Shown here one piece after another: positions 1 to 64,000 of a DNA stretch of 64,000 nucleotides; the stretch's first letter is position 1, and every line of letters begins with the position of its first letter. Location: assembly GCA_050486505.1 (NCBI GenBank), contig JBJHDK010000002.1, positions 1,292 through 65,291 on the forward strand, in the 5' to 3' direction. The translations under genes and the position numbers were made by a program. The notes beneath the pieces are model-generated. The model saw only the letters and a list, made by a program, of their open reading frames with translations. It had not been told where the DNA came from and ran no database searches. Origin of the DNA: Fibrobacteria bacterium. Its GTDB lineage: Bacteria; Fibrobacterota; Fibrobacteria; UBA11236.

Positions 1-1211
1 TGCGCGCGCGCGGCGGGATAAGTCGCCGATGTTTCGGACGAGGGGCGAGCCGTTGCGCGCTCGACACGGTTCCATGTTCCCGTGTCGTTCTGGAAGAGCG
101 CCTTAAACAAGCCGAGCAACAGGGCGTAGTTCATCGAGACGAAATAGAACGGGATCAACAGGAACTTGTGCCGGCGGGCCCGGGACTTGGCAAGGTAACC
201 GAGCGCGGAGAACACGTAGAATGCCACCTGCAAGACGAGAAGGGACGCGTAAAACAGCGAAGCGGCCGCCAGCACGGCATTGGCGGCCAATGCGACGAGC
301 AGCACGATCGGAGCGATCCACCGCAAGAACTTGTGCGAGAAGAAGCCGTAAGCCACCAAGGGGTGCAACGGGTTCAAAAGAGGAGCGTAGCGCCGAAGAA
401 GGTTGAAGTTGGCCTGGCTGATGCGGACCTTGCGGTGAAACTCACCGTACGTGTCGAGCGATGTCTCCTCGCTGCCGATTGCCTGGGGTTCGTAGACAGC
501 TGCCTTTCCGGCGCGCAGCACGCGCGTGGTGACGAAGAAGTCATCCATTACCTTGCAGGCAGTGGGGATCGGGTGAAAAAGCTCCTTGCGGATGGCGTAG
601 ATTCCGCCGTTGGCCCCGATGACGATGCCAAGCGCCCCTTCCTGCTTCTTGATCTCCGATTCCAGATTCCAGTAAATGCTCTCGCCGATACTGAGGGCCG
701 ATTCACCAGCGTCGTGAAGAATGAGGCGTCCGCAGACGCAGCCCGTGTCGGGATCTTCGAAATGAGCCAGCAACTTCTGCAACACGTTTTTCAGGAGCAT
801 CGTGTTCGCGTCGCAGAAGACGAGAATGTCTCCCTGGGCCGCCGGAACCAACCTGTTCAGGACAGCGGCCTTTCCCTCCCGCTGGGGGAACGCGAAGAGC
901 TTGACGTCGGGGGCATACTGGGCTGCGATGGCCTCGGTGCGGTCGCTGGATCCGTCGGACCCGATCAGGATTTCCAGCTTGGATCGGGGGTATTCGAGCT
1001 CGAAGCAATTCCGGATCTTTTCCTCGAGAATTTTCTCCTCGTTGTAGGCAGCGATGATGATCGAAACCTTCGGGAGCTCCCTCCCGCCTCCGGCAACCGG
1101 AGCCGCTCGACGCGAGGGGACGATGCTACGGAGTACCGGAAGGGAGAGAGGGTACAGGATGTAAGTGTGCAGCAAAAGCGCCACCGACACCCAGAAAACG
1201 ACCTCGATCAT
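1..1211 (-). CDS. Family 2 glycosyltransferase (partial; start codon at 1211-1209, C-terminus beyond window start)
   Basis: My reverse-strand translation from ATG 1211: MIEVVFWVSVALLLHTYILYPLSLPVLRSI...KVSIIIAAYNEEKILEEKIRNCFELEYP...GSDGSSD...VFCDANTML. This is a typical GT2 fold with N-terminal TM helix and D/DxD motifs. No in-frame stop down to position 1. Not in the ORF track because it has no stop; the + ORF 168..1310 is its antisense. Confidence 0.75.
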   Translation of the reverse strand, partial: MIEVVFWVSVALLLHTYILYPLSLPVLRSIVPSRRAAPVAGGGRELPKVSIIIAAYNEEKILEEKIRNCFELEYPRSKLEILIGSDGSSDRTEAIAAQYAPDVKLFAFPQREGKAAVLNRLVPAAQGDILVFCDANTMLLKNVLQKLLAHFEDPDTGCVCGRLILHDAGESALSIGESIYWNLESEIKKQEGALGIVIGANGGIYAIRKELFHPIPTACKVMDDFFVTTRVLRAGKAAVYEPQAIGSEETSLDTYGEFHRKVRISQANFNLLRRYAPLLNPLHPLVAYGFFSHKFLRWIAPIVLLVALAANAVLAAASLFYASLLVLQVAFYVFSALGYLAKSRARRHKFLLIPFYFVSMNYALLLGLFKALFQNDTGTWNRVERATARPSSETSATYPAARA

Positions 1212-1723
1212 CCTTGTTCCTTCACGAACTCATCGAAGGTCATCTTGCGTTCACGCGCTCCGGAAGAAACGTACGTGAGCAACTGGAGCATCAGCTCGGG
1301 ATCGGCATAGGACGCGAATCGGCCGATGATCTCGCCCTTGGGGTTGATGAAAAGCAGCGTCGGGTAGCCGCTGACCCCCCAGATCGTTCCCGCCAACTCC
1401 CGGAAGGTCGTCGTCTGCCCGTGCCAGATGACGGGCTGGTCGCTTTCCGCATTGATCATCACGCTCTCGAAATTCTTCCAAAGCTCCGCAAGCACAGGCT
1501 CGGCGCGAAGGGTCACATTGTTGAGGCGCCGGCAATAACCGCACCAGTCGGTATAAACCGAAACGAAGACGTATTTGTCCGCCGACGCAGCGCGCTCCAG
1601 ACTCTGCTCAAGGGAAAGCCACCGCACCGATTTGGGAACGGACGAACGGTCGGGCTGGGCCGTCCCTGCGGAAGGGAGGAGCAACAGTGCGAAAGCAAGG
1701 ACTGCCGCAAGTGAACGCATCAT
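1208..1723 (-). CDS. Secreted thioredoxin-fold protein (WCGYC active site; TlpA/DsbD-like thiol:disulfide oxidoreductase family)
   Basis: Signal peptide MMRSLAAVLAFALLLLPSAGTAQ; WCGYC redox motif; 4-nt overlap (ATGA) with the GT2 gene start. Confidence 0.8.
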   Translation of the reverse strand: MMRSLAAVLAFALLLLPSAGTAQPDRSSVPKSVRWLSLEQSLERAASADKYVFVSVYTDWCGYCRRLNNVTLRAEPVLAELWKNFESVMINAESDQPVIWHGQTTTFRELAGTIWGVSGYPTLLFINPKGEIIGRFASYADPELMLQLLTYVSSGARERKMTFDEFVKEQG

Positions 1724-1735
1724 AACCGGAAAAGG

Positions 1736-2065
1736 CTAAAGAGAAGCGTCCAGCTTCTCCGCGATCTTGGCCTTGGGGTAGGCGCCGACCAGTTGCTGGA
1801 CCATTTCCCCGTTCTTGAAGAACATGATGGTGGGAATGCTGCGGATCCCGTAACGCGATGCGATTTCAGAGGCTTCGTCGGTATTCAGCTTGGCGACCTT
1901 CGCCTTGCCTTGATACTCCTTGGCGATTTCTTCGACGACGGGGCCGACCATTCGGCAAGGACCGCACCAAGGAGCCCAGAAATCCACCAGAACCGTTCCT
2001 TGGTACTGGGCCACTTCCTGATCGAAGTTCTCGTTCGTCAACTCAACCACTGCTTCACCGGCCAT
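1736..2065 (-). CDS. trxA: Thioredoxin
   Basis: 109 aa; canonical WCGPC motif; full-length thioredoxin-1-like sequence. Confidence 0.95.
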   Translation of the reverse strand: MAGEAVVELTNENFDQEVAQYQGTVLVDFWAPWCGPCRMVGPVVEEIAKEYQGKAKVAKLNTDEASEIASRYGIRSIPTIMFFKNGEMVQQLVGAYPKAKIAEKLDASL

Positions 2066-2381
2066 TGGGCTCTCCTTGTTTTTCTTGTTGCAACGCCTCG
2101 ATCCGCGCGACGACCCGTTCCTGGAAAGGCCTCCAAGCGTCGGGGTTCCCGGCTAGTTGCATGTAATGCTCATGAAACTCCGCGGATGTCATCCCATGTT
2201 GGGCCAAAACGACCCGCCTCATCTCCGCCGCCCTTTCAATGTCATGATCCAGAGCGAGGGAGACCAGCTTCAAATCCGCGTACAAATCTACAAATTTGGC
2301 ATCAGGGGTATGCTCATCGGTGCCACAGGCCACAAGAAAAAGCAGGCTCCAAATTCCCAATATTGCCCGCTTTTCTACCAT
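2055..2381 (-). CDS. Hypothetical lipoprotein
   Basis: Lipobox LFLVAC-G after MVEKRAILGIWSL; start chosen at the internal Met (2381) of track ORF 2055..2411; overlaps trxA start by 11 nt. Confidence 0.5.
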   Translation of the reverse strand: MVEKRAILGIWSLLFLVACGTDEHTPDAKFVDLYADLKLVSLALDHDIERAAEMRRVVLAQHGMTSAEFHEHYMQLAGNPDAWRPFQERVVARIEALQQEKQGEPNGR

Positions 2382-2472
2382 ACTGCCCTCTTTTCCACAA
2401 TCTAACGCCAATCGGCTGATCCGGCGTACGGGGAACGTCGCGACCGCGTCACGTTTTTGTCAGCACCCGCCT

Positions 2473-3378
2473 TCACGCACCGAACAGCCCCCTCGCGAAA
2501 GTTTCCCGGTCGAAAGGGAGCAGATCATCCAACCCCTCTCCGACTCCGACCCAGCGGACGGGCGCATCGAACTCCCTTGAAAGCGTCAGGACCGCCCCTC
2601 CCTTCGCTGTTCCGTCAAGCTTCGTGATGACCAGCCCGTCGAGCGGCACCACGGCTCCGAAGCCCTTGAACTGGGGAATGGCATTTTGCCCGGTATTCCC
2701 GTCGACCACCAGCAAAGCCTGGTGAGGAAGGGCCGGGTCGTGCTTGCGAAGCACCCGAATCAACTTGCGCAGCTCCTCCATGAGGTTGTCGCGCGTGTGC
2801 AGGCGGCCCGCGGTGTCGATGAGCAAGACATCATGACCGCGGGCCTTGGCGGCGGCGTAGGCATCATACGCCACCGAGGCGGCATCGGCCCCCTCATGGT
2901 GCTTGATGACTTCGACCCCGGCCCGATCGGCCCAGGTTTCGAGCTGTGCCACCGCTCCGGCGCGAAAGGTATCGCAGGCGGCGAGCAGCACCTTCTTGCC
3001 CTCGCCGAGGTAACGGTGCGCGATTTTCGCCACCGATGTCGTCTTGCCGGCGCCGTTGACTCCGATGAACAAGACGACGAACGGCTTGGGAAGGGGCGAG
3101 GGAAGGGGGGCCGGCTCGCGCAGGAGTTCCTTGGCCTCCTCGGCGAGCCAGGTCAGCAGGAGTTCCGGGGTCACGTCGCGGCCGTGCGCCCGTTCCCGAA
3201 GCCCTTCGAGCAGGCGCTGGGTCGTCTCGATGCCGATGTCGGCCGCGAGCAGCCGCTCCTCGAGGGACTCCAGGGTCTCTTCCGTGAGAAGGCCCTTGCC
3301 GAAGGCGCCCAGCAGCTCGCGCGTCAGGCTTTCGCGGGTGCGCGAAAGGCCCGAGCGTATCTTGTCGAACAATCCCAT
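2473..3378 (-). CDS. ftsY: Signal recognition particle receptor FtsY (short form)
   Basis: NG domain with GVNGAGKTT P-loop, DTAGR and TKLDG motifs. Confidence 0.95.
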   Translation of the reverse strand: MGLFDKIRSGLSRTRESLTRELLGAFGKGLLTEETLESLEERLLAADIGIETTQRLLEGLRERAHGRDVTPELLLTWLAEEAKELLREPAPLPSPLPKPFVVLFIGVNGAGKTTSVAKIAHRYLGEGKKVLLAACDTFRAGAVAQLETWADRAGVEVIKHHEGADAASVAYDAYAAAKARGHDVLLIDTAGRLHTRDNLMEELRKLIRVLRKHDPALPHQALLVVDGNTGQNAIPQFKGFGAVVPLDGLVITKLDGTAKGGAVLTLSREFDAPVRWVGVGEGLDDLLPFDRETFARGLFGA

Positions 3379-3400
3379 TGCGAGGGGATCCGAACTGCGC

Positions 3401-4003
3401 CTAGAAGCGCGGGGAGACGATGTCGACGAGCCCGTAAGCCTTCGCTTCCTCGGACGTCATGAACTTGTCGCGGTCGGTGTCTTGCTCGATCTTGTCGACA
3501 TCGTGGCCGGAGTGGTCGGAGAGGATCTTGTTCAACGTCTGACGAATGCGCAGCATTTCCTCCGCCTGGATCTCGATGTCTGACGCGGGGCCGAACATGT
3601 GGCCGGAGATCAGGGGTTGGTGGATCATGACGCGGGCGTTGGGCCAAGCGTAGCGCTTGCCCTTGCGTCCCGCGGCGAGCAGCACCGCTCCCATGCTCGC
3701 AGCCTGGCCGCACACAACGGTCGCCACCGGGGACTTCACCGCCTGCATGACGTCATAGATGGCCAGCCCCGAGGAAATCACGCCACCCGGGCTATTAATG
3801 AAGAATGTGATTTCTTCGTTGCCCTTTGAGTCGAGATAGAGGAACTGCTTCACGAGACGCTCGGCCGCAACGTCGTCCACCGGCGTCCAAAGGAAAATCT
3901 TGCGCTGCTTCAGGAAGGATTCTGCGATTTCCTTGGCCAGGGCAAAGCCCTCGTCCTTATCCTTCTCCTTGTCCTTGTCGTCATTCAACAAAAAATCGCG
4001 CAT
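3401..4003 (-). CDS. clpP: ATP-dependent Clp protease proteolytic subunit
   Basis: ClpP-family motifs IFL..PVDD, GQAASMGA (Ser nucleophile), MIHQP (His). Confidence 0.9.
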   Translation of the reverse strand: MRDFLLNDDKDKEKDKDEGFALAKEIAESFLKQRKIFLWTPVDDVAAERLVKQFLYLDSKGNEEITFFINSPGGVISSGLAIYDVMQAVKSPVATVVCGQAASMGAVLLAAGRKGKRYAWPNARVMIHQPLISGHMFGPASDIEIQAEEMLRIRQTLNKILSDHSGHDVDKIEQDTDRDKFMTSEEAKAYGLVDIVSPRF

Positions 4004-4104
4004 AAAACCGCCTGAGTTTCAGTGTTTTGGGGAGAAGATACATCCGCCCCGTAACCATGGAAATGCGTTTCAGGATGGAACAGGGGGCAATCAATACAAC
4101 ATAC

Positions 4105-4190
4105 AGCAAAACAGCAATACAACAATAGGGAAGCCGGAATTCGATCGCCCGCCCCTTTATTGTTGTACTGCTGTACTGTCCATTGTTTTA
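4105..4190. repeat. Long imperfect inverted repeat (~35-nt arms, ~32-nt loop) in the AT-rich cysS-clpP intergenic region
   Basis: CAATACAACATACAGCAAAACAGCAATACAACAAT ... ATTGTTGTACTGCTGTACTGTCCATTGTTTTACTGTACACTG; arms built from repeated CAATACAACA / TGTACTG units; local GC far below the window average. Confidence 0.5.
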
Positions 4191-4202
4191 CTGTACACTG
4201 CC

Positions 4203-5633
4203 CTACTGCCTCTCCCATTCCATCGTCCCGTCCGGGTTGTCTTTCAGCACGAAGCCAGCGGCGCGGAACCGGTCCCTGATCGCGTCACTGCGCGCCCAGT
4301 CCTTGTTCTTGCGGGCTTCGGCGCGCTCCGCCAGAAGCGGGACGAGTTCGGCGGGCAACTCGACCGCGTCCTCCGTTTCGGCGGGCTCCGTCAGACGAAG
4401 TCCGAGCATGGTGTCGAACAGCGCCACCAGCCCCGCACGCTCGCCCTCGAGCAAGTCGGGATCCTTCAGCATGAGGTTCATGATGCCGAGTGCCTGGGGG
4501 AAGTTCAGATCATCGCCGACCGCCTCCTCGAAACGGGCGCGCCACTCGAGTGCGCGGTCGGAGCGCACGGGGGCCGCCTTGCCGATGAACGGATCGGTAC
4601 GCTTGCGCAGGTTGCGCAGGGAATCGCGCGCGGTGTCCATGCCCTGGTAGCTGAAGTTCAGGTAATTGCGGTAGTGCGCCGTCAAGCAGAAGTAGCGGTA
4701 ATCCATGGCCGAGTAACCCTGCCTGATCAGCACATCGAGCGTGATGAACTCGCCGGAGGACTTGGACATTTTGCCCGCCCCCCCTTTGCACGTCTCGTCA
4801 GGCGCCTCGAGCAACCAGCCGCCGTGGATCCAGAAGCGCGCGAACGGCTTGCCGGTGGCGCACTCCGATTGCGCGATCTCGTTGGTGTGATGCACGCGGA
4901 TGTGGTCGGTGCCCCCGCAGTGGATGTCGATGGTCTCGCCCAGCAGCTTCATCGCCATCGCGGAGCATTCGACGTGCCATCCCGGAAACCCGCGGCCCCA
5001 CGGGGAGTCCCATTCCATCTGTCGTTGCGCGTCTTTGGGCGAAAACTTCCACAGCGCAAAGTCGGTGGGATTACGCTTCCCCTCCGCCATGGCGACGCGC
5101 GCCCCCGCCTGCATTCCCTCGAGGTCGAGCTTCGCGAAGTCGGCATAACGCGGAAACTTCGCTGTGTCGAAATACACGCCATCTTCGGGCACGACATAAG
5201 CGTAACCCTTCTCCTCGAGCTCGCGCACCAGTTCGATCTGCTCGGGAATGTGCCCCGTCGCCTTGGGCCAGGCGGTGGGCTCACGCAGGTTGAGCGCCTT
5301 CCAGTCCTTGAAGAAGGCCTGCGCATACTGTTCCGCGATGTCCCACACCGACTTGCCCTCGCGGCGGGCACCCTTCTCCATCTTGTCTTCGCCGGTGTCG
5401 GCGTCGGAGGTGAGGTGGCCAACGTCGGTGATGTTGACCACATGCTGTACGGTGTATCCGGCGTGCTCGAGGGCGCGGCGCAACAGGTCCTCGAAGACGT
5501 AGGTGCGCAGGTTGCCGATGTGGGCGAAGTGGTACACCGTCGGGCCGCAGCAGTACATCTTCACGATCCCGGGCGTGATGGGTTCGAAGGGCTGCTTGGC
5601 ACGGGCGGCGGTATTGTAAAGATGGAGCTGCAT
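4203..5633 (-). CDS. cysS: Cysteine--tRNA ligase
   Basis: HIGN and KMSKS class-I aaRS motifs; full-length CysRS. Confidence 0.95.
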   Translation of the reverse strand: MQLHLYNTAARAKQPFEPITPGIVKMYCCGPTVYHFAHIGNLRTYVFEDLLRRALEHAGYTVQHVVNITDVGHLTSDADTGEDKMEKGARREGKSVWDIAEQYAQAFFKDWKALNLREPTAWPKATGHIPEQIELVRELEEKGYAYVVPEDGVYFDTAKFPRYADFAKLDLEGMQAGARVAMAEGKRNPTDFALWKFSPKDAQRQMEWDSPWGRGFPGWHVECSAMAMKLLGETIDIHCGGTDHIRVHHTNEIAQSECATGKPFARFWIHGGWLLEAPDETCKGGAGKMSKSSGEFITLDVLIRQGYSAMDYRYFCLTAHYRNYLNFSYQGMDTARDSLRNLRKRTDPFIGKAAPVRSDRALEWRARFEEAVGDDLNFPQALGIMNLMLKDPDLLEGERAGLVALFDTMLGLRLTEPAETEDAVELPAELVPLLAERAEARKNKDWARSDAIRDRFRAAGFVLKDNPDGTMEWERQ

Positions 5634-5773
5634 GGGTCACCAAAGATAGTAGGGGCGACCCGCCGGGTCGCCCTCGGCACAGGGAGCACGCAAGGATCGC
5701 CGCCGCGCGCGCCGCGTACTGTGCGCCCCGACAGGGAGTCGATGTCCCCGCAAAGGCGAGCCACGGCTCGCCC

Positions 5774-7255
5774 CTACTCCTCCCCGACACCCACAACGGT
5801 GATGTACAGGATGCCGTGGCTCAACGGCAATTCCAAAAGTTCGTTGGCAAGGTCGTCGTAGTAGCCGCCGATGCCCGACGAGCCGAGATCGCGGTGCACC
5901 GCCCACAACTGGATGCGCTCGCCGATCATGCCGCAGTCCATGCAGGCGTAGCGATACCCGCGATCCCCGTACGCGTCGACCAGCGCCTCGATGTCGGCCG
6001 TGTACACGAGGGCGAAGGCGCAGTCCGAGGCGATGTCCTGGCCGAGGCTGACGGCGTGCATGTCGGCCCTGAAATCTCCCGCGCGCTTGAGGCTCCACTC
6101 CTGCGTCGCGGGATCGACGGCGTAAACGCCGGGCTCGATCCCGTCCACGGAAAAGGCGACGACGTGCAGCCCGAGAACGTCCCGGGTGAGGGTGACCTGC
6201 TCCACGCCCGCCGCCGGACGGAGCGCGAATCGCAGCATGTCCTCCGCATCGCGCAAGGAGATGGATGCGCCGGTGAAGCGCCGCGTCGAACGACGGCGAA
6301 GAATCACCGGCTGCGGGTTGAAGTCCGCCTCCCCGGGCCTGGCCTGTCGTCCGAACCTTGCCGCGTCGTCAGGCAAGGACAGTCCGCCGACCGCTGGACG
6401 CAAGGGGTCGCTCAGCGCAATGCGCTCGCAGGCGTTTTGCTGCACCTGCATGGCGTCGTCGGAGTCGGCACGGGTGATGGCCACCTCGGGGAGCGGTCCC
6501 GGAAACTGTCCCCCGCCGGGGGGAAGATGGCCTCCGGGCCCCAAAGCGATCCCCAGCAAGGGAAACTCCTCCTTGCGTCCGAGGAAAAGAAGTTCCTCGA
6601 GGCCGTCGTCCCGGAACCCGCCGAGCACGCGGGCATCGATTCCCATGGCCGCCGCGACCTCGAGCAGGTTGGCGGCGGCGTGCCCCGTGTCAAGGAGGAT
6701 GCGGCGGTAGGCACGCTCCTTGTAACGCCAGGCGCTGCGCGCGTAAACGCCCGTGAAAAGCACCATGCAGCGGGTTTTGGCGACGACGGAATGTCCCAGA
6801 AAGTGGTGCCTCAGATCGGCAAAGAAATCTCCCTGCCAAACCGGAATGAGAGCGTTGCGCAAGGAGTGGTAGTGGTAAATGCCCGCGGGGAGATCGACGA
6901 AATCGCGTACGGCGACGTAAACCTCGGTCGGGTAGAGCCCGCCTGCGGACGGGGCTGCGCGCAGGTACCAATCGTTGCCCCCGCCCGTGACGCGCGCGGT
7001 GAGTCCCAACGTCAGGTGCAGCAGGCGGACAAGCGCGGGCAGGGCCTCGTCTCCCAGCCAAGGGGCGACGGGGCCGAACGGCGCATCGACTTCCTCGAAG
7101 AGCCCCCGCAACTGCGGAACGAGGTCGACGCTGCGACCCTCGGGCGCATCCTTGAAGGGCTCGGGTTGCTCCGTCCAACGGACCGTGCCGAGGCGATCAA
7201 TGGTTTCGGGCCGGTATTTGGTGAGCTCGTGGTAGCGCGCGGTAAAACTTGGCAC
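5774..7255 (-). CDS. SagB/ThcOx-type dehydrogenase (tandem nitroreductase-fold domains)
   Basis: 493 aa; two nitroreductase-like halves; the ~500-aa SagB-type architecture; no adjacent cyclodehydratase. Confidence 0.65.
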   Translation of the reverse strand: MPSFTARYHELTKYRPETIDRLGTVRWTEQPEPFKDAPEGRSVDLVPQLRGLFEEVDAPFGPVAPWLGDEALPALVRLLHLTLGLTARVTGGGNDWYLRAAPSAGGLYPTEVYVAVRDFVDLPAGIYHYHSLRNALIPVWQGDFFADLRHHFLGHSVVAKTRCMVLFTGVYARSAWRYKERAYRRILLDTGHAAANLLEVAAAMGIDARVLGGFRDDGLEELLFLGRKEEFPLLGIALGPGGHLPPGGGQFPGPLPEVAITRADSDDAMQVQQNACERIALSDPLRPAVGGLSLPDDAARFGRQARPGEADFNPQPVILRRRSTRRFTGASISLRDAEDMLRFALRPAAGVEQVTLTRDVLGLHVVAFSVDGIEPGVYAVDPATQEWSLKRAGDFRADMHAVSLGQDIASDCAFALVYTADIEALVDAYGDRGYRYACMDCGMIGERIQLWAVHRDLGSSGIGGYYDDLANELLELPLSHGILYITVVGVGEE

Positions 7256-7326
7256 GGATTCAAGTTAGGCAGGGAGGCTCTTTTTGTACACTATACCCCC
7301 ATGTTTCCGCCAGGCTGTCCCCGTTC

Positions 7327-10300
7327 ATGACGCGCCACGCGCTGTGCGCCCTGGCCGCGCTTTTCCTGCTTCACGGCGCGCATGCGGGCGGATTCACGCT
7401 CAACCGCAATGCCGCGCACATCGACTGGCGCACCGCCGAGACCGAGCATTTCAGGTTTCACTACCCCCGCGAGCTTGAGGACGTGGCGGGTCACATTGCC
7501 GGAATCGCCGAAGAGGTGGCTGCCGACAAGCTGGCCCGTTACGCCATCACGCTACCCAACAAGGTCGAATTCGTCGTGCGCGACGACATCTTCTCCAACG
7601 GTTGGGCGAACGCCCTGCAAAACACCATGACCGTGTGGGCCACGGACTGGGACTTTCCGGTGCGCGGCACCCACAACTGGATCCGCGACGTCGTCACCCA
7701 CGAGTTCGCCCATCTTGTTTCAATCCAGTCGGGGTCGAAGCTGCCCAGCTTCTTGCAGGGCGTGGTCGCAGGGTTCGAAGGATATTACAACGCGCCCCTG
7801 CAACCCCGTCTCGCGACCATTTTTCCCTTCACGCACCAGCCCGCATGGTTCGCCGAGGGCGTCGCTCAATACGAATCGGAACTTTCCGGGTATGACGCAT
7901 GGGATTCCCATCGCGACATGCTCCTGAGGATTTCGGCCCTGGAGAACCGCCTCCTGCCGATCGAGCGCATGAGCGTCTTCGCCGGCAATGCGCTTGAGTA
8001 CGAGCTGGGCCCATACACGCAAGGCTTCGCCCTCACCCGCTTCATCGCCGAACGTTACGGCGACGAAGCCGTATTGCGACTTTGGGCCGAGAATGCCCGG
8101 ATCCATCGCCAGACGATGTCGGGGTCGATGCAGCGCGTCCTCGGCAAAAGCGACCGCGAGGTGTTCCGGGAGTGGAGAAGCGAAATCACGGCACGTTACA
8201 CCGACCAGGTCCGCGACCTGGGCGAGCTGCACCAAGGGCAGAAGCTCACCTCGAAGGGCTTCTACAACTACTACCCGCGCTGGGACGCGAAAGGCGAGGG
8301 GGTTTTCTTCGTCAGCAATGCCGGGCGCGACGACTTCCGCGCGACGCTCGGGCGGGTGGCGCTCGAGGATACCGTCAAGCCCGAGGAAGAACGGTTCGAG
8401 CCCGTGCCCGGCATCAGGGGATTCTTCGATGTCGCCGCGGACGACAGCACCTTCCTGTACGCGTCGGCCCGCGAGCGGGACAGGAACGGAGTCCACACCC
8501 TCGACATCTACCAGCGCAACCTGCGGCGCGACGCGCGATTCTTCGAGAGACAGGATCCCACCGAGAAGCGCTTCACCCGCGACCTCAATGCCGTGCATCC
8601 GAACTACGCCCCTGACGGAACGCGCATCGCCTTCGTATATGCCGAGGCTTCGAATTTCTTTCTCGCGGTCGCACCGGTTCCCGAAGGGGACTCCCTGGAT
8701 GCGGAGGACGTCCGCACGCTCTTCCCTCCGCCCGAATTGCTGGAGAGGAGATTCGGCTTCAACATCTATACCCCGAAGTTTTCCCCCGACGGGGAGCGTA
8801 TCCTGTTCTCTTGGTTTGACGGGGCGGAACGCAACATCGGCATCATCAACGCCGACGGATCGGGGTTCCAGGGATTGGTCACCGGCCCCGAGGACGCGCG
8901 CGACCCGGAGTGGGACCCCGATGGAAACTCCTTCTACTATGCCTCGGACAAGACCGGCATTTTCAACCTCTACCGTTTCGACCTGACGACCGGCGACACG
9001 GAGCCCGTCACCAATGTGCTTGGCGGCGCCTTCCTGCCCTCCGTTTCGCCCGACGGGGAACGCATCGCCTACGTGAATTACGACCGCGACGGTTTTTCCA
9101 TCTACGTGTTGCACGACCCCGTTCGCGTGAACGTACCCGCGGCCTCGCATCTGGAGCAGCGACATGCGACATCGGCGCCGCCCGCGCTCGAGTTCGCCGG
9201 GCTAGGGCGCTCCTATACCCCGGTGCCGACCCGGGGGATTCTTACGCCCATCCTTTTCGGGCAGCAGACACTGGCGGCCACCCGCGAGAAGGGCGTCATC
9301 CCCGAACAGGGGGTCACCAAGTGGCTCGCCGGAGCCTCGGGGTACCTCACCGATCCCGTGCTCAAGAACGAGCTCTCCGCCGTGCTGCTCGCGGAAATCG
9401 GCAACGGGTTCGCATACTTCGGCAGGCACAGCGCATTGGTGTCTCCCGACAAGGAATCGCAGCTCTACGTCGACATCACCAACAATGCCACTCCGGTGAC
9501 CCTGCAGGCATCCTTCTTCCGCGGGAACCTCAACACCTTCGACACCGTCACCGTCCGCGACCAGCCGCAGCCCGGCGGCGGCGTGGCCGACGAGCAACTG
9601 CGCCAGGATTACGCGCTCACGTTCCGCAGCGTGGAAGCCGCCGCGGCCTACAATCTGTTCGACGCCCAGGCAGTGGGAACCTGGGATCGTCCCAGCCACG
9701 TGCGCATGGCACTCGGCTACGATTGGAACGACTTCAACTTCTACGATCTCGGCGGCGGGCAGGGGTTCGCCTTCACCTACTACAAGAGCCTGCGCCTGAC
9801 CACGAGCCTGAATCTTCACGGCTCGGGCTACAGCGACAAGGGGTTGGTGGCTCCGAGAGGTTTCGCCGCGATCCTGGCTCACACCTTCCGCGAGAGCGAT
9901 CTCTTCGGTTGCGACAGCGATTACATCAGCGACTGTTTCGACTTCGAGGGCGGCGCCCTTCGTCCCCGCTACCAAACCTACCGGTTTCACGAACTCGATG
10001 CCGGGGCGACCTACGGTCGCGCAATGCCGTGGTCGCGCAATGCCAGCATCGTCGCATCGGTGTTCGCCTCGAGCCTCGCCGACTGGTCGCTCACCCGCAG
10101 CGAACTCGCCGCCGACACGCTCGACCGCTTTTTCGAGAGAGGCCTGTTCCTGCGCGGCTACCCCTTCCTGCGCGACATCGAAAGCCTCGCCTTCGGCGGG
10201 GAGAATTCCATCACGCTCAGCCTTGATCTCAATCAACCCCTGATCGCCGACATTTATCGCAACTACTGGACGGTGTTCGTCGAGGATCTTTATCTGCACC

Positions 10301-10668
10301 TGTTCTGGGAAGCCGGGCGGGCATGGAATGGATCGATGTGGGATGCTGAGTTGTTCTCCCCCTCGGCGTGGACGCCGGAGCGTCGGGCTGACGGCTGGTA
10401 CCAAAGCGTGGGCGGAGGCCTCAAGCTGAACGCGCGCATCTACCACAACTATCCTTTTCTCGTGTACTTTCAGGCCGCGCGCGCGCTTTCGGGCCTACCC
10501 GACGGCGAAGGCGGATTCATCGCCTTGGACAACGTGCGCGTCGCCGGTTTCGAAACTCCCGCCAGCCGCATCGAGTTCGGCGTGAGCTTCGGGCTCTACA
10601 GCGGCCTGCTCACCCGCAGAAGCGAGCGCCACCCCCTGAATCCGGAGTCGCCCTTTGCCAGGCGCTAG
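7327..10668 (+). CDS. Secreted multidomain protein: N-terminal HExxH zinc-metallopeptidase-like domain, TolB/PD40-type beta-propeller repeats, C-terminal beta-rich Omp85-like region
   Basis: Signal peptide MTRHALCALAALFLLHGAHA from the internal Met of track ORF 7249..10668; HEFAHL...FAEGVAQYE motifs; repeats of the PDG(E/T)RIAF / SPDGERI(L/A) type; C-terminal alternating hydrophobic strands (GFAFTYY, LKLNARIYHNYPFLVYF, RIEFGVSFGLY). Confidence 0.8.
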   Translation: MTRHALCALAALFLLHGAHAGGFTLNRNAAHIDWRTAETEHFRFHYPRELEDVAGHIAGIAEEVAADKLARYAITLPNKVEFVVRDDIFSNGWANALQNTMTVWATDWDFPVRGTHNWIRDVVTHEFAHLVSIQSGSKLPSFLQGVVAGFEGYYNAPLQPRLATIFPFTHQPAWFAEGVAQYESELSGYDAWDSHRDMLLRISALENRLLPIERMSVFAGNALEYELGPYTQGFALTRFIAERYGDEAVLRLWAENARIHRQTMSGSMQRVLGKSDREVFREWRSEITARYTDQVRDLGELHQGQKLTSKGFYNYYPRWDAKGEGVFFVSNAGRDDFRATLGRVALEDTVKPEEERFEPVPGIRGFFDVAADDSTFLYASARERDRNGVHTLDIYQRNLRRDARFFERQDPTEKRFTRDLNAVHPNYAPDGTRIAFVYAEASNFFLAVAPVPEGDSLDAEDVRTLFPPPELLERRFGFNIYTPKFSPDGERILFSWFDGAERNIGIINADGSGFQGLVTGPEDARDPEWDPDGNSFYYASDKTGIFNLYRFDLTTGDTEPVTNVLGGAFLPSVSPDGERIAYVNYDRDGFSIYVLHDPVRVNVPAASHLEQRHATSAPPALEFAGLGRSYTPVPTRGILTPILFGQQTLAATREKGVIPEQGVTKWLAGASGYLTDPVLKNELSAVLLAEIGNGFAYFGRHSALVSPDKESQLYVDITNNATPVTLQASFFRGNLNTFDTVTVRDQPQPGGGVADEQLRQDYALTFRSVEAAAAYNLFDAQAVGTWDRPSHVRMALGYDWNDFNFYDLGGGQGFAFTYYKSLRLTTSLNLHGSGYSDKGLVAPRGFAAILAHTFRESDLFGCDSDYISDCFDFEGGALRPRYQTYRFHELDAGATYGRAMPWSRNASIVASVFASSLADWSLTRSELAADTLDRFFERGLFLRGYPFLRDIESLAFGGENSITLSLDLNQPLIADIYRNYWTVFVEDLYLHLFWEAGRAWNGSMWDAELFSPSAWTPERRADGWYQSVGGGLKLNARIYHNYPFLVYFQAARALSGLPDGEGGFIALDNVRVAGFETPASRIEFGVSFGLYSGLLTRRSERHPLNPESPFARR

Positions 10669-11596
10669 GCGCAAGCGGGTCGCCCCGGCGTCGCCGCAAC
10701 CCCCGGGTTATGCGTACGTCAACGGTCGCATCACGCGCGCGGACCGCGCCGCCATCTCCGTCTTCGACCGCGGCCTCGTCCTGGGCGACGGGCTCTTCGA
10801 AACACTGCGGGCGCATCACGGAGTTCCGGAGTTCCTCGACCTGCATTACCGGCGCCTCGTGAAATCAGCGCGCCGCTTGCGCATCCGCGTGCCCGTGACG
10901 GAGACGGAGCTGCGCGACATCATCGCGACGCTGTGTCGCAAAAGCCGGATGTACGACGCCGCGGTCCGCATCACCCTGACGCGCGGCCGCTATTTCGGCG
11001 GCCTCGCCATCGACCCCGAGGTTCCCCCATCGCTCATCGTCGTGGTGTTGCCGGTGCAACCGCTTCCCACCGACATCCTCGCACGCGGGGTGAAAGTGGC
11101 GGTGTCCTCGATCAACAAAACAGCCGCATCGGGCCTCGACCCGCGCATCAAGTCGATCAACTATCTGGCCAACATCTTCGCCAAGGCCGAAGGCGACCGC
11201 AAGGGGTGCTACGAGGCGATTCTGCTCGGCCCGCGCGGCGAGATCGCCGAATTGTCCACCTCAAGTTTCTTCTGCGTGCTCAAGGGCGTGGTCGTCACGC
11301 CCCCCATCGACACCGGCATCCTGCCCGGCATCACCCGCCAGGTGCTGCTGCGCGAGATGAAGCGGCACCGTATCCCCTTCCGCGAGGCGGAAGTGTTTCC
11401 CAAGGACGTGGAGAAGATGTCGGAAGCGTTCCTGTGTTCCTCGGTGCGCGGCCCGGTGCCGATCGCGCGCATCGACGGAAAGAAGGTGGGAACGGGCAAG
11501 CCGGGCTCGATTTTCGCGCGACTCAGGGATCTGTATCAGGATGCGTGCGAGAGGGAGTTGCGAGTCGCGAGTTACGAGTTACGAGTTACGAAGTAA
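10655..11596 (+). CDS. Class IV (fold-type IV) aminotransferase: aminodeoxychorismate lyase / branched-chain or D-amino-acid aminotransferase family
   Basis: Family-typical N-terminus YAYVNGRI...; length about 300 aa; the last ~13 codons (ELRVASYELRVTK) and the stop lie inside the heptamer repeat arm. Confidence 0.8.
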   Translation: MPGARRKRVAPASPQPPGYAYVNGRITRADRAAISVFDRGLVLGDGLFETLRAHHGVPEFLDLHYRRLVKSARRLRIRVPVTETELRDIIATLCRKSRMYDAAVRITLTRGRYFGGLAIDPEVPPSLIVVVLPVQPLPTDILARGVKVAVSSINKTAASGLDPRIKSINYLANIFAKAEGDRKGCYEAILLGPRGEIAELSTSSFFCVLKGVVVTPPIDTGILPGITRQVLLREMKRHRIPFREAEVFPKDVEKMSEAFLCSSVRGPVPIARIDGKKVGTGKPGSIFARLRDLYQDACERELRVASYELRVTK

Positions 11597-11770
11597 AAGG
11601 CGATGCATCGGGATCGCTTGCTCCATGCCTGAAGGCATCACGCCCTTCCTGCTCCTCTGCTTGAATGCTGCATCTTTTCGTCATTCATGAAATTCTGCAC
11701 GCCACCCACAAGATCCCTGTAGAGCGGTTTCATTCGTAACTCGTAATTCGTAACTCGTAATTCTCAACTC
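11555..11770. repeat. Heptamer-repeat inverted-repeat element, copy A: 5 GAGTYRC units (11555-11589), 146-bp unique core, 5 GTAAYTC units (11736-11770)
   Basis: Left arm GAGTTGC GAGTCGC GAGTTAC GAGTTAC GAGTTAC; right arm GTAACTC GTAATTC GTAACTC GTAATTC TCAACTC is its inverted complement; sits between convergent genes and supplies both their stops. Confidence 0.8.
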
Positions 11771-12513
11771 CTTTTCGCTTCCACCACCCAGTCCCACGGC
11801 CACGGCTCCTTCATCCAGCGCGGCGGGTCGGGAAACTCCGTGTCCCAGCCGTACTCCACCTTCTCCACGGAATCGACCGTGAAGCCGGAGGAGCCGAGCA
11901 AGACGCGTAGTTCCTCCCGCAGATAGTGCTTCGTGCGCACGCCGTCGATCGCGAGGATTCCGCCCAGCGCATCGCGGCCCCCGGATCCGGACAACGTTGT
12001 CGGCAAGGGGATGCCGCGCTTCGCCCGGGAACGGCGCATCCACTCCGTGCGACGCGCGTGCGCGAACAGCGAGGATTCAAGTGAGGGGACGAGCATCAAT
12101 AATGTGCCGCCCTTGCGCGTCGCGCGTGCGAGGCGCCGCAGGACGCGCTCCCGTGTCGCGGCTGAAGGCATGATGAGCACGTTCGCGCAAAGGGTAAAGT
12201 CCGCCTCGCCGACTCCGGCATCCGGGTCGGACAAGTCCTCGCGCAGAAAGGAAACGTTCTTCAGGTCCGCATGAAGCGCGCGCGCTCGGCGCACGCATTC
12301 TCCGGACAGGTCGGACGCCCACACCGTGCCGAAGCCGCTGGACAGCAGCGGGAGGTATTTCCCCACCCCGCAGCCGAAATCGAACGCAGTCGCCCGTCGA
12401 TTCGCGTGCCGCCGGATGCGCTTCAGCAGGACGCCGTTCCGGTCTCCCGCCAGAGAGTCGAAAATCTCCCCGTCATAATCCCTCGCCACGGTCTCCCAAT
12501 ACTTCCGGTCCAT
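11764..12513 (-). CDS. Class I SAM-dependent methyltransferase
   Basis: FDFGCGVGKY glycine-rich SAM motif; 249 aa; stop TGA lies within the repeat arm. Confidence 0.8.
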   Translation of the reverse strand: MDRKYWETVARDYDGEIFDSLAGDRNGVLLKRIRRHANRRATAFDFGCGVGKYLPLLSSGFGTVWASDLSGECVRRARALHADLKNVSFLREDLSDPDAGVGEADFTLCANVLIMPSAATRERVLRRLARATRKGGTLLMLVPSLESSLFAHARRTEWMRRSRAKRGIPLPTTLSGSGGRDALGGILAIDGVRTKHYLREELRVLLGSSGFTVDSVEKVEYGWDTEFPDPPRWMKEPWPWDWVVEAKRS

Positions 12514-12531
12514 CTCCCCGCCTTTCTCCCC

Positions 12532-13143
12532 TCACGCCCTCCCCAACCACGTATCCAGCCCCTGCAGAATCATCTCGATGGCGAAGGTCCCGATCACGAT
12601 CGCCATCACGCGGCCGGTAATGTCCCAGTAGCGGCTGACAAGCGCCTCGTTGCGCGAGTTCACATGGTCGTGGATGGCTTTCAGCACAAACAAGGCCACG
12701 GTGGTCGCCAGCAATGCGGAAACGATCGCCAGCAACGCGAACCCCGGCGACAGACGGCCCCCGGCCATGATGCTTGCGCTCACGGTCGCCGGCCCGATCA
12801 TGAAGGGCATGGCCACGGCCCCTCCGAAGTGGCGGGGGTCTCCCCGAAACACGCTCACCGAGTCCGCCCCCCCTTGAATGAACCGAAGGCCGACCATCAC
12901 GAAGATGATGCCTCCGAAGATCTGGAAGGCGGCGTAGCGCGCCTGCAGCACATCGGTGAACACGACGTCTCCGACGAGCGCGAAAACGAAGAACACCGTC
13001 ACGCTAATGAACGCGCCGCGCGCGACCACGAGACCGAACGTCCTGGAGTCGAGCGTCCGGATCAGGGGAGCGAGGTACACGCTCATCAGGAACGGGTTCA
13101 AAAGAACGAAAAGCAGCAGCGTGGAACTGGTGAAGTCGGACAT
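12532..13143 (-). CDS. MarC family (UPF0056) integral membrane protein
   Basis: About 200 aa, six TM helices, conserved LLNPF-type N-terminus; start taken at the internal Met MSDFTSS. Confidence 0.75.
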   Translation of the reverse strand: MSDFTSSTLLLFVLLNPFLMSVYLAPLIRTLDSRTFGLVVARGAFISVTVFFVFALVGDVVFTDVLQARYAAFQIFGGIIFVMVGLRFIQGGADSVSVFRGDPRHFGGAVAMPFMIGPATVSASIMAGGRLSPGFALLAIVSALLATTVALFVLKAIHDHVNSRNEALVSRYWDITGRVMAIVIGTFAIEMILQGLDTWLGRA

Positions 13144-13222
13144 GAAGGTCTCCCGCGAGTTCATATAGAACGTCTCCGCGCCAGATGCAAAACCCGTGCG
13201 CGCAAGGACTTAATTTTGCCGC

Positions 13223-13645
13223 ATGCGCTGGCATTCCACAGAACTGCGCGTGCGCGCACCGCGCCGCGGCCTGCACGACGTCACCGGTGAGGTCGCTGAG
13301 GCGGTCCGAGGCTTCGGCATGCGCGAAGGCATCCTCTTTCTGTTTCTCCGCCACACCAGCGCGTCCCTGTGCATCAGCGAAAACTGGGATCCCACGGCGC
13401 GTCGCGACCTGGAGGTCTTCCTCGATCGCATCGCGCCGGACGGAGAGCCCTGGCACGCGCATACACTGGAGGGCGAGGACGACTCCCCCTCCCATATGCG
13501 CTCCATTCTCACCGGCGTGGACCTCACAATTCCCGTGGCGGAAGGGAAGATGCAGCTGGGGACCTGGCAGGGCATCTACCTCTGCGAGCACCGCAAGCAT
13601 CCCGAGACCCGCACTTTGCTCTTGAGGGGTTTGAGAGCGGATTGA
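13223..13645 (+). CDS. YjbQ/UPF0047 family protein (secondary thiamine-phosphate synthase-like)
   Basis: 140 aa with the LVTGEV..., HTSASL and HLxxIL signature blocks of UPF0047. Confidence 0.8.
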   Translation: MRWHSTELRVRAPRRGLHDVTGEVAEAVRGFGMREGILFLFLRHTSASLCISENWDPTARRDLEVFLDRIAPDGEPWHAHTLEGEDDSPSHMRSILTGVDLTIPVAEGKMQLGTWQGIYLCEHRKHPETRTLLLRGLRAD

Positions 13646-13714
13646 CGGCCGGCGCATGTTCGGGGTGTTGTGATTAAATAAACTTCCCGAACCGATCCGG
13701 CACACGGAGGCTCC

Positions 13715-14287
13715 ATGACGCTCACGCACGATCCCGCCCTGCATTTCGCAAGACTGCTCGCTTCCCGCCCCGAGATTCGGCGCGCGGGCGTGCCACGCAC
13801 CCTGAAAAAAGGCGGCCAGGTCTTCCGTGATGACGATGCCGACCGCATCTTCGTCCTGGAACACGGTCTCATCAAGCTCTGCTTCATCCCCCCCGACGGC
13901 AAGGAATGGATCCGCTCCTTCGTCGCGGCGCCGGGCGCCTTCGGCATGCGTTACCTGCAAACGCGGGACGAAACCGAGAGGGGAGATTTTCTCGCGATCT
14001 GCCTCGAGAACTGCACCCTCGTCGCCTACCCGTACGACTTGCTCAACCGACTCGGCGGCGAAGACCCGGAGGTCGCGCGCGCGGGCCTCGACCTCATCCA
14101 CCACTACACCATGCAGCGGGAGCGGCGCTGGCGCAACATGCTTTCCCTGTCCACCGAAAAGGCCTACAGGGCGTTTCTCGAAGAGCACCCCGACATCGCC
14201 ACGCGCATCACCCAGGCCGACACCGCGCGCTACCTGGGCATCACGCCGGTGGCGCTCAGCCGCATCCGCGGGCACATGGATCATTGA
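13715..14287 (+). CDS. Crp/Fnr family transcriptional regulator
   Basis: cNMP-binding-like N-domain plus C-terminal HTH (TRITQADTARYLGITPVALSR); RBS GGAGG upstream. Confidence 0.8.
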   Translation: MTLTHDPALHFARLLASRPEIRRAGVPRTLKKGGQVFRDDDADRIFVLEHGLIKLCFIPPDGKEWIRSFVAAPGAFGMRYLQTRDETERGDFLAICLENCTLVAYPYDLLNRLGGEDPEVARAGLDLIHHYTMQRERRWRNMLSLSTEKAYRAFLEEHPDIATRITQADTARYLGITPVALSRIRGHMDH

Positions 14288-14398
14288 GCCGGAAAGCATG
14301 GGGAACCCTGCCGGTTCCCCCTCCGTCGGGGTTTTCTTCACGGGGAACCCCCGAATCCCCCTGAAATTCTACCTTTGCCCGCTCTTCGGGCACCAGTA

Positions 14399-14475
14399 GC
14401 TCAGCTGGATAGAGCGTCGCCCTCCGAAGGCGAAGGTCACAGGTTCGACTCCTGTCTGGTGTACCACCTCACCCA
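14399..14475 (+). tRNA. tRNA-Arg (anticodon CCG)
   Basis: Folds by hand into a cloverleaf: acceptor GCACCAG/CTGGTGT, D-arm GCTC-AGCTGGATA-GAGC, anticodon loop CTCCGAA, T-arm ACAGG-TTCGACT-CCTGT, 3' ACCA. Confidence 0.85.
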
Positions 14476-14484
14476 TCCGCATCC

Positions 14485-14796
14485 TCATCGCGCCTCCCGC
14501 CGCCAGGCCAGGATCCACCCCGCATCGCGGTGGCGCACGATCGCGCGACCTGCAGCGATAGCCCGGCGCACTTCCGTGTCGCGGCGCTTCAGCCAGAGCT
14601 CCAGCCGGAGCGCCTCCGGCTTTCCCGACACCTTTCGCCTCCACACGCACTCCGCCGGACGGCGGGACGGCACCATGTACCGGGCGCCCTTTCCGGAGTT
14701 GTGCATCGCCAGACGGCGCTCCAGATCGTTCGTTACCCCGCAATAAAGGGAGCCGTCGCGGCAGCGCAGGAGGTAGACGATCCAGGGGGATTTCAT
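14485..14796 (-). CDS. GIY-YIG nuclease family protein (UPF0213-like)
   Basis: WIVYLLRCRDGSLYCGVTNDLERRLAMHNSGKGARY is a canonical GIY-YIG block; start taken at the internal Met of track ORF 14485..14874; lies immediately 3' of the tRNA-Arg. Confidence 0.75.
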   Translation of the reverse strand: MKSPWIVYLLRCRDGSLYCGVTNDLERRLAMHNSGKGARYMVPSRRPAECVWRRKVSGKPEALRLELWLKRRDTEVRRAIAAGRAIVRHRDAGWILAWRREAR

Positions 14797-15134
14797 GGGG
14801 TTCCGCCTCGAAACCCCTCTGCGGAGGGGCTGGAAGAATGAAAAACCCGGTTTCCGCTTTTTCCGAAATCGCACCGAAACGGTGTTCCGGTCCCGGGTTC
14901 AAATCGCCTTAACGCATTGAAAGAACAAATACTTATAAAACAAGCGGCCGGTTTCGGGATGCGCAAAACCCGGGCAGGGAGGGCACTTCCGGGCGCACCC
15001 CCGATTTTTCCTTGTGTTTTTTTTTCATTTAACACCTATCTTTTTCGTTGAGTCCTTTTGAAGTTCATGTGCCCTGTGTCCAGAGCCGCTCCATTTGGAT
15101 TTCACAATCCAACCCCCCCTCAAGGAAATAGTGT

Positions 15135-15434
15135 ATGAATCTGTTCGTCGGTAACCTCGCATGGGCCACGACCCAAGCGGATCTGGAAGCGGCTTTCGGC
15201 GCCTACGGTGAAGTGTCCTCTGCAAAGATCATGACGGATCGCGAAACGGGAAAGTCCCGCGGCTTCGCCTTCGTCGACATGCCCAATGACTCCGAGGCCC
15301 GCAAGGCCATCGAAGAGCTGAATGGCAAGGACCTCAAGGGTCGCGCCATCAACGTGAACGAAGCGCGTCCCCGCGAAGAGCGTCCGCGCTCCGGCGGCTT
15401 CGGCGGTGGCGACCGCGGCCCCCGTCGCTGGTAA
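15135..15434 (+). CDS. RNA-binding protein (RRM/RNP-1 domain, Gly/Arg-rich tail)
   Basis: RNP-2 LFVGNL and RNP-1 RGFAFV motifs; long AT-richer 5' leader. Confidence 0.9.
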   Translation: MNLFVGNLAWATTQADLEAAFGAYGEVSSAKIMTDRETGKSRGFAFVDMPNDSEARKAIEELNGKDLKGRAINVNEARPREERPRSGGFGGGDRGPRRW

Positions 15435-15449
15435 GCTTCGGAAGTCATC

Positions 15450-15488
15450 AAAAAAGAACCCGCCCAGAAGGGCGGGTTCTTTTTTTTG
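15450..15488 (+). terminator. Rho-independent terminator
   Basis: AAAAAAGAACCCGCCC agaa GGGCGGGTTCTTTTTTTT: GC stem plus U-tract. Confidence 0.85.
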
Positions 15489-15511
15489 TCCGTGCGCGGC
15501 GCGGAGGCGAA

Positions 15512-16648
15512 TCAGCGCACGGCGTACTTGGCCAGCGCTTCGGAAGCCGGAGAGGCCACCGGTTTGACGAGATACCGGATATCGGGCCACGTTCCGGTGA
15601 GAATCACGGCATATCCTTGGTCGACACCCGTGGCGACGTATGACGACATGTCGCCGCCGAAGGATTCTTCGGTGGCGAGGTCGCCCGTGTGCGTGCGTGT
15701 CGCCAAGTCGATCTTCTCCACGCCGCCTTCCAAGTCGCCGTAGCCGGCGACGCCGGCGATGTACCAGACACCATCATGAACGGACGCGGCAATCGGATTA
15801 CGAAAGTTCAGGGGAATGGTGTCGGTGATCGTGCGCGTGGCGGCGTCGATCACGAGCACCAGCGACGTGTCATTCGCTTGCCACTGGTGATCGAGGCGTT
15901 GCAGGGCGACGAAAACATTGCCGCCGTGCGCCGCGACAAGGGACATGCGCGGGACATTCGTCGAGGAGTCGCGTGAATACGCCGACAGGTCGATCGAATC
16001 CCGGGCACCGCCGTCGATGGCATCGGGATCAACGATCAGGAGGTGGGTGGAATTATAGCGCGGAATCCACGCCTTGCCGCCGGCGATGGCCACACCGTAG
16101 GGATTGGAGTTCGGCCCTGCCTGAACGTCCAGGGTGATGTTGCGGCCGGGACGATTTCCCTCGAATCCCGTCACGACGCCGATCGAGCGGTCGAGCAGAT
16201 AAACCCTGCCGTCCGCGGCGGCGACCGAGGGATCGGATCCGATCGACCCCACGCTCTGGCGGATGCGCCCCGCCACGGGATCGATGACGCTCACCCCGCC
16301 TTCCACGTAATCGGTTTCCGTGACGACGACGTGGCCATCCGCGGTGAACGCAAGCGAGGTAGGAGGCAGAAGCTGCGGATAGTAAGCCGTAATGATCCCG
16401 GTGGAAACATCCACAGCGGCCACACCGGGCTCCGACGCGTGGCGGTTCCCTGCATAGAGAATACCGTCGCGGTATGCGAGTCCGGAGACATCGGTCAGGC
16501 TGTCCACCGACTTTCCGACCCAGGCGGAATTCGTGCCCGAGACACCGGAATTCCCGGAAGGGCCGGAATCGAAAAGGTTGCAGGCGGAGAGCAACAGGGC
16601 GGTCGCCCCGAGAAGCCCGATGCGTGGAAGGGAGTGATGTGTTTTCAT
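15512..16648 (-). CDS. Beta-propeller surface lipoprotein, BtuG-like (cobalamin-binding partner of BtuB in Bacteroidota)
   Basis: Lipobox LLLSAC; repeated propeller-blade pattern; immediately downstream of the B12-riboswitch-controlled TonB receptor. Confidence 0.6.
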   Translation of the reverse strand: MKTHHSLPRIGLLGATALLLSACNLFDSGPSGNSGVSGTNSAWVGKSVDSLTDVSGLAYRDGILYAGNRHASEPGVAAVDVSTGIITAYYPQLLPPTSLAFTADGHVVVTETDYVEGGVSVIDPVAGRIRQSVGSIGSDPSVAAADGRVYLLDRSIGVVTGFEGNRPGRNITLDVQAGPNSNPYGVAIAGGKAWIPRYNSTHLLIVDPDAIDGGARDSIDLSAYSRDSSTNVPRMSLVAAHGGNVFVALQRLDHQWQANDTSLVLVIDAATRTITDTIPLNFRNPIAASVHDGVWYIAGVAGYGDLEGGVEKIDLATRTHTGDLATEESFGGDMSSYVATGVDQGYAVILTGTWPDIRYLVKPVASPASEALAKYAVR

Positions 16649-16657
16649 GTAGTTCCT

Positions 16658-18628
16658 TTACAGGTTGAGGGAAAGACCGAGCGACCAGGTCCGACCGCTT
16701 CGGGGACTGTAGACGAAGTCCCGATACTGTCGGTCGGTGAGATTTCGGACATCGAGGGAGAGTCTGATCGGGCCGCGATGCAAGGCACCGTGGGCACCCC
16801 ACTCCACCTCGGCATCCCGGCGCGATACGGGAAGGTTGGCTTCGCCCGGATACCATGGGCTCCGGAAACCGAGCGTCGGTCCCAGGCGCGCGCCCTCGAA
16901 CGGCTTGGCGAAGAATCCCGCGTGCGCCTCGACGGGACTGTGGTGCGCGGGGCGGTTTCCCGCGTGCAGTCCCTCGGTGATCTCCGCGCGCGACAGGGCG
17001 GCCGATGCCGCGGCTTCGAAACGGCGCGAATCCCATCCCCCTGAAAGTTCAAGACCGCGCACTTGGTAATCCGCACGGTTCTCGTACAGCAGAAAGGGAG
17101 AAGCGCCGCGCGCGCCAAGGCGGATCGGGTCGGTGTGAAGATTCCAGTATGCCTCCCAACGCGCGCTCCATGCCCCATGACCGAGGCCGTGCAGGATCGA
17201 AACCCCCGACGTTTCCTCCGGGCGCAGCGCTGTGTTCGCCTGCACGCCGTGGTTGTCGCCCAGCAATTCGCCGGAAGAAGGCGCGCGCTGCTCATGCTTG
17301 GCCACGGCCGCGAAGATCCCCACGGTCGTTTGCCATTGCAGTGCGGCACGCAATGTGGATGGCATGCGCGCCACCGAGACCCGATCTCCCTCGGGTGCGT
17401 CGGGATAGGCGCGCACCGCATCGGCATCGAAACGCACCGCCGCCGCCCGCGCCTCCAGCGTTGCGTTCAGGAACGGCGTGATGCCGTGATCCATGCGCCA
17501 CCCGAGCAGTGCCTCCAGCCTGCGCCCCGCGGGCGCGGACATGTTTTGCGAAAACGGCGTTTCGCGCGGATCGACGGTTTCGGCACGCAAATGAGCGTCC
17601 GTCGCGAAGGCCAGTGTCCCGGTCAGCGGAAGCCGCGCGCGCGCGTCCACCCCGGCGGATGTCGAGACCCGTTCCAACGCGTGCGAGAGATGGCCCAGCG
17701 TGCGACCGGGATCGCGATACGCGTCGGTGGCGCGATGCGCCTGCACGCCCGCCTCCCAGGACATGATCTCACCGTGATGCCGCGCGCGCCAGGCCCCCAT
17801 CCATGCCTCGCGCACCGTGTAGGCGCTTGATCCGGTGCCGAGCAACCCGGGATATTCCTTGCGCGATTCCAGCCAAAGCAGGGAGACGTCCTGGCCAAAA
17901 AACCCGTTTCCGGCGCGGGCCGAGGCACGGACCCCCCGGCTCCAGTACCCGTTGTTCCGCATGCGCGTGACACCGTCGTCGTCCGGATTGTGGATCGTGC
18001 CGTTGTCGTTGAACCATGGGTAATCGTTGCGGGCATGCTGGCCCTGCACACCGATCGACCATTGCGTCACCCCGTTTCCGCGAACGGTCACGGCGGACTC
18101 CGCGGTTCCATGCGAGCCACCCCGGGCGTGCGCTTCGGTTCGGTCGGCACCGTGGGAGGACAAATCGATGCGGGCCAGCATGCCGGAACCGACGACGTCG
18201 GGATCGACCCCGGTGCGCGCCTCCAGCGACGTGAACCAAAGCAACGGCCACTTGGAAAGATCGGGCGCGGGGTCGCCATCCTGGTTGAGGCGCATTCCGT
18301 CGACGTAGATCTCGATGGATGAGGCGCGCGCGCCGCGAAAACTCAATTCGGAGTAGCCGCCCAGCCCGCCCTGCCGGCGCACGCGAAAACCCGGCAACGA
18401 AGCGATCGCATCCTCAAGGGTCGCGAAACGGCGCAGGGCCTCGCCCTCGATGCGATGCGTGTCGGGTGAGGAGGACTCACTGCTGCGGCCGTACGCCTCC
18501 GTTCCCGGCAACTCGAGCGCTTCGGGCGTGACGCCATCGTCCGCGGCGACGGAAACCGCAAGGACAAACGGCACGGCGCGGGCGAAGGTCCGCGCAAAGA
18601 TCCGCTTTCCCGTAGGGACGTGCGGCAT
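16658..18628 (-). CDS. btuB: TonB-dependent outer-membrane receptor, BtuB-like (cobalamin)
   Basis: Plug and barrel motifs; C-terminal ...SLGLSLNL; start at internal Met MPHV (RBS AAGGAAGG upstream) rather than the track start 18709, which falls inside a palindrome; cobalamin riboswitch upstream. Confidence 0.8.
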   Translation of the reverse strand: MPHVPTGKRIFARTFARAVPFVLAVSVAADDGVTPEALELPGTEAYGRSSESSSPDTHRIEGEALRRFATLEDAIASLPGFRVRRQGGLGGYSELSFRGARASSIEIYVDGMRLNQDGDPAPDLSKWPLLWFTSLEARTGVDPDVVGSGMLARIDLSSHGADRTEAHARGGSHGTAESAVTVRGNGVTQWSIGVQGQHARNDYPWFNDNGTIHNPDDDGVTRMRNNGYWSRGVRASARAGNGFFGQDVSLLWLESRKEYPGLLGTGSSAYTVREAWMGAWRARHHGEIMSWEAGVQAHRATDAYRDPGRTLGHLSHALERVSTSAGVDARARLPLTGTLAFATDAHLRAETVDPRETPFSQNMSAPAGRRLEALLGWRMDHGITPFLNATLEARAAAVRFDADAVRAYPDAPEGDRVSVARMPSTLRAALQWQTTVGIFAAVAKHEQRAPSSGELLGDNHGVQANTALRPEETSGVSILHGLGHGAWSARWEAYWNLHTDPIRLGARGASPFLLYENRADYQVRGLELSGGWDSRRFEAAASAALSRAEITEGLHAGNRPAHHSPVEAHAGFFAKPFEGARLGPTLGFRSPWYPGEANLPVSRRDAEVEWGAHGALHRGPIRLSLDVRNLTDRQYRDFVYSPRSGRTWSLGLSLNL

Positions 18629-18691
18629 GATTCCTTCCTTCCGCGGGGCTGGGCCGCGGAACGATTGTCTGCGTCTGTCGAGGGGGCGGGC

Positions 18692-18719
18692 GTAGGGGCA
18701 AATAATCATTTGCCCCTAC
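18692..18719. repeat. 28-bp palindrome copy 1 (GTAGGGGCAAATAATCATTTGCCCCTAC), extended by flanking GGGCGGGC/GCCCGCCC
   Basis: Read directly; lies in the btuB 5' leader between the riboswitch aptamer and the start codon; near-identical copy at 62963-62990. Confidence 0.8.
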
Positions 18720-18804
18720 ATCGCCCGCCCTCGTCCCGAAGAGCAGCGCGTGAACCCGCAGGTGAGTCTTCTGGCTTGCGGCGGGAACCCCTGTTGGGGG
18801 GATC

Positions 18805-18985
18805 CGGAAGTCTTCCGCCTTCCCGCCCGGCGCCCCGTTCCCCGAAGGGGGGGGATGGCCTGGACAGTGGCTGGCGCGCGCAGTTGCGGGCGCCGGGAAA
18901 ACATCAACCGCTTACAGCGACGAGCTCGCTCCCGATTCGCACGGGATTCCTCGTTATGCCCTTCCGAACCGTTCGGAGGGCTCCC
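18805..18985 (-). ncRNA. Cobalamin (adenosylcobalamin) riboswitch
   Basis: The minus strand reads ...AGGAATCCCGTGCGAATCGGGAGC...GCTGTAAGCGG...GCAACTG...GCCACTG...GGGAAGGC. This matches E. coli btuB leader blocks (AGGGAAUCCAGUGCGAAUCUGGAGCUGAC...GCAGCGGUAAGG) plus the B12 box GCCACTG and GGGAAGGC. Sits upstream of a TonB receptor. Confidence 0.8.
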
Positions 18986-19107
18986 TGTGAGCGAATGGAA
19001 TAGTAGTCAATGCGGATAGCGGGGCGTCAAACGGGCGACCCCACGGGTCGCCCGTACATGAATCGATGCCGAAGGAATGTAGGGCCGAGCCGCTGGCTCG
19101 CCCGAAA

Positions 19108-20655
19108 TCAACGTGCCCGCAGCGCCCGCAGGTCTGACCGCCCCTGATGCTGGATCATGAACGCGATCTGCTCGCCGGCCTCCATCTCCCGAATCGCGTT
19201 CGAAAGCTGGCGCGCGTCGCGGACCGGACGGAAGTTGGGATCCTGACGCCGCTTGAAATGCGTGATCAGCATTCCCTCGCGCAAGCCGTTCTCGGCGGCG
19301 GAAGAGCCGTCCATGACTTCCAGAACGACCACGCCCGCTGCTTCGGGCGCGAGGTTGAAACGCTGGCGCGACGTCGCGTCGGGGGCGTCGAATCTCATCC
19401 CGAGCTTGCCCGAACTATAGCCGCCCCGGGTATCCTCCCCTTCAGGTAAGGACGGCCCGTCGACATCATCTCCTTCCTCGCCAGGTCTCGCCCCGATCTT
19501 CGCGTTGATGCGCGTCTTTTTTCCATCGCGCCAAAGCTCGACAGGATAGCTCTCATTCGGGCGCAGATCCGCGACGAGGTTGCGCAGGTGGGACGCGTCC
19601 TGGATCTCCGACCCGTCGATGGTGAGAATGATGTCGCCCGTGCGGATGCCGGCGCGCGCCGCCGGCGAGTTCGGAACGACCTCGCGCACGAGGGCACCGT
19701 GCAGCCGCTCGAGGCCGAGCGCCCCGGCGAGGTTCTCGTCGACGTTGTCGATGGCGACGCCGAGGTACCCGCGCGTCACGCGACCGTCGTAGATCAGGTC
19801 CTCGGCGACCTTGATCGCCATGTTGATGGGAATCGCGAAGCTGACGCCCATGTAGCCGCCGGTTCGCGTGTAAATGGCGGAGTTGATGCCCACGACCTCG
19901 CCGCGCAGGTTGACCAAGGGGCCGCCGGAGTTTCCGGGGTTCACCGCCGCATCGGTCTGGATGAAGTTCTGGTAGGAATCCGGGCCGCCGATGCGGTCGC
20001 GGCGCCCCTTCGCAGACACGATGCCCGCGGTCACGGTGTTCTGGAGGGCGAAGGGGTTGCCGATGGCCAGCACGCGCTCGCCGATGCGGACCTTGTCAGC
20101 GTCGCCGAATGCCAGTGGGTGGAGTTCGCCGCGCGGCGCATCGATCTTCAGCACGGCAACGTCGGTCTGGCGATCGATCCCCACGATGCGCGCTTCGTAG
20201 CTCTTGCGGTTGGGAAAGCCGACCTTCACGATGTCGGCGCCCTCGAGGACGTGCGCATTGGTAAACACGTATCCGTCACGGGAAACCACGAAACCCGAGC
20301 CGCCGCCCAGCGGGATGTTGCGGCCCGGTGCGCGTTCCTCCGGCATGCGGGGCTGGGGAATTCCGAAGAAGTCGAAGAACGGGTTGTGTTGCTGGCGTTG
20401 CTGTTGCGGCGTCCAGCGCCGCTCCGTGGTGATCGAGACCACGCCCGGCGTGACCGCATCGACGACCTTGACATAGAGATCGTTGTACTCGTTCACCCGC
20501 CGGGGGTCGGTCTGGGCCAAAGCCCCCTTGCCCAGCTCCACGCTGCCGCGGGCAGGGCGGGCGTCCTTGTCGCCTTGTGCCACGGCACAGGTTGCGGCAA
20601 AGACCACGCCGGCAAGCCCCAATGCTACGCGTCTCGTCCAATTCGGCTGAAACAT
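19108..20655 (-). CDS. Periplasmic serine endoprotease, DegP/HtrA (Do) family, two PDZ domains
   Basis: Signal peptide; catalytic blocks TNAHV, GNSGGPLVN; two PDZ-like regions. Confidence 0.9.
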   Translation of the reverse strand: MFQPNWTRRVALGLAGVVFAATCAVAQGDKDARPARGSVELGKGALAQTDPRRVNEYNDLYVKVVDAVTPGVVSITTERRWTPQQQRQQHNPFFDFFGIPQPRMPEERAPGRNIPLGGGSGFVVSRDGYVFTNAHVLEGADIVKVGFPNRKSYEARIVGIDRQTDVAVLKIDAPRGELHPLAFGDADKVRIGERVLAIGNPFALQNTVTAGIVSAKGRRDRIGGPDSYQNFIQTDAAVNPGNSGGPLVNLRGEVVGINSAIYTRTGGYMGVSFAIPINMAIKVAEDLIYDGRVTRGYLGVAIDNVDENLAGALGLERLHGALVREVVPNSPAARAGIRTGDIILTIDGSEIQDASHLRNLVADLRPNESYPVELWRDGKKTRINAKIGARPGEEGDDVDGPSLPEGEDTRGGYSSGKLGMRFDAPDATSRQRFNLAPEAAGVVVLEVMDGSSAAENGLREGMLITHFKRRQDPNFRPVRDARQLSNAIREMEAGEQIAFMIQHQGRSDLRALRAR

Positions 20656-20814
20656 GGCGAATCCTTTCGTGAATCGCCCGATATTTTACAAAGCCGGGCC
20701 GGATTTTCCATGAATCCGCCCGTTCCGGGGCGTGGCCCGTCCGATCGGAAGGCCATTCCCGGAGGGCCCTTTAGCTACCTTTGCCGTCCCAAAACCAACT
20801 TCAAAGGAACAAGC

Positions 20815-22233
20815 ATGGCACAAGCGGACATCGGACTCATCGGCCTCGCGGTGATGGGTGAAAACCTCGTCCTCAACATGGAAAGCCGGGGCTACACGGT
20901 TGCAGTCTACAACCGCACCACCTCCAAGGTGGATGATCTCGTCAATGGACGCGGCAAGGGAAAGAAGCTCGTGGGCGCTCACTCCATCGAGGAGTTCGTC
21001 GGATCCCTCAAGTCGCCCCGCAAGATCATGATGATGGTCAAGGCCGGTCCCGCCGTGGATGCTCTCATCGAGCAACTCATCCCCCATCTCGACAAGGGCG
21101 ACATCCTCATCGACGGCGGCAACAGCTACTTCCCCGACAGCATCCGCCGCACGAAGGATCTTGAGGCCAAGGGCTTCCGTTTCCTGGGCGTGGGTGTCTC
21201 CGGCGGCGAAGAAGGCGCCCTGAAGGGGCCCTCCATCATGCCGGGCGGTTCGGACAGCGCGTGGGAAGATGTCCGCCCGATTTTCCAGGCCATCGCCGCC
21301 AAGGTCGGCCCCAAGGCCGACATCCCCTGCTGCGAATGGGTCGGCGCCGACGGCGCAGGCCACTATGTGAAGATGGTGCACAACGGCATCGAGTACGGCG
21401 ACATGCAGCTGATCTGCGAGGCCTACGCGATGATGAAGCACCTGCTGGGCATGACCCCGCCCGAGATGGCCGAGGTCTTCACCAAGTGGAACGAGGGGCC
21501 CCTGGACTCCTACCTCATCGAAATCACCCGCGACATCCTGAAGAAGAAGGATCCCGAGAGCGGCAAGTGGATGGTGGACGTTATCCTCGACAAGGCCGGC
21601 CAGAAGGGCACAGGCAAGTGGACCTCGCAGAACGCCCTCGACCTCGGCATTCCCATCCCCACCATGATGGAAGCCGTCGTGGCCCGCAGCCTCTCCGCGC
21701 TCAAGGACGAGCGCGTCGCCGCCGGCCGCCGCTTCGCCGCGCCCGCGCTGCGCACCCCCGAGGATCGCGAGAAATTCCTGCAGGCGATTCACGACGCGCT
21801 CTACGCCTCCAAGATCATGTCGTACGCGCAGGGTTTCCAGCTGCTGCGCGCCGCGGCGACGGAGTACAAGTGGGATCTCAACTACGGTTCGGTCGCCCTG
21901 CTTTGGCGCGGCGGCTGCATCATCCGTGCCCGCTTCCTCGAGGAGATCAAAAAGGCCTTCGACGCCGAGCCGGGCCTCAAGAACCTGATCCTTGCGCCGT
22001 ACTTCACCGACGTGATCCAGAAAAGCGAGTCGAACTGGCGGCGCGCCGTTTCCGAGGCGGTGCTCTCGGGCATCGCGGTACCCGCATTCACCTCCGCGCT
22101 GGCCTACTACGACGGTTACCGCAGCCCCGAACTCCCGGCGAACCTGCTCCAGGCGCAGCGCGACTACTTCGGCGCGCACACCTACGAGCGCATCGACAAG
22201 CCCGGATCCTTCCACACGGAGTGGCTGGGGTAA
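20815..22233 (+). CDS. gnd: 6-phosphogluconate dehydrogenase (decarboxylating)
   Basis: GLIGLAVMGENLVLN Rossmann N-terminus; full-length 473 aa with conserved Gnd blocks; start at internal ATG of the 881-aa track ORF. Confidence 0.95.
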   Translation: MAQADIGLIGLAVMGENLVLNMESRGYTVAVYNRTTSKVDDLVNGRGKGKKLVGAHSIEEFVGSLKSPRKIMMMVKAGPAVDALIEQLIPHLDKGDILIDGGNSYFPDSIRRTKDLEAKGFRFLGVGVSGGEEGALKGPSIMPGGSDSAWEDVRPIFQAIAAKVGPKADIPCCEWVGADGAGHYVKMVHNGIEYGDMQLICEAYAMMKHLLGMTPPEMAEVFTKWNEGPLDSYLIEITRDILKKKDPESGKWMVDVILDKAGQKGTGKWTSQNALDLGIPIPTMMEAVVARSLSALKDERVAAGRRFAAPALRTPEDREKFLQAIHDALYASKIMSYAQGFQLLRAAATEYKWDLNYGSVALLWRGGCIIRARFLEEIKKAFDAEPGLKNLILAPYFTDVIQKSESNWRRAVSEAVLSGIAVPAFTSALAYYDGYRSPELPANLLQAQRDYFGAHTYERIDKPGSFHTEWLG

Positions 22234-22269
22234 TCCCCCGGCGCCCCAAGGGGGAGCGGGAAATTTTCA

Positions 22270-22300
22270 AGGGCGTCCCGATGGGACGCCCTTTTCGTTT
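22270..22300 (+). terminator. Rho-independent terminator of gnd
   Basis: GGGCGTCCC gat GGGACGCCC followed by TTTTCGTTTC. Confidence 0.85.
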
Positions 22301-22425
22301 CATCGTGCCCAAGACAAGCAAGCGCGACCTGGGTATCGTGCCCGTTCATCTCGCTGGAGGGGGCCATCCTTCTTTAGTGCGCGGACTCATCCGCGATGAT
22401 TTCGCACTTCGCGCTTCCCGCTTCT

Positions 22426-24276
22426 CTATTCGGAAAACCGCACCCGCAAAAGCCCTGCGCGCAGCTGCACGGGGATCCCGACGCGGGTTTCGCCATCCGC
22501 GCGCAGGGCGGCATGGAGGCGGCGCCCCTGAAGGTCGAAGAGCTCGACCCTGCGCATTCCCTGCGGCCACGCCAGATCGCCCCCCCGATGCACATGCAGG
22601 AAGCCCTGCACCTGGCGTTCGCGCATCTCCGTTGCGGTACGCCGCACGCTCACCGGCAGACAGCTTCCGGTATATTCGATCCGGGCGATGCGGGTGGCAT
22701 TCGAGGACTGGAAGAATCCGGCCGCGTAATGCGCCACGTACAACGCCCCATCGTGGGGGCCGACCTGGATGTCGATCATCCCGACCGCGCCCGAAGGCCT
22801 GAACGTCGCCGCAAAGCCGGGGAAATCCTCGACCGAAACGACCTCCGTCCCCGAATCATTGAGGGTGACGAGCTTGACCCAGTTCCGGGCGTTCTCGAAA
22901 ATCAACCACTTGCCGTCGAGATGAGGCGGCATCTTGACCAACGACGCAAGCGTTCCCTTGTAGCGCAGCATCGGGCCGCTGAATGCCGACGTGTTGCTGA
23001 CGGTCCCGAAACCGTAAGCGGGATTGTTCTGGCCGCTGTTCCTCGAGATCGGCAAGATGGACGGCTCCGCCGGGGTCAGGCGCGTGACGCCCGTGTTCAG
23101 GGGAGAGTTGTTGAACACGCTGTCCGGATTCTGCGGGGGAAGGCTGTAGCTCGAGCTTGCCGGGTTCCACATGGCGTAGCCACGGTTCGGCCCGACGAAA
23201 TAAGGCCAGCCGTGAAACCCCGGGCCGCGGACGACATTGAACTCATCGTTTCCGACCGGACCACGCGATGCGGTGGTGGAGACGTTGTCGGGACCGACAT
23301 CTCCGTAGAACAGCCAGCCCGTCTCCTTGTCCACGTGCAGGCTGTAGGGGTTGCGATGCCCCAGCGTGTAGATCTCGGGAAGGATCTTCGTCGTGTCTTC
23401 GCCCGCGACCCATGCCCCGCCAAGCTGCCGGTAAACGTCGCGATAATTCCCCGGAGGAATGGAGTAGCCCTTTTCGGAACCATCGGGCTTGATGCGGAAG
23501 ATCTTGCCGCGCCAGTCCATGGTGTTGGTCACCGCCGCCTGGTTGTCCTGCGTCGGGTTGTTCGAGTTCATGGGCGCGAAGTTGTCGGAGTTCTCGACGT
23601 TGTTGCCTGTGCTGAAGTACAGGTTGCCGTCGGCATCCCAGCTCATGGCGCCGCCCTGATGACAGCAAATGCCCATGCTCCACGGCATGTCGATGAGCAC
23701 CTTCTCGCTGGCCGGGTCGAAGTCTCCATTGGGTAGCACGGTGAAGCGTGAAAGGCGGTTGAGCTCGCCGAGCGCCACGCGGGGGTTGTAGATCACGTAG
23801 GCTTGGCGGTTGGTTTCGAAGTCGGGATCGAATGTGACGTAGCGAAGCCCGTACTCGCGGCTGTTGCCGGCGAGCTGCCCGGTGCCGAGCCCGGTGGACA
23901 CTTCGAGGGTCAGCACGGTGCGCGCCGTGTTGGTGGCGGGATCGAACGCCCTGATGCGCCCGGTGGTGTTGTTCGTCGAATTCGTCAAGGTCGTGCGCCG
24001 CTCGGTCCAGTACACCGTGCCGTCGGTGTGCACGTGCAGGCCCACCGGTTCGATCATGTTCGGATCGTGGACGATCGCATTCTGGTTCGCCCCGCGCGCA
24101 ACCAGCACCACCTCGCGAAAATCCGAAGGTGCAAGATCGGGGCACCCGGGCCATGTCAGGGCGCCATGCGACAGGCCGACCCCGGCCCCTGCGAACAGCA
24201 CGGCGGAAACGAGGGGATAAATGGGGGGACGGGTGGGCATGAGTGCTCCGGACGGAGGTGAATGAAGTGTTTTCAT
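22426..24276 (-). CDS. PQQ-dependent (soluble glucose/sorbosone dehydrogenase-like) beta-propeller oxidoreductase with C-terminal extension
   Basis: Signal peptide after internal Met MKTLHSPP; the GHRNP motif characteristic of the SGDH/YliI family; about 616 aa. Confidence 0.65.
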   Translation of the reverse strand: MKTLHSPPSGALMPTRPPIYPLVSAVLFAGAGVGLSHGALTWPGCPDLAPSDFREVVLVARGANQNAIVHDPNMIEPVGLHVHTDGTVYWTERRTTLTNSTNNTTGRIRAFDPATNTARTVLTLEVSTGLGTGQLAGNSREYGLRYVTFDPDFETNRQAYVIYNPRVALGELNRLSRFTVLPNGDFDPASEKVLIDMPWSMGICCHQGGAMSWDADGNLYFSTGNNVENSDNFAPMNSNNPTQDNQAAVTNTMDWRGKIFRIKPDGSEKGYSIPPGNYRDVYRQLGGAWVAGEDTTKILPEIYTLGHRNPYSLHVDKETGWLFYGDVGPDNVSTTASRGPVGNDEFNVVRGPGFHGWPYFVGPNRGYAMWNPASSSYSLPPQNPDSVFNNSPLNTGVTRLTPAEPSILPISRNSGQNNPAYGFGTVSNTSAFSGPMLRYKGTLASLVKMPPHLDGKWLIFENARNWVKLVTLNDSGTEVVSVEDFPGFAATFRPSGAVGMIDIQVGPHDGALYVAHYAAGFFQSSNATRIARIEYTGSCLPVSVRRTATEMRERQVQGFLHVHRGGDLAWPQGMRRVELFDLQGRRLHAALRADGETRVGIPVQLRAGLLRVRFSE

Positions 24277-24486
24277 TGTAACACGAAACCGCTTCGTTCG
24301 CCTTCCGTTTTCACGGAATCGGAACCCCGGGGGCAAAACTGCCGGAGATCGGGCCGAAAACCGTCCTCCCGTCCGCCTCCCTGATTGATTCTGCCCGCCG
24401 GTCTAGGTAAGTTTCCCCGACAGCAAGGGGATACGCCGGCCCGGGACTTTTCACCCCGGAGCGCCCGATCCTCCGGAGACCGCCGC

Positions 24487-26058
24487 ATGAAAGTCCTCTT
24501 CCTGAACCCTCCCTATTTCCCGATGTTTTCACGGGAATCCCGCAGCCCGAGCGTGACCAAGTCCAGCACCCTGTACTGGCCCATGTTCATGTGCTACGCC
24601 GCAGGTTGCGTCGAGGAGGACGGGAACGAATTGCTGGTGCTCGACTCCCCGGCCATGGACCTGGATCTCGCCGCCACGCTCGAAAAGGTGAAGGCCTTCA
24701 AGCCCGACTTTGCCGTCCTGAACACCTCGACACCCTCCATCAACAACGACATGCGCGTCGGCAAGGCGATCAAGGAAGCCGTGGGATGCCCCATTGCCAT
24801 GATGGGAACGCACGCCACCGCAGAACCGATCGAGATCCTCGAGCGCGAGCCCGCCATCGACTACGTCATCATGGGCGAGGCGGACTACACCGCCCGTGAG
24901 CTGGTGCGGCACCTGCGCGGCGACGGTCCCGACGCGATCGCGAAGGTCGCGGGAATCGCCTACCGCACGGGGGACGACTTCCATAAAACCCCCGAGCGCC
25001 CGAAGATCGAGGATCTCGACTCCCTGCCGTGGGTCAGCAAGGTGTACCGCAAGCACCTGTTCTCCTGCTACAAGCGTTACTTCTACGGGGCGAACATCAA
25101 CCCCCTCATCGTCATCCTTTCGGGACGCGGGTGTCCGTTCCGCTGCACCTACTGCGTCATCCCCCAGACGTTGACCGGCCACACCTACCGCAAGCGCTCC
25201 ATCGGCGATGTCGTGGACGAACTGGAATACATCAAATCCGCGTTCCCGGATCTGGGCGAAGTGTTCTTCGAGGACGACACCTTCACGGCCCACCCCACCC
25301 GCACCGCCGAACTTTGCGACGAGATCGTCAGGCGCGGGTTGAAGATCACCTGGTCCGCCAACGCCCGCGCCGACGTGAAGCCGGATGTCTTGTTGAAGAT
25401 GAAGCAGGCAGGGTGCCGGGAACTCTGCGTGGGCTTCGAATCCTGTTCCACCGATGTGCTCAAGAACGTCAAGAAGGGTCTGGCCAACGGCATGTCGGAA
25501 CGCTTCATGGAAGGCGCCAACAAGGCGGGCATCCTCATCCACGGCTGCTTCATGGTGGGGAACCTCGGCGACACCCCGGAAACCCTGCAGGCCACGCTCG
25601 AGTTCGCGAAAAAACTGAACCCGAATACCGCACAGTTCTATCCCATCATGGCCTATCCCGGAACCTCCGCCTACGAAGAGGCACGGGCGCGCGGCGAACT
25701 CGCTTCCGAAGACTACGACAAATGGCTCGACAAGGACGGCCAGCACAACACCACCGTCATCCGCAAAGGGCTGACCTCGCAGCAGCTGGTTGATTTCTGC
25801 GACCGCGCGCGGCGCGAATTCTACCTCCGTCCCCGCTACGTGTGGAAGCAGGCGATGATGGCCCTGACCAACAGCCGCGAGCGCTACCGCGTCTTCCGCG
25901 GCGCGGGCACCCTCTTCCGGCATCTCTTCCGCAAGCACGGAGCGCCGCAGGCGGCCAGCGAATACTCCGGGCGCCCCAAGGAGCCCTCGGCCCGCGAATT
26001 GACGGCCGCCCAGAAGGTGTCCTCCACCGAACGGCAAACTGTTTCCACGGACGCGTGA
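24487..26058 (+). CDS. B12-binding-domain radical SAM protein (class B radical SAM)
   Basis: N-terminal cobalamin-binding-like domain, then CPFRCTYC (CX3CX2C) radical SAM cluster motif; 523 aa from the internal ATG of the track ORF. Confidence 0.85.
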   Translation: MKVLFLNPPYFPMFSRESRSPSVTKSSTLYWPMFMCYAAGCVEEDGNELLVLDSPAMDLDLAATLEKVKAFKPDFAVLNTSTPSINNDMRVGKAIKEAVGCPIAMMGTHATAEPIEILEREPAIDYVIMGEADYTARELVRHLRGDGPDAIAKVAGIAYRTGDDFHKTPERPKIEDLDSLPWVSKVYRKHLFSCYKRYFYGANINPLIVILSGRGCPFRCTYCVIPQTLTGHTYRKRSIGDVVDELEYIKSAFPDLGEVFFEDDTFTAHPTRTAELCDEIVRRGLKITWSANARADVKPDVLLKMKQAGCRELCVGFESCSTDVLKNVKKGLANGMSERFMEGANKAGILIHGCFMVGNLGDTPETLQATLEFAKKLNPNTAQFYPIMAYPGTSAYEEARARGELASEDYDKWLDKDGQHNTTVIRKGLTSQQLVDFCDRARREFYLRPRYVWKQAMMALTNSRERYRVFRGAGTLFRHLFRKHGAPQAASEYSGRPKEPSARELTAAQKVSSTERQTVSTDA

Positions 26059-26741
26059 ACGCCCCTCTGAGAATCGCCGTCCTCGCCTCGGGGGGCGGCT
26101 CCAACTTCCAGGCCCTTCTGGATCATGCCCGCGCCGGAGACCTCCCGGCGCGGTTCGTTTTCGTGGCATCCAACAACAGCAGGGCCGGAGCACTCGAGCG
26201 GGCAAGGTCCGCCGGGATTCCAGCCCACCACGTCAGTGCCCGCACCGAAGGATCGGAAGAGGCCGCCGTTGCGCGCCTCCTGTCCCTGCTCGACGCGCAT
26301 TCGCCGGACCTGCTGGTGCTCGCGGGCTTCATGAAAAAAGTCCCCGACGAGATTCTCGCCCGCATGAAAAACCGCGTGGTCAATATCCATCCGGCGCTGC
26401 TCCCCGAATTCGGAGGCGCGGGAATGTACGGCGCCCACGTGCACGAGGCCGTCGTGAACGCCGGCCGCAAGGAGTCGGGGATGACCGTGCACATGGTCAA
26501 CGGCGAATACGACAAGGGACAGGTCGTGCTGCAGCGCCGCGTCTCCCTTCCTTCCGGCGCCGACGCGGATGAAGCCGGCCGGCGCGTGCTCGCGCTGGAA
26601 CACGACAGCCTCTGGCGTGTTCTCAAAGGCTTCGCGGACGGCGACATCGTTCCCACGGAATACGATGATCCCGCACGGGCCGTCCGCATCAACCCCGATT
26701 GGGCGGCGCGCATGCAGGCGCTCGCCCCCCCCAACGCGTGA
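26055..26741 (+). CDS. purN: Phosphoribosylglycinamide formyltransferase
   Basis: LRIAVLASGGGSNFQAL N-terminus and conserved His/Asp region (HPALLP); GTG start overlapping the rSAM stop (GTGA). Confidence 0.8.
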   Translation: MNAPLRIAVLASGGGSNFQALLDHARAGDLPARFVFVASNNSRAGALERARSAGIPAHHVSARTEGSEEAAVARLLSLLDAHSPDLLVLAGFMKKVPDEILARMKNRVVNIHPALLPEFGGAGMYGAHVHEAVVNAGRKESGMTVHMVNGEYDKGQVVLQRRVSLPSGADADEAGRRVLALEHDSLWRVLKGFADGDIVPTEYDDPARAVRINPDWAARMQALAPPNA

Positions 26742-27394
26742 GAGCGGACCCCTGGCCCGCGCTGCTCGCGCACGATCTTGCCTTCGCGGCGCGCGGGCCC
26801 GTCTGCGGGATCGACGAAGTCGGGCGCGGCCCCCTCGCGGGAAACGTGGTGGCGGCCTGTGTCATTCTCGACCTCGGGAATGACGGGGGTTCCCTTCCCG
26901 GCCTGAACGACTCCAAACGGGTCTCTCCGGTGAAGCGCTCCCTTCTGGACGCGCGTATCCGGGAGACCGCCGTCGCGTTCTCCATCGGTGAAGCGACTCC
27001 CCGGGAAATCGACGACATCAACATCCTTCAGGCCACTTTTCTCGCCATGCGTCGCGCCATTGACGCCTTGCCGGTGCGCCCGGGCCTCCTCCTTGTGGAC
27101 GGGAACCAAATACTCCCAGGCATCGACATCCCGCAAGTCTCACTCGTCGGAGGCGACGGGCTCTCCGCCTCCATCGCCGCGGCGTCGATCCTTGCGAAGG
27201 TTGCCCGCGACCGGCAGCTCGAGCAGGCGGGGATGCAATGGCCGGGATACGGGTTCGAGCGGCACAAGGGTTATGGCACCGCCGAGCATCGCAAAGCACT
27301 CCTCCACCAAGGGTTCACGCCCCTGCACCGGAAGACATTCTGCAGCGCGATTCTGGATGCACGCGAATCACCGATCACGGAGGTTCCCCGATGA
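26738..27394 (+). CDS. rnhB: Ribonuclease HII
   Basis: GIDEVGRGPLAGNVV...DSK catalytic blocks; start uncertain (GTG 26738 overlapping the purN stop, or TTG 26699 as in the track). Confidence 0.8.
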   Translation: MRADPWPALLAHDLAFAARGPVCGIDEVGRGPLAGNVVAACVILDLGNDGGSLPGLNDSKRVSPVKRSLLDARIRETAVAFSIGEATPREIDDINILQATFLAMRRAIDALPVRPGLLLVDGNQILPGIDIPQVSLVGGDGLSASIAAASILAKVARDRQLEQAGMQWPGYGFERHKGYGTAEHRKALLHQGFTPLHRKTFCSAILDARESPITEVPR

Positions 27395-28401
27395 GGGCCT
27401 CGAAGGCAAAGCCAGCCCCCTCGAAAATGCGTTCCTGGGTTTCAAACGCAGCGCGTATCGGTATCGGCATCTTCGTGGTGTGGGCGCTGGTACGCACCGG
27501 TGCGCTCAAGCCCGAGTTGCTCGGAGACGCAATCACGGGGCATCCGTTCCTGTATGCGACGGCCTTTTTCGTGTATCTCGTGCCGCTGCAAATCCTCGCC
27601 TGCGGACGCTGGTACTGGCTCCTGCGTTCGGCGAAAGTTTCCATCACCCTGAAGGAAACCGCTCGCCTGCATTTCACGGGTCTTTTTTTCAGCGGCTTTC
27701 TTCCCGGCGGCATGGGGGGAGATCTGGTGAAGGGATGGTACCTCGTGCGGGGACGCGACCGGATCGAAGGCGCGGCGGCGCTGGGGACGCTGGTGGTCGA
27801 TCGCATCATCGGCCTCTTCGGACTCATCGGTCTGGCGGCACTGACCACGCTGTTCAACGCCGGGGTATGGAAAGCTTCGCCCGTCCTGGCAACGCAGTCG
27901 ACCGTTATTCTCGCGGCTGCCGGCGGCATGCTGGCGATGACCTTCGCGTATCTCTCGCCTTGGAAGCCACGCTGGCTTCCGGAACCTGCACGCGAGGGTA
28001 ATGCCCGGGGATTCCTGATGGAACTCGCAGCGGCGCTCACGGCTTTCCGGAGCGCACCGCGCGTCTTCGTCGGAGGCATCCTCATTTCCATGATGGTACA
28101 CTTCTGCCTCGTCACGGTGTACGCCCTTTGCGGCGGCGCCCTCGAGGTCCCGCTCTCCTTCCGCTTGCATGCCTATGTCGCGCCCGTGCTGACCTTCGTG
28201 AACGGAATTCCCATTTCGCCTGGGGGCCTCGGCGTGGGCGAAGCGGCGGGCATGGTGCTCTACGATCTGGCCGGCGCGCCGCACTCCCAAGCGGAGATCC
28301 CCGCACTCGTGCGAACGATCGTGTTGATGACCGCGCTTCTCAGCGCGCCGGCATATCTCTTCATCAAGCAACAGAGGACGGGCCGTTCCGAAAACGCCTG
28401 A
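27391..28401 (+). CDS. UPF0104 / lysylphosphatidylglycerol-synthase-TM-region-like (flippase-like) membrane protein
   Basis: About 336 aa, 7-8 TM helices, family-typical GGxGxxEA-like block (PGGLGVGEAAGM); ATGA overlap with rnhB. Confidence 0.65.
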   Translation: MRASKAKPAPSKMRSWVSNAARIGIGIFVVWALVRTGALKPELLGDAITGHPFLYATAFFVYLVPLQILACGRWYWLLRSAKVSITLKETARLHFTGLFFSGFLPGGMGGDLVKGWYLVRGRDRIEGAAALGTLVVDRIIGLFGLIGLAALTTLFNAGVWKASPVLATQSTVILAAAGGMLAMTFAYLSPWKPRWLPEPAREGNARGFLMELAAALTAFRSAPRVFVGGILISMMVHFCLVTVYALCGGALEVPLSFRLHAYVAPVLTFVNGIPISPGGLGVGEAAGMVLYDLAGAPHSQAEIPALVRTIVLMTALLSAPAYLFIKQQRTGRSENA

Positions 28402-28491
28402 CGCCCCCGAGGAGGCTCCGACCTCCGCGGCCGCGGCCCTCATGAACTAACTTCCCCGGCAAGCACGCGACAGCGAACCCCCGGAGGCAGC

Positions 28492-28677
28492 ATGGATTTC
28501 ACCAAACCCCGTACATGGACCGTGGCAGAGATCGGCTGCCTGAAGTGGGCATCCATTCTCATCGGCGCTGTGATCGGCGCCTACATCCCCGATCTGGTCA
28601 AGCAATACGTTTGGGTCTTCGTGATCTCGGCGGCCATCCTTTCCATCAAGCCGATCTCGGGGTACTTCCGAAAGTGA
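28492..28677 (+). CDS. Small hydrophobic hypothetical protein (61 aa)
   Basis: Two predicted TM segments; weak support, no recognizable RBS check possible. Confidence 0.3.
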   Translation: MDFTKPRTWTVAEIGCLKWASILIGAVIGAYIPDLVKQYVWVFVISAAILSIKPISGYFRK

Positions 28678-28723
28678 ACCCGAAAACCCTGACGCTCCGA
28701 ACGCATTCCCCCACCCCCACCTC

Positions 28724-28772
28724 CCAACTCCCAACTCCCAACTCCCAACTCATAACTCGTAACTCGTAACTC
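28724..28772. repeat. Heptamer tandem repeat, half-element B: 4x CCAACTC, 1x ATAACTC, 2x GTAACTC
   Basis: Seven contiguous 7-nt units ending 3 nt before the ATG at 28776; same unit family as the inverted arms at 11555-11770 and 48691-48843; no inverted partner found nearby. Confidence 0.75.
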
Positions 28773-28775
28773 AAC

Positions 28776-29729
28776 ATGGGCACCTTCCAGCTCGCGGCCA
28801 CGGTTATCGCAGCCGTCATGCTGTTCCTGCACAGCCTGCAGTCCTTCTCGCGCGAAGTGCGCGTGCTGGGGCGCGACCGCCTACGCCTGTGGCTTGCGGC
28901 TGCGACGAAGAACCGCATTTACGGATTCACCCTCGGCGCGCTTTTCACGGCCCTGGTACAATCCTCGAGCGCAGTGTCGGCGCTGGCCATCGCCCTTGTC
29001 AACGGGGGCATGCTTTCCTTCACAGGTTCGCTTTCGGTGCTGCTGGGAGCGAAGGTCGGCACGACCATCACCGCGTGGCTGGTGAGCTTCAAGCTGACGG
29101 GGCTGGGTGCCTACGCCATCATCCTCGGCACCGTGATCTCGATGCTTCCCTACGGCATGCGGGTCATCGGCAAAAGCGTCTTTTACTTCGGGCTCATTTT
29201 CCTTTCGCTTGATTTGATTTCCACGGCACTGAGGCCCCTCCAGGACGATCCATGGCTGATCGACATCCTCTCCCTGGCCGCGACGCCATGGATCGGCGTG
29301 ATCGTGGGCGCGCTCGCCACGGCTCTGTTGCAGTCCTCGAGCGTGACGGCGGGTCTCGCCGTGCTGCTGGTGCTGCAGGGAGTTCTCGACCCGACGGGCG
29401 GCGTGGCCATCGTGATCGGGGCGAATGTCGGAACGACCGCGACAGCGCTCATCGCAAGCATCCCGATGGACCGCCCGGCCAAGCGGGCGGCGCTCGCGTA
29501 TCTCTTGTTCAACGGCACAGGCGCGCTCCTCTTCCTTCCCTTCATCCAGCCCTTCGCGACATTCACGCTCGGGCTGGTCGACACGCCCGCGGTGGGCGTG
29601 GCCTTGGCGCAGTTGTTGTTCAACCTGAGCACGGCCATTCTGTTCCTGCCCTTGCTCGGTCCGATCGGCCGATGGCTCGACCCCAGCGCCGGCCCGGATC
29701 TGCTGGCCGACATGCCCAGGCCCAAATAG
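28776..29729 (+). CDS. Na+/phosphate (Na/Pi) cotransporter family protein
   Basis: Duplicated QSSSA(V/T) Na/Pi-cotransporter signature; multi-TM. True start may be the internal Met at about 28818, since the repeat occupies the RBS position. Confidence 0.75.
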   Translation: MGTFQLAATVIAAVMLFLHSLQSFSREVRVLGRDRLRLWLAAATKNRIYGFTLGALFTALVQSSSAVSALAIALVNGGMLSFTGSLSVLLGAKVGTTITAWLVSFKLTGLGAYAIILGTVISMLPYGMRVIGKSVFYFGLIFLSLDLISTALRPLQDDPWLIDILSLAATPWIGVIVGALATALLQSSSVTAGLAVLLVLQGVLDPTGGVAIVIGANVGTTATALIASIPMDRPAKRAALAYLLFNGTGALLFLPFIQPFATFTLGLVDTPAVGVALAQLLFNLSTAILFLPLLGPIGRWLDPSAGPDLLADMPRPK

Positions 29730-29783
29730 TTAGATGTATCATGTTCTTGTGAACACGTGTGAATCCTCACAAAGGAGGTTAAC

Positions 29784-30371
29784 ATGGGATTTCGTATCCC
29801 CCCGGCCGCAATGATCCTGATTGCGGCTTTCCTGACGGTCACCAGCACTCCGGTTTTCGGCGAGACCGGAGAGGGGGGCAAGTATTCCATCGGTTTCGGT
29901 GCCGGCCTCACGGGAGGGTTCGGGCTTTCCTTCAAATACTGGATCGACGAAAAGAGCGCGCTCCAAATCAACTTTCTTCCGTTGTATTTCGAGGAAAAGT
30001 ACCCCGAGGACGGAGACTACTACTTCGACCCGAGAATCAGCGGATACTCAAACGAAGGAATGATCAGCCTGGGCGCACTTTACAAGCACGAGCTCGGAAG
30101 CGCGCAAAGCATGGGCCTGTCGGTTTTCACATATGGCGGCGGCAACTGGCTGGGAATCTTCAACAACAAGGACTACCGAACCGAAACGCGGATTGTGAAG
30201 AGCAACGAAACGCGGCACATTTCCTCTGCAGGCGGGGGGTTCGGAGGAACCCTGACCATCTGGCGCATAGAACTTTCCGGCATGCTGGGGTTTTTCGGGT
30301 CATACGACGCTTTTTCCGGTACGAAGAGCCTTTTGCCTTCCATCGATGCCGCTGCGCACTTTCGCCTTTGA
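29784..30371 (+). CDS. Outer-membrane beta-barrel protein (small porin/OmpW-like family)
   Basis: Signal peptide; alternating-hydrophobic beta-strand pattern; C-terminal aromatic (…AAHFRL). Confidence 0.5.
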   Translation: MGFRIPPAAMILIAAFLTVTSTPVFGETGEGGKYSIGFGAGLTGGFGLSFKYWIDEKSALQINFLPLYFEEKYPEDGDYYFDPRISGYSNEGMISLGALYKHELGSAQSMGLSVFTYGGGNWLGIFNNKDYRTETRIVKSNETRHISSAGGGFGGTLTIWRIELSGMLGFFGSYDAFSGTKSLLPSIDAAAHFRL

Positions 30372-30512
30372 CGCGAAGAACGCATCCCGGTCCGACTTTT
30401 CGCTTGCTTCGACGGAGTCCCTTCGTATACTGAAGTGTAGGGGCCCGTCCGTGGCGATGGCAGGATCCGGTGTCGCGGACGAGCCCTCCTTTACCCCGCA
30501 AAGGAGGATGTC

Positions 30513-30815
30513 ATGAGCGACGCAAAAGAAGACAAAGAACTCTACCGCCAAAAGCGACAGGCGCAGCTTGACGAATGGAAAGCCGAACTTGATCGCCTGA
30601 AGGCCAAGGCCATGGGTGCCAAGGCCGATGCGCAAATCGCCATCAACAAGCAGATCGAAGCCCTCGAGCCGAAACTCAAGGACGCCCGCGCCAAGCTTTC
30701 CGAATTGTCCTCGGCGAGCGGCGAAGCGTGGCATTCCCTGAAGCACGGGGTCGAATCCGCGTGGGATTCGATCAAGTCATCCGTGTCGGAGGCTTCGGAC
30801 AAGTTCCGGAAGTGA
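30513..30815 (+). CDS. Hypothetical coiled-coil protein (100 aa)
   Basis: Heptad-rich Lys/Glu/Ala composition; RBS AAGGAGGA upstream. Confidence 0.5.
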   Translation: MSDAKEDKELYRQKRQAQLDEWKAELDRLKAKAMGAKADAQIAINKQIEALEPKLKDARAKLSELSSASGEAWHSLKHGVESAWDSIKSSVSEASDKFRK

Positions 30816-30866
30816 CGCTCGGAAAAGCACGTCGCGCGGGAGGTTCCTGCTAACTTTCCGCGCGAC

Positions 30867-32381
30867 GTGACCACGGAGCCACCCCCGAACACAGAACTGC
30901 AGACGCAGGACACCCCCCGTCCCTCCCCCGAGGCCGAGACGCGTCTCCTGCGTCGCAAGATCCGACGCACCATCGCCGCCGCGGCCATCGGGGCGCACCT
31001 ACTCGGCATTCTATCGTCGTTCGACGCCGTCATGTCGACGCGCACCTCGCAAGGCGCGGTGGCTTGGGTCATCTCGCTCAACACCTTCCCCTGGCTCGCC
31101 GTGCCCGCCTACTGGGTATTCGGGCGCACCAAGTTCCAGGGATACGTGATCGGCCGGCAAGCCGACGACTCGGTGCTGCATGCGGCCGTCTCCGAAAAGC
31201 TCGACCGCTTGCGCGAGCACGCCGCGACATTCCCGCCCGAGGCACGCCACCTCAAGGTGATCGAGCGCCTGGCGAAAATGCCGATGGTCGGAGGCAATCG
31301 CGCCGAACTTCTGATCGACGGCGACGCGACCTTCTCGAGCATGTACGCCGGCATCGAGGCGGCGGAGCGCTACGTGCTGATGCAGTTCTACATCGTGCGC
31401 AACGACTCGGTGGGAAACGCTTTCCAGCGGCTGTTGATGCGCAAGGCCCGCGAGGGCGTGAAGGTGTACTTCCTGTACGACGAAATCGGCAGCCACCGCT
31501 TGCCGGGTTCGTGGCTGCGCGAGATGGCCGCGTCGGGCGTGGAGGTGCGGCGCTTCCATTCGACACAGGGACGGGGAAACCGCTTCCAGCTGAATTTCCG
31601 CAACCACCGCAAAATCCTCGTGACCGACGGAACGAAGGGTTGGGTGGGGGGACTCAACCTGGGCGACGAGTATTTGGGGCGCGATCCTCGCATCGGTCCA
31701 TGGCGCGACACGCACCTGAAGCTGGAGGGCCCCGCCGCGCTTTCGCTTCAATTGTCTTTCGCCGAGGATTGGCACTGGGCGGCGGGGGCGCTTCCCGAGC
31801 TCGACTGGGATCCCGTTCCGGCCGAGGAGCCCGGCCTGCCGGTGCTCGTGCTTCCCTCGGGTCCCGCCGACCGTTTCGAAACCGCGAGCCTGATGGCTCA
31901 GAACGCCATTCATTCGGCGCAGCACCGGCTGTGGATCTCGAGCCCGTACTTCGTGCCCGACGAAGGGGTCATCGCCGCGCTCAAACTGGCGGCCTTCCGA
32001 GGCGTCGACGTGCGCGTGCTCATCCCCGAGCGTCCCGACAACATCCTGACCTATTTCGCGGCCTATGCCTTCCTCGGCCCGCTGCTCGAGGCCGGGGTCG
32101 CGGTCCACCGATATGAGGACGGATTCCTGCACGCGAAAACGATGCTGATCGACGACGATCGCTCCGCCGTGGGAACGGTGAATTTCGACAATCGCTCCTT
32201 CCGCCTCAACTTCGAGATCACGGCCTGGGTCGTGGACGAGGGCTTCGCCACGGGAATGGAAGCGATGTTCAGCGACGACTTTTCCCGGGCCCGGCAGATG
32301 GTGCCCGAGGATGTTTTCGGGCGTCCCCTGTGGTTCCGGGCACTTTCCCGGGCGGCGCACCTGACCGCCCCGTTGTTGTAA
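30867..32381 (+). CDS. cls: Cardiolipin synthase (phospholipase D family, two HKD motifs)
   Basis: Two N-terminal TM helices; HRKILVTDG and HAKTMLIDD HKD motifs. The track start is a GTG that sits inside a 12-bp hairpin stem, so the exact start is uncertain. Confidence 0.8.
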   Translation: MTTEPPPNTELQTQDTPRPSPEAETRLLRRKIRRTIAAAAIGAHLLGILSSFDAVMSTRTSQGAVAWVISLNTFPWLAVPAYWVFGRTKFQGYVIGRQADDSVLHAAVSEKLDRLREHAATFPPEARHLKVIERLAKMPMVGGNRAELLIDGDATFSSMYAGIEAAERYVLMQFYIVRNDSVGNAFQRLLMRKAREGVKVYFLYDEIGSHRLPGSWLREMAASGVEVRRFHSTQGRGNRFQLNFRNHRKILVTDGTKGWVGGLNLGDEYLGRDPRIGPWRDTHLKLEGPAALSLQLSFAEDWHWAAGALPELDWDPVPAEEPGLPVLVLPSGPADRFETASLMAQNAIHSAQHRLWISSPYFVPDEGVIAALKLAAFRGVDVRVLIPERPDNILTYFAAYAFLGPLLEAGVAVHRYEDGFLHAKTMLIDDDRSAVGTVNFDNRSFRLNFEITAWVVDEGFATGMEAMFSDDFSRARQMVPEDVFGRPLWFRALSRAAHLTAPLL

Positions 32382-32417
32382 GCCGCGGACATTGACCGCT
32401 CGGGCGGGAATCCATAG

Positions 32418-33758
<1,341 letters not shown>

Positions 33759-33863
33759 GCGGCCTCCGGAACAGCACCGCGCTTCGGGATTTTCCCCGGA
33801 GCGCGGGCGTCTTTCTTGGTATACTGATACAGCGTTTTCACCTCTATTTTTCAGGAGTTTTTC

Positions 33864-34196
33864 ATGCACGTCCAGGTCAACACAGACAACCAGATCGAAG
33901 GCCATGAGCGGATGATCCAGTACACGCAGAAATTGGTGGGGGGCGCGCTGGAGCGATTCGGTGATTGGGTGACCCGTGTCGAGGTGCACCTGACCGACGA
34001 GAACAGTGCCGCCAAGGATGTCGGGAACGACAAGCGCTGCGTGATGGAAGCCCGCATCGCCGGTCGCCAGCCTTCCGCGGTCACACATTTCGCCCCCTCC
34101 ATCGACGAAGCCTTGAACGGGGCGCTCGTGAAACTCGAGAAAGTCCTCAACAACATGCAGGAGAAGGATCAGGACGCGCGCCATCGCGTGAAATAA
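33864..34196 (+). CDS. hpf: Ribosome hibernation promoting factor / RaiA family
   Basis: About 110 aa; alignment pattern consistent with the YfiA/HPF fold; terminator immediately downstream. Confidence 0.65.
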   Translation: MHVQVNTDNQIEGHERMIQYTQKLVGGALERFGDWVTRVEVHLTDENSAAKDVGNDKRCVMEARIAGRQPSAVTHFAPSIDEALNGALVKLEKVLNNMQEKDQDARHRVK

Positions 34197-34247
34197 GGCG
34201 CCCAGCCCGGCGCTTTCGCCGAAATTGATTTTGAGAGCTATCCTATT

Positions 34248-34285
34248 GGGCCCCGATTCCGCTTACGGGATCGGGGCCTTTTTCA
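34248..34285 (+). terminator. Rho-independent terminator
   Basis: GGGCCCCGATTCC gcttac GGGATCGGGGCC followed by TTTTTC. Confidence 0.8.
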
Positions 34286-34301
34286 TCACACGGAGTTTCC
34301 C

Positions 34302-34409
34302 ATGAGCAAAAGTCAGGATAGCCAGAAGAGCACCAAGAAGGCGCCCGCCAAGTCGATGAAGGAAAAGAAGGCGGACAAGAAGCTGAAGAAAGCAAGCAAG
34401 AAGTACTAG
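34302..34409 (+). CDS. Small lysine-rich protein (35 aa; MSKSQDSQKSTKKAPAKSMKEKKADKKLKKASKKY), absent from the ORF track
   Basis: ATG preceded by GGAG 8 nt upstream and placed right after a terminator; strongly basic composition; short, so low confidence. Confidence 0.35.
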   Translation: MSKSQDSQKSTKKAPAKSMKEKKADKKLKKASKKY

Positions 34410-34518
34410 CAGCCGACATAACGGGATTACGATGGGGGGACTCCGGGAGTCCTCCCTTTTCTTTGGGGGAAGCGGGTCCCTTGCCGGGTACGGGGCCGTG
34501 TACGCACATTCCGGAGTG

Positions 34519-35121
34519 ATGCGCAAACCTCCTACGTTGCTCACCGCGATCTCACTCGCATTCCTCGCGTTTTCCCTGTCGGGCTGCGCATGGCGGGTCA
34601 TGGCTCCGCCGCCGCCCACCGATCCCGTCACCGTCCATCTCACGGCATACGCCCTGCATTCGCGCGTCGCCGTGCCCGATGAAGAAGGCACGGGCCGCAT
34701 GATCGAATACGGTTTCGGCGACTGGGACTATTACGCCCTGCAACGTACGGGCGCGTGGCGCGGGTTCCGCGCGCTGTTCTTTTCGCGCGCCTCGGCCTTT
34801 TCGCGCAGGGAACTTCCCGCGCGTGACGATCCCGAAGCGTTCCGTGTACTAGCGGGGGGAAAGCGTACGCTGTCGGTGGAGGTCGAGCGGGAACGCGCGG
34901 ACGCGTTGCGCGAGGAACTGGAGGCGCGCTGGCACGCGCTGGACTCCGCCGGTGCGGATTTCGCGATCCGCGCGGGCAGCGGGGTGGAATTGCGCAGGAC
35001 GGAGGAGCGGTATCACCTGTTCCGCAATTCGAACCACCGCAGCGCGACGTGGATGCGCGAGTTGGGCTGCGAGGTGCGCGGGACCGCGATCACGAACCGG
35101 TTCAGGGAAGCGGTGAGGTGA
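34519..35121 (+). CDS. Hypothetical lipoprotein
   Basis: Lipobox FSLSGC after the internal Met MRKPPTLL. Confidence 0.5.
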   Translation: MRKPPTLLTAISLAFLAFSLSGCAWRVMAPPPPTDPVTVHLTAYALHSRVAVPDEEGTGRMIEYGFGDWDYYALQRTGAWRGFRALFFSRASAFSRRELPARDDPEAFRVLAGGKRTLSVEVERERADALREELEARWHALDSAGADFAIRAGSGVELRRTEERYHLFRNSNHRSATWMRELGCEVRGTAITNRFREAVR

Positions 35122-35165
35122 TGATGCTTACGCAAAGGTGACGTCAGCCCGTTCGGAATCTGGGA

Positions 35166-35597
35166 TCACTCACAACCTTCCGGATCAAGGCGCTGCAAGT
35201 CCAAATCGTAGCGTGAAATTCCGTCGCGGTCAGGATCGACCGGGTAAACGTTCATGATGCCCTTGACACTCGATGACGTCACCTCGGAAAACCTGAACGA
35301 GGCGGTCCTGAAGCCGCACATGTCCTGAAAACACCGGGTGATGCCATCCTTGATGATCACATCCTGAACGACGGAATCCATGGTCATGGTTGCCGGACGG
35401 ACACTGTACTGGTATGCTGATCCGGCTTCAACTGTATCGCTGCTAAAGCGCATGACCAAGTCAGGAGGCTCCTTTGCGGAGCATTCCTCGAAGATGATTC
35501 CGGAATGCGGTGTGGGTCGGTGACACTCATCGCAGACGGGATCCGGGAGGCAGCCTGCAATGATGATCGCCGCGAAAAGCAGAAGCAACTTTGGCAT
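35166..35597 (-). CDS. Hypothetical Cys-rich lipoprotein
   Basis: MPKLLLLFAAIIIAGC lipobox; several CxxC pairs. Confidence 0.5.
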   Translation of the reverse strand: MPKLLLLFAAIIIAGCLPDPVCDECHRPTPHSGIIFEECSAKEPPDLVMRFSSDTVEAGSAYQYSVRPATMTMDSVVQDVIIKDGITRCFQDMCGFRTASFRFSEVTSSSVKGIMNVYPVDPDRDGISRYDLDLQRLDPEGCE

Positions 35598-35681
35598 CCC
35601 GTCAACCTCCCGGCCACCTACACGCAGCGCATGACTCACTATTCACTCTTTCCCGCCACCCTTTTAAGGAAGCGGAGAACA

Positions 35682-37130
35682 TCAAACCCGCAACTCCTCG
35701 CCCTTCAAATCCTTCCAGTCGTTCCACCGCGCCAGTGCGGGCGCGACGTGGTCCTTCAGGAACTCCTCCGTCTGCTCCTTCGATCGGCCCGTGTACTTCG
35801 ACGGGTCGAGCATTTGCGTCAGCTTCTCCACCGTGGTGTCGAAGGACTTGTCGGCCGCGATGCGTTCGAGCAGATCGTTGGCGTTGCCGTGCTCCTTCAC
35901 CTGCCGCGCCGCCTCCACCGAATGCACGCGGATCTGCTCATGCAGCTCCTGCCGGTTGCCGCCGCGCTTCACCGCGTCCATCATGATGTTCTCGGTGAGC
36001 ATGAAGGGAAGCTCCTCGCGCAGGCGCCGCTCGATCACCTTGGGATACACCACCAGGTTCGACGACACGTTCTCCGCGATGATCAGCATCGCGTCGGCGG
36101 CCAGGAACGCCTGCGCCACCGAAAGGCGCTTGTTGGCCGAGTCGTCGAGCGTGCGTTCGAACCACTGCGTCGAGGACGTGAACGCCACCGAGGCATGCAG
36201 CGACTGCACGTAGCGCGCCAGCGACCCGATGCGCTCGCTGCGCATGGGGTTGCGCTTGTAGGCCATCGCCGAGGAGCCGATCTGGTTCTTCTCGAACGGT
36301 TCCTCGACCTCTTTGAGATTCTGCAACAGGCGCAAGTCGGTGGAATACTTCGACAGCGACTGCGCGAGGCTCGAGAGCGCCGCGAGCACGCGCGCGTCGA
36401 GCTTGCGCGTGTAGGTCTGGCCCGAGACGGGGAGGCTACGCGTGAACCCTGCGCGGCGCGTGACTTCGTCGTCGAGCTTCTTCACCTTCGCGTGGTCGCC
36501 CTCGAACAACTCGAAGAAGCTCGCCTGCGTGCCGGTGGTTCCCTTCACGCCGAGGAACGGCAGGCTTTCGGCCACCTGCACAACCTCTTCCAGGTCGAGC
36601 AACAATTCCTGGATCCACAGCGTGGCGCGTTTACCCACCGTCACCGGCTGCGCCGGCTGGAAATGCGTGAAGCCCAGCGCGGGCTGCGCCTTCCATGTGT
36701 CCGCGAAGGACGCCAGGGAGTTGATCGTCCGCAACAGGCGGCGGCGAAGAAGGTGCAGGCCTTCCTTCATCTGGATCAGATCGGTGTTGTCGGCCACGTA
36801 GGCCGAGGTCGCGCCGAGGTGGATGATGCCGGCGGCCTTGGGGCATTGCTTCCCGTAGGCGTGCACGTGCGCCATCACGTCGTGGCGGACACGTTTTTCC
36901 TGCGCCTCGGCCTCCGCGAAATCGATGTCCGTCGCGTGCGCCTTCAACTCCGCGATCTGTTCATCCGTGATCGGGAGGCCCAGTTCCTGCTCGGCTTCGG
37001 CGAGGTGGATCCACAGCGTGCGCCAGGTCTGGTGCTTGAATTGGGGAGAAAAAAGAAAGCTCATCTCCCGCGAAGCATAGCGGCGGATGAGGGGGTTATC
37101 GTACTGGGCGTAGGCGTTTTCGGTGCTCAT
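35682..37130 (-). CDS. purB: Adenylosuccinate lyase
   Basis: Full-length fumarate-lyase-family protein with GSSAMAYKRNP signature; start at internal Met MSTEN. Confidence 0.95.
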   Translation of the reverse strand: MSTENAYAQYDNPLIRRYASREMSFLFSPQFKHQTWRTLWIHLAEAEQELGLPITDEQIAELKAHATDIDFAEAEAQEKRVRHDVMAHVHAYGKQCPKAAGIIHLGATSAYVADNTDLIQMKEGLHLLRRRLLRTINSLASFADTWKAQPALGFTHFQPAQPVTVGKRATLWIQELLLDLEEVVQVAESLPFLGVKGTTGTQASFFELFEGDHAKVKKLDDEVTRRAGFTRSLPVSGQTYTRKLDARVLAALSSLAQSLSKYSTDLRLLQNLKEVEEPFEKNQIGSSAMAYKRNPMRSERIGSLARYVQSLHASVAFTSSTQWFERTLDDSANKRLSVAQAFLAADAMLIIAENVSSNLVVYPKVIERRLREELPFMLTENIMMDAVKRGGNRQELHEQIRVHSVEAARQVKEHGNANDLLERIAADKSFDTTVEKLTQMLDPSKYTGRSKEQTEEFLKDHVAPALARWNDWKDLKGEELRV

Positions 37131-37184
37131 GGGGGGCAAAGGTACCCTCCGGGCGGCCCGGGGCAAAGCCTCGGGGCGGCGGGG

Positions 37185-37526
37185 TCATTTCTTCGCGGAT
37201 TTCGCCTTCGGCTTTGTCACGGATTTCGCGGCGGCCGCGGAATACGGGGGCGTGGCCTCCGCCACCTTCTCCGCCAGCATGTGCTTCATCAGGGACTGGT
37301 AGGGCATGTCCTTTTGGTTCGCCATCATCTTGATACGGTCCAGCATGCCCTTGGGAAGACGGATCGAAATCGTCTCCGTGGAGGGCTTGAGATTGGGCAT
37401 CGCAGGATTCAGGATTGCCTTGGTAAAGTCGAAGAAATCGGTCGCATCGTGCGTCGCCCAAAACTCATGTTCCTCATCTTCCGACTTGAATTTCGGGATT
37501 TCCTTCACCTTAGTCGACTTGCGCAT
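37185..37526 (-). CDS. brnA: BrnA antitoxin (type II TA)
   Basis: N-terminal ...EHEFWATHDATDFFD block typical of BrnA; Lys-rich C-terminus; overlaps the brnT 3' end. Confidence 0.75.
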   Translation of the reverse strand: MRKSTKVKEIPKFKSEDEEHEFWATHDATDFFDFTKAILNPAMPNLKPSTETISIRLPKGMLDRIKMMANQKDMPYQSLMKHMLAEKVAEATPPYSAAAAKSVTKPKAKSAKK

Positions 37527-37815
37527 AACGCTCCCTCTCTTTCTTCGACATTGCCCGGGCCGACACAACGCGGATCCGTTTTTCACGAAAGACAAAAACA
37601 ATCGTCAACATTCTGTCCGCACGGGAACGCCCCAAGCATGTATAGCGCATTTCCCTCTCCGGGTATTTGGCCACATCAAACAGAACGGGTCGGTTAAAGA
37701 ACACCTCCTCGGCTTCCACCTTGGACACTTTGTGCTTTTCCCAGTTCTTGGCCGCATTCCAATGATCCCATTCGAACCCTTCGATTTTTGCGAGCTTTTG
37801 GGCCAAGGTTTCCAT
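37510..37815 (-). CDS. brnT: BrnT toxin (DUF497 ribonuclease toxin)
   Basis: About 100 aa; FEWDxxKxxxNxxKHG-like block (FEWDHWNAAKNWEKHKVS); low-GC locus. Confidence 0.75.
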   Translation of the reverse strand: METLAQKLAKIEGFEWDHWNAAKNWEKHKVSKVEAEEVFFNRPVLFDVAKYPEREMRYTCLGRSRADRMLTIVFVFREKRIRVVSARAMSKKERERYAQVD

Positions 37816-37907
37816 GTATATGAAGAATATATACACGAAAAACTCTGTATGCAAGCACAATCATCACGGTCCAACGGATTCGCCCCCACAAGGAGCGATC
37901 ATACCGG

Positions 37908-39101
37908 TTATTGCCCCAGCACCTTCCGAAACGCGGTGATCACATCCGCCACATCCTTGTCCGACAACGCCGCCGACAACGGCAGGGATACCGTGCGATC
38001 ACCGATGTCAGCCGCCACGGGACACTCGGAACGCTTCCAGCCCAAGGCCTTGCGATAGTACGGATGCTCGCACAGCGCGCGGTAATGAACGCCCGCGCCG
38101 ATTCCTTCCGCCGTCAGTGCGGCAAGCACGAAATCCCGCTTTCGTCCCGCGTTCTTGCGAATCAGCGGCGTGTAGAGATGGTATGCGTGCCGCTCGTCCT
38201 TCCCAGGCTCCGCGGGAAGCGTCACCGGCAGATCGGCAAACGCCTCCTGATATGCCTTCCAGATCGCACGGCGGCGACGCCAGTTGGTTTCCACGCGGCG
38301 TAACTGGGGAGTCCCGATCGCCGCCTGCAAGTCGGTCATGTTGTACTTGTACCCGAGGTCGACCACATCGTAGTGCACATACCCTGAATCGGAATAGCGC
38401 CGCCACGCGTCCTTGCTCATGCCGTGCAGCGCCAGCCGCTTGGCACGATCCGCCACGGCGGCGCCCCGGGCAAGGATCATGCCCCCTTCGGCGGTGGTCA
38501 CGTTCTTCGTGGCGTAGAAACTGAAGCAGCCAGCATCGCCGAAGGTCCCCGCCTTGCGGCCGCGCCATTCCGTCTCAATGGCATGCGCGCAATCCTCGAT
38601 GACCTTGATCCGGTGCGTTCGCGCGATGTGCAGGATCGCATCCATGTCGCAGGCGCGGCCCGCGAAGTGGACCGGAAGAACCGCCTTCGTGCGCTTCGTG
38701 ACCTTGCGCGCGATTTCATCCGGACTGATGTTGAAAGTGACCGGATCGCAATCGGCGAGCACGGGCGTCGCGCCCGCGTGCAGGATCGCGTTGGCCGTCG
38801 CGCAAAACGTCATGGGCGTCGTGATCACTTCGTCGCCCGGGCCGACGCCGAGGGAAAGAATGGAGAGGTGCAGCGCCGCCGTGCAGGAATTCACCGCCAC
38901 GGTTCTCGCCGGATCCATGCCCTTGTACGCGGCGAAAGCCGCCTCGAATTCCGCGACCTTCGGGCCGGTACCGATCCAGCGCCGCCGCAGGGAATCGGTG
39001 ACGCCCGCGATCTCCTCGCGGCCGATGCGCGGAGCGCCGAAGACCAGGAAGTCCTTGCGAGAGCGGACGGGTCTTCCCCCGTCGATGGCGAGTTTCGGCA
39101 T
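37908..39101 (-). CDS. DegT/DnrJ/EryC1/StrS family sugar aminotransferase
   Basis: PLP-dependent fold type I; conserved Lys block (FSFYATKNVTTAEGG). Confidence 0.9.
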   Translation of the reverse strand: MPKLAIDGGRPVRSRKDFLVFGAPRIGREEIAGVTDSLRRRWIGTGPKVAEFEAAFAAYKGMDPARTVAVNSCTAALHLSILSLGVGPGDEVITTPMTFCATANAILHAGATPVLADCDPVTFNISPDEIARKVTKRTKAVLPVHFAGRACDMDAILHIARTHRIKVIEDCAHAIETEWRGRKAGTFGDAGCFSFYATKNVTTAEGGMILARGAAVADRAKRLALHGMSKDAWRRYSDSGYVHYDVVDLGYKYNMTDLQAAIGTPQLRRVETNWRRRRAIWKAYQEAFADLPVTLPAEPGKDERHAYHLYTPLIRKNAGRKRDFVLAALTAEGIGAGVHYRALCEHPYYRKALGWKRSECPVAADIGDRTVSLPLSAALSDKDVADVITAFRKVLGQ

Positions 39102-39161
39102 TGGGCAAAATTAACCGCCGCTCCGGCAAAGCGACGGGAGTCGTTCGTATCTTGACGCCTT

Positions 39162-40916
39162 ATGTCGATCGCGGGCTGCATCCATCCTCCCGGACACGGA
39201 CACGTGTTGGCGCCGGTGGTGGAACTCCTCCATCCTCGCCGCAATCGCGACGCGACAGCCCGCGACGGGTATTTCACCCATGAGGCCCTGCATCTCGTCG
39301 AAACGGCCGCCCGCGAGCCTTGCGGGCATGCCGGTGAAGGGGTCAGGTGCTGGATCGACGGGCGCATCGACAACACCGCCGACCTGCTCAGGCGCTTCGA
39401 TCCCGAAGGAGACCCCCGGCCCGCCTTCCTTTTCGCCCGGGCGCATGCCCGCGGCCTTCTTGAGCAGGTGCTGCAAGCCGCGGACGGAGATTTTTTCGCC
39501 GTCGTGCACGATGCCCCCGCGCGCAGACTGTTTTTGTGTAACGACCGTCTGGGACTGCGGCCGGCGTACTTCGCGGAGGCGGCGCCGGGATTCTTGTTCT
39601 GTACGCGCCTGCGAGGATTCGCCGCCTTCCCCGGGTTCGCGCCCCGGATTTCGCCGGACGCGCTGGAATGCTTTCTGGATCTGGGACATTTCGTCGGCGA
39701 CCTGACGTGGTTCGAGGGTGTCCGCCAGCTTGCGCCCGCGACCCTGCTTGAGGTGGACACCGTCGACGGAAAAATCCGGGCGGCACGGAGGTACTGGACC
39801 TGGGAGCGCATCGGGCGCAGGAGCATCGGACTCGAAGCGGCCGCCGAAGAACTGGGCGACCTGTTGCGCGATGCCGTCGCGCGCAGGATCCTTCCCGGAG
39901 AGCGCGTCGCGATCCTGCTGAGCGGGGGCCTCGACTCGCGCGCGATTCTCGCCTGTACCCTGCCGGAGCAATGCGCGGGAACGGCCACGTTCGGACAGCC
40001 GGGTTGCCGCGATCTTCTCTACGCGGAACGTGTCGCCCGCGCCGCCGGAGTTCCGCACCGCGCGCTCCCCCTGACGGAGCACGAATGGTTCCTCAACCGG
40101 CTCCACGCCGTCTGGAAGACCGACGGCATGAGCGGGCCCGCCGACCTGCAGGGATCGCGCTTTCTCGGCGACCTCCTCGCGATCTCCCCGGTGAACCTGA
40201 ACGGCTTCGCGGGCGACCTCGTCGCAGGCGGCAGCTATCTTGATCCGGCGCGCCTGGATACGCCGCCCGATGCCGCCTTCGCCGCGTCGCGTTACGGGCG
40301 CCACGCGCGCTGGTCCGACCCCGCGGACGCCTATTTCAGGTCGCCGCGCACCGACCCCTACATCCTCGCCAACAGGGTGCGACGACTCACCGTCTCCGGA
40401 ACCCTCGAAGTCGAAGACGCGATGGAGCAACGAAAGCCCTTCATGGACACGCGACTGCTCGAGTTCCTGTACTCCCTTCCCGAAGCGCACCGCCTGCACG
40501 GACGCGTGTACCTTCGCGCCATGTTGCGCCTGCGGCCCGACCTTTTCGCGCGCGTGCCATGGCAAAAAACCGGGCTCTCCCCACGCTTCGGAGACGGGTT
40601 TCCCGTGCGCGCATACTGCGCCGTCTTCCGCCGCCTGCAGCGCCTCGGCTGGCCCTCGGCCCCCACGGAGCTCGCCGACTTTCCCCGCTGGATCGCGGCG
40701 TCACCCGGCCCTTTCGGCACACTGCTCGAAGATCCTCGCGCACTCTGGCGCGACCTCGCGCCCGCGCGCCTGCACCATCACTTTCAGTGGCGCGCCCATC
40801 CCTCCGCCGCACAGGCGCGCCTTCAGTTGCAGGCCGCGGGCGTGGAAGCCTGGTTCCGCCAACTCTTCAACGGCACGCACCGCGACCCGGAAGTTTCCGA
40901 AGCACCGCCTGCATGA
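39162..40916 (+). CDS. Asparagine synthetase B-like protein (polysaccharide-cluster type; N-terminus lacks Cys2)
   Basis: AsnB-like synthetase domain with SGGLDS PP-loop; N-terminus MSIAGC rather than MC... Confidence 0.65.
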   Translation: MSIAGCIHPPGHGHVLAPVVELLHPRRNRDATARDGYFTHEALHLVETAAREPCGHAGEGVRCWIDGRIDNTADLLRRFDPEGDPRPAFLFARAHARGLLEQVLQAADGDFFAVVHDAPARRLFLCNDRLGLRPAYFAEAAPGFLFCTRLRGFAAFPGFAPRISPDALECFLDLGHFVGDLTWFEGVRQLAPATLLEVDTVDGKIRAARRYWTWERIGRRSIGLEAAAEELGDLLRDAVARRILPGERVAILLSGGLDSRAILACTLPEQCAGTATFGQPGCRDLLYAERVARAAGVPHRALPLTEHEWFLNRLHAVWKTDGMSGPADLQGSRFLGDLLAISPVNLNGFAGDLVAGGSYLDPARLDTPPDAAFAASRYGRHARWSDPADAYFRSPRTDPYILANRVRRLTVSGTLEVEDAMEQRKPFMDTRLLEFLYSLPEAHRLHGRVYLRAMLRLRPDLFARVPWQKTGLSPRFGDGFPVRAYCAVFRRLQRLGWPSAPTELADFPRWIAASPGPFGTLLEDPRALWRDLAPARLHHHFQWRAHPSAAQARLQLQAAGVEAWFRQLFNGTHRDPEVSEAPPA

Positions 40917-40940
40917 CGCGCAGGCAACAGGAGCCCCCCC

Positions 40941-41594
40941 ATGAGAATCGACATCTGGTCCGACATCGTCTGCCCCTGGTGCTACATCGGGAAGCGCCGC
41001 CTGGAACAAGCGCTGGAGGAGCTTCCCGACGGCGCCGCCCACCAAGTGGTCTGGAGAAGCTACGAGCTCAACCCGAACGCTCCGCGCGCGTCAACGGAAA
41101 CAACCCGTGACATGCTCGCGCGCAAATACGGGGTCGCCCCGGAAAAGGCAGTCGCCATGCAGGCACACGTCACTGCCATCGCGGAGGGCTGCGGACTCGA
41201 CTACCACCTCGACCAGACACGGCCCGAGAGCTCCTTCGACGCTCACCGGCTCGTGCATCTCGCCAAGGCCTCCGGATTGCAAGGTGAAATGAAGGAACGC
41301 CTGCTCCGTGCTTATTTCACGGAAGGCCTTTCCATCAACGACAAGGCTACGCTGATCCGCTTGGCCGAAGAGGTCGGACTGGGGGGAACCTCCGCGGCCG
41401 AAACCCTGGACGGGGACGCCTTCGCGGACGCCGTGCGCGCCGATGAAGAAGAAGCCCTGCGCATCGGAATCCGGGGCGTTCCGTTCTTCGTGTTCAATGG
41501 ATCCCTCGCGCTTTCGGGCGCGCAACCGGTGGAAACATTCCGGGAGGCGTTGATGGAAGCGGCAAGTGGAATGCCAAGAGGAGATGGAACCTGA
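40941..41594 (+). CDS. DsbA/FrnE family dithiol oxidoreductase
   Basis: DIVCPWCYIG active site; FrnE-like length. Confidence 0.85.
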   Translation: MRIDIWSDIVCPWCYIGKRRLEQALEELPDGAAHQVVWRSYELNPNAPRASTETTRDMLARKYGVAPEKAVAMQAHVTAIAEGCGLDYHLDQTRPESSFDAHRLVHLAKASGLQGEMKERLLRAYFTEGLSINDKATLIRLAEEVGLGGTSAAETLDGDAFADAVRADEEEALRIGIRGVPFFVFNGSLALSGAQPVETFREALMEAASGMPRGDGT

Positions 41595-41621
41595 AAGGAC
41601 GGCGTACGAGGACGGAACGCC

Positions 41622-43073
41622 TTATCTCATTTTTTCCCGCAGGTCACGTAACGCCTCCCGCGCCGCAACCGGCGTAAACAGGCGCGCCACCAGCACAAAC
41701 AAGAGCGCGGCACCGAGCCCCGGTATGACCAATTCAAGAGCAGGCGACAACGACAAGCGCGCGGCGAGAAACGATGCCGCCCACGCCGCCGGAATCGCGG
41801 GAACAAGCGCCCAACCCGCCGCGCGGGCGATCGCCTTCGGTGCGACTCCCAACCAGCGGCGCGGCAGTTCAAAATCGAGGGGCAGGGTCAGCACGGTCAC
41901 GAACAACATCGCAACGGCTACCCCGAGCGTGCCGTAACGCGAGCCTGCCAGAATCGCAAGCACGCGTGCCGTCAACACGAGGACATTGACCCCGAAGCTG
42001 ACGCCCGCCTTCCCCAACGCAAGCACAAGGTTTCCCAAGGCGTTTCCCATCACGATCAGGAATCCCAGGACCGCCATCACGCGCAGTACCGGGATCGCGG
42101 GTTCCCAGCCCGTGCCGAGGACGGCCCGCAACAGGGGATCCGCAAGGCCGAGCAGCAACGCGTAAACCACCGAGGCCGGTAAAGCCAGCAGGGAAAGGGA
42201 ACGCAGATAGGCGCTCGCCATGCGCGCCCGGTCTCCCTGCATGCGCGCCAGCAAGGGAAGCAAGGTGCGCGTCACGAAAGGGCCGAACAGCGCGGCGGGC
42301 TTGAGCGCGATCTGCGCCGCCATGGAATAAAAGCCCGCCGCTGCGGGACCAAGCAAGGCCGCCACCAGCAGGCGATCGAGGTTGCCCGCCGCGTTGTTCA
42401 GGGCGCGCTCGCCCATCTGGAAGGCGCCGAACCCGGAAAGAGGCCGCAGGTCGGCGACCTGCAGCCGGGGAAGAGGCCGGAGCCCCGACAGCGCGCCGAG
42501 CAGCACGAAGCGGGATCCGACCAATGCGAGCTGGCCTGCGATGAGGGCCATGGGCTCTGCGCGCCAAAGGATCCATGCCACCGCGACCGCCAGCGCGATC
42601 ACCGCCGCGCCGATCTCTCCAAGCGCGAGCCGCTTGAAGCGGAGTTGTCGCTGCAGGCGGGCCTGAAACACAGCCGCGGGGCCAAAGAAGGGAAGCGACA
42701 GCGCGGCGATCCACAGCAGCGGCGCCAACCCTTCCAGCCGCAGCACCGTCGCGATGCCGCCGGCGAGCGCGACCAATGCCACGCACAAGACCGCTCCGGA
42801 AGATGCGGCGGCCCACCAGGCGCTGGCCCAGGTTTTTTCGGGGGACGACTCGCGCTGAACCAACGCGTTCGTCATTCCCAGGTCCGCGAACCCCCACATG
42901 AAGCCGGTCACCGCCAGGGCGACCGCAGCCAGCCCGAACTCCGCGGGAGTCAGCCAGCGCGCAAGCACCACGAGCTGAACCAGCTGGGACACCAACGTCG
43001 CAACGGCAGCGGAGGCGTTCCAGCGAAGCGCGGCGCCGGCGGCACGCCCCAACGACGGAGTTTCGGCTTCCAT
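41622..43073 (-). CDS. Polysaccharide flippase (MOP/Wzx family)
   Basis: About 480 aa, at least 12 TM helices; start at internal Met MEAE, overlapping the upstream GT stop. Confidence 0.7.
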   Translation of the reverse strand: MEAETPSLGRAAGAALRWNASAAVATLVSQLVQLVVLARWLTPAEFGLAAVALAVTGFMWGFADLGMTNALVQRESSPEKTWASAWWAAASSGAVLCVALVALAGGIATVLRLEGLAPLLWIAALSLPFFGPAAVFQARLQRQLRFKRLALGEIGAAVIALAVAVAWILWRAEPMALIAGQLALVGSRFVLLGALSGLRPLPRLQVADLRPLSGFGAFQMGERALNNAAGNLDRLLVAALLGPAAAGFYSMAAQIALKPAALFGPFVTRTLLPLLARMQGDRARMASAYLRSLSLLALPASVVYALLLGLADPLLRAVLGTGWEPAIPVLRVMAVLGFLIVMGNALGNLVLALGKAGVSFGVNVLVLTARVLAILAGSRYGTLGVAVAMLFVTVLTLPLDFELPRRWLGVAPKAIARAAGWALVPAIPAAWAASFLAARLSLSPALELVIPGLGAALLFVLVARLFTPVAAREALRDLREKMR

Positions 43074-44227
43074 CACGAGTTCAGGAAGGCGGGCAGTCCC
43101 CGCGCGTAAGCATCCCAATGCCAGCGCGTGCGCGCGACACGGCATGCAGCCGAGTGGGTTTCGTGGTTCCCGATCAATTGACGAAGGGCACGGGCGATAT
43201 CGTCGGGCGAAAACGCATCGGCCGCCACTCCCACACTCTCCTCTGCCAGCAAGGCCCTGTGGGCGGGATTGTCGCTGAACAACACGGGAATTCCGACCTG
43301 GACATAGTCAAAGATTTTATTGGAAAGCGTCAAGGCGAAGCTCTCGCACACCGGCTGCACGAGATGAATGCCGATGTGCGCGGCCGACATTTTCGAAGGG
43401 AGCGCTTCAAAGGGGACTGTCCCATGAAAAACGATACGGTCCCCGGCACCCGAGGCGAGCGCCTTTTCGCGCAACGATGCCTCCGCAACGCCGCCGCCAT
43501 AAACGTCGAGCGTGAGCCCGGGATGCGACGACATGACGACGAACAATTCCGGAAGCCCGCTTGCCTCCCGCAGGCTCCCCTGATACACGAGCTTCACGGG
43601 TTCGCCCGGGCGCGGGGATTCCGGCGAAGGTTCCCCCCCTCCTCCCCTGGCCTGCAACGGCATATTGGGCAAAAGGTGGAAGCGTACGCGGGGATGGCGG
43701 GCCTGCAGGCGTTCGAGAATCGCGGGGCTGACGGTGACGGCTTTTCGGATCAATGCGAAACCGGCATTTTCCCACGCCGTCCAGAACAGGCGGCGAGTGG
43801 CGCGGCTTCGCACCATCGGCGTTTCCAGGAACAACTCGTGGGAGTCGTACACGACCATGCGCCCGCGCAACCTCCCCCACAAGGCGAGCCAGAACAGCGG
43901 CGGGGCATCGAGGGAGATCCACACCCGGGCGGGCGTGCGCCACAGCAGGGGAAGCGACCGGAACATCCACGTCACGAATGCCGGCAGGAACCCCTGCAGG
44001 TGCGAGCGGCGCGTCAGAACGCGGATGTCGAACCCGTCCCAGGCAGGCCCCGGGGGATGCAAGGGTTGATCGCAGCAAATCACCGGCCGATAGCCGGCCT
44101 CGCGCAACGTCGTCGCGAGCTTGTAGCAGCGATGATCGGTCGACAGATCGGTGAGGATCGCGAGGAGAATCTCGGGGGAATCCTGCCCGGTCGATCCGGT
44201 GGATTGGTTGGGAAGGGGGGAAGTCAT
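43073..44227 (-). CDS. Glycosyltransferase (GT4-like)
   Basis: GT-B fold; C-terminal E-x7-E-like region (LSNKIFDYVQVGIPVL). Confidence 0.75.
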   Translation of the reverse strand: MTSPLPNQSTGSTGQDSPEILLAILTDLSTDHRCYKLATTLREAGYRPVICCDQPLHPPGPAWDGFDIRVLTRRSHLQGFLPAFVTWMFRSLPLLWRTPARVWISLDAPPLFWLALWGRLRGRMVVYDSHELFLETPMVRSRATRRLFWTAWENAGFALIRKAVTVSPAILERLQARHPRVRFHLLPNMPLQARGGGGEPSPESPRPGEPVKLVYQGSLREASGLPELFVVMSSHPGLTLDVYGGGVAEASLREKALASGAGDRIVFHGTVPFEALPSKMSAAHIGIHLVQPVCESFALTLSNKIFDYVQVGIPVLFSDNPAHRALLAEESVGVAADAFSPDDIARALRQLIGNHETHSAACRVARTRWHWDAYARGLPAFLNS

Positions 44228-44296
44228 GCGATTCCGGTGGAAAATGCAAAAAGGAAGACGGAGCGGCCGGGCGCCGCTTCATATCTTTGATTTTCC

Positions 44297-45448
44297 GTGA
44301 CCCGCACCGCCTTAAACCCGAACCTGACGCGCAGATGTCTGCCAGGACTGCTTGCCCTTGCAATCTCTCCCCTGTTGCGCGCATTGCTCCTGCCACTGCG
44401 CCGCCGCAGCCGTGAGGATGCTCCCGTTACCGTCTTCGCCAGCTACATGGTCGGCGACCTGTTCATGGCCTTGCCGGCGCTGAAGCGCATCGCGGCCGCG
44501 ATCCCGGTGCGCGTACTCTGCCGCGCAGACTGCGTGAGCTTCCTTGAACGCGAAGGCATCCCTGCGGCGCCCTTCACCAACAGCTTCCGGATCCGCCCCA
44601 CCGTTTCAACCTTCCTCGAAACCTGGCGTTCCGCATGGAGCCTCCGCGGCCACCTTGACGGCATCGCGCTGGACCTCGACGCGGATCCCCGCACGGCATT
44701 CTGGTTGCGCATTGCCGGAGTCGCGCGCGTCGTTTCCTACCGCCGCGCCTACGGAATCCTGTTCGATGATGCGTTCGCCCTGCCTTCCGGCGCCGTGCAC
44801 CAAGCCGACCGCGACATGGCGGTGGTGGAGGAGTTCTTGCGGAGGCACGTCCTGAACGGGAGACGGGCGACGGCAGACGGGAGAGCTCCCAGTATGGGCG
44901 ACCTTCCCGGCCTTCGCCGGGGTGACGGGGTCGCCCTTACGGAGAGAGTGTATCACCCCCCTCCCCCGTCTCCCGCCTGGCTCCTCTCAGTCTGGACGCG
45001 CAAGCCCGCAAAAAACTGGCCGCTCCCGAGCTGGGAGGCATTCATGCAACGCCTTCAGGAAAAGGGGGTTCCCTTCGCGGTCATCGACGCCCCCGATGGA
45101 GACGCGGAGTTCCGGGCCTTCCGGGAGCGGTGGAACGGGCGGGTCGACTTTGCACGCGGAAGCCTCGTCGAAATCGCGGACAGAGTCCGCTCCTCCGCGG
45201 GCGTGATCGCCACCGACAACTTCCTCGGCCACATGGCCGGGTATTACGGGAAACCCGTCCTGTGGATCAACGTCTGCTCGCCCGCGGAACAGGTGGAACC
45301 GCGTGGCCCCCGAACAGTGCGCGTGCAGGCGAAGGATCCGCGACAAGCGAAGGAGCTGGATTCCGAAACGGTGTGGCGAACCTTCGAGGATCTTCGCGCA
45401 GGCGCACCTGCGGCGGCTTCAACGTCTTCCGCTACTCGGGCAAGCTGA
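44297..45448 (+). CDS. Glycosyltransferase family 9 (heptosyltransferase-like)
   Basis: GT9-type architecture (…GDLFMALPALKRI…, C-terminal …TDNFLGHMAGYYGKPVL). Confidence 0.7.
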   Translation: MTRTALNPNLTRRCLPGLLALAISPLLRALLLPLRRRSREDAPVTVFASYMVGDLFMALPALKRIAAAIPVRVLCRADCVSFLEREGIPAAPFTNSFRIRPTVSTFLETWRSAWSLRGHLDGIALDLDADPRTAFWLRIAGVARVVSYRRAYGILFDDAFALPSGAVHQADRDMAVVEEFLRRHVLNGRRATADGRAPSMGDLPGLRRGDGVALTERVYHPPPPSPAWLLSVWTRKPAKNWPLPSWEAFMQRLQEKGVPFAVIDAPDGDAEFRAFRERWNGRVDFARGSLVEIADRVRSSAGVIATDNFLGHMAGYYGKPVLWINVCSPAEQVEPRGPRTVRVQAKDPRQAKELDSETVWRTFEDLRAGAPAAASTSSATRAS

Positions 45449-46928
45449 CTCCACCGGGAAGATCGAGGTGCTCCGTCGAGAGCACCGTACCGGCCGGATC
45501 GATCAACACTCGCCAAACTTCCTCCACGCCGGCACGGATCTTCCGCAAGGTCACGTCGGCCCCCTGCGGGCCTGCGGAACCCTCGGTGCGGATCGTGTCT
45601 CCGTTGACGTAAGCCGCAACCGTGGACATCATCCCCTCGAAGGCCTGCCCGATAGGCAACGGAACCTCGGGAATGAAGGCCGAAACCGTGCTCCGGACAG
45701 GACCCGTGCGCCAGTTGCGCGCGACGACGAAGTCGAGCAACTTGTGCTCGTCGATTTTCTCGGGAGCGCTTCCCAGCAACAACCGATAACTTGCGCCGTA
45801 TCGAACAAGGGAATCCCGATAGAAATACACCGTGTCGATCTGCATGCGCGCAGTGTCTCCTGCAAGGAGCAGGGCGCCATCTCCGGTTCCTTCGAAAGCA
45901 AAGGATGCCGTCGCACCATTCATGAGATGACGTTCTTCGTGCAGGCGCAGTTGCAGCAATGTGTCTCCGCCCTCCCCCGCGCCACGGCGCATGCCGGCCC
46001 GCATGTTCAACGTCAGCCTGCGGACTCCCGTGGGCGCGGAACTCCCGCGGACAATCCGGAAGAGTTCAACGACCCCGGATCCGGTTTCATCCCACAGGCG
46101 ACGATCCCAGTCCGCATCGCGGATGAGCGTCCATTCCAGGGTGTCCCCGCCCGCCGCCCGGCGGAGATGCTCGAACTCCTCGGGCACCGCCCCGGGTTCC
46201 GCATAAGCGCCTTCGGGACCATGGATGCGCACGCGCTTGCGATCCGTGCCACCATCGGGAAGCGGAGTCACGGTGGTGAATGTCGCCTCATCGAAGGTTT
46301 CCGTACGGTTCGAATTGACAAGGCGGTACGTTCTTCGCGAACCGTTCGCCTCGATGAGTGCGCCGCGCACCTCGAGAGGCATCAGCCAGCGCTCCGGATC
46401 CGCCTGAATCGAGTCGAGAAGCGATGAGACGGGCGTGACCGAAAAACGGTCGCGGATGAAGACGACCAGCGTGTCGGACCGCGAAAGTCCAGGAAGCTCC
46501 TGCTGCGCATAGGCATGAAGGCGTCCGAAGAGCAGCGCTTCCTGAATGCGGGTTCCGCCCAGGTCCAGTTGCCAGAGCGAGAGATCGATGGTGTCAAGGG
46601 TCGACTTCGCCAAGCCTCCGGCAGGGGGGGAGACCGTTGCGGCCATCAGGGATTTACCCAGCCCGGTCCCGGGCTGCGGCAGCTCGACCTGCAGGGAATC
46701 GAGCCCGTCGAGGTCGGGAGGTTCGGGCAATTCGAGATCCTGAAGCTGCTGCCACTGCGTCGCCGAGGCAACGTCGGTGACGGTGACGCGGCCGAGGTTC
46801 TGCACGGTGTTCGGAAAGTCTTCTCCCCCGCCACCGCCGCTGAACAGGGAGCCCCCCTCCTCAAGAAGGCACGCCGAAAGCACGCAGGCCGATGCCACGG
46901 CCAACATGCTTCGGACGGGCGAAATCAT
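45432..46928 (-). CDS. Hypothetical lipoprotein (498 aa)
   Basis: Lipobox VLSAC; Gly-rich linker; no recognizable family. Confidence 0.5.
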   Translation of the reverse strand: MISPVRSMLAVASACVLSACLLEEGGSLFSGGGGGEDFPNTVQNLGRVTVTDVASATQWQQLQDLELPEPPDLDGLDSLQVELPQPGTGLGKSLMAATVSPPAGGLAKSTLDTIDLSLWQLDLGGTRIQEALLFGRLHAYAQQELPGLSRSDTLVVFIRDRFSVTPVSSLLDSIQADPERWLMPLEVRGALIEANGSRRTYRLVNSNRTETFDEATFTTVTPLPDGGTDRKRVRIHGPEGAYAEPGAVPEEFEHLRRAAGGDTLEWTLIRDADWDRRLWDETGSGVVELFRIVRGSSAPTGVRRLTLNMRAGMRRGAGEGGDTLLQLRLHEERHLMNGATASFAFEGTGDGALLLAGDTARMQIDTVYFYRDSLVRYGASYRLLLGSAPEKIDEHKLLDFVVARNWRTGPVRSTVSAFIPEVPLPIGQAFEGMMSTVAAYVNGDTIRTEGSAGPQGADVTLRKIRAGVEEVWRVLIDPAGTVLSTEHLDLPGGVSLPE

Positions 46929-47803
46929 GCCTTTCCCTTGCGCACCTTCACGCGTCGCGACTTGGGAAAGAGCTGGATCGAGAGCTGCAAGATCATTTCG
47001 GGATCGGTGTCCTTCTCAACGAGGTCCAACATCTCCTTGCGGAAACGTTCGGCAAGATCCATCAACTTAAGGCGCGTCTCCTCGCTGACCATCACGAGCA
47101 GGGTGGAGATATGCCGGTCTGCGGGGCCAAACTTAAATGGAACCTCGGACGCCTGCAAAATCCACTCCCGGTTCAGGCGCCGCACCAGGGCCGACAGGGT
47201 CGGCGGGGGTTCGACAAATTTCTGGGTCACATGGTAGCGCCCCCCGCTCCCGCGGATGATGAGCCCCCAGACTTCAAGATCCTGGACGTACTTGCGAACC
47301 AGCGCCGGCGCAAGAGGGGGCTCCAGGAACTTCCCCAGCATCTCGCAATCGCCACGAAAGTCGAATGCATTCACGGCACAGCGCACCAATGCGTACCTGT
47401 AGTCCTGATAGTACTTGACCAACGAGGGACTGAACCGCGCGAAACGGCTGCGGTTACGGCGCTGCAGGATGTCCTTGTAGGCCCGTTGCCGCACGGAATC
47501 CTTCCTGGCCTGCCCGAACTCGACGAGAAGCAGCAGGAACTCCGTCTCCGCTTCATTGAGACCGAAGACGGGTGCCATCTTGAGAGCCTGGTTCCGGCTC
47601 AACGTACGCTTGCCGATGATGACGTCCAGGAGGTACCCGGGGTTCGTGATCCCCGCCTCACGGGCGAACTTGCGGTGAGACCAGGATGGATCCTCCGCCT
47701 TCAGGCCTTCGAATGCGGCCTTCAGGTACGCCCTGAAATCGTCATACTGGTAGACGTTCGGGCGTTCAGGAATTTTCGGTCCAGCTTCCATTCGGTCGCT
47801 CAC
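46925..47803 (-). CDS. TIGR02147-like hypothetical protein (FCB-group family; HTH-like N-domain)
   Basis: ATGA overlap with the downstream lipoprotein gene; N-terminal HTH-like block (REAGITNPGYLLDVIIGKRTLS). Confidence 0.5.
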   Translation of the reverse strand: MSDRMEAGPKIPERPNVYQYDDFRAYLKAAFEGLKAEDPSWSHRKFAREAGITNPGYLLDVIIGKRTLSRNQALKMAPVFGLNEAETEFLLLLVEFGQARKDSVRQRAYKDILQRRNRSRFARFSPSLVKYYQDYRYALVRCAVNAFDFRGDCEMLGKFLEPPLAPALVRKYVQDLEVWGLIIRGSGGRYHVTQKFVEPPPTLSALVRRLNREWILQASEVPFKFGPADRHISTLLVMVSEETRLKLMDLAERFRKEMLDLVEKDTDPEMILQLSIQLFPKSRRVKVRKGKA

Positions 47804-48228
47804 AGGAAAAAAACAGAACCCGCCGCCCCTTCAGGACGACGGGTTCGTGGGGCCGGAAGCACGGGCTTCCGGCCCCGGTTCAGGCGCACTCCCAGGCCCC
47901 CGCCCGGTTGCGCGCCTCCTCTCCCCCTTCGATCCTGTCTGCAAGAAAACCGGACACCCGGGGACGGTCGGTAATTTCACGTGACGAATGTACCGTGGTG
48001 CTCCAGACGTTGCAACATCATTTTGATGGCAAGATAACAATCAACGTTCATTTTATGGCGATTATTGGATTTAAATGCAGTTATTTCTCCTTTTCATATC
48101 GTTTTGGATTCGATTATTCGATAACATTATGCGGTCGACAAGTCCTTGTGCCCGCTTTTTCTGCGGAATTGCCGGGGATGCGGAAAACGGCTAGATAGTT
48201 CGAACACCCGAAACTCAAGGAGTAACCC

Positions 48229-48696
48229 ATGGAAATGGATATCGGATTGGCCAAAAAAGACCGCCAAAAGATTGCAACGGGGCTGTCGCGCGTTCTGGCG
48301 GACAGCTATACCCTCTATCTCAAAACGCACAATTTCCATTGGAATGTGACCGGGCCGATGTTCCAGACTCTCCATCTGATGTTCGAGACGCATTATACCG
48401 AACTTGCCGTGGCGGTGGACGACATCGCGGAGCGCATTCGCGCCTTGGGGCACCCCGCACCCGGAACCTACAAGGCGTTCGAAAAACTCTCTTCGATTCC
48501 GATGGAGGACGGCGTACCGAAGGCGACTGACATGATCCGCTCGCTGGTCAAGGGCCACGAGGCTGTGGCAAAAACCGCCCGCACCGCCTTCGTTGACGCG
48601 GATGCCGCTGGCGACGAGCCCACGGCCGACCTCCTGACCCAACGCATGCAGGTGCATGAGAAGACCGCGTGGATGCTCCGCAGCCTGCTGGAATAA
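48229..48696 (+). CDS. dps: DNA starvation/stationary phase protection protein Dps
   Basis: Ferritin-like ferroxidase residues (HWNVTG...HLMFE); the stop TAA lies inside the first repeat unit. Confidence 0.95.
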   Translation: MEMDIGLAKKDRQKIATGLSRVLADSYTLYLKTHNFHWNVTGPMFQTLHLMFETHYTELAVAVDDIAERIRALGHPAPGTYKAFEKLSSIPMEDGVPKATDMIRSLVKGHEAVAKTARTAFVDADAAGDEPTADLLTQRMQVHEKTAWMLRSLLE

Positions 48697-48843
48697 TTAC
48701 GAATTAAGAATTACGAATTTAACGCAGATGTCGCTGCCGCATGAAGAGTCCGTGCGCCATGCAAACGTGAATCGCCGAAGTCCGAGTTCAAGACGCCGCC
48801 CTTCATTCGTAATTCGTAATTCGTAATTCTTAATTCTTATCGC
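48691..48843. repeat. Heptamer-repeat inverted-repeat element, copy C: arms TAATTAC GAATTAA GAATTAC GAATTTA (48694-48721) and GTAATTC x3 TTAATTC TTATCGC (48809-48843), 87-bp core
   Basis: Arms are inverted complements; the dps stop (48694-96) and the hldE stop (48837-39) each fall inside an arm. Confidence 0.8.
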
Positions 48844-50288
48844 CTGCGAATCTTCTCAATGATCCCGGTGGTCGAAAGCCCCGGGATTTTTTCGACCACG
48901 TGAATGCGGCCGCCATGGCTGCGCACGAGCGGCGCCTCGATGCAGTCGGTACCGTACTCGGAGCCGTTCACGTGCACGTCGGGCCTGACTTCGTCGAGAA
49001 ACGGCATCGGCTCCTCCTCGTCGAAGACATGCACATAGTCCACGCAGCGCAAGGCGAGCAGCATGCGCGCCCGTTCCGCCTCGGGCACAAGCGGGCGATC
49101 CGCCGACTTGTAGCGCTTCACTGAGGCGTCGCTGTTGAGACCGACGATCAGCACGTCACCCTGACGCTTCGCTTCTTCAAGGATGTGAAGGTGTCCCGCG
49201 TGCAGCAGGTCGAAGGATCCGTTCACGGTCACGATGCGCTTCGCCTGCTTGCGCAGCAGCATCGCAAGCGCAGCCAGGCCCGCACGCTCGACCAGCCGGG
49301 TTCCGTTCAATGAATCCTGCAGCAACTCCTCGCGGGTGACGGTCGCGGTTCCCAGTTTTCCGACCACGATCCCTGCTGCGCGGTTCGCAAATTCTGCGGC
49401 GTCGCGGATCGATAACTTCGCGGAAATTCCGAGGACGAACGCCGCAGCGACCGTGTCCCCGGCCCCCGAGACATCGAAGATCTCCCGCGCCGATGTCGGC
49501 AGGCGAAAGCTTTCGCCGGAATCCCGGTCGAAGAATGCAAGGCCTTCGGGCCCCAAGGTCAATAACACGTGCGACGCGAACCGCTTTCGGAGGGCATCCC
49601 CTGCCGCCGACACCTTTTCGGGGGATGCTTCGCAGGCATCCCACCCCAGAAGCCCGAGCGACTCCTTCCAGTTGGGCGTCACGTAGTCGACTCCCCGATA
49701 GCGCGAACCATGCTGCGGACGCGGATCGACCAGCACCGGAATGCCGGCGCCCCGCGCGACCTCGAGGATTGCACGCGCGAGTTCTTCCGTGAAGACCCCC
49801 TTGGCATAGTCGGAGACCACGATCGCGCGCGCATCCGACAGGTGGCGGCGCGCGGACGCCAGGATCGCACCTGCCAGTTCCGATGAAATTTCCGTCGTGT
49901 CCTCGCGGTCGAGGCGAAGCAATTGCTGTCGCTGCCCGACCAGCCGTGTTTTGGTCAACGTCGGCCGGCCATCATCGAAGGCCTCCAGCCCGATGTTCGA
50001 GGCCGCGCACAACGCATCGAAAGTGATCCCGGCAACGTCACGTGCATTTCGCAGGGTGAAAAGCACTGGTTCCCCGCCCAAGGACGCGATGTTCGCGGCC
50101 GTGTTCGCGGCACCCCCCAGTACCTGCCGGGTCTTCCCGGGGTCAACCCGCAAGATGGGAACAGGGGCCTCCGGAGAAAGACGCGAGCAGTCGCCGGTGA
50201 GATATTCATCCACCATGCTGTCGCCCAGCACAAGAATTTTCGCTCCCCTGATGCGGGTCAGCGCGTCGCGCATGTCCATGGGGGTCAA
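48837..50288 (-). CDS. hldE: Bifunctional D-glycero-beta-D-manno-heptose-7-phosphate kinase / heptose-1-phosphate adenylyltransferase
   Basis: N-terminal ribokinase-like domain plus C-terminal cytidylyltransferase-like domain (GSFDLLHAGH). Confidence 0.9.
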   Translation of the reverse strand: MTPMDMRDALTRIRGAKILVLGDSMVDEYLTGDCSRLSPEAPVPILRVDPGKTRQVLGGAANTAANIASLGGEPVLFTLRNARDVAGITFDALCAASNIGLEAFDDGRPTLTKTRLVGQRQQLLRLDREDTTEISSELAGAILASARRHLSDARAIVVSDYAKGVFTEELARAILEVARGAGIPVLVDPRPQHGSRYRGVDYVTPNWKESLGLLGWDACEASPEKVSAAGDALRKRFASHVLLTLGPEGLAFFDRDSGESFRLPTSAREIFDVSGAGDTVAAAFVLGISAKLSIRDAAEFANRAAGIVVGKLGTATVTREELLQDSLNGTRLVERAGLAALAMLLRKQAKRIVTVNGSFDLLHAGHLHILEEAKRQGDVLIVGLNSDASVKRYKSADRPLVPEAERARMLLALRCVDYVHVFDEEEPMPFLDEVRPDVHVNGSEYGTDCIEAPLVRSHGGRIHVVEKIPGLSTTGIIEKIRRR

Positions 50289-50358
50289 TTCTATGAAAAT
50301 TCGAAGCGCCGGACCCCACGAACCGCGATGTTTCGGCTGTAACTACATTCCGCCGACG

Positions 50359-50832
50359 ATGTTGCGGATGAACCATCGCTTGCGTGCCGGCGGAGTTGCG
50401 TGGGGAATTTGCCTCCTCTACGTGCTTTTCCTGTTCGCGCCGCGCTTCGAGCTGTTCTCCCACGTCCATGAGCATGGGGATCGCCCCCATCATCACGGTT
50501 TCCTGAGCGCGCACGACGCGGTCTTGCAACAAACCGTGCGCGCCCTCGGGGAGGCACCTGCACCGAAGGGTTCTTCCGGGGCGGGATCCGCCTCCGCAAA
50601 CGCCCTCCTGCCCCTCGAGGCGGGCGTCGCCGGAGTGGCCCCCCAAAAGGGCATCGTGCATTCCCACTACCAGGAAGACCCCAATCTTCTGGGGCTGGGA
50701 AGCGATCCCTCCCGGATTCCGGAGGCGCGGGTGTTCCCGCCCGCCGTTCCGCCGGCGGAGCGCCCTGCCGCCACCGCGCATGTCGCGGCCACGGCGCGCG
50801 CGCCACCGTCCCCCGCTGCCGCGGTCGCCTGA
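50359..50832 (+). CDS. His-rich small membrane protein, hypothetical
   Basis: One TM helix followed by HVHEHGDRPHHHGF; sits upstream of a lipoprotein-TonB receptor unit; weak. Confidence 0.3.
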   Translation: MLRMNHRLRAGGVAWGICLLYVLFLFAPRFELFSHVHEHGDRPHHHGFLSAHDAVLQQTVRALGEAPAPKGSSGAGSASANALLPLEAGVAGVAPQKGIVHSHYQEDPNLLGLGSDPSRIPEARVFPPAVPPAERPAATAHVAATARAPPSPAAAVA

Positions 50833-50908
50833 CGACCTCGAGCGACGTCCCGAACGCGCCTCCGATCGGAGTACGCGTGACCCATGCCATCCTTCCAGGA
50901 GAACCGAG

Positions 50909-51679
50909 ATGCCCCTCTCGATCCGCAGGCCCGTCCTGTTCCATCGCTTCGTGCCCTTCGCCGCGGCTTGGGCGCTCGCCCTCGCGGGCTGCGCCACCGA
51001 TGCCGACGTGCGTCCGCGCAACGGAGTCATCGACTTCCACATCGCCGCGGGAAACGCCGGTTTCACCACCCGCCTCGGTGCGGATTCCCTCGTCTGGAAC
51101 CTCGACGCCGCCCTCGCCACCGTGGGCGAAATCGGCATCCACTGGGAACGGCTTCTCGCCAAGCCGGCGCACGACGTCCCCGGAGGCAGGCCTTCGCCCA
51201 AGATCTACGAGTATTTCGCCGTTGATTTGTTGCGGACACAGGCATTGCAAACCATCGCGGTCCCCGCGGCGATCTACGACCACGTCCACATGATTTTCCG
51301 GCCGGCGAGTGAAACAACCCGCGGCATCGACTCGCTGCCGGCCTTGCTGGGGCACAGCCTGTATTTCTCGGGAACCGTCACGGATGGAATCGACACATTG
51401 CCGTTCCGCGTCGAAATCGACAGCACGTATCGCGAGAACGACCTCGGGGATGCCGTCTTCAGCCTCCAGGTCCTTGCGGACCAACGCTATCGCATGTTCC
51501 TGGCTCCGGAGCTGGATCTCTGGTTCTCCGGAATCCTGCGCGGCGACCTTGTGCCCACGGCGGGGGACACCGTCGTCATCCGCCACGACAACGCAAACCG
51601 GCCCGCCGCGCTCAAGCTCGAAACCCGTTACACCCTGGACAACGCCTTCGGCGTGATGGTGGAAGCGCATGCGCCTTGA
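50909..51679 (+). CDS. Hypothetical lipoprotein (partner of TonB-dependent receptor)
   Basis: Lipobox LALAGC; overlaps the receptor start by 11 nt. Confidence 0.55.
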   Translation: MPLSIRRPVLFHRFVPFAAAWALALAGCATDADVRPRNGVIDFHIAAGNAGFTTRLGADSLVWNLDAALATVGEIGIHWERLLAKPAHDVPGGRPSPKIYEYFAVDLLRTQALQTIAVPAAIYDHVHMIFRPASETTRGIDSLPALLGHSLYFSGTVTDGIDTLPFRVEIDSTYRENDLGDAVFSLQVLADQRYRMFLAPELDLWFSGILRGDLVPTAGDTVVIRHDNANRPAALKLETRYTLDNAFGVMVEAHAP

Positions 51680-53792
51680 CCTCGCATGCTTCCGGGACGT
51701 CTTCGAGCGCCTGACCCTCGCCGTGGGATTCCTCGCCATCTCTGCGATGGCGGCGGGAGCACACCCATCCGCAGCAGCGGAAGATACCACCGGTGCCGAC
51801 CTGGAATTCGAACCGCATACGGTGACCGGCCGGGAACGCGACACCACGGCATCAAGGCCCTACCGGACACGCGTCACGGATCGCGGGGATCTGGATCGCG
51901 CTGTTTCCAACAACATCCTCGACGTGCTCGACCGGCAACCCGGACTCTTCAAGCAAATCGACTGTTCCGTCTGCAACACCGCGCAGATCCGGCTGCTGGG
52001 GTTGAACGGAGCCTACACCCAGGTGCTCGTCGACGGCGTCCCGTCCCATACCGGGCTCTCCATGATCCACGGCATCGAGCAAATTCCCCTCGCCAACATC
52101 GAACGCATCGAGGTAATCCAGGGCGTGGGCAGCGTGCGGCACGGCGGCAACGCCGTCGCGGGCATCATCAACATCGTCACCGCCCGACCCGGCCCGGTGC
52201 CCGAGGCCAACGTCTCCGTGCGGTACGGCGACTCCAACGAGCAGGACTACCAGGCATCCTATTCGGGTATGCATGGCGGCAAGGGCGTGCAGTTTTCCTT
52301 CGCCAAGCACTCGAGCCCGCAAATCAATTCCGACGGCAACCACGTGTACGATGTCGCGGAATTCGACCGCTCCACCTTCTCGGGGCGGTTGTCCGTGCCT
52401 TTGGGAAGCCGGGTTTCCCTCTTCTACGCCTTTCAGGCGGGAAGCGAGGAACGATTCGGGGGGACCGTGTCCAGTTCACGCCGCTGGATAGGGGACTTTC
52501 AACCCGAGTCCACCTTCACCGACGGGTTCGGCCAGACCGTGACGCAGCCATTGATTTATCAGGAGTACGTGCAAAGCCGCCGCGTGAGCTACGAGACCGG
52601 ATACACCGCGCATCTTGATGGCGGACTCGTGCAAAGTTCCCGCATCAACTTCACCGAGCACTACCAGAACGGGTATTACGGTTATCAACACTTGGAAGCC
52701 AAGCAGCGCCTGTTGTTCGTTGAGAACGATTGGACCTGGTACCGGCCCCGGCACGAAATTTCCCTGGGTGCATCCTACCAGGACGATTCCTTCCGCGACA
52801 ACCGCTCGCTCGGAAATCACTCCCACCGCGTGCCCGCGCTCTATGCACAGGACATCTGGAATCCCGCAGACGATTGGCGCGTGCTGGCGGGCGTCCGCGG
52901 CGATTTCCACAACGTGCATGGGCTGCTGTTTTCTCCGCGCGCGGGCCTCCACTACGGAGGCATCCCCGAGCTCGGCTTGCGCATCAACGCGGGCGCAGGC
53001 TTCCGCACCTTCAACCTCTTCAGCGAGGATCACGCCGCCGTCACCACTGCGCTCTACGTTCCGGACCCACTGGACGGACTCGATGCCGAGCGCTCTTGGT
53101 CGGTCGTGACGGGAGCGGAATGGTTCCCCCTCGCCCGCACAAACACCTTGTGGAACGTCGTGCTTGATGCCTCCGCTTACCAGACCTGGATCACCGGGTT
53201 CATCCAGCCGCGCTACCTGCCGGAGTTCACCGTGGATGGACGACAGCGCGTGCGCTACGAGAATCTTGACGGCCGCACCGTCGCGCGCGGCCTGCAGCTG
53301 ACCGGGGAATTGACGTCTCCGTTCGGCCTGGAGTTCGACGGGGGAATCAACCTGCTCGACAATTACAACACGCGAAGCGGGGAACAGACGCGACTTTACA
53401 ACACGCCGCGCCACACGGCTTCACTGGCCGCATCGCAAACCTTCGCGCGCACGGGTACGACCCTGCTGGCCGATGCAGCGCATGTCGGTCCGCAACGACT
53501 GCGCGAAGTACGCTTCGGCCCTCCGCCGGAGAGCGGGCCCGACGACGGCCTCGTGCAACCGGAGCGCGAGTCGGAATCCTATCGGATTTTCAATGCCGGA
53601 ATCGAGCAACGATTGGGAGCCTTCGTGGCCTCGCTCTCGGTGCGCAACATCGGGGATTTTTACCAGGCCCGGCGCGAACCCGTGTTTTACTCACACGAAT
53701 ACAACGTCATCACCAACTCCGTATTCGCCCCCCTCAAGGGGCGATCCATCCACCTTGGAATACGCGGCCGGTTTCAGGCCGGAAACTTTTAG
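51669..53792 (+). CDS. TonB-dependent outer-membrane receptor
   Basis: Plug (IERIEVIQG...) and 22-strand barrel; C-terminal ...RFQAGNF ending in Phe. Confidence 0.85.
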   Translation: MRLDLACFRDVFERLTLAVGFLAISAMAAGAHPSAAAEDTTGADLEFEPHTVTGRERDTTASRPYRTRVTDRGDLDRAVSNNILDVLDRQPGLFKQIDCSVCNTAQIRLLGLNGAYTQVLVDGVPSHTGLSMIHGIEQIPLANIERIEVIQGVGSVRHGGNAVAGIINIVTARPGPVPEANVSVRYGDSNEQDYQASYSGMHGGKGVQFSFAKHSSPQINSDGNHVYDVAEFDRSTFSGRLSVPLGSRVSLFYAFQAGSEERFGGTVSSSRRWIGDFQPESTFTDGFGQTVTQPLIYQEYVQSRRVSYETGYTAHLDGGLVQSSRINFTEHYQNGYYGYQHLEAKQRLLFVENDWTWYRPRHEISLGASYQDDSFRDNRSLGNHSHRVPALYAQDIWNPADDWRVLAGVRGDFHNVHGLLFSPRAGLHYGGIPELGLRINAGAGFRTFNLFSEDHAAVTTALYVPDPLDGLDAERSWSVVTGAEWFPLARTNTLWNVVLDASAYQTWITGFIQPRYLPEFTVDGRQRVRYENLDGRTVARGLQLTGELTSPFGLEFDGGINLLDNYNTRSGEQTRLYNTPRHTASLAASQTFARTGTTLLADAAHVGPQRLREVRFGPPPESGPDDGLVQPERESESYRIFNAGIEQRLGAFVASLSVRNIGDFYQARREPVFYSHEYNVITNSVFAPLKGRSIHLGIRGRFQAGNF

Positions 53793-53867
53793 CGACACCC
53801 CTGTTCACCCCACCCGAAAGGACAACCCGTGACAGACGCGCATCCAACCCGAACGAAAGGGAAAGAC

Positions 53868-54749
53868 ATGGCACAGACCCCTCGAAATACATGGTCGCTG
53901 ACCACAATGACAATGGCATCGGCATTCGCATTGGCGCTTGCCGGATGCTTCAGCACCGACAACAAGAAGGAAGACGGTCCCGGTACCATCGAATTCCGCA
54001 TTCAGGGTGAAGACATTCCGTACCACAATCTTCTCGGTGAGGACGACCTCGGTTATGTGTACGCGGATTCGGCCACCATCGAGTATGCGTACATGATCGT
54101 GCGCTCGCCGAAGTTGAACCCCGCGGGACACGGCCACCATCACTCGCTCGCGAAGACCGGTGCGACGCTACATTCGGGTGTCAACCTTCCCGGTTTCTTC
54201 GCGGTCGATTTGCTGCAGGGGGCGACGCTCGGTACGGTTGAGGGCGTGGATCCGGGAAACTACGGGATCAACCCGGAGATCACGATCTATCCGGCCAATG
54301 CTTCGGAGCGGGCGGGAGACAACATGACGGATTTCAACGAAGCGCTGGCGCAGATCCCCGAGGGGTACTCTTTCCGGTTCGGCGGGATGTTGTACATGAA
54401 GGACACGGCCGTGGGCGCGGTGCGCTATGAGGTCCGCCAAAACGTCGCGGGCATCGTCTCGATCGAGGAGTTCCCCCCGGATGGGGGCGACGGCACGCCC
54501 CTCGTCGTGAGGCCCGGCAAAACCCTCGTGGCCAGCTTCCATCCGCACATCGATCATGCGCTGGAAGTGCTTGCGGATGAAAACCAACTGGATTGGGCGT
54601 CGTTGGAGATGTCGGGAGACACCGTGGTTTTTTCCCCCGCGACGAACAACCTCGTCCTGGTCGGTAGTGACAGCGTGAATATTTATCAGGCGCTCGAGGG
54701 CAAGATCAAGCAGGGCGACCACTGGGATGTAAACGTCATTCCGGATTGA
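53868..54749 (+). CDS. Hypothetical lipoprotein
   Basis: Lipobox LALAGC; contains a HGHHH stretch; immediately downstream of the receptor. Confidence 0.55.
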   Translation: MAQTPRNTWSLTTMTMASAFALALAGCFSTDNKKEDGPGTIEFRIQGEDIPYHNLLGEDDLGYVYADSATIEYAYMIVRSPKLNPAGHGHHHSLAKTGATLHSGVNLPGFFAVDLLQGATLGTVEGVDPGNYGINPEITIYPANASERAGDNMTDFNEALAQIPEGYSFRFGGMLYMKDTAVGAVRYEVRQNVAGIVSIEEFPPDGGDGTPLVVRPGKTLVASFHPHIDHALEVLADENQLDWASLEMSGDTVVFSPATNNLVLVGSDSVNIYQALEGKIKQGDHWDVNVIPD

Positions 54750-54783
54750 ACGTCCCCGGATGGCGGCGCGGCTCTCGACTGGC

Positions 54784-55794
54784 CTACAGGGCCAACCGCC
54801 GTGCCAATGCAAGGAGCTCGCGATCGAGCTCCTTTTTCTTTCCGACCGCGTCGGCGAAGGGGACGAGTACCATCTCGCCGCCCGCCTCGCCGGCCATCTT
54901 GCCCGTCTCGCCCGCCATCGCGGAGCGTACCGCATACGCGCCGAGGCGCGTGGCAAGCAAGCGATCGCGCGCGGTGGGGGAGCCGCCGCGCTGCATGTGC
55001 CCAAGCACCGACACGCGATAGTCGTCGCCGGTGATTTTTCGCATTTCCTCGGCAAGCGCGGGTGCGCCGCCGGGGAAGGCTCCTTCGGCGACCACGACGA
55101 TGCTGCTCGTCTTGCCCGCCTTGCGGCCCCGATGCAGGCGATCGCATGTCGCCTTGAGGTCAACCGGATCCTCGGGAACAAGCACCTCTTCGGCGCCGCC
55201 GCACAGCGCGACCTGCAGCGCGATGAAGCCGGCGTGCCGACCCATCACCTCGACGAGGAAGTAGCGCTCGTGCGATTCGGCCGTGTCGCGGATCTTGTCG
55301 ATGGCCTCGAGCGCGGTGGTCACCGCAGTATCGTAGCCGATCGTTTCCTCGGTGCCATACAAGTCGTTGTCGATGGTCCCGGGAAGCCCGAGCACGATGC
55401 CGTCCCAAACCTCCTGCAGGGCCATGCACCCCGTCAGCGTTCCGTTCCCGCCGATGGCGATCAAGGCGTCGACGGCATGGGCGCGGAGGGTTTCCGCTGC
55501 GCTTGCCAGCCCCTCGGGGGTTCCGAACTCCGGGCAGCGCGAGGTGCGTAGCACCGTACCGCCGCGCTGCACGATGTTGGAGACGTCGCGCGGCCCCAAA
55601 GGATGCAATTCTTCCTTCAGCAAGCCGTAGTATCCGCGCTGAACCCCAAGGACAACATGCCCCAGCGAACAGGCTTCGCGCACCACGCCGCGCACCGCGG
55701 CATTCATTCCGGGGGCATCCCCCCCGCTGGTCAGGACTGCGAATCGTAGATGTGCCATGGCGAAAGAGTAAGCATTTCGCGCTTTCACCGACAT
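54784..55794 (-). CDS. pfkA: ATP-dependent 6-phosphofructokinase
   Basis: GGDAPGMNAA, GGNGT and MGR catalytic blocks. Confidence 0.9.
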   Translation of the reverse strand: MSVKARNAYSFAMAHLRFAVLTSGGDAPGMNAAVRGVVREACSLGHVVLGVQRGYYGLLKEELHPLGPRDVSNIVQRGGTVLRTSRCPEFGTPEGLASAAETLRAHAVDALIAIGGNGTLTGCMALQEVWDGIVLGLPGTIDNDLYGTEETIGYDTAVTTALEAIDKIRDTAESHERYFLVEVMGRHAGFIALQVALCGGAEEVLVPEDPVDLKATCDRLHRGRKAGKTSSIVVVAEGAFPGGAPALAEEMRKITGDDYRVSVLGHMQRGGSPTARDRLLATRLGAYAVRSAMAGETGKMAGEAGGEMVLVPFADAVGKKKELDRELLALARRLAL

Positions 55795-55894
55795 CTTCCC
55801 GAATTCACGCGCCGGATTGCAAGCCCTGCCTTATCTTAACCTTTGCCGGCCGCATGCAGCGGCGCGCGAAAGCACCGGACATCAAGGAGGCTCC

Positions 55895-56341
55895 ATGAGT
55901 GGACTCGTCGATCTCGGAAACCGCATCCTGAACATTGCACCATCCTGGTCCTGGCTGCCGCCCCTGCTGGCGCGTATCGCGATGGGCTGGGTATTTATCA
56001 CTTCGGGTCTCGGAAAGCTGCAAAACCTCGACAGGGTCACCGGCTTTTTCAACAGCCTCGGAATTCCGGCTCCCGGAGCGATGGCTCCTTTCGTCGGCAC
56101 GGTCGAACTTGTTGCCGGCGTGCTTCTGATCGCGGGACTCGCGACACGCCTCTCGGCCATTCCTCTCGTCATCATCATGGTCGTCGCGCTCCTGACCGCA
56201 ATCGGCCCGAGTGTCGAAGGACTGCGCGGGCTGTTCGGCACACAGGAATTTCTGTACGTCATCATGCTGATCTGGCTCATGGTCGCGGGCCCGGGCCCCG
56301 TCTCCATCGATTCGAAGGTATCCGGCAAATACCGAAGCTGA
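55895..56341 (+). CDS. DoxX family membrane protein
   Basis: Four TM helices, about 150 aa, DoxX-like. Confidence 0.75.
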   Translation: MSGLVDLGNRILNIAPSWSWLPPLLARIAMGWVFITSGLGKLQNLDRVTGFFNSLGIPAPGAMAPFVGTVELVAGVLLIAGLATRLSAIPLVIIMVVALLTAIGPSVEGLRGLFGTQEFLYVIMLIWLMVAGPGPVSIDSKVSGKYRS

Positions 56342-56463
56342 GAGGATCACCATCCACGCTTCCAGGAGCCGCCCCACCAGGGCGGCTTTTTTCTGCGTGT
56401 CCCGGCAAAATCCCCGAAAATCGCGCGGGTTGGCGAAGCCGACCCCCACCTCCAAAAAACCAC

Positions 56464-56489
56464 TTGACATTGAATTAGAATCATTCTAA
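56464..56489 (+). promoter_or_regulatory. Putative promoter (-35 TTGACA) overlapping a 7-1-7 inverted repeat TTAGAATcATTCTAA (PerR/Fur-box-like)
   Basis: Perfect 7-1-7 palindrome with the same geometry as Per boxes; ends 3 nt before the ATG of the Fur-family gene, suggesting leaderless autoregulated transcription. Confidence 0.55.
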
Positions 56490-56492
56490 ACT

Positions 56493-56909
56493 ATGGGCAT
56501 GGCACCGCTTCTCACCAAGCACCGCGAGACGATCCTCACCGTGGTTCAGTCCAGCAAGGACCACCCCACGGCGCGGCAGGTTTTCGAGCGTTCCCTGAAA
56601 AAGGATCCGCGCTTGAGCATGGCGACGGTGTACAACTCCCTGAACTTCCTGACGAGCGGGGGCTACATCCGCCGCATGGAAGCGGGCGAGGAAGGAACGC
56701 GCTACGACGGAATCCTCGCACGGCATGACCACCTGATCTGCCGCCAGTGCGGCCACATCGAAGACGTGGACGTTCTTCCCTCGGACAAGGCGCGCGTCGC
56801 GTCCTTCCCGCATTTCCAGGTCGAAGAGGTCACGCTACGTGTGACGGGACTGTGCGCCTCTTGCCGCAAGCAGTCCCGTCAAGGCAATGGAACCGCAATC
56901 ACGCCCTGA
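56493..56909 (+). CDS. Fur family transcriptional regulator (PerR-like)
   Basis: Winged-helix N-domain plus CRQCGH....C.SC metal-site motifs; sits next to dps and ahpC. Confidence 0.85.
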
Positions 56910-56926
56910 GTTTTTTTGGAATCACG

Positions 56927-56941
56927 TTAGAATTAGTCTAA
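56927..56941 (+). promoter_or_regulatory. Second Per-box-like 7-1-7 repeat TTAGAATtAGTCTAA upstream of dps paralog
   Basis: One mismatch from a perfect inverted repeat; 18 nt upstream of the dps2 start. Confidence 0.5.
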
Positions 56942-56958
56942 ATCAATTGGAGGTCCCC

Positions 56959-57435
56959 ATGAAAGCACCCACCATCCAGATCGGCATCAAGGAGGCGGAC
57001 CGCAAGAAGGTCGCCGAAGGGCTTTCCCGCGTGCTGGCCGACAGCTACACGCTTTACCTGAAAACGCACAACTTCCACTGGAACGTGACCGGTCCAATGT
57101 TCCAGACCTTGCACCTCATGTTCGAGGAGCAATACACGGAACTCGCCACGGCCGTGGACACCATCGCGGAGCGCATCCGCGCCCTCGGCTTCCCGGCCCC
57201 GGGAACCTACTCGGCATACGCGAAACTCTCCTCGATCTCAGAGGAAGAGGGCGTGCCCGAGGCGAAGGAAATGATCCGCTTGCTCGTGCAGGGAAACGAG
57301 GCCGTCGCCCGTACGGCGCGCGAAACCTTCCCCGCCGCGGAGAAGGCCGGAGACGAACCCACCGCCGACCTGCTGACCCAGCGCATGCAGGTCCACGAGA
57401 AAACCGCGTGGATGCTGCGGTCGCTGCTGGAATAG
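56959..57435 (+). CDS. dps: Dps paralog (about 75% aa identity to the copy at 48229)
   Basis: Nearly identical core and C-terminus to the first Dps; RBS GGAGG upstream. Confidence 0.95.
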
Positions 57436-57513
57436 ATGTGCAGGGGCGACGCATGCGTCGCCCTCAACAGAGAGCCAACCACACAGAGTCACCCAAACGA
57501 AAGGATCCATCAC

Positions 57514-58101
57514 ATGTCAACCCTCGTCACCAAACCCGCGCCCGCGTTCAAGGCCAAGGCCGTGCTGCCCGACGGCAGCTTCGGCGAAGTCGACCTCGCA
57601 CAGTACCGCGGCAAGCACGTCATCGTGTATTTCTACCCGCTGGCGTTCACCTTCGTGTGTCCGACCGAAATCATCGCCTTCGACAAGAAGATCGAGGAGT
57701 TCAAGGCGCGCGGCTGTGAAATCGTCGGCGTCTCCGTCGACTCGCACCACACCCTCGCGGCCTGGCGCAACACGCCGGTCAAGGAGGGCGGCATCGGCGC
57801 CATCCGTCACCCGGTGGTGTCCGACCTGAACAAGCAGATCGCACGTGACTACGGCATCCTCTTCAACGAGGAAGTCGCCCTGCGCGGACTGTTCCTGATC
57901 GACAAGGAGGGCGTCGTGCGCCACGCGCTGGTGAACGACCTGCCGCTCGGCCGCAGTGTGGATGAAGCCATCCGCACGCTCGACGCACTGCAGTTCTTCG
58001 AGGAGAACGGCGAAGTCTGCCCGGCCAACTGGCACAAGGGCGACGAGGCCATCAAGGAAACCCGCGACTCCGTGGGTGCGTACCTGGCGAAGTCGGCCTG
58101 A
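57514..58101 (+). CDS. ahpC: Peroxiredoxin, AhpC/Tsa typical 2-Cys family
   Basis: FTFVCPTE peroxidatic Cys and C-terminal resolving Cys (VCPANW). Confidence 0.9.
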   Translation: MSTLVTKPAPAFKAKAVLPDGSFGEVDLAQYRGKHVIVYFYPLAFTFVCPTEIIAFDKKIEEFKARGCEIVGVSVDSHHTLAAWRNTPVKEGGIGAIRHPVVSDLNKQIARDYGILFNEEVALRGLFLIDKEGVVRHALVNDLPLGRSVDEAIRTLDALQFFEENGEVCPANWHKGDEAIKETRDSVGAYLAKSA

Positions 58102-58242
58102 CCCTTCCGGTCTTCCGCACGCTTTCGACGAAAGTGATGCGGGGGACCCCCTGTAAGCAAGCCTGCCCCCGCGCTGCGACTACGGAGACAAAGCGGGGGC
58201 GCAACGGAGGGGGCCGGAGCCAATTCGGTTCTCCGTTGCCAG

Positions 58243-58282
58243 GAGGCTCCGGATCCGTCCGGAGCCTCCACCGTTTTCGCCC
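58243..58282 (+). terminator. Putative terminator hairpin after ahpC
   Basis: GGAGGCTCCGGA tccg TCCGGAGCCTCC followed by ACCGTTTTCGCC; weak U-tract. Confidence 0.45.
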
Positions 58283-58350
58283 GTCGCAGCGCACGAAGCC
58301 GCGGCGGATACTTATGATGTTTGCGTTCGCCCGCGAAAGGAAGTGCGCGC

Positions 58351-59133
58351 ATGGACATTTTCTGGATCGCGGTCCTGGCCAGCCTTGCCGCGGGCGCCGC
58401 CACGGGACTTGGGGCGCTTCCGGTTCTTTTCTTCCGCACACTGTCCGCACGCATGCGCGACGGGTTCCTCGGCTTCAGCGCAGGCGTCATGCTCGCGGCG
58501 TCGGCGTTCTCCCTGATCATCCCCGGAATCGAAGCCGCTTCGGAGCGCACGGGCACGACGATCGCCGCGGTCATCGTCGGTGCGGGGATCCTGCTGGGCG
58601 GCGGCTTCGTTTGGTTGATCCACGCCTTGGTGCCGCACGAGCACTTCGTGAAGGGGGCGGAAGGGACGACGGTTGCCGAGGCCCGCAAAATCCGTCGCAT
58701 CTGGCTGTTCATCCTCGCCATCGCGGTCCACAACCTTCCCGAGGGACTGGCCGTCGGCGTCGGATTCGGAGGAGAAAACATCGGAAACGGAGTCGCCCTC
58801 GCCATCGGCATCGGGCTGCAAAACCTGCCCGAGGGTTTCGCTGTGGCGGTCGCATTGTTGGGAATCAAGGGAATGACGCCCTGGAGGGCGGCAGGCATCG
58901 CTTTGCTGACGGGCCTGCTCGAGCCCGTGGGCGGAGCGATCGGCGCCGGGCTTGTGACGACGTCGGTCCTGCTGCTTCCGTGGGGACTCGCCTTCGCGGC
59001 CGGGGCGATGCTCTTCGTCATCAGCAACGAGATCATCCCGGAGACTCACGCGCAGGGGAACGAGCGCGAGGCCACTGCAGGCCTCATGATCGGCTTCGTC
59101 GTGATGATGGTTCTCGATGTGACCTTGGGCTGA
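58351..59133 (+). CDS. zupT: ZIP family zinc/metal transporter
   Basis: HNLPEGLAVG and QNLPEGFAV ZIP signature helices. Confidence 0.85.
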   Translation: MDIFWIAVLASLAAGAATGLGALPVLFFRTLSARMRDGFLGFSAGVMLAASAFSLIIPGIEAASERTGTTIAAVIVGAGILLGGGFVWLIHALVPHEHFVKGAEGTTVAEARKIRRIWLFILAIAVHNLPEGLAVGVGFGGENIGNGVALAIGIGLQNLPEGFAVAVALLGIKGMTPWRAAGIALLTGLLEPVGGAIGAGLVTTSVLLLPWGLAFAAGAMLFVISNEIIPETHAQGNEREATAGLMIGFVVMMVLDVTLG

Positions 59134-59168
59134 CGCAGCATCAACCCAAGATCGCTTCGACAGGCAGG

Positions 59169-59648
59169 CTAGTGCCCGTGGTGGCGGTGGTAGAAGTCGT
59201 CGGGATCGGGCGGCGCGATGCCGCGGAGGGTTTCCTGGAGCATGATGGCGACTTCGATCAGGGTGTTCATGCGCAGCCGCGCCTCTTCGGACTCCTCATC
59301 CTCAGGAAAGGGCGCGAGACAATCGCGTAGTTCGCAATACCGCACGGCGCGCGCATAGGCATCCGGGAACGCCCTGCGATGACGTTCGAGAAACGCCATG
59401 CCGACATGGATGAAGGCCTCGGGCTGGTAATGCCCGTCAAGCACTTCCTCCGCTTTCTTCGAAGCCTGCACCACCCGGTAATCCGCATGCCAGTACCATG
59501 TGGCTACCGCCGCGATCAGTGCAACCACCAGACCGTATACCAGGTGGATTCCCTGCCTGTTTCCGGATCGGGGAGGCAGGGTCAGGGCCGTGATCAACAC
59601 AAACGCAGCCGTTGCCGCCACGGTCACGATCAACAAAGATGAATTCAT
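59169..59648 (-). CDS. Hypothetical membrane protein
   Basis: Two N-terminal TM helices; C-terminal His-rich tail (YHRHHGH). Confidence 0.5.
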
Positions 59649-59729
59649 GCGGTCTCCAGGAAACTCAAACGGTTACCCAAAATAGTCAAAGCAGGGAGGA
59701 GCATGGCTGTTCGCAAGGAAAGCGGCCAT

Positions 59730-59767
59730 GACAATCCCGGACAAACCGCGCTTTGTCCGGGATTGTC
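59730..59767. promoter_or_regulatory. 16-bp perfect inverted repeat (GACAATCCCGGACAAA-N6-TTTGTCCGGGATTGTC) in a divergent promoter region
   Basis: Read directly; lies between a divergent membrane-protein gene and the ABC substrate-binding-protein gene. Confidence 0.6.
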
Positions 59768-59897
59768 GTTCTTGATGCGGCCCCGGGGTGACAAATGTTC
59801 GTTTCTGTGCCTGCACCCGACAGAATCGGCGCGGCACGGTTTTTGTTTCGGACTTGGTGACGGAGTCCTCCCTTTCATTTTATGCACGGGGTCAAGC

Positions 59898-60905
59898 ATG
59901 CACACGATCAAGGTTTTCCTGCAGCGCGCCGGTCTCTCCGGCGTCGTCGCCGCTCTCGCCTTTTCACTCTCCATCGTCGCGCTCAAGGCGCAGGCAAGCC
60001 CGCTCAAGATCGGTTACAGCGACTGGCCGGGCTGGGTCGCCTGGGATATCGGCATCCAGAAAGGGTGGTTCAGGGAAGCAGGAGTCGACGTGGAGTTTCT
60101 GTGGTTCGAATACGTCCCCTCCATGGACGCTTTCGCCGCCGGCCAACTCGACGCGGTGGCGATGACCAATGGAGACGCCCTCGTCACGGGGTCAACAGGC
60201 GCGAAAAGCGTCGCCATCCTCCTCAACGACTACAGCAACGGCAATGACATGCTGGTCGCACGCCCCGGCATCCGTAATCTCGGGCAACTCAAGGGGAAGC
60301 GGATCGGCGTCGAGGTCGGCTTCGTCGGTCACTTGCTGCTGCTCAATGCCCTGCAGTCCGCAGGACTGAAGGAAACCGACGTGACCCTCGTCGACATTCC
60401 CACCGACCAGACCCCGCAGGCCCTCGGAGGCGGTCAGGTCGATGCCATCGTCGCCTGGCAACCGAACAGCGGACAAGCCCTCACCGCCCTGCCCGGTTCG
60501 CGCGCACTCTTCACCAGCGCAGACGCGCCGGGAATCATCTACGACGTGCTTGCCGTCAATCCACGCTCCCTCGCCACCCGCCGCGACGACTGGAAGAAGG
60601 TCGTGGGCGTGTGGTTCCGCATCGCCGACTTCATCAACGACCCCGCCAATCTCGCGGAAGCCAGCCGCATCATGGGAGCACGCGTGGGGCTTCCCGCCGA
60701 CGAGTACGCGAAACTGATGAAAGGCACCTTCTTTCTGGGCAAGGAAGGCAACCTGAAGCACTTCCGCGAAGGAAACGACCTGACCTCGGTGTTCCACTCC
60801 AACCGGGTGGTCGACGCGTTCAATCTCGAGTACGGGGTCTACGAGGAGTCGCAGAACGATCCCTCCTATCTCGATCCCTCGCTCGTGCTGGAGTTGGCGA
60901 AATAA
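59898..60905 (+). CDS. ABC transporter substrate-binding protein (NitT/TauT family)
   Basis: Signal peptide; NMT1/SsuA-like periplasmic binding fold. Confidence 0.75.
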
Positions 60906-61001
60906 AGCCCGCGTGACGGGTCTCCGGGCCCGGTTGAAATCAAGGTGCAACGGCGTTCCGCACTGTCTGGGCCGTCGCCGTCGCCTGGAGCCTTTTTCGA
61001 A

Positions 61002-62060
61002 ATGACTTCCACATCCAATGCGCCCTGGTTCGCCCTGCGCAAGGACGTTCCGGTGCGCGCGCGCGGGCTGATGCTGGTGATGGCCTTCGTGGTGCCGCTG
61101 GGGGTTTGGTCGGCGGTCAGTTATCTCCCGTTTCTCTGGCACCCGCTGGTGTTGATCACCGACCCCGGGGACGCGAGCGTCGAAGGGTTTCACGACTATC
61201 TCGCGCGCGGCATGCTTGTCGAACGCGACGTCTTCAACGAGCGTAACGCGGAGCTTGCCGATGCCGGCGCCGCACTCGCCACGGGCATCCGCAAGAACCC
61301 CATCTACCTGCCCGCCCCGCACCAGGTCGCCGTCGCCTTCTACACAGGCTTCAGAACCCCTCCCGTACGCACGGGGGACCTGTGGTTGCACGAGAGCCTC
61401 GCGCACAGCGTCCGCGTGATCTTCAAGGGATTCTTTCTCGCGGTCCTTCTCGGCCTTCCGCTCGGGGTCCTGTGCGGATCCTTCGCCTTCTGGTCGCGCA
61501 TCTTCGAGCCCTTCGTCGACTTCATCCGCTACATGCCCGCGCCCGTGTTCGGCGCGCTGGCCGTCGCGATCTGGGGACTGCACGACGCACCCAAGGTCGC
61601 GGTCATCTTCATCGGAACGTTCTTTCAGCTCGTGCTGGTGACGGCCAACACGACAAGAAAAGTGGACGGGGCGCTCCTGGAGGCCGCACAAACCTTGGGG
61701 TGCTCGCGCCGCCAAATGCTTTTGCACGTGATCATCCCGTCCGCGATGCCGGGGCTGTACCGCGACCTGCGCATCCTGCTCGGCTGGGCTTGGACCTACC
61801 TCGTGGTGGCGGAACTCATCGGGGTGAAGTCAGGCATCACGGCCTTCCTTTATCAGGCGCAACGCTACAAGCAATTCGACAACGTGTATGCCGCCATGCT
61901 GATGATCGGGTTGATCGGGTTGTTCTCCGACCAGATCCTCGCCTGGATCGAAAAGCGGATCTTTCCCTGGCAGGAAGGTGCGCGTTCCTTCAGCAATCCG
62001 TTCCGTCGGCGCGCGACGCGCGTTGTGCCTGCCGCGTTGAACCCCGGAGGCACGCCGTGA
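61002..62060 (+). CDS. ABC transporter permease (NitT/TauT family)
   Basis: Six TM helices; EAA-like loop (...[21 protein letters not shown]). Confidence 0.8.
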
Positions 62061-62950
62061 ACGGCTTCAACTACAAGACGCAGTCCGAGGCCGTCGCGGA
62101 ACGTTTTCGCAAGCTCAAGGAACGCCCCGTCGTCCTGGAAGTCAACGGCCTGCAAAAGAGTTTCAGCGGAATGCATGTGCTGAAGGAAGTGAACCTCGAG
62201 GTGCGGCGACGGGAGTTCCTCTGCGTGGTCGGCGCATCGGGGTGCGGCAAGTCGACACTCGTGCGTCTTCTCGCCGGGCTTGAGGATCCGGACGGCGGCG
62301 AGGTGCTGCTCGACGGCAAGCCCGCGCGCGGGCCCTGCGCCTCACGGGGAATGGTCTTTCAGGGTTACACGCTGTTTCCATGGTTGAACGTGCGTCGCAA
62401 CATCATGTTCGGCCCGCGCATGCAGGGCAAGGGACGCGAGGCTTCCGCCGAGGAGGCCGACCAGTGGATCCAGCTCGTGGGGCTTTCCGATTTCGCGGAC
62501 GCTTACCCGCACCAGCTTTCGGGAGGCATGAAGCAGCGCGTCGCGATCGCGCGGGCCCTGGCAAACTCACCGCGCATCCTGCTCATGGACGAACCCTTCG
62601 GAGCCCTCGACGCGCAGACGCGCGCACAAATGCAGCGCAACCTGCTCCACATCTGGCGCAACGCCGACGTCACCATCGTCTTCATCACGCACGATCTCGA
62701 CGAGGCCATCTACCTCGCGGACCGCATCCTCGTGCTGCGCCCCAAGCCCGGCCCCGGACGCGAGAGCATCGCGGAACGCATCGAAGTCTCCGTCCCGCGA
62801 CCGCGCACCCCGGAACAGTTCGCCTCACCCGAGTTCGTCGCCACGCGTCGCCGCCTCGAAGAGTGGATCCATCCCGCCGGATCGGAGAACACGAACGAGG
62901 ACAACCTGCCCCGCCTGCGCCTCACCCGCGTGGGCGACGAGGTGGAATGA
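62057..62950 (+). CDS. ABC transporter ATP-binding protein
   Basis: Walker [10 protein letters not shown], signature LSGGMKQR, Walker B LLMDEPF; GTGA overlap with the permease. Confidence 0.85.
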
Positions 62951-62962
62951 CAGGGGACCGAT

Positions 62963-62990
62963 GTAGGGGCAAATGATCATTTGCCCCTAC
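62963..62990. repeat. 28-bp perfect palindrome copy 2 (GTAGGGGCAAATGATCATTTGCCCCTAC)
   Basis: Perfect self-complement; lies between the ABC ATPase stop and the DUF1989 gene; differs by 1 nt from the copy at 18692-18719. Confidence 0.8.
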
Positions 62991-63049
62991 CCTCGTCGCC
63001 CAAAAAAACCGTACGGATGAGGCATGCCTCATCCCAACAGGGAGATGAT

Positions 63050-63772
63050 ATGACACCCACTTTCCACACCGAAACCCTCCCCGGCGGGGCGGCCACCTCG
63101 CTCATCCTGCGGCGCGGCCTCGCACTGCGACTGACGTCGGGAGGCAACAGCGCGAACGTCTCCGCCCTGCTCTTCAACTCCGACCGTCCGCTGGAACGCT
63201 ACAACATGCCCGATACCCTGAAGGGGCAGTACACCGCCTTCCTGACGGCGGGCCGCGCCCTGTACTCCGACATGGGACGGGTGCTGTGCTCGATCACGGA
63301 AGACTCCTGCGGGTGGCACGACACCATCGGAGGGGTGCTTGATGCCCGGCGCGCTGCGGGAAAGTACGGTGTGCTGACCTACCAGCAGGCCCGCAACGAT
63401 TTCCACCGCAACGGGCGCGATAATTTTCTGATCGAACTCGCCAAGCACGGGCTCGGCAAGCGCGACCTGCACGCCAACGTCAATTTCTTCAGCAAGGTCG
63501 CCGTGGATGAGGAAGGCAGCCTGCGCTTCGTCGAGGGACACGCGTCTGCGGAATCCTTCGTGGAGCTGCGCGCGGAGATGAACACCTTGGTCGTTTTATC
63601 GAACACCCCGCATCCGCTCGCGCCCGCAGGCGCGTGGAATCCGCCGCCGGTCGGGCTCTCCGTGCGCGCCGTGCCGCCTCCCGACATGGACGACGCATGC
63701 CGGACATCCCGTCCCGAGAACGGGCGCGCCTTCGTCAACACCGAAACCCTGAACCGGTTGGAGACCGCCTGA
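63050..63772 (+). CDS. Urea-carboxylase-associated family protein (DUF1989)
   Basis: DUF1989-like sequence; placed after a NitT/TauT ABC transporter, as in urea carboxylase clusters. Confidence 0.65.
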   Translation: MTPTFHTETLPGGAATSLILRRGLALRLTSGGNSANVSALLFNSDRPLERYNMPDTLKGQYTAFLTAGRALYSDMGRVLCSITEDSCGWHDTIGGVLDARRAAGKYGVLTYQQARNDFHRNGRDNFLIELAKHGLGKRDLHANVNFFSKVAVDEEGSLRFVEGHASAESFVELRAEMNTLVVLSNTPHPLAPAGAWNPPPVGLSVRAVPPPDMDDACRTSRPENGRAFVNTETLNRLETA

Positions 63773-64000
63773 TGGCCATCCTGAACTACGTCGAAAGCGA
63801 ACTGCAGATCGAGAATGCGGTCTACGACCATATCCTCCCCGCCGGCGAAGGCTGGATGCACCGCATCCTGAAGGGGCAGACGTTTCGCATCACCGACCTC
63901 GAAGGGAACCAGGCGGTCGACACCCTGTTCTACAACGCCGCCGCTCCCGAGGAACGCTACGATGCCACGGAAACCCTCCTCGCCCAGGGCAACCTGTTCC
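63772..64000 (+). CDS. Second DUF1989 urea-carboxylase-associated protein (partial, continues past window end)
   Basis: ATG overlapping the upstream stop (TGATG); N-terminus MAILNYVESELQIENAVYDH...; no stop before 64000. Confidence 0.55.
   Translation, partial: MAILNYVESELQIENAVYDHILPAGEGWMHRILKGQTFRITDLEGNQAVDTLFYNAAAPEERYDATETLLAQGNLF

Follow-up and report, generated by a model that had tools for sequence, protein, structure and literature searches.

Omp85 proteins are universal machines for outer membrane protein insertion and two-partner secretion. To our knowledge, all characterized members except the patatin-like protein PlpD are POTRA based and without enzymatic activity. PlpD is the one Omp85 protein formerly thought to export its own N-terminal enzyme domain (type Vd secretion), but experiments have shown that this domain stays periplasmic and is tethered to the outer membrane (PMC11116518). 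Barrels without POTRA domains also occur in the noNterm and Metallo subfamilies of Omp85 proteins (PMC4104836) and in the noNterm proteins of Leptospira (PMC11358297), and some of these barrels are joined to an enzyme domain other than POTRA, for which a periplasmic and a surface location have been debated. None of the ten Omp85 subfamilies described in that study contains a Peptidase_MA or PD40 domain, and neither Fibrobacter nor PD40 is mentioned there (PMC4104836).

We analyzed a 64,000-nucleotide stretch of DNA from a Fibrobacteria bacterium (the window), which encodes a protein, here called X, that invites comparison with these systems. PlpD is the best analogue for the way in which X probably works: in both proteins, a single polypeptide carries an enzyme domain ahead of an Omp85 barrel with 16 strands. 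However, PlpD, found in Pseudomonas, consists of a patatin lipase with one POTRA domain and forms homodimers, whereas X, found in the FCB superphylum, lacks POTRA and combines a gluzincin with a PD40 propeller. X resembles the noNterm and Metallo proteins in having a barrel without POTRA domains, although the N-terminal domain of Metallo Omp85 proteins is PF00149, which is unlike X in both fold and chemistry (PMC4104836). BamA, TamA, and Sam50 have one to seven POTRA domains and work with lipoprotein partners; in X, catalytic domains are present instead.

The X gene (Table 1) has an unbroken translation, a database protein (P0001) is identical to its product in sequence and length, and a database search returned more than 500 collinear homologues. 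Its GC3 of 0.82 is similar to that of the adjacent genes. Two minus-strand open reading frames inside it (7720-9165 and 9202-10446) were rejected as genes because their composition, with its GC1-high signature, is that of shadow frames. The N terminus, MTRHALCALAALFLLHGAHA followed by GG, reads on inspection as a Sec signal peptide, and the AlphaFold2 model shows a helix at residues 2 to 15 followed by low pLDDT at residues 16 to 22. A lipoprotein reading was rejected because C7 is preceded by H-A-L and a lipobox is thus absent. The gene and the signal peptide had both been noted in a preliminary description of this DNA; the gene is confirmed, and the signal peptide is probable.

Table 1. Features of X and of the gene that encodes it (positions are those of the window)
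Feature	Position	Strand	Evidence
Complete gene for X (peptidase-propeller-Omp85 fusion), 1113-aa precursor	7327..10668	+	Open reading frame, homologues, GC3
Sec-type signal peptide, residues 1-20, likely cleaved between AHA and GG, no lipobox	7327..7386	+	Read by eye (inference)
Gluzincin-type zinc metallopeptidase domain, residues ~25-298, Peptidase_MA_2-like	7399..8220	+	Pfam, model
HEFAH zinc-binding/catalytic motif, H125 E126 H129 (residues 125-129)	7699..7713	+	Conservation
E177 in WFAEGVAQYE, presumed third zinc ligand (gluzincin Glu)	7855..7857	+	Conservation
Six-bladed PD40/TolB-like beta-propeller, residues 300-596	8224..9114	+	Pfam, PDB sequences, Foldseek, DSSP
Linker, residues 597-635, coil, not POTRA	9115..9231	+	DSSP, invariant columns
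16-stranded Omp85-superfamily beta-barrel, residues 636-1087	9232..10587	+	Model, Foldseek, motifs
L942-R-G-Y945 lid-lock motif, extracellular loop 6 (residues 923-959)	10150..10161	+	Conservation, published motif
F993-W-E-A-G997, strand 13, counterpart of the Omp85 FxDxG lid-lock motif	10303..10317	+	Conservation, hhalign
C-terminal tail after strand 16, residues 1088-1113, disordered	10588..10665	+	pLDDT

The HEFAH motif and E177 are invariant in 92 Fibrobacterota homologues and in 14 sequences from several phyla. Among 80 genome loci, 79 encode HExxH at the equivalent position (between residues ~115 and 270, typically at ~125 to 150), and the only one without it, L039, is a broken reading frame. 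The Pfam family Peptidase_MA_2 matched the window protein with an E value of 7e-4 and 19.8 bits, under its gathering score of 32.4, and matched eight of eight homologues with E values of 2e-7 to 2e-5 (24.7 to 31.4 bits, against the same gathering score); the relative P0231 exceeded this score with 42.2 bits and passed that of Peptidase_M9 as well. In the model, the region adopts an alpha/beta fold with HExxH on an active-site helix (residues 118 to 135) and the downstream Glu on a helix of its own (residues 173 to 186), an arrangement characteristic of gluzincins. The WFAEGVAQYE segment resembles the WLNEGFA motif of the M1 family, and a further motif, WDSHRDM, is near-invariant across phyla, with few conservative substitutions. 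These results agree with the earlier proposal of an MA-clan-like HExxH peptidase, and on its sequence the zinc protease of X is apparently active.

The propeller was likewise recognized correctly in the preliminary description as a set of TolB-type blades. PD40 matched X in three stretches (4.8e-16), TolB structures matched it by sequence at 1e-12 and matched the propeller of the full-length model at ~1e-10 in Foldseek, and DSSP assigned about six four-stranded blades; relatives of X also have precomputed matches to Tricorn_N and Tricorn_2nd. X has a six-bladed PD40 propeller like that of TolB, which differs in being soluble in the periplasm, in having an N-domain that binds TolA, and in lacking an enzyme. 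Tricorn and the DPP-IV/S9 enzymes, like X, join a propeller to a peptidase, but they are serine peptidases without a membrane barrel. By analogy with these enzymes, the propeller-peptidase pairing in X suggests a role in substrate filtering or binding.

Between propeller and barrel, Pfam detected no POTRA domain at E ≤ 1 in the window protein or in eight homologues, and in the model the stretch ahead of strand 1 is coil, preceded directly by the propeller. Residues Y630, P634, and P641, just ahead of strand 1, are invariant. The linker has a pLDDT of ~70 to 92 in the full-length model and of 40 to 57 when modeled without the N-terminal domains.

Since the Foldseek list for the full-length model (pLDDT, 88.9; pTM, 0.86) was dominated by TolB and S9 propellers, with the other two domains not represented, the C-terminal region was modeled separately (pLDDT, 85.0; pTM, 0.82). 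The full-length model has 16 long strands in this region, and the best 50 Foldseek matches of the separate barrel model were all members of the Omp85 superfamily. The preliminary description had foreseen an Omp85-like, beta-rich C terminus of ~400 residues; the Omp85 likeness holds, but the barrel is larger, at ~450 residues, and is followed by a disordered tail of 26 residues. Both models give this tail a pLDDT of <50, and only the clade of the window conserves the NPxSPFA motif in it.

Searches of Pfam and NCBIfam with the window protein and close homologues found no match to Omp85, POTRA, or T9SS families, including PF01103 in Pfam for the window protein and eight close homologues. Against PDB sequences, a barrel-only profile found nothing at E ≤ 10 and the full-length profile found propellers only, so an Omp85 assignment was not possible by direct sequence search. 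The barrel of X has diverged past detection by the PF01103 hidden Markov model, unlike the BamA, TamA, and Sam50 comparison set. The barrel profile did reach P0185 (E = 3e-12) and P0245 (E = 7e-8), and the same regions of these full-length relatives pass the PF01103 cutoff of 24 with 28.6 and 25.1 bits, respectively. TamA matches in relatives of X were weak. A match to the C-terminal barrel was obtained in nearly all loci with a complete open reading frame among the 80 genome loci.

Omp85 proteins carry a lid-lock motif defined as (L/M)RG(W/Y) (PMC11358297), which takes the form LRGY in Flavobacterium johnsoniae BamA (PMC12611786); across the Omp85/TpsB superfamily, the loop 6 motif can be written more widely as (V/L/M)RG(F/Y/W). 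In X, LRGY sits in the loop that joins strands 11 and 12. G944 and Y945 show no or almost no variation, and all 92 Fibrobacterota sequences share P946 as well. On strand 13, every one of these 92 sequences has G997; X has Glu in place of Asp, and relatives have the canonical FxDxG. When the barrel alignment was compared with the single Escherichia coli BamA barrel by hhalign, strands 12 to 14 were aligned with a probability of only 9.7%, and the FWEAG stretch was in register with FFWDMGTVW of BamA (P = 0.0033); this alignment was used only in support. The two halves of the lid-lock also covary, with R/K in loop 6 accompanied by E/D in strand 13 in 72 of 75 sequences and E/D in loop 6 accompanied by Q in 67 of 67 sequences, although one or a few evolutionary events may account for this pattern. 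Given that the lid-lock is conserved, loop 6 is expected to plug the barrel lumen. Prediction and homology together indicate that the C-terminal ~450 residues form an Omp85-type barrel with a lid-lock closed by loop 6.

With strand 1 starting on the periplasmic side, loops L2, L5, L6, L7, and L8 of the model are 19 to 37 residues long and turns T1, T2, T5, and T7 are 2 to 5 residues long, a pattern that fits the standard Omp85 topology with the N terminus of strand 1 in the periplasm. Because strand 1 starts at the periplasmic face in every solved Omp85 barrel that we know of, the enzyme module is most likely periplasmic. The reading that we favor, and that we consider reasonably probable, is that X is a Sec-exported Omp85-barrel outer membrane protein that holds a zinc peptidase and a propeller tethered under the outer membrane, much as PlpD holds its lipase. 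The N-terminal ~600 residues, read as a gluzincin packed beside a six-bladed propeller, would stand in for POTRA domains. The barrel would anchor the protein and might offer an edge for docking, the propeller would be a platform that binds or gates substrates, as it does in TolB, Tricorn, and the S9 peptidases, and the peptidase would cleave envelope polypeptides. BepA of E. coli, a periplasmic M48 zinc metalloprotease that has a TPR domain and is positioned at BAM for envelope protein quality control, is a functional analogue only: it comes from another peptidase family, exists as a soluble protein of its own, and has TPR where X has a propeller.

The gene neighborhood of X points to a more specific context. 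The 80 genome loci comprise 34 outside the class Fibrobacteria and 46 within it, including the window. In all 34 loci outside the class, the gene immediately upstream of that for X, in the same orientation, encodes a T9SS-dependent inactivated M6-like protease (M6i); 29 of the loci also have PorV upstream, 11 have PorU upstream, and 24 have DUF5683 downstream, in the order porU-porV-M6i-X-DUF5683. The M6i neighbor matches NF052323 ("T9SS-dependent M6-like inactivated metalloprotease") with E values of 1e-96 to 1e-157, carries Por_Secre_tail, and lacks HExxH. Since the X gene is embedded in this cluster outside the class Fibrobacteria, its ancestral job was probably tied to type IX secretion.

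The T9SS linkage was found in none of the 46 class Fibrobacteria loci. In the window, X lies among housekeeping genes (SagB-like, CysS, ClpP, FtsY, and a class IV aminotransferase). In close relatives, no gene recurs beside X other than those for the nitroreductase/SagB-like protein and the class IV aminotransferase; this close-relative context was rejected as a guide to function, no functional link being apparent. A T2SS/T4P-like cluster lies upstream of X in Fibrobacter sp. UWR2 and is not conserved. When an M6-like partner was sought for the class Fibrobacteria, the best 120 matches came from Chitinispirillia/Chitinivibrionia, apart from two "Fibrobacter sp." metagenome-assembled genomes, which we take to be loosely named. 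The clade of the window has lost the T9SS linkage and kept all catalytic and barrel motifs.

The arrangement of X, a barrel protein, beside M6i, a protein with the T9SS C-terminal domain, is reminiscent of the barrel-plus-cargo pairs PorV-PorU and PorQ-PorZ. However, the barrels of PorV and PorQ are FadL-like and have 14 strands, while that of X is Omp85-like, and X, as well as its relatives, has no match to Por_Secre_tail or TIGR04183, the T9SS C-terminal domain. No component like X is mentioned in the T9SS papers searched. We raise only tentatively, as a possibility that falls short of being likely, that X is an unrecognized outer membrane component of the T9SS in non-Bacteroidia FCB phyla, an Omp85-scaffolded active zinc protease with PorV, PorU, and M6i as partners. 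Its ancestral task might then be, for example, the processing or quality control of cargo in the periplasm or of attachment-complex components, or the assembly of the attachment complex. In the class Fibrobacteria, the gene has been relocated among housekeeping genes, and X would be retained there as a stand-alone envelope protease.

The preliminary description had instead suggested a type V-like, self-exporting surface protease. On such a reading, the barrel would export its own peptidase-propeller to the cell surface, as in type Vd secretion or autotransport, for action on extracellular proteins, possibly together with the T9SS-secreted M6-like pseudoprotease. This proposal is unsupported by the present data, and we regard it as unlikely. 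TpsB-type transport requires POTRA domains, which X lacks, and the loop and turn pattern fits a periplasmic enzyme module. A folded peptidase-propeller of 600 residues would also be an unlikely passenger for a 16-stranded pore that is implied to be plugged by loop 6, and X does not carry a T9SS C-terminal domain. The enzyme domain of PlpD, moreover, has been shown to be periplasmic (PMC11116518).

Quite unlikely, in our assessment, is that X is a specialized BamA/TamA-like insertase or assembly factor whose barrel inserts or assembles particular outer membrane proteins, such as PorV-family barrels or T9SS attachment-complex parts, with the peptidase-propeller replacing POTRA as a substrate receptor or chaperone and proteolysis secondary or regulatory. 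Most of the top structural matches of the barrel are the insertases BamA, TamA, and Sam50, strand 16 is short in the model (residues 1081 to 1087), a feature shared with BamA that would fit a lateral seam, and the X gene is linked to PorV-family barrels. In addition, BamD (TIGR03302) is encoded two genes downstream of X in a Marinimicrobia locus, but in that lineage only, and the invariance of HExxH and its Glu, along with the near-invariance of WDSHRDM, argues for a working peptidase over a mere receptor. A role as a TolB paralogue or Tol-Pal component is highly improbable: the propeller matches TolB in sequence and fold and source annotations say as much, but the TolB equivalog TIGR02800 matches partially (80.6 bits against a cutoff of 343.15, residues 480 to 595 only), the TolB N-terminal domain is absent, no tol-pal genes are adjacent, and the architecture, two thirds of which is peptidase and membrane barrel, contradicts it.

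X belongs to a large, unnamed family that is mislabeled as TolB. Members occur in at least 569 species-representative genomes, in Fibrobacterota, Ignavibacteria, Latescibacterota, Zixibacteria, KSB1, Gemmatimonadota, and Marinimicrobia, and are widespread in environmental metagenomes; BLASTP alignments are collinear, for example with a Latescibacterota protein over residues 24 to 1051 (6e-108) and with P0231 (1e-71). Database labels read "Tol biopolymer transporter," "PD40 protein," "Tol biopolymer transport system component," or "tolB protein precursor." No NCBIfam model covers X, and our literature search found no publication on the family and none combining Omp85 and PD40, in line with the earlier impression that it is not a described family. 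The supplements of the envelope proteome paper on Fibrobacter succinogenes contain no PD40, TolB, or WD40 entries.

Thousands of "TolB" and "Tol biopolymer transporter" entries in the databases are thus misannotated. PlpD gave rise to the idea that the Omp85 barrel has been put to new use as a scaffold that keeps periplasmic enzymes at the outer membrane, and the X family takes this idea further. If X is indeed a T9SS component, it would be both the first Omp85 protease and the first Omp85 link to the T9SS. The near-universal linkage to porU, porV, and the M6-like gene outside the class Fibrobacteria offers a concrete clue, open to testing, to an accessory function that is missing from the T9SS, and this clue matters in Ignavibacteria, Latescibacterota, Gemmatimonadota, Marinimicrobia, and Chitinispirillia, where the T9SS has hardly been studied.

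An AlphaFold2 model of the full-length 1113-aa protein, built from a 92-sequence Fibrobacterota alignment, had a pLDDT of 88.9 and a pTM of 0.86, and borders assigned by DSSP divided it into an alpha/beta domain, a propeller, a linker and a C-terminal barrel (see the table). We are highly confident in this predicted architecture. The sequence features named in the preliminary description, namely, HEFAH, WFAEGVAQYE, PD40 repeats and a beta-rich C terminus, were all found, and its domain calls were accurate. Public protein P0001 matches the product in sequence and length, and more than 500 homologues of 1070 to 1220 aa aligned end to end with it. The GC3 of the gene (0.82) is in line with the codon-position GC of neighboring genes; two long minus-strand ORFs within it carry a GC1-high signature and were discarded as shadow frames. 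The N terminus, MTRHALCALAALFLLHGAHA followed by GG, lacks a lipobox upon inspection by eye and reads as a Sec signal peptide. At the other end, the tail is disordered in the models, and its motif R-x-P-x-N/R-P-x-SPFA is common only to the window protein and its closest clade (P0010, P0021 and P0024).

Features of the protein, its gene and neighboring genes
Feature	Position	Strand	Details
Gene of the 1113-aa protein	7327-10668	+	unbroken ORF, 1113 codons
Alpha/beta domain	residues ~25-298		DSSP; HExxH helix 118-135, E177 helix 173-186
Propeller	residues 300-596		DSSP; ~six four-stranded blades
Linker	residues 597-635		DSSP; coil
Barrel	residues 636-1087		DSSP; sixteen long strands
C-terminal tail	10588-10665 (residues 1088-1113)	+	26 residues past last barrel strand
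SagB-type dehydrogenase (nitroreductase-family) domain protein, 493 aa	5774-7255	-	divergent from the gene, 71 bp apart
Class IV aminotransferase gene (branched-chain / D-amino-acid / PabC-like)	10655-11596	+	overlaps last 14 nt of the gene
DUF5683 proteins of homologous loci	L006 10000-10815, L009 10233-11859, L010 10429-11731, plus 21 loci		3' of the family gene in T9SS-type clusters

Within the alpha/beta domain, HEFAH occupies residues 125-129, and E177 lies in WFAEGVAQYE. H125, E126, H129 and E177, together with WDSHRDM (192-198), are invariant or nearly so among the 92 Fibrobacterota sequences, and the first four are also invariant in a 14-sequence multi-phylum alignment. The Pfam model Peptidase_MA_2 matched the window protein below threshold (7e-4) and 8 of 8 homologues at 2e-7 to 2e-5; in P0231, a full-length relative collinear with the window protein (E=1e-71), it scored 42.2 bits against a gathering score of 32.4, and Peptidase_M9 passed too. 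Judging from these sequence data, the domain is probably an active peptidase of the gluzincin type. The PD40 repeats that follow had matches in Pfam (PD40, 4.8e-16) and among TolB structures (~1e-12).

A separate model of residues 600-1113 (pLDDT, 85.0; pTM, 0.82) was compared with solved structures using Foldseek; all of the top 50 matches belonged to the Omp85 superfamily, the best being Flavobacterium johnsoniae BamA (E=6e-7). Direct sequence methods failed to make this connection, as Pfam found no match to PF01103 (Omp85) in the window protein or eight homologues and a profile of the barrel had no match among PDB sequences. A transitive sequence link exists via the barrel-profile matches P0185 and P0245, in which the same region exceeds the Pfam Omp85 gathering score; other relatives gave weak TamA matches. 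Searched against 1.84 billion representatives, the barrel-only profile retrieved just 235 clusters, nearly all of them full-length proteins of ~1000-1200 aa whose C-terminal part is the barrel.

The Omp85 lid-lock pairs an (L/M)RG(W/Y) motif in loop 6 with FxDxG on strand 13 (PMC11358297), the former being LRGY in F. johnsoniae BamA (PMC12611786). Both published motifs are present in the window protein at structurally correct positions: L942-R-G-Y945 in the loop of 37 residues that joins strand 11 to strand 12 and F993-W-E-A-G997 on strand 13. With hhalign, FWEAGRAW fell in register with FFWDMGTVW of Escherichia coli BamA (P=0.0033; probability, 9.7%). Among 172 family members, Arg or Lys in loop 6 was accompanied by Glu or Asp on strand 13 in 72 of 75 cases, and Glu or Asp in loop 6 by Gln on strand 13 in 67 of 67. 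The latter set is one large clade, apparently the genus Fibrobacter and close relatives, where R943 is replaced by Glu/Asp and E995 by Gln, a difference that, on the alignment, is a coupled swap of the putative lid-lock pair. Such covariation is as expected from direct contact, although only a few evolutionary events may lie behind it. No POTRA domain was detectable by profile in the window protein or homologues, or in the model; the protein resembles the "noNterm" Omp85 group in this respect and differs from BamA, TamA, TpsB and PlpD.

In Omp85 structures, the N terminus of strand 1 is at the periplasmic face. The modeled barrel has long loops (L2, L5, L6, L7 and L8; 19-37 residues) and short turns (T1, T2, T5 and T7; 2-5 residues), a pattern that agrees with this orientation. 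To our knowledge, PlpD is the sole Omp85 protein once thought to export its own N-terminal enzyme. That enzyme domain has been shown to stay in the periplasm (PMC11116518). Given the strand 1 orientation, the loop pattern of the model and the PlpD precedent, the enzyme module is probably periplasmic. The protein would then be a zinc protease tethered to the outer membrane, with the barrel acting as an anchor and perhaps also as a dock for substrates or partners, the propeller binding or filtering substrates and the gluzincin domain cleaving them. The linker, with conserved Y630, P634 and P641, is ordered only in the full-length model, a hint that the barrel and the enzyme module meet at a fixed interface.

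The preliminary description had instead proposed a protease that exports itself to the cell surface. This is probably the wrong direction: type Vd-like self-export of the module appears unlikely, since there is no POTRA domain, the PlpD precedent runs contrary and the lid-lock is conserved, and a periplasmic location is likelier. A dedicated insertase whose receptor is not a POTRA domain is a rather poor candidate as well, being weakened by the strictly kept catalytic residues. That the protein is a TolB paralogue, as databases label it, is contradicted by its architecture and highly improbable.

At least 569 loci of the family emerged when GTDB genomes, one for each species, were scanned with a pattern. 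The best 80 of these are mostly from the class Fibrobacteria but also from Chitinispirillia, Raymondbacteria, Zixibacteria, Ignavibacteria, Latescibacterota, KSB1 and Gemmatimonadota, and a cluster look-up added an "FCB group bacterium" and Marinimicrobia/Fidelibacterota, among them the cultured Fidelibacter multiformis (WP_400167668.1). Among these 80, HExxH was found in 79 at residue ~115-270 (typically ~125-150) of the upstream-extended ORF, and nearly all complete ORFs encode 1000-1200 aa with a C-terminal barrel-profile match. BLASTP aligned the window protein collinearly with a family member from Latescibacterota over residues 24-1051 (6e-108). Four species-representative contigs that carry homologues, labeled Alistipes onderdonkii (L031), Bifidobacteriales (L021), Oscillospiraceae (L052) and Acidobacteriota (L083), are probably mis-binned; the homologues on the first three are Fibrobacter-like in appearance and, over their best segment, share 30-56% identity with the window protein, and the one on the fourth lies in a full porU-porV cluster of the type described below.

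Source labels for the family are confined to "Tol biopolymer transport system component," "PD40 domain-containing protein," "tolB protein precursor," "DPP IV N-terminal domain-containing protein," "WD40 repeat protein," "sugar lactone lactonase YvrE" and "hypothetical," and no NCBIfam model covers it. Of the ten Omp85 subfamilies in the census by Heinz and Lithgow (PMC4104836), none has Peptidase_MA or PD40, neither of which is mentioned there, and our literature search found no paper with "Omp85" and "PD40" together. The family is large, unnamed and mis-annotated and adds a new architectural variant to the Omp85 superfamily.

In the window, the gene overlaps an aminotransferase gene, which suggests cotranscription. 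This aminotransferase gene, immediately 3', and the divergent SagB-type gene recur at two further loci (L002 and L003); CysS, ClpP, FtsY and thioredoxins are encoded further upstream. The arrangement is kept in close relatives but not in other Fibrobacteria, no RiPP-type partner genes were seen near the SagB-type gene, and neither the window nor the Fibrobacteria loci viewed held an informative partner gene. In Fibrobacter sp. UWR2 (L001:203-7932), the family gene is directly 3' of a type II secretion/type IV pilus-like cluster (T2SSE ATPase, secretin, PilN and N_methyl pseudopilins) that was not seen at the other Fibrobacterota loci for which called genes were compared. The window also encodes, with no connection to this gene, a TonB-dependent-receptor-like protein with a Plug domain (16658-18709, minus strand), whose adjoining ORFs (15512-16648 and 14369-14902) had no family matches, and an HpnJ-like B12-binding radical SAM protein (24385-26058, plus strand).

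Outside the class Fibrobacteria, the first four loci viewed had a gene for a ~1000-aa protein followed by the family gene. This neighbor matches NCBIfam NF052323, "T9SS-dependent M6-like inactivated metalloprotease" (E, 1e-96 to 1e-157), has a T9SS C-terminal sorting domain and lacks HExxH at all four loci. When all retrieved loci were surveyed with tblastn, the M6-like gene was immediately 5' on the same strand at 34 of 34 loci outside the class, among them those of Chitinispirillia and Raymondbacteria, which are deep lineages of Fibrobacterota; a PorV-family gene preceded it at 29, PorU preceded PorV at 11, and DUF5683 lay 3' of the family gene at 24. The M6-like, PorV, PorU and DUF5683 genes were found in the flanks of 0 of the 46 class Fibrobacteria loci, window included. 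DUF5683 is often accompanied by a weakly similar ~245-aa paralogue, and the two sequences inspected at L009 have a signal peptide, a hydrophobic PGxGE/Q segment and an aromatic last residue.

One locus from a Chitinispirillaceae MAG (L061) encodes, upstream of the M6-like gene, an 813-aa PorV-family protein (1764-4205, plus strand) whose N terminus is extended by ~500 aa, part of which matches PorZ. Four kilobases downstream of the family gene, a 965-aa ORF (15047-17944, plus strand) encodes three joined parts: a barrel of the PorV/PorQ family (residues 41-310), a phosphoesterase region resembling UshA and a TolB-like PD40 propeller; it is a second nearby fusion of an outer membrane barrel, an enzyme and a PD40 propeller, with a barrel of a different family.

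The genomic link to type IX secretion, previously unreported, is strong in most of the family's range. The family protein itself has no T9SS C-terminal domain and so is not T9SS cargo; the association with porU, porV and the M6-like gene across the family suggests ancestral partners or substrates in type IX secretion, and T9SS-type sorting of cellulases has been proposed in Fibrobacter succinogenes (PMC6851124). On this gene-neighborhood evidence, the chances that the family serves a T9SS-related function are about even, and they are lower for the window's member. In its clade, the T9SS link may be only historical, and a general role as an envelope protease is equally possible.

Follow-up and report, generated by a model that had tools for sequence, protein, structure and literature searches.

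Inverted heptamer arrays between convergent genes of a Fibrobacteria bacterium as probable gene-less members of a palindromic element class that carries IVP genes

Two elements with inverted arms of tandem 7-nt units, each lying between converging genes, are described here from a 64,000-nt stretch of DNA of a Fibrobacteria bacterium (the window). We hold them, with a probability of roughly 0.6, to be gene-less members of a widespread palindromic element class with inverted arms made of tandem 7-nt units. Full-length members of the class are about 450 nt long and contain one small gene between the arms, of the PF05635/TIGR02436 ‘four helix bundle’ family, to which the 23S rRNA intervening-sequence protein (IVP) belongs and which is related to the DGR accessory protein Avd. 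Arms and gene are inherited together, and are acquired or lost together, and they lie exactly at gene boundaries. The heptamer unit varies in concert in both arms and follows how closely the enclosed proteins are related, and a genuine 23S rRNA intervening sequence (IVS) likewise has heptamer-periodic arms. Coordinates of the window features are collected in Table 1.

Table 1. Heptamer-array features of the window
Feature	Position	Strand	Description
Element 1	11547-11778		Heptamer arms and core between convergent aminotransferase and methyltransferase genes
Left arm, element 1	11547-11597	+	Seven in-register 7-nt units: GCGAGAG, GGAGTTG, CGAGTCG, CGAGTTA (three times), CGAAGTA
Unique core, element 1	11598-11727	.	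130 nt, no detectable gene
Right arm, element 1	11728-11778	-	Each unit is the reverse complement of its left-arm counterpart
Unpaired array	28716-28772	+	(CCCAACT)5, CATAACT, (CGTAACT)2
Element 2	48692-48839		Arms 89-95% complementary; between Dps/ferritin-like gene and HldE-like gene
Left arm, element 2	48692-48719	+	(AATTACG/AATTAAG)n; the Dps/ferritin-like gene has its TAA stop here (48694-48696)
Unique core, element 2	48720-48804	.	
Right arm, element 2	48805-48839	-	(CGTAATT/CTTAATT)n; gives the HldE-like gene its TAA stop (48837-48839)

The first-pass annotation, made from the sequence alone, had described element 1 as two inverted blocks of five heptamers separated by 146 nt, and direct reading of the sequence, TRF and an inverted-repeat search agree that this is real. 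The left block (11555-11589) reads GAGTTGC, GAGTCGC and then GAGTTAC three times; the right block (11736-11770) reads GTAACTC, GTAATTC, GTAACTC, GTAATTC and TCAACTC. TRF calls both arrays, 11555-11591 with period 7 and 5.3 copies, and gives 3.9-4.6 copies for the other arrays. After extension by the inverted-repeat search the arms measure 51 nt each, lie 130 nt apart and are inverted complements, as had been claimed, at 82% of positions. The Aminotran_4 ORF (10655-11596) ends ...ACERELRVASYELRVTK and stops at a TAA (11594-11596); its last ~16 aa, where ~13 had been proposed, and this stop are encoded by the left arm. The SAM-methyltransferase ORF (11764-12513, minus strand) has its final codons and its TGA (11764-11766) in the right arm, the stop being supplied by the degenerate fifth heptamer. 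In element 2 the outermost arm units contain the stop codons of both neighbouring genes, so the placement exactly at gene ends that was first noticed for element 1 applies to both elements.

Three GARTTAC-family sites and one ACGGGAG pair are present in the window. Allowing one mismatch at most, GARTTACGARTTAC was counted 11 times in the window, where chance predicts 0.02, and none of 100 shuffles yields as many. The proposed family within the window was recovered as element 2, which has arms of 28 nt and fold z-scores of -3.3 to -3.8, and as the unpaired array, which stops 3 nt upstream of the ATG (28776) of a Na/Pi cotransporter gene and has no inverted partner nearby. We concur with the first-pass annotation that the elements are neither CRISPR, which needs 23-50 nt repeats with spacers where these have contiguous 7-nt units in two inverted blocks, nor a classical REP, being tandem arrays with no fixed palindrome.

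When folded as RNA, the whole of element 1 forms one long stem, as had been predicted, at -107.5 kcal/mol (z -8.8) on the plus strand and -97.6 kcal/mol (z -5.9) on the minus strand. Such very stable predicted stems, set between convergent genes, could be bidirectional transcription terminators selected primarily for that function, and STRR hairpins have been suggested to influence transcript stability (PMC2670836). We nevertheless find this improbable. A consensus scan for intrinsic terminators (G+C-rich stem, short loop, T-run) gives no call at the arms, the minus strand has no T-run after the stem, and arrays of this kind also precede start codons and tRNA genes; the genome does have a canonical GC-rich stem with a T-run, at 47846-47816. 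The one small terminator-like hairpin in the core of element 1 (minus strand, 11617-11600) is not above chance.

The strong fold z-scores, together with a 31-codon minus-strand ORF in each core, might instead point to a gene in the core for a small structured RNA or a small protein. This is very doubtful, since the fold signal originates in the arms, the cores are unconserved between copies or across loci, and the products of the two ORFs are unrelated. Rfam 15, at gathering thresholds and at permissive E-values, finds only a tRNA and a cobalamin riboswitch in the window (best local match 20 bits against a gathering threshold of 34), and with neither an Rfam match nor a conserved core the structured RNA gene proposed at first is not upheld.

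In another Fibrobacteria MAG (L122), whose aminotransferase is 76% identical, the orthologous site contains a minus-strand PF05635 gene framed by (AGTTACG)n to its left and (CGTAACT)n to its right. A second phylum is represented by a locus of Planctomycetota (L112), where a related IVP gene is enclosed by matching arms; PF05635/TIGR02436 membership was found at both. At the same site L124 has a short, GC-rich mini-hairpin with just two AATTGCG units per arm, and L123, L206, L207 and L208 have no array there. By blastn, cores 1 and 2 match neither each other nor the interiors of L122 and L112, any fetched locus or the rest of the window. A PF05635/TIGR02436 gene gives no signal in either core or elsewhere in the window, and the best match to an IVP remnant in the cores (hmmsearch --max, E = 0.28) is the repeat-coded peptide itself. 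Descent of the window elements from a gene-carrying form is for these reasons inferred from position and shared arms only. The 31-codon ORF of element 2 (48711-48806, minus strand) begins ATGAAGGG directly past one arm and ends ..NS* within the other, and might just possibly be a vestige of an IVP gene. The C-termini of IVP homologues end ...IRNS*, encoded as ATT CGT AAT TCG TAA, and the N-terminal extensions of some homologues read NYELRI. An ATGAA directly after the arm was also considered as a vestige of the IVP start, and is given little weight because CGAATG is a common inner arm variant, even in perfectly symmetric gene-less palindromes.

For a reciprocal test, 80 IVP loci were chosen by protein only. 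Period-7 arrays were found upstream of the gene in 48 of them and downstream in 42, 32 loci having both, with a density of 2.28/kb near IVP genes versus 0.13/kb elsewhere (18-fold); periods 5, 6 and 8-11 showed no enrichment near these genes. Inverted repeats were counted in the 68 loci whose flanks both extend for 250 nt or more, and 56 of these reach a score of at least 14, where the shuffle maximum is 12.5 and a direct-repeat control gives 15. Of the 32 loci with arrays on both sides, 20 have upstream and downstream units that are exact reverse complements of each other (7.5 expected; 0 of 2000 shuffles reach 20). Where elements in different hosts share a heptamer unit, their IVPs are 65-80% identical, and distant, plasmid-borne IVP genes are bracketed by other units (GGGAAAA, GGCAGAA, AGCTAAA, GGTGACA, GGAGATA, CAGGAGT and AAGGTTC). 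An Azospirillum locus (L216) proved to be genuine 23S rRNA (896 bits); it contains an IVP ORF, enclosed by a stem with heptamer periodicity. In two homologous Nostoc plasmids with flanks 91% identical, each element occurs in one plasmid and is missing from the other; arms and gene are present or absent together, and the junctions fall exactly between the stop codon of one gene and the start codon of the next. Elsewhere, IVP cassettes were seen to split operons, between cas6 and cas4 and between cas10 and cmr3.

Selection by array rather than by protein gives a different picture. Our first idea, that an IVP gene adjoins each (GARTTAC)n array, was abandoned, as about 120 loci selected by array yielded only 4 IVP ORFs, among the matches listed; the dependence therefore runs from gene to arrays and not from arrays to gene. 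Most (GARTTAC)n arrays in the genome sample are unpaired and have no IVP gene in their vicinity, so arrays can exist and spread without the gene. In the cross-genome sample, again among the matches listed, 90 of 122 arrays lie at gene boundaries, compared with 27 of 122 random positions; array pairs have the polarity ‘+-’ in 19 cases and ‘-+’ in 3; and the GARTTAC-family unit occurs in many phyla, (GAATTAC)n being common in Nostocales. Single arrays do not obey an orientation rule by which the stop-free strand faces the gene, either at gene ends (31 in versus 34 out) or at gene starts (26 versus 37). A strand asymmetry of G·U versus A·C in the arms is absent (67 versus 78), and an RNA-level role is thus not demonstrated.

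That single arrays are far more numerous than IVP-linked ones, among the matches listed, suits an explanation in which an ordinary 3′-end or terminator hairpin is enlarged in situ by 7-nt slippage, and four-helix-bundle genes merely insert into such hairpins. The mini-hairpin of L124 could be a starting point of this kind, many pairs without a gene form long, nearly perfect palindromes in which the unique core extends the stem (L084, L113), and heptamers are over-represented in many bacteria, for which polymerase slippage has been proposed (PMC4692102). Slippage alone leaves unexplained, however, the recurrence of the GARTTAC-family unit in many phyla and the 19:3 polarity of the pairs, both among the matches listed, and likewise the tracking of IVP relatedness by the unit across hosts and the joint gain or loss of arms and gene at clean stop/start junctions. 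We consider this explanation rather unlikely.

The first-pass annotation had also compared element 1 with MITEs and REPINs. What survives of this comparison is that the elements are likely gene-less relatives of a larger discrete indel unit, made of heptamer arms and a PF05635 gene, and that, like MITEs, REPINs and REP-BIMEs, they are short, repeated, palindromic and intergenic, with inverted terminal arms and several copies in the window. That they are classical MITEs or REPINs, moved in trans by a transposase or RAYT, is highly improbable. The arms are tandem arrays that differ among copies in length and unit, there is no conserved interior, cores 1 and 2 being unrelated, and the outer arm units of element 1 overlap conserved aminotransferase codons (ACERE-L). 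No target-site duplication is seen by eye at the window junctions or at empty versus occupied Nostoc sites. No transposase or RAYT partner was noticed in passing beside the window elements, and near IVP-type elements the only transposase so noticed is an unrelated ISL3 that interrupts one of them.

If the window elements are gene-less members of the IVP-associated class, each copy would have arisen by interior loss from a gene-carrying element such as that at the orthologous site in L122. Array length would then have been altered by 7-nt slippage, and arm complementarity maintained through selection or arm-to-arm copying. A hint of copying is given by the outermost 14 nt of the two arms of element 1 (GCGAGAGGGAGTTG and GCGAAAAGGAGTTG), which match at 12 of 14 positions although those of the left arm are conserved aminotransferase coding sequence; seven of the bases form a heptamer-like unit, and the remaining 5-of-7 match has a roughly estimated p of about 0.01. 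Since (GARTTAC)n is free of stops in all frames, the host genes converging on the arms would have extended into them and so gained repeat-encoded tails and stops. By analogy with IVSs, the stem expected in read-through transcripts (about 50 bp in element 1, about 28 bp in element 2) would likely serve as an RNase III substrate or a barrier to 3′-exonucleases. We regard the element itself as probably selfish or neutral, and not as a dedicated regulator. We know of no insertion mechanism, target duplication or mobility enzyme for it.

Gene-less short IVSs exist in rRNA, and REP sequences can stabilise upstream mRNA. ORF-bearing 23S IVSs, with a gene for S23p/23S_rRNA_IVP, are known from Leptospira, Coxiella and Brucella, and the Coxiella IVS has been described as selfish, 428 nt long, with an S23p ORF and a 28-bp terminal stem cut by RNase III (PMC4990558). 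The window elements resemble these in their complementary termini, which form a long stem around a loop, and their full-length relatives do so in size and in the enclosed gene family; the heptamer-periodic arms of the Azospirillum IVS are a further likeness. They differ in adjoining protein-coding genes rather than being inserted in a 23S rRNA helix, there being no rRNA in the window, in having lost or never had an ORF, and in arms that overlap host coding sequence.

Heptamer hairpins were known before without explanation. Cyanobacterial STRR hairpins, for example between hupS and hupL and upstream of hoxW (PMC2670836), share the tandem 7-nt units, the intergenic position, a frequent capacity to form hairpins and the unexplained function, while the host here is a member of the Fibrobacterota with 63% G+C. 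The title of Vioque 1997, as cited in PMC2858038, places STRR sequences inside the RNase P RNA gene. Xanthomonas genomes have 70-75 convergent inverted GGGAATC pairs each (Rehm et al. 2015, PMC4692102), which likewise are paired inverted heptamer arrays in intergenic regions, some of them between convergent genes, conserved in position between species and variable in length. Their unit is a different, G-rich one, studied as a G-quadruplex former, and no enclosed gene has been reported, although Xanthomonas encodes an S23p homologue (PMC4990558). Our literature search found no paper linking STRR or other heptamer repeats with PF05635/IVP genes and none that describes IVS stems as composed of heptamer repeats.

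Two puzzles are by now some 30 years old, the over-representation of 7-nt tandem repeats in cyanobacteria, Xanthomonas and other bacteria, and the purpose of the S23p/IVP ‘four helix bundle’ proteins and their rRNA intervening sequences. The window element led to evidence that heptamer repeats and IVP genes are physically and evolutionarily coupled, and, if this coupling is true genome-wide, both puzzles become open to direct testing. In practical terms, elements of this kind rewrite host C-termini and stop codons and break short-read assemblies. We suggest, as a tentative extension that may well prove too broad, that the bacterial heptamer repeats (STRR, Xanthomonas-type and Bacteroidota-type) are the cis-elements of one widespread class of tiny selfish elements with IVP/S23p as their sole gene. 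The 7-nt units of the arms would be recognised by the IVP encoded between them, or copied with its help, perhaps via an RNA hairpin intermediate with a host polymerase or reverse transcriptase, and gene-less arrays would be non-autonomous derivatives or footprints. Were this true, it would explain both the over-representation of heptamers and the role of the orphan IVP family.

The arms of element 1, the first of two inverted heptamer elements in the window, are 51 nt each, stand 130 nt apart and are 82% complementary in a repeat search; Tandem Repeats Finder calls a period of 7 for both arrays (see table). The arms are in register, with seven units apiece in identical order, and 11 sites in the window match GARTTACGARTTAC with no more than one mismatch, where 0.02 are expected. 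The entire left arm is coding sequence of the aminotransferase gene, whose protein ends ...ACERELRVASYELRVTK*, while the methyltransferase gene has its TGA stop in the right arm's outermost, degenerate unit. The first-pass annotation had described inverted heptamer arrays between convergent genes, supplying the stops of both and the C-terminus of the aminotransferase, and coordinates, units and ORFs bear this out in every detail. It had also proposed a long stem-loop; RNA folding yields a single long stem for element 1 (-107.5 kcal/mol, z -8.8, + strand) and for element 2 (z -3.3 on one strand and -3.8 on the other).

Features of the window: heptamer arrays, flanking genes and ordinary features
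Feature	Position	Strand	Description
Element 1 left array	11555-11589		GAGTTGC GAGTCGC GAGTTAC GAGTTAC GAGTTAC (sequence reading)
Element 1 right array	11736-11770		GTAACTC GTAATTC GTAACTC GTAATTC TCAACTC (sequence reading)
Element 1 left arm	11547-11597		GCGAGAG GGAGTTG CGAGTCG CGAGTTA CGAGTTA CGAGTTA CGAAGTA
Element 1 right arm	11728-11778		reverse complement GCGAAAA GGAGTTG AGAATTA CGAGTTA CGAATTA CGAGTTA CGAATGA
Aminotran_4 ORF	10655-11596	+	flanks element 1
SAM-dependent methyltransferase ORF	11764-12513	-	flanks element 1
tRNA gene	14390-14463	+	ordinary feature
Cobalamin riboswitch	18744-19003	-	67.6 bits; ordinary feature
Unpaired array	28716-28772		3 nt before ATG of Na/Pi cotransporter gene
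ACGGGAG pair	44857-44884 and 44959-44979		second inverted repeat nested at 44886-44946
Canonical intrinsic terminator	47846-47816	-	14-bp G+C-rich stem and T-run; ordinary feature
Element 2	48692-48839		layout of element 1

The outermost 14 nt of the element 1 arms (11547-11560 and 11765-11778) are identical at 12 positions, GCGAGAGGGAGTTG vs GCGAAAAGGAGTTG. The left stretch codes for the conserved C-E-R-E-L of the aminotransferase and the right for a non-conserved methyltransferase tail, AKRS*; the match hints that one arm may have been copied from the other. An independent short-read assembly holds the same sequence (Logan contig SRR31311414_306617), and this contig ends within the right arm.

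The recurrence noted in the first pass was confirmed, both as a second paired element and as an unpaired array. Element 2 lies between Dps/ferritin-like and HldE-like genes and has the stop codons of both within its outermost arm units. A fourth inverted pair is built on another heptamer, (ACGGGAG)n vs CCCCGTCTCCCG, with 17-nt arms at 88% complementarity, so that more than one heptamer family is present in this genome.

Known classes were considered for these elements. Rfam has no family for them. The cores of elements 1 and 2 show no similarity to each other, to the rest of the window or to any fetched locus, and by eye there is no target-site duplication at the element junctions; a classical MITE is therefore excluded, and the MITE-like reading of the first pass falls in that form. 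A CRISPR array is ruled out, as had been stated, the 7-mers being contiguous with no spacers between repeats. A consensus scan for intrinsic terminators calls none at the arms, though it finds a textbook example elsewhere in the window.

Homologues of the aminotransferase come from Fibrobacteria or Fibrobacterota MAGs and usually end 2-4 residues beyond a conserved ...ACERE(V/I/L); the window protein has ~11 additional, repeat-coded residues, and repeat-coded tails are also found in two others (P0005, ...EVTNYELRVTSYELRMAGRF; P0040, ...EVTSYE). Comparison of orthologous loci in relatives, as the first pass had suggested, gave four array-free sites (L123, L206, L207, L208). In L124 each arm of a short, G+C-rich hairpin at the site has two AATTGCG units. 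In L122, a Fibrobacteria MAG whose aminotransferase is 76% identical, (AGTTACG)n at the aminotransferase end and (CGTAACT)n at the methyltransferase end enclose a minus-strand gene matching PF05635 (23S_rRNA_IVP, 90.6 bits) and TIGR02436 'four helix bundle protein', hereafter IVP, which seems to carry a frameshift close to its start. Seven distant aminotransferase homologues (P0050, P0054, P0068, P0075, P0090, P0099, P0103) have repetitive tails of other kinds (...DASSNRDTSSNRS, ...DASSASDDSSASDASSASG), and in other Fibrobacterota this gene end may therefore adjoin different tandem repeats.

A genome-collection scan with GARTTACGARTTACGARTTAC gave at least 120 matches; those listed come from Nostocales and other cyanobacteria, Bacteroidota, Ignavibacteria, Acidobacteriota, Chloroflexota, Planctomycetota, Akkermansia, Gemmatimonadales and a few others. 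Among the matches listed, the window and L122, array pairs up to 600 nt apart are arranged (GARTTAC)n...(GTAAYTC)n in 19 cases vs 3 opposite. Only two pairs among these loci have large gaps (460 and 556 nt), those of L122 and a Planctomycetota MAG (L112), and each encloses an IVP gene. Inverted GTTCACA arrays bracket the IVP gene of L071, and inverted GGCAGGA/CCTCCTG arrays the truncated one of L045. With gene context judged from long ORFs only, an IVP gene is present in just 4 of ~120 array-selected loci among the matches listed; the arrays therefore do not need the gene. The orientation of single arrays varies with respect to adjacent genes.

Two other arrangements were seen. A Caldilineales MAG (L029, 1-200) has a superficially CRISPR-like higher-order tandem repeat of ~64 nt, each copy being (CGTAACT)3-4 plus a conserved ~36-nt spacer, GGAGTGGGGGAGAGGTGTGTGCAGGGATGCGGA. 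In three Nostoc loci (L006, 564-645; L107, ~4260-4330; L115, ~5100-5160) inserts of ~25-31 nt, e.g. TTAGCGCAGCAGTAGCGAGTCCGCAACCGTC, interrupt (AATTACG)n; they resemble small dispersed repeats that Elhai, in 2008, reportedly found nested in Nostoc punctiforme heptamer arrays.

Since arrays occur without the gene, IVP genes were also chosen without regard to repeats. The L122 protein has >5000 homologues, of which most of those listed end ...IGSIQKTIRNS*, where IRNS* is ATT CGT AAT TCG TAA, or (ATTCGTA)n in frame; several annotated N-termini begin NYELRI, which is (AATTACG)n. Many of the contigs are very short, and assemblies seem to fail at heptamer elements. Scanning metagenomes with an alignment of the listed homologues supplied 80 IVP loci, including the near-duplicates L154/L158 and L202/L203, of which 48 have a period-7 array of at least 21 nt upstream, 42 downstream and 32 on both sides. 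Such arrays have a density of 2.28 per kb up to 300 nt from the gene and of 0.13 per kb on the rest of the same contigs; in this sample, arrays of period 5, 6 or 8-11 are no denser near IVP genes. Flanks of 250 nt or more on each side were available for 68 loci, and at 56 of them an inverted repeat between the flanks exceeds the best shuffled score (direct-repeat control, 15). Units of the AATTACG family lie upstream and their reverse complement downstream, and variants are matched within an element (AATTAGG/CCTAATT, AATTAAG/CTTAATT, AAGTTAC/GTAACTT), with exact arm-unit matches in 20/32 elements vs 7.5 expected (0/2000 shuffles reach 20). The median arm-to-arm span is 452 nt.

A tblastn search of plasmids with the distant L071 protein returned 30 records, and eleven were inspected. 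Inverted arms flank the gene in Nostoc sp. ATCC 53789 (L209, GGGAAAA), Stanieria (L210, GGCAGAA), Calothrix (L211, AGCTAAA), Anabaena sp. 90 pANA02 (L213, GGTGACA), Picosynechococcus (L214, GGAGATA), N. punctiforme (L219, CAGGAGT), Riemerella (L215, AAGGTTC), Azospirillum (L216, AGAGGAC-type, within 23S rRNA) and Gemmatirosa kalamazoonensis plasmid 1 (L217), where an 8-nt unit, GGGCAGGA / CTCCTGCC, is the only departure from period 7 among the loci inspected. Pseudanabaena pPg_01 (L218) has direct AAAAGCT arrays with an inverted copy farther upstream, and PCC 7120 (L212) an array downstream only, with an ISL3 transposase upstream. Elements with a common heptamer unit have related IVPs across different hosts: 67-80% identical for GGCAGAA (Stanieria, PCC 7120, Fortiea), 74% for AGCTAAA (Calothrix vs Pseudanabaena) and 65% for GGAGATA vs GGAGTCA, the remaining pairs being 25-50% identical.

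The 23S rRNA gene at the Azospirillum lipoferum 4B locus (plasmid AZO_p2, 13801-15330) scores 896 bits against Rfam LSU and lies in a region with no feature in the plasmid's feature table. Its intervening sequence (IVS) contains an unannotated IVP ORF and has a 36-nt terminal stem of 7-nt periodicity (fold z -8.3); the class of heptamer-armed IVP elements therefore includes the classical rRNA IVS. Two homologous Nostoc plasmids with flanks 91% identical provide clean empty and occupied sites. Between geneA and geneB, pNsp_c has TAGgttATG and pNPUN01 (AGGAGTC)n-IVP-(GACTCCT)n; between geneB and geneC, pNPUN01 has TAAgtttATG and pNsp_c (GGGAAAA)n-IVP-(TTTTCCC)n. The arms are thus gained or lost jointly with the gene, exactly between stop and start codon, with no obvious target duplication at these sites.

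Cassettes in L213, L218 and L214 lie inside CRISPR-Cas operons, two unrelated ones between cas6 and cas4 and one between cas10 and cmr3. They may explain why '23S rRNA IVP' appears as a CRISPR-associated family in a large clustering study (PMC10910872).

The loci suggest a decay series from an intact IVP gene (L071, L209 and others) through frameshifted (L122, L112) and truncated genes (L045) to the gene-less pair (window, L010, L026, L084, L113). Because of this series, and because the window elements have unit, polarity and position in common with gene-carrying elements, one of which occupies the orthologous site in L122, we consider the window copies to be gene-less members of an IVS-like class, with a probability of about 0.6. 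Their cores contain no detectable IVP remnant. ATGAAR follows one arm in both, which is weak evidence for a gene-carrying origin, since inner arm units often have the variant CGAATG. (GARTTAC)n read inward is stop-free in all frames and (GTAAYTC)n read outward has TAA in all three within 21 nt, which explains both the converging host genes that enter the arms and the IVP genes ending IRNS*.

The two ends of an IVS are complementary and are cleaved by RNase III, and IVSs with an S23p (IVP) ORF are regarded as selfish, their origin being unknown (PMC4990558). By analogy, a read-through transcript of element 1 would form a ~50-bp stem, expected either to be cleaved by RNase III or to impede 3' exonucleases; the arms lack the strand-specific G·U signal that would prove RNA-level constraint. 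Cyanobacterial heptamer tandem repeats have long been known as STRR, with hairpin-forming ones between hupS and hupL (PMC2670836), and a citation in PMC2858038 places heptamer repeats inside the gene for RNase P RNA (Vioque 1997). Inverted GGGAATC pairs number 70-75 in each Xanthomonas genome, and heptameric repeats have no detailed explanation according to the same source (PMC4692102). The window element resembles the IVS and the STRR hairpins, but its host is a member of the Fibrobacterota and it lies outside rRNA and carries no gene. A search over a limited literature collection found no work linking heptamer arrays to the IVP/S23p family, and their coupling appears to be undescribed. It is this coupling, more than the window element itself, that is of interest.

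What the first reader, a model, noticed from the sequence alone, without database searches (positions are those of the whole stretch)
15512..18985. Cobalamin riboswitch, BtuB-like TonB receptor and BtuG-like propeller lipoprotein form one vitamin B12 capture unit
The minus strand upstream of the receptor carries blocks near-identical to the E. coli btuB leader (AGGAAUCCCGUGCGAAUCGGGAGC; GCUGUAAGCGG; GCAACUG; B12 box GCCACUG; GGGAAGGC). The gene after the receptor is a lipobox beta-propeller protein, the arrangement described for the BtuG surface B12-binding protein in Bacteroides. The same window also encodes a B12-dependent class B radical SAM enzyme (24487-26058). The expression platform contains the unusual 28-bp palindrome described separately.
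Basis: partly seen in the sequence, partly recalled or inferred. Interest (0 to 1): 0.6.

Follow-up and report, generated by a model that had tools for sequence, protein, structure and literature searches.

The report
B12 riboswitch-controlled receptor plus BtuG-like lipoprotein
A vitamin B12-sensing RNA switch in an uncultured Fibrobacteria genome controls a two-gene outer-membrane unit, a TonB-dependent receptor and a lipoprotein that is a distant, circularly permuted relative of the Bacteroides B12-capturing protein BtuG, so this uptake design probably exists outside the Bacteroidetes.

Summary
Rfam finds a full-length cobalamin riboswitch at 18744-19003 (-), 67.6 bits against a threshold of 31.5. 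It is followed by a 656-aa TonB-dependent receptor (16658-18628) and, 9 nt later, a 378-aa lipobox protein (15512-16648) modelled as a 7-bladed propeller (pLDDT 90.9). A bidirectional terminator closes the operon.

All 10 related Fibrobacteria loci with upstream DNA keep riboswitch, receptor and propeller. One places B12-independent nrdAB in the same operon.

The lipoprotein fails Pfam's BtuG family (DUF5074) threshold, and fold searches rank YncE above BtuG. Profile comparisons still link it to BtuG through a large uncharacterised family (HMMER 1e-40 to 1e-67, then hhalign 99.5%, full length). The Fibrobacteria type carries BtuG's last blade at its N-terminus. Several BtuG2 corrin-contact positions map to conserved matching residues.

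In four of four wider-family loci with a receptor directly upstream and enough upstream DNA, a cobalamin riboswitch is present.

Published work calls BtuG and lipoprotein-capped transporters exclusive to Bacteroidetes. This is therefore a new variant of a known system. B12 binding and surface exposure are untested.

The "28-bp palindrome" is a dispersed REP-like element at the tip of a variable hairpin. The claimed near-identity to the E. coli btuB leader was not confirmed.

The parts
18744..19003 (-). Cobalamin riboswitch aptamer (RF00174), full length, with a long peripheral extension
   Evidence: cmscan 67.6 bits against gathering score 31.5, E 1.5e-14, model 1-189/189. The same element lies upstream of the receptor homologue (in L010, upstream of nrdAB-receptor) in 10 of 10 related loci with upstream DNA.
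18669..18747 (-). Long stem-loop of the expression platform. The outer stem is GCUGCUCUUCGGG.../...CGACAGACGCAG, the inner stem GAGGGCGGGCG/CGCCCGCCCCCUC. The tip is variable.
   Evidence: MFE folds of the window and 9 related leaders show the same tiered hairpin with unrelated tip sequences. L008 lacks it entirely. MAFFT/RNAalifold could not align the variable part.
18692..18719 (-). 28-nt perfect palindrome GTAGGGGCAAATGATTATTTGCCCCTAC at the tip of the long hairpin; a dispersed REP-like element
   Evidence: 12+12 nt inverted repeat. A second copy lies at 62963-62990. It is absent from 21 related loci. The exact 28-mer occurs in two unrelated IMG/VR contigs.
18641..18659 (-). Small conserved hairpin CCGCGG-N7-CCGCGG that abuts the Shine-Dalgarno sequence
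   Evidence: The RNAalifold consensus retains it in 9 leaders, and 4 of its 8 pairs keep pairing through changes on both sides in at least one sequence. It is present even in L008, which lacks the long hairpin.
18631..18642 (-). Shine-Dalgarno sequence GGAAGGAAGGAA, 2 nt upstream of the receptor ATG
   Evidence: Sequence. The GGAGGAAGG-type motif is conserved before the start codon in the related leaders.
16658..18628 (-). TonB-dependent outer-membrane receptor, 656 aa, inferred cobalamin/corrinoid transporter
   Evidence: Pfam Plug E 2.6e-9. The best PDB sequence hit of the family profile is E. coli BtuB, E 3.7e-12. AF2 model: plug plus barrel, pLDDT 73.7. Foldseek: E. coli BtuB at rank 3 and B. 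thetaiotaomicron BtuB1 with TM 0.71/0.75 among other TonB-dependent transporters.
15512..16648 (-). Lipoprotein, 378 aa, 7-bladed beta-propeller; a remote, circularly permuted homologue of BtuG. Its start lies 9 nt after the receptor stop.
   Evidence: Lipobox LLSA|C. AF2 pLDDT 90.9. hhalign against BtuG 96.2%. Wider family against BtuG 99.5%, E 4e-22, full length. Permutation. Gene spacing.
15450..15487 (.). Bidirectional intrinsic terminator AAAAAAAAGAACCCGCCC-UUCU-GGGCGGGUUCUUUUUU, closing the operon and the convergent RRM gene
   Evidence: Read directly in the sequence. The consensus scan missed it, possibly because the A/T runs extend the stem (my inference).
24385..26058 (+). B12-binding radical SAM enzyme (HpnJ-like). 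This is context: a likely B12 consumer, not part of the operon.
   Evidence: PF02310 E 1.1e-10 plus PF04055 E 3.5e-20. TIGR03471 HpnJ 368.7 bits, below the 577.6 cutoff.

Best explanation
This is a B12-repressed, two-gene outer-membrane corrinoid scavenging unit in a Fibrobacteria bacterium. When intracellular (adenosyl)cobalamin is high, it binds the leader aptamer and expression of the operon is shut down. Shutdown most likely acts at translation initiation, through the conserved hairpin next to the Shine-Dalgarno sequence. When B12 is scarce, the cell makes a TonB-dependent receptor and a lipid-anchored 7-bladed propeller. The propeller is a distant, circularly permuted BtuG homologue. By analogy with Bacteroides BtuBG, it sits on the receptor's extracellular face, captures corrinoids with high affinity and hands them to the barrel for TonB-driven import. 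Shown here: the riboswitch, the operon structure, its conservation, the folds, and the remote homology to BtuG. Inferred: OFF-switch logic, the substrate, surface exposure, and the lid mechanism.
For: RF00174 scores 67.6 bits. The genes lie 9 nt apart, with a terminator after the second. Riboswitch, receptor and propeller are conserved in 10 of 10 Fibrobacteria loci with upstream DNA. In L010 the same riboswitch first drives the B12-independent ribonucleotide reductase nrdAB and then the receptor and propeller, which is the classic set of genes needed when B12 is low. The best PDB sequence hit of the receptor profile is BtuB. BtuG homologues from Wexler 2018 fall in Pfam DUF5074, 12 of 13. DUF5074 is the only whole-domain propeller family (besides the 28-residue NHL repeat) hit recurrently by the window's family (21 of 48 at E<=1, best 8e-7) and by the wider family (19 of 100 at E<=0.01, best 2.9e-10). 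Wider family against BtuG: hhalign 99.5%, E 4e-22, 319-348 columns running from the lipobox Cys to the C-terminus. Window family against wider family: HMMER 1e-40 to 1e-67. BtuG2 ligand-contact positions map to conserved like residues: F58 to Y114, D90 to D139, S131 to N182, W194 to W256, Q/N219 to N284, Y239 to Y303 (contact list from PMC13616437 and PMC10404256). Wider-family loci with receptor then propeller carry the riboswitch in 4 of 4 cases with upstream DNA (L012, L016, L020, L024). Two such loci also carry BtuF/BtuCD-type genes and one carries a cobalamin adenosyltransferase. Some wider-family members carry T9SS sorting domains or FlgD_ig domains, which points to a cell-surface location.
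Confidence: 0.72

Rival explanations
1. The operon is B12-regulated and imports B12, but the propeller lipoprotein faces the periplasm or acts as an accessory or assembly factor. It is not a surface lid that captures B12.
For: No surface-export signal is known for Fibrobacterota. The fold is closest to YncE, and BamB-like propellers also appear among the hits. The permutation moves the lipid tether to a different blade than in BtuG.
Against: Full-length homology of the wider family to surface-exposed BtuG. Pocket-position residues are conserved. T9SS C-terminal sorting domains occur in 9 of 100 wider-family members. A conserved C-(D/N)-L-(F/L)-(D/E) motif follows the lipidated Cys, with acidic residues as in the Bacteroidetes export signal.
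Confidence: 0.13
2. The riboswitch-controlled receptor and propeller import something other than a corrinoid that is needed when B12 is low, for example cobalt or another metabolite.
For: Cobalamin riboswitches also control cobalt transporters and B12-independent isozymes (established knowledge). L010 puts nrdAB in the same operon. The receptor does not meet the BtuB equivalog cutoffs. The top Foldseek hit is PqqU.
Against: The best sequence hit of the receptor profile is BtuB. The partner is a BtuG homologue with conserved corrin-contact positions. Wider-family loci include BtuF/BtuCD-type genes and a cobalamin adenosyltransferase.
Confidence: 0.1
3. The lipoprotein is a generic YVTN/YncE-type propeller with no specific relation to BtuG, and its position next to the receptor has no functional meaning.
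Against: The gene pair is conserved in 10 of 10 loci. Stop and start are 9 nt apart. DUF5074 is the only recurrent whole-domain Pfam propeller hit, whereas the YNCE family is hit by one member. The match to BtuG is 99.5%, full length and collinear. The PDB depositors themselves label BtuG as 'YncE family protein'.
Confidence: 0.04

Closest known systems
Bacteroides thetaiotaomicron BtuB-BtuG complexes (BtuB2G2, BtuB1G1, BtuB3G3; PDB 8BMX, 8BLW, 8P97/8P98; Wexler 2018 PMC6143338; Abellon-Ruiz 2023 PMC10404256)
   Same: Cobalamin riboswitch, then a TonB-dependent receptor, then an adjacent lipobox 7-bladed propeller. There is profile-level homology of the propeller to BtuG. Several corrin-contact positions are conserved. 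A flexible linker of about 20 residues follows the lipidated Cys.
   Different: The phylum is Fibrobacterota, not Bacteroidota. The propeller falls below the Pfam DUF5074 threshold. One blade (the C-terminal blade in BtuG) is encoded at the N-terminus. No BtuH, BtuJ or BtuK accessory proteins and no btuFCD genes are in the operon. The receptor barrel is not recognised by the Pfam barrel model. No binding or structural data exist.
E. coli btuB with its cobalamin riboswitch leader
   Same: An RF00174 aptamer precedes a TonB-dependent receptor gene. E. coli BtuB is the best PDB sequence hit for the receptor's plug and first barrel strands (E 3.7e-12).
   Different: There is no lipoprotein partner in E. 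coli. There is no blastn similarity between the leaders. The receptor scores 29-35 bits on the BtuB equivalog models, against cutoffs of 600-836. The expression platform is different.
E. coli YncE / archaeal YVTN propellers (PDB 3VGZ, 1L0Q)
   Different: E. coli YncE is described in its PDB entry as a DNA-binding propeller; that it is periplasmic, has no lipid anchor and has no B12 or TonB-receptor context is from memory and was not tested here. The similarity is at the level of the repeat class, which also includes BtuG.
SusCD-type lipoprotein-capped TonB-dependent transporters and XusAB (PDB 9GBC)
   Same: The general design is a TonB-dependent barrel plus a surface lipoprotein that captures the ligand. 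XusA is among the top receptor hits.
   Different: SusD is a helical TPR-like lid (from memory). XusB binds siderophores (the hit description calls XusA a siderophore transporter). Neither is under B12 control, and both are known only from Bacteroidota.

Membership tests
Cobalamin riboswitch (Rfam RF00174) | Covariance-model score at or above the gathering threshold over the full aptamer, including the B12 box | tested here: met
   67.6 bits against 31.5, model 1-189/189, B12 box GCCACUG at 18865-18871.
Cobalamin riboswitch (Rfam RF00174) | Ligand-dependent control of the downstream gene | not testable with these tools
   Only the anatomy of the platform was seen: a conserved hairpin abutting the Shine-Dalgarno sequence. 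No covariation was found between L5 and the platform, because L5 is invariant.
TonB-dependent transporter | N-terminal plug domain | tested here: met
   PF07715, 38 bits against cutoff 23.9.
TonB-dependent transporter | 22-strand beta-barrel | tested here: met
   The Pfam barrel model does not hit the window protein, but 3 of 33 family members carry PF00593. The AF2 model shows a plug plus roughly 22 strands, pTM 0.75. Foldseek E 1e-25 to TonB-dependent transporters, TM about 0.7.
TonB-dependent transporter | TonB box near the mature N-terminus | tested here: inconclusive
   Family consensus DTLDLPxA; the window has TPEALELPG (residues 34-42), with L40 and P41 nearly invariant. The resemblance to the BtuB box DTLVVTA is from memory.
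BtuB (vitamin B12 receptor equivalogs TIGR01779 / NF007926) | Full-length score above the curated equivalog cutoff | tested here: not met
   29.2 bits against 599.7, and 35.1 bits against 836; plug region only.
BtuB (functional sense) | Gene directly downstream of a cobalamin riboswitch | tested here: met
   Window, and 9 of 10 related loci directly; in the tenth (L010) via nrdAB.
BtuG (Pfam PF16819 DUF5074) | Score above the Pfam gathering threshold | tested here: not met
   Window protein 11.2 bits, E 0.19, cutoff 27.2. In the family, 21 of 48 members give sub-threshold or weak hits, best 8e-7. True BtuGs: 12 of 13 hit, BT1954 at 73.6 bits.
BtuG (homology) | Full-length homology to characterised BtuG proteins | tested here: met
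   Direct hhalign 96.2-96.8%, E about 1e-9, 161-166 columns. Via the wider family: 99.5%, E 4e-22, 319-348 columns. Collinear except for one permuted blade.
BtuG | Seven-bladed beta-propeller | tested here: met
BtuG | Lipoprotein signal (lipobox Cys) and surface export | tested here: inconclusive
   A lipobox is present in 45 of 48 family members, and the motif C-(D/N)-L-(F/L)-(D/E) is conserved. The Bacteroidetes export signal is not defined for Fibrobacterota, so exposure is untestable here.
BtuG | Encoded next to btuB in a riboswitch-controlled operon | tested here: met
   9-nt gap in the window. 10 of 10 Fibrobacteria loci. 4 of 4 wider-family loci with upstream DNA.
BtuG | High-affinity corrinoid binding through conserved polar and aromatic residues on one propeller face | tested here: inconclusive
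   The transitive alignment maps 6 to 7 of 11 contact or pocket positions to conserved like residues and 3 to 4 to unlike residues. No coordinates were available to check that they line one face. Binding was not measured.
BtuG | Stable lid complex with the receptor | not testable with these tools
   No multimer prediction is offered, and the structure tool returns no coordinates or PAE.

The most novel reading that the evidence does not exclude
BtuG-type lipoprotein-capped B12 transporters are not exclusive to Bacteroidota. A large environmental family of BtuG homologues is invisible to Pfam thresholds: 2,962 cluster representatives at E<=1e-3 and 313 at E<=1e-30. These proteins partner TonB receptors behind cobalamin riboswitches, in Fibrobacterota and in metagenomic contigs whose taxa could not be named here. 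The Fibrobacteria branch is a natural circular permutant, so the lipid tether and presumed hinge attach to a different blade. This would give a second geometry for the same 'pedal-bin' capture mechanism.
Probability: 0.55. Interest if true: 0.55.

Novelty: new variant of a known kind. Interest (0 to 1): 0.45.

Why it matters
[quoted passage not shown] No paper in the searched library mentions both BtuG and Fibrobacter. If the Fibrobacteria pair works like BtuBG, high-affinity surface capture of corrinoids is an older and more widespread strategy, found in soil, sediment and other non-gut habitats, rather than a gut adaptation. The family would also give annotators a handle on thousands of 'hypothetical' or 'YncE-like' propellers. 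The circular permutation offers a natural experiment on how the lid is hinged to its barrel. The riboswitch and receptor themselves are ordinary.

Tried and rejected
1. The search for related loci with the lipoprotein alignment failed because it has no sufficiently conserved stretch. The receptor alignment was used instead.

3. Foldseek of the receptor model does not separate transporters by substrate.

4. I first read the direct hhalign match (window 100-322 against BtuG2 44-212) as out of register. The domain layout of the wider family showed that it reflects the permuted blade. The direct A1-to-A3 residue map drifts by one blade after the first blade and was discarded in favour of the transitive map.

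5. Permuting A1 did not improve its direct score against BtuG (65.9 against 80.0). It did improve against the wider family: 506.8 against 471.1, and 303 against 258 aligned columns.

6. A kissing-loop hypothesis between L5 and the platform could not be tested. L5 is invariant (GCGAGCUCGUCGC) in all loci and is not complementary to the small hairpin loop.

7. RNAalifold could not align the variable long hairpin.

8. 'orf156' (15120-15590, -) appeared conserved downstream. It is the antisense of an RRM RNA-binding protein gene at 15135-15434 (+) and is not a third operon gene.

9. The sigma-70 promoter scan found nothing, and the terminator scan missed the obvious terminator.

10. The third homologous-protein search (with A5) and the listing of cluster members gave no organism names for the wider family. 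Its taxonomic range beyond Fibrobacteria is therefore not established.

11. No btuF or btuCD genes were found in the window.
Full report
**What is there.**

The minus strand of 15450-19003 carries one compact transcription unit.
- A full-length cobalamin riboswitch aptamer lies at 18744-19003 (RF00174, 67.6 bits, gathering score 31.5, E 1.5e-14, model 1-189/189).
- It follows the intrinsic terminator of the upstream htrA/degP gene (19108-20655).
- After the aptamer come a long tiered hairpin (18669-18747), a small hairpin CCGCGG-N7-CCGCGG (18641-18659), the Shine-Dalgarno sequence GGAAGGAAGGAA (18631-18642) and the receptor start at 18628.
- The receptor gene (16658-18628, 656 aa) ends 9 nt before the lipoprotein gene (15512-16648, 378 aa), which has its own AAGGAA Shine-Dalgarno sequence.
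- A perfect bidirectional terminator (15450-15487) closes the unit and also serves a convergent RRM RNA-binding protein gene (15135-15434, +).
- The operon therefore has two genes. The apparent third conserved ORF (15120-15590, -) is the antisense of the RRM gene.
- Flanking genes are unrelated housekeeping genes, and no btuF or btuCD gene lies in the window.
- The B12-binding radical SAM gene at 24385-26058 is real and HpnJ-like.

**Organism and conservation.**

Both proteins have relatives only in uncultured Fibrobacteria/Fibrobacterota MAGs and metagenomes, at 43-66% identity.
- In 11 related loci, every one with upstream DNA (10 of 10) has an RF00174 aptamer of 64-93 bits in front of the receptor homologue.
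- Every locus with downstream DNA (10 of 10) has the propeller gene right after the receptor.
- In L010 the riboswitch first drives class I ribonucleotide reductase nrdA-nrdB and then the receptor and propeller. This groups a B12-independent isozyme with the pair under one B12 sensor, which is the expected logic for genes needed when B12 is scarce.

**The receptor.**

- Pfam sees only the plug.
- The BtuB equivalog models score 29-35 bits against cutoffs of 600-836, so the receptor is not a BtuB orthologue by NCBI's criteria.
- A profile of 33 family members finds E. coli BtuB as its best solved relative (E 3.7e-12, plug and first strands). The B. thetaiotaomicron BtuB1-3 proteins score lower.
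- The AF2 model (pLDDT 73.7, pTM 0.75) is a plug inside a barrel of about 22 strands.
- Foldseek matches TonB-dependent transporters in general. PqqU is first, E. coli BtuB third, and B. thetaiotaomicron BtuB1 has TM 0.71/0.75. This confirms the class but not the substrate.
- The substrate assignment rests on the riboswitch and on the partner protein.

**The lipoprotein.**

- It has a lipobox (LLSA|C23), a Gly/Ser-rich linker of about 20 residues, and a confidently modelled 7-bladed propeller (pLDDT 90.9).
- No Pfam or NCBIfam family is reached.
- On these tests alone, 'BtuG-like' would be no more than 'a propeller'.

**Testing the BtuG link properly.**

I took 13 BtuG sequences from Table S2 of Wexler et al. 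2018.
- Twelve of the 13 fall in Pfam PF16819 (DUF5074), which is therefore the BtuG family in Pfam.
- The Fibrobacteria family profile aligns to the BtuG profile with 96.2% probability, E 2.7e-9.
- DUF5074 is the only whole-domain propeller family its members hit recurrently; the 28-residue NHL repeat model is hit about as often (22 of 48). DUF5074 is hit by 21 of 48 members at E<=1, best 8e-7, while the window protein reaches only E 0.19.
- An exhaustive HMMER search found a much larger family: 2,962 representatives at E<=1e-3 and 313 at E<=1e-30.
- A sample of 100 of these again hits DUF5074 (19 members, best 2.9e-10). Many carry FlgD_ig domains or T9SS sorting domains, which mark cell-surface proteins.
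- This wider family aligns to BtuG over its full length, from the lipobox Cys to the C-terminus, at 99.5% probability and E 4e-22.
- The chain window family, wider family, BtuG is thus well supported as homology.

**Circular permutation.**

- The wider family and BtuG begin with the blade that corresponds to window residues of about 100 onward.
- In all 35 wider-family members that give two HMM stretches, positions ~90-365 of the window-family model come first and positions ~40-105 follow at the C-terminus.
- Moving window residues 40-95 to the C-terminus lengthens the alignment to the wider family from 258 to 303 columns and raises the score from 471 to 507.
- The Fibrobacteria-type protein, and some relatives such as P0094, P0103 and P0251, therefore carry BtuG's last blade at the N-terminus. 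The lipid tether is attached to a different blade.
- This probably explains in part why sequential structure aligners under-rank BtuG.

**Ligand site.**

I used the BtuG2 contact residues listed in PMC13616437 and PMC10404256 and the transitive alignment.
- Positions that map to conserved like residues: F58 to Y114 (aromatic in 46 of 46), D90 to D139 (46 of 46), S131 to N182 (N in 45 of 46; N in 3 BtuGs), W194 to W256 (Y or W in 46 of 46), Q/N219 to N284 (45 of 46), and Y239 to Y303 (44 of 46).
- Q93 maps to a position that is Asn in 35 of 46 family members, but Pro in the window protein.
- E55 and N107 map to unlike residues.
- This is consistent with a retained corrinoid pocket. It is an inference, because I had no coordinates to verify that these residues share one face.

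**Context of the wider family.**

- In four of four loci where a receptor directly precedes the propeller and upstream DNA is available, an RF00174 aptamer is present. L012 scores 52 bits and also carries a cobalamin adenosyltransferase. L016 scores 83 bits and has BtuF/BtuCD-type genes nearby. L020 scores 80 bits and L024 71 bits.
- A fifth locus, without DNA available, reads FecCD, ABC ATPase, receptor, propeller, periplasmic binding protein.
- Two loci with tandem paralogues ahead of a receptor have no riboswitch, so not every member need be B12-related.

**Expression platform and the palindrome.**

- Related leaders share the outer and inner stems of a long hairpin, but their tips differ in sequence and length. 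L008 lacks the long hairpin altogether yet keeps the small hairpin and Shine-Dalgarno sequence.
- The small hairpin keeps pairing through changes on both sides at 4 of its 8 pairs.
- I therefore place the regulatory decision at the small hairpin and ribosome-binding site, as translational control. The exact switch is unresolved.
- L5 is invariant, so no covariation test of a kissing loop was possible. The long hairpin has no U-tract in the window.
It is not specific to the riboswitch. A near-identical copy lies at 62963-62990, just after another gene. It is absent from 21 related loci.
- The exact 28-mer occurs after stop codons in two unrelated viral or prophage contigs, one of them measured at lower GC.
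- Its GTAG heads resemble REP elements, a resemblance I recall from memory.

**Comparison with what is known, and verdict.**

- The riboswitch and receptor are ordinary.
- The partner protein is the interesting part. The literature states that BtuG, and lipoprotein-capped TonB transporters generally, are exclusive to Bacteroidetes (PMC6143338, PMC10404256). No paper in the searched library mentions both BtuG and Fibrobacter. DUF5074 is named in only two unrelated papers.
- The evidence here supports a distant, permuted BtuG homologue working with a riboswitch-controlled receptor in Fibrobacterota, embedded in a large unannotated family.
- It works like BtuBG (confidence about 0.7). It is not a member of DUF5074 by Pfam's threshold, and the receptor is not a BtuB equivalog.
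- I rate it a new variant of a known kind, with interest 0.45.
- Binding, surface exposure and complex geometry need experiments or multimer modelling.

Noticed in passing
window 18692-18719 and 62963-62990; L022 3670-3697; L023 1642-1669: The 28-nt perfect palindrome GTAGGGGCAAATGAT(Y)ATTTGCCCCTAC occurs twice in the window: once at the riboswitch hairpin tip and once just after the stop of a + strand gene ending at 62950. The exact 28-mer also occurs in two unrelated IMG/VR contigs (L022 measured at 48-60% GC, against 67% for the aptamer region), each time right after a stop codon and near other hairpins. It is absent from the 21 related loci. Its GTAG heads make it look like a REP-type dispersed element, and its exact conservation across unrelated genomes is odd.
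   Followed up: partly
L010 590-8060: In one Fibrobacteria relative, the single cobalamin riboswitch precedes nrdA (969 aa, ATP-cone plus RNR barrel) and nrdB (379 aa), followed directly by the receptor and the propeller. A B12-independent ribonucleotide reductase and the B12 scavenging pair thus share one B12-repressed operon.
   Followed up: yes
window 15512-16648; wider family P0097-P0239: The Fibrobacteria-type propeller is a circular permutant of the BtuG-order family. BtuG's C-terminal blade is encoded at the N-terminus, which moves the lipid tether to another blade. Both gene orders occur behind cobalamin riboswitches: L012 and L020 are the permuted type, L016 and L024 the BtuG order.
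   Followed up: yes
window 15512-16648, residues 23-29, and 45 of 48 family members: A conserved motif C-(D/N)-L-(F/L)-(D/E)-x-(D) follows the lipidated cysteine directly. It could be a surface-sorting signal or a hinge that docks onto the receptor. No such signal is defined for Fibrobacterota.
   Followed up: partly
window 15120-15590 (-) versus 15135-15434 (+): A 156-aa minus-strand ORF that appears conserved in relatives by tblastn is the antisense of a highly conserved 99-aa RRM-type RNA-binding protein gene (PF00076, E 4.6e-25). The two convergent units share one bidirectional terminator at 15450-15487.
   Followed up: yes
L016 3344-3391 (+) and 3431-3476 (-): Two copies of the Acido-Lenti-1 RNA motif (RF01687, 46.6 and 57.8 bits) lie on opposite strands, just upstream of the cobalamin riboswitch of a wider-family receptor-propeller locus.
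   Followed up: no
L018 6001-9352, L019 1272-7251, L021 1795-6607: Some wider-family propellers occur as two or three tandem paralogues upstream of a Plug-domain receptor, without any cobalamin riboswitch. In L018 they lie next to a sigma-70 factor and a caspase-like peptidase. This may be a branch with a different ligand.
   Followed up: partly
window 14390-14463 (+) and 14485-14874 (-): A tRNA (68.9 bits; the anticodon arm in the cmscan alignment reads ...CCUCCGAAGG..., suggesting tRNA-Arg(CCG), which I did not verify) lies beside a small GIY-YIG domain protein gene. The 177-aa ORF listed there runs over the tRNA and is probably over-extended.
   Followed up: partly
window 19588-22233 (+) versus 19108-20655 (-) and 20686-22215 (-): An 881-aa + strand ORF with coding-like GC3 overlaps the well-supported htrA/degP gene on the minus strand, and also a 509-aa minus-strand ORF with no family hit. 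In this 67% GC genome, long antisense ORFs are common and should not be trusted.
   Followed up: no

Follow-up and report, generated by a model that had tools for sequence, protein, structure and literature searches.

Two copies of a 28-bp palindrome lie in the window, the 64-kb stretch of DNA analysed here. Copy 1 sits in the leader of a btuB-like gene and copy 2 in a spacer of a urea-utilisation operon. The features of both sites, read along the forward strand, are:

16658..18628, minus strand: TonB-dependent receptor gene (Plug domain), ATG at 18628, controlled by the riboswitch
18641..18659, minus strand: small hairpin CCGCGG-CCCAGCC-CCGCGG directly 5' of the Shine-Dalgarno, with a stem invariant in six orthologous leaders
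18680..18732, minus strand: extended btuB-leader hairpin of 53 nt, outer stem GAGGGCGGGC/GCCCGCCCCCTC, with the palindrome as its apex
18692-18719, no strand assigned: palindrome copy 1, reading GTAGGGGCAAATAATCATTTGCCCCTAC on the plus strand, with a GTAG foot and 12-bp arms
18744..19003, minus strand: cobalamin riboswitch aptamer RF00174 (Rfam, 67.6 bits), upstream of copy 1 on the transcript
62057..62950, plus strand: ABC-transporter ATPase gene, GTG at 62057 overlapping the permease stop codon, TGA at 62948-62950
62963-62990, no strand assigned: palindrome copy 2, reading GTAGGGGCAAATGATCATTTGCCCCTAC, a perfect 28-mer with centre GATC
63050..63772, plus strand: DUF1989 gene (database name urea carboxylase-associated protein), ATG at 63050, in the same operon downstream of copy 2

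An earlier, sequence-only reading of this DNA had reported the palindrome at these two sites, once with a single mismatch and once perfect, and direct readout of the sequence confirmed both coordinates and description. The gene coordinates likewise bore out its placement of copy 2 between the ATPase and DUF1989 genes. Its account of copy 1, as part of a flank-extended hairpin between the aptamer and the btuB start codon, also held, with a hairpin length of 53 nt in place of the estimated 45 or so. The consensus of both copies is GTAGGGGCAAAT-NATC-ATTTGCCCCTAC. The centre of copy 1 reads AATC on the plus strand and GATT on the transcribed minus strand, and its symmetry is broken at one position. 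Copy 2 starts 12 nt past the ATPase stop codon and ends 59 nt before the DUF1989 ATG.

At 28 bp with 12-bp arms, the element falls within the 20-40 bp expected of a short palindromic unit that forms a stable stem-loop. Folded as RNA, the hairpin has a free energy of -18.6 kcal/mol; folded as DNA it gives -11.9 to -12.3 kcal/mol, and the z-scores lie between -5.8 and -7.6. The palindrome is a very stable hairpin on either strand. Only these two full copies were recovered when the 64-kb window was scanned for more, and half-sites with up to 2 mismatches occurred elsewhere in it at chance level, none standing out. In 100 dinucleotide-preserving shuffles of the window the palindrome was matched 0 times, even at 3 mismatches. 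The sequences bordering the copies differ (cgggc and atcgc on either side of copy 1, ccgat and cctcg on either side of copy 2). As these flanks are unrelated, the two copies are not pieces of one larger duplicated segment.

We then scanned species-representative genome contigs (one genome per species) for exact matches to TAGGGGCAAAT-N0-8-ATTTGCCCCTA, which yielded at least 108 loci with at least 119 exact copies. Hosts among the matches listed span 29-70% G+C and include cyanobacteria, Bacteroidota, Fibrobacteria, Pasteurellaceae, Moraxellaceae, and Nitrosomonas, as well as several deltaproteobacterial groups or Desulfobacterota-type MAGs, Anaerolineae, Clostridia, Margulisbacteria, and others. 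Identical 28-mers were present in five Fibrobacteria MAGs (loci L003, L012, L015, L087, and L104). Certain genomes held multiple copies, with at least 8 loci each in delta proteobacterium MFD01299.bin.2.104, Elainellaceae sb_S4C509_1, and Proteobacteria Cu122P5bin52. A scan of viral contigs returned only 3 matches and therefore gave no sign of a phage-borne element.

Among the 119 copies listed, the outer bases were almost always G before TAGGGG and C after CCCCTA, giving GTAG...CTAC, and the flanks of the listed matches were unrelated from locus to locus. The 4-nt centres of these 119 copies comprised AATT (39), GGCC (31), GATT or AATC (20), CATG (4), and GATC (3). Among the matches listed, the centres are mostly palindromic themselves, and GGCC was found mostly in cyanobacteria. 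With a rough gene model, the same 119 copies were assigned to spacers between tandem (54), convergent (19), or divergent genes (11), to the inside of an ORF (17), or to a contig edge (18). Of the listed intragenic copies, 15 of 17 lie in the frame reading VGANxxLPL, and every translated copy of that frame (10 of 10) reads VGAN(D/N/G)(Y/H)LPL. Both window copies are extragenic, in keeping with the mostly extragenic location, the preference for tandem and convergent spacers, and the frequent closeness to a stop codon that characterise a REP. Taken together, the positional and taxonomic spread is the distribution of a REP and not that of an operator.

All ORFs within 2.5 kb of a palindrome copy in the 108 loci listed were clustered. 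The largest cluster (GGDEF/EAL proteins and histidine kinases) was discarded as a generic-domain artefact. One protein family of 170-230 aa was specifically recurrent, being present in 10 of the 108 loci. Its aligned members share the motifs MPNHIHGII (HuH), WQRNYYEHIIRNE, and YIxxNP; expressed as patterns, these are PNH[IV]HGI, WQRNY[YH]EHIIR, and YIxxNP, accompanied by variable inserts, which is the signature of RAYT/TnpAREP subclass 2.4. The family matched NCBIfam NF047646 ('REP-associated tyrosine transposase') with an E-value of ~1e-18, below the curated cut-off, and gave only a sub-threshold Y1_Tnp match in Pfam. A profile of the family matched PDB 4ER8, the E. coli TnpAREP structure (E = 1e-5), and its homologues carry the database name 'REP element-mobilizing transposase RayT'. 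NCBIfam, PDB, and the literature together settled the identity of the protein as a RAYT.

In the 10 loci the RAYT gene has the palindrome as a neighbour on its flanks. In locus L084, for example, palindromes at 3842 and 4507 border the RAYT gene (3919-4464) and another lies within it at 4226; the arrangement is similar in L016, L077, L091, and L105. An in-frame palindrome encoding VGAN[DN]YLPL lies within 4 of the 10 RAYT genes listed. REP-derived peptides such as VGANDYLPL, VGANNHLPL, VGAKNFSPL, and VGANNYSPL are encoded in the insert that follows the HuH motif in a large majority of the 120 best RAYT homologues, often alongside tandem half-arms. In other genomes, the palindrome and subclass-2.4 RAYT genes are physically associated. 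Within the 64-kb window no RAYT gene was found: seven RAYTs used as tblastn queries hit nothing there except the palindromes. The five Fibrobacteria loci with identical 28-mers, each at most 8 kb in length, also contained no RAYT gene.

Several further arrangements were seen at these loci. In Geobacter and Nitrosomonas loci (among L016, L044, L050, L077, L093, and L105), the RAYT gene lies between hsdR and hsdS of a type I restriction-modification operon, and the hsdR ORF carries an in-frame palindrome in L016 and L105 (VGANDYLPL, VGANNHLPL). In delta proteobacterium MFD01299.bin.2.104 (L025, L048, L088) and in cyanobacteria (L019, L041, L053, L064, L079, L106), the palindrome is the core of a longer repeat; examples of such units with flanking inverted repeats are GGTCAAATCCGTTGACAATCTTTCG-[palindrome]-CGGAAGATTGTCAACGGATTTGACC and TTGAAAATGATCCTACCCGATGACG-[palindrome]-CCGACCGTTTAAC.... 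Extra half-arms adjoin full palindromes as tandem ATTTGCCCCTAC or GTAGGGGCAAA(T) (L025 1143-1160, L027, L070, L084 4200-4225, L102, L105), and runs of half-arms occur within RAYT ORFs as VGANVGANAGAN... or ..HLPLHYLPLP (proteins P0054, P0073, P0132, and P0136). These tandem half-arms suggest slippage or repeated partial arm insertion.

We conclude that the palindrome very probably belongs to a kind of element already known, the double-foot GTAG REPs of RAYT/TnpAREP subclass 2.4. Its 28 bp consist of a GTAG foot, an 8-bp stem (GGGCAAAT), a 4-nt centre, and the complementary stem and foot CTAC, and the GTAG...CTAC double foot is present in both window copies. As the GTAG foot is mirrored by CTAC, both DNA strands offer the same GTAG-footed hairpin. 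Quentin, Siguier, Chandler, and Fichant (2018; PMC6006769) describe double-foot REPs as bearing a 5' GT[AG]G and a 3' C[TC]AC. The window palindrome therefore fits this definition at the level of sequence. The same paper characterises TnpAREP subclass 2.4 (group 4 of Bertels et al.) as proteins of ~194 aa that carry NH[IFV]H, WQ, and YIxNNP together with a variable insert and are scattered patchily among phyla; it also reports in-frame REPs inside tnpAREP, between HuH and Y. Our element resembles the double-foot REPs described there in its complementary feet around a long stem, in the RAYT motifs NH[IV]H/WQ/YIxxNP, and in its patchy cross-phylum spread, but differs in that the window holds no RAYT. 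The stem GGGCAAAT and an occurrence in Fibrobacterota are absent from the text of PMC6006769, whose family sequences sit in figures and supplements. The dispersed REP-like element that the sequence-only reading had put forward as one of its alternatives is thereby supported, and can be refined to a double-foot GTAG REP linked with subclass 2.4 RAYT/TnpAREP.

Comparison with other REP systems places the element more precisely. Di Nocera, De Gregorio, and Rocco (2013; PMC3733652) described a broad GTAG-tagged REP superfamily and 'REPtrons'; the text of that paper holds no matching family sequence, its sequences being given in figures. The superfamily shares with our element the GTAG tag, a short G+C-rich stem-loop, the RAYT association ('REPtrons'), a preference for tandem and convergent spacers, and occasional in-frame intragenic copies. 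However, its GTAG is unpaired at one end, whereas here GTAG pairs with CTAC to make a full, unoriented palindrome. The E. coli REP/BIME system with TnpAREP (PDB 4ER8) is alike in having an HUH/Y1 enzyme which reads a GTAG-footed hairpin and intercistronic copies transcribed as stable hairpins. Unlike the window element, the E. coli REPs are confined to their lineage and organised into BIMEs, with bulged stems that bear only one foot. The E. coli enzyme is a subclass 2.2 TnpAREP and lacks an internal REP. In the REPIN-RAYT system of Pseudomonas (Bertels and Rainey 2011), inverted repeats also form one hairpin, the proposed mobilised unit, with the RAYT acting in trans. REPINs, however, comprise two complete REPs and a spacer and are vertically inherited and species-specific, whereas the 12-nt arms of the window element are not hairpins alone and its sequence is identical across phyla. 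The subterminal hairpins of IS200/IS605 elements (IS608, ISDra2) are likewise single-stranded DNA hairpins recognised by a Y1 HUH transposase, but they form the ends of autonomous insertion sequences carrying tnpA, and the palindrome described here is dispersed on its own.

For copy 1, we compared orthologous btuB leaders; a metagenome scan with a 27-nt conserved leader motif recovered only two more. In the window, copy 1 is extended by GAGGGGGCGGGC and GCCCGCCCTC into the 53-nt hairpin (RNA free energy -38.8 kcal/mol), the outer stem of which (GAGGGCGGGC/GCCCGCCCCCTC) is specific to this locus and kept in the orthologous leaders. Besides the aptamer, six orthologous leaders have in common a GCUGC...GCAGC helix, the CCGCGG-loop-CCGCGG hairpin, and a long hairpin whose base is GGGGGCGG/CCGCCCCC. 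The long hairpin occupies the copy-1 position in all six, and this palindrome forms its apex only in the window and in L110 (66% BtuB identity), where it has decayed to GCGGGGGCAAATAATTATTTGCCCTGC. The apex in L114 is a different palindrome (GCAG...CTGC), and those in L111, L117, and L118 are unrelated sequences. As the hairpin base is found in all leaders and the palindrome in two, the long hairpin is older than the element, which rides as a passenger at its tip. Selection for a stable apex could also explain why the palindrome was retained in two lineages that share 66% BtuB identity. Elsewhere in L114, a Fibrobacteria relative, a perfect 28-nt palindrome (GCAGGGGCCAATGATCATTGGCCCCTGC, 2309-2336) follows an htrA-like stop codon; two of its arm positions depart from the window element, and in each case the opposite arm carries the compensating change.

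For copy 2, the synteny of permease, ATPase, and DUF1989 genes is kept in four relatives with DUF1989 identities of 73-77%. The ATPase-DUF1989 spacer in L122 is an empty site of only 12 nt (CAGGGATACGAT). At the same offset, L119 has GCAGGGGCACTTCATGAATTGCCCCTAC, followed by CCTCGTCGCCC as in the window; GCAGGGGCACTTCATGAATTGCCCCTAC is a decayed orthologous copy. The L120 spacer carries a different double-foot palindrome (GTAAGGGCGAGCCATGGCTCGCCCATAC), again at the same offset, and L121 has other hairpins. At both sites, then, the same position holds different 28-nt double-foot palindromes by lineage (window, L119, and L120 for copy 2; window, L110, and L114 for copy 1). The orthologous sites show insertion and turnover of the element.

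The surroundings of copy 2 contain two further sequence features. A second palindrome of 20 nt (GGATGAGGCATGCCTCATCC, 63015-63034) lies 25 nt past copy 2 and just upstream of the DUF1989 Shine-Dalgarno. The equivalent place in L121 (about 1555-1575) holds GGACGAGGCATGCCTCGTCC, with a compensated T-A to C-G change, which suggests a conserved structure or a putative binding site. In addition, the motif CAGGG(G)A..GAT borders the copy-2 insert to the left as CAGGGGACCGAT (62951-62962) and to the right as CAGGGAGATGAT (63035-63049), and the empty site of L122 (1489-1500) has a single CAGGGATACGAT where the window has the motif twice. This looks like a ~12-nt duplication around the inserted copy-2 block, which is not expected for Y1/HUH-type transposition.

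These data bear on the other roles that the palindrome might play. The sequence-only reading had offered co-option of copy 1 as the riboswitch terminator or sequester hairpin, and it could be argued that copy 1 is a functional part of the B12 expression platform, terminating or masking the ribosome-binding site, with its resemblance to copy 2 being secondary. Its location between aptamer and start codon, the stability of the hairpin with its outer stem (-38.8 kcal/mol), the occurrence of a hairpin here in each of the six orthologous leaders, and the persistence of a decayed palindrome in L110 all agree with such a role. However, an element of the expression platform would be conserved in orthologous leaders and would either occlude the ribosome-binding site or terminate transcription, and the palindrome is present in only two of the leaders. 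Four of the six orthologues carry another apex on the same hairpin base. On the minus strand copy 1 is followed by GACAGACGCAG, which has no U-tract, and the terminator scan made no call there; nor does copy 1 pair with the Shine-Dalgarno in the predicted folds. Copy 2 is followed by CCTCGTCGCCCAAAAAAA, again with no U-tract and no call from the terminator scan, such that neither copy combines a G+C-rich hairpin with a U-tract as an intrinsic terminator does. The invariant CCGCGG-loop-CCGCGG hairpin at the Shine-Dalgarno is more likely than copy 1 to be the regulatory hairpin of the platform. With the same 28-mer present in at least 119 copies in unrelated contexts elsewhere, we regard a riboswitch function of copy 1 as unlikely, and the proposed co-option as weak. 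In neither operon does the palindrome serve as an indispensable regulatory part.

From two copies in 64 kb, both in transporter operons, the sequence-only reading had also considered the operator of a dimeric transcription factor with a TGATCA centre. Perfect dyad symmetry, a palindromic centre, and the setting of both window copies in transport-related operons speak for an operator, through which the two transporter operons would be co-regulated. Such a site would be promoter-proximal and linked to a coherent set of regulated genes. Instead, copy 2 lies between two genes of one operon, copy 1 lies in a transcribed leader downstream of the aptamer, and no promoter-like site was found near either. 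Neighbouring genes are unrelated over the 108 loci listed, with 19 copies between convergent genes and 17 inside ORFs, many of them in frame. An identical 26-28-mer in many phyla and at 29-70% G+C misfits the regulon of a host, and the only specifically associated gene is the RAYT. An operator is therefore very improbable, and the transporter-operon setting of both window copies is a coincidence. That the two copies arose by chance or by one local duplication, with no wider family, is a reading prompted by the sight of only two copies in the window, and is next to impossible. The sequence-only reading had already discounted chance, rightly in view of the shuffles without a match and the at least 119 exact copies elsewhere, Fibrobacteria relatives included; a single larger duplicated segment, which it had named as grounds for giving up its proposal, is contradicted by the unrelated flanks. 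It is also extremely improbable that the palindrome represents the two terminal inverted repeats, joined end to end, of a MITE or of a classical DDE insertion sequence such as IS2. The right terminal inverted repeat of IS2 presumably contains the 11-mer TAGGGGCAAAT/ATTTGCCCCTA. The 11-mer TAGGGGCAAAT is present in two IS2 papers (PMC3299598, PMC3219604), and in L025, L048, and L088 the palindrome is nested in longer inverted repeats. Yet the IS2 right-end match extends over only 11 nt and was judged coincidental, no sequence outside the 28-mer is conserved across the loci listed, and no DDE transposase is enriched nearby, the associated enzyme being an HUH/Y1 RAYT.

As double-foot REPs, the window copies would be non-autonomous elements whose hairpins are recognised in single-stranded DNA by an HUH/Y1 RAYT/TnpAREP acting in trans, an enzyme that probably cuts and re-joins them. 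For E. coli it is established that TnpAREP binds single-stranded REP hairpins, recognising their GTAG foot, and carries out both cleavage and rejoining (Messing 2012; Ton-Hoang 2012). The papers cited here describe no experimental mobilisation of any double-foot REP by its RAYT. We infer that a RAYT supplied in trans placed both copies in an ancestor of the window lineage, and that the symmetric foot would make either strand usable as its substrate. Judging by the names of close homologues, the source is probably a Fibrobacterota MAG of high G+C. Copy 1 would have landed at the tip of a long hairpin already present in the leader of the B12 riboswitch, and copy 2 in a formerly very short ATPase-DUF1989 spacer. 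Both are probably transcribed within mRNAs as stable hairpins, at -18.6 kcal/mol for the palindrome by itself and -38.8 kcal/mol once the outer stem of copy 1 is included, and may shield upstream mRNA as 3'-exonuclease barriers. E. coli REPs within about 15 nt of stop codons reportedly disturb translation termination, an observation attributed to Liang et al. in 2015. The copy 2 hairpin, at 12 nt from the stop codon, may do likewise. Copy 2 in its post-stop position and copy 1 in its riboswitch leader thus offer natural test cases for translation termination and leader folding, respectively.

The element is here a further member of its kind in a phylum, Fibrobacterota, which the text of the cited papers does not name. 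Most unusual are its sequence identity across phyla and the apparent swap of double-foot REPs at fixed orthologous positions. We offer as a speculative and unlikely model that double-foot REPs do not insert at random but are swapped like cassettes at fixed 'landing' sites, for instance the apices of hairpins and short spacers behind stop codons, and that the identity of the 28-mer across phyla is kept by the in-ORF seed copy in each subclass-2.4 RAYT gene. If this were true, a REP and a RAYT with its seed copy would constitute a self-contained, horizontally transferable unit, and B12 control could be tuned by the REP at the tip of the riboswitch-platform hairpin. The orthologous sites provide clean empty, occupied, decayed, and replaced examples with which target choice can be studied. 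The 28-mer is also a convenient marker of a subclass-2.4 RAYT system that has kept its sequence unchanged while crossing the boundaries of many phyla. For annotation, a false lead is removed: the palindrome is neither operator nor riboswitch terminator, and should be masked or labelled as a REP.

Other hairpins were also present in the window. REP-like examples include GTAG+GGGCGACCCGCCGGGTCGCCC at 5649-5673, GTAGGGCCGAGCCGCTGGCTCGCCC at 19079-19103, directly after an htrA-like stop codon, GTAC+GGGCGACCCGTGGGGTCGCCCGT on the minus strand at 19058..19031, and GGGCGACGCATGCGTCGCCC at 57444-57463. Several families of GTAG-type REPs seem to be present in the genome, each at low density. A 36-nt hairpin at 15450-15485 (AAAAAAGAACCCGCCC-AGAA-GGGCGGGTTCTTTTTT) is set between an A-run and a T-run. 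It resembles an intrinsic terminator acting in both directions, placed between the tRNA region and the gene that follows btuB.
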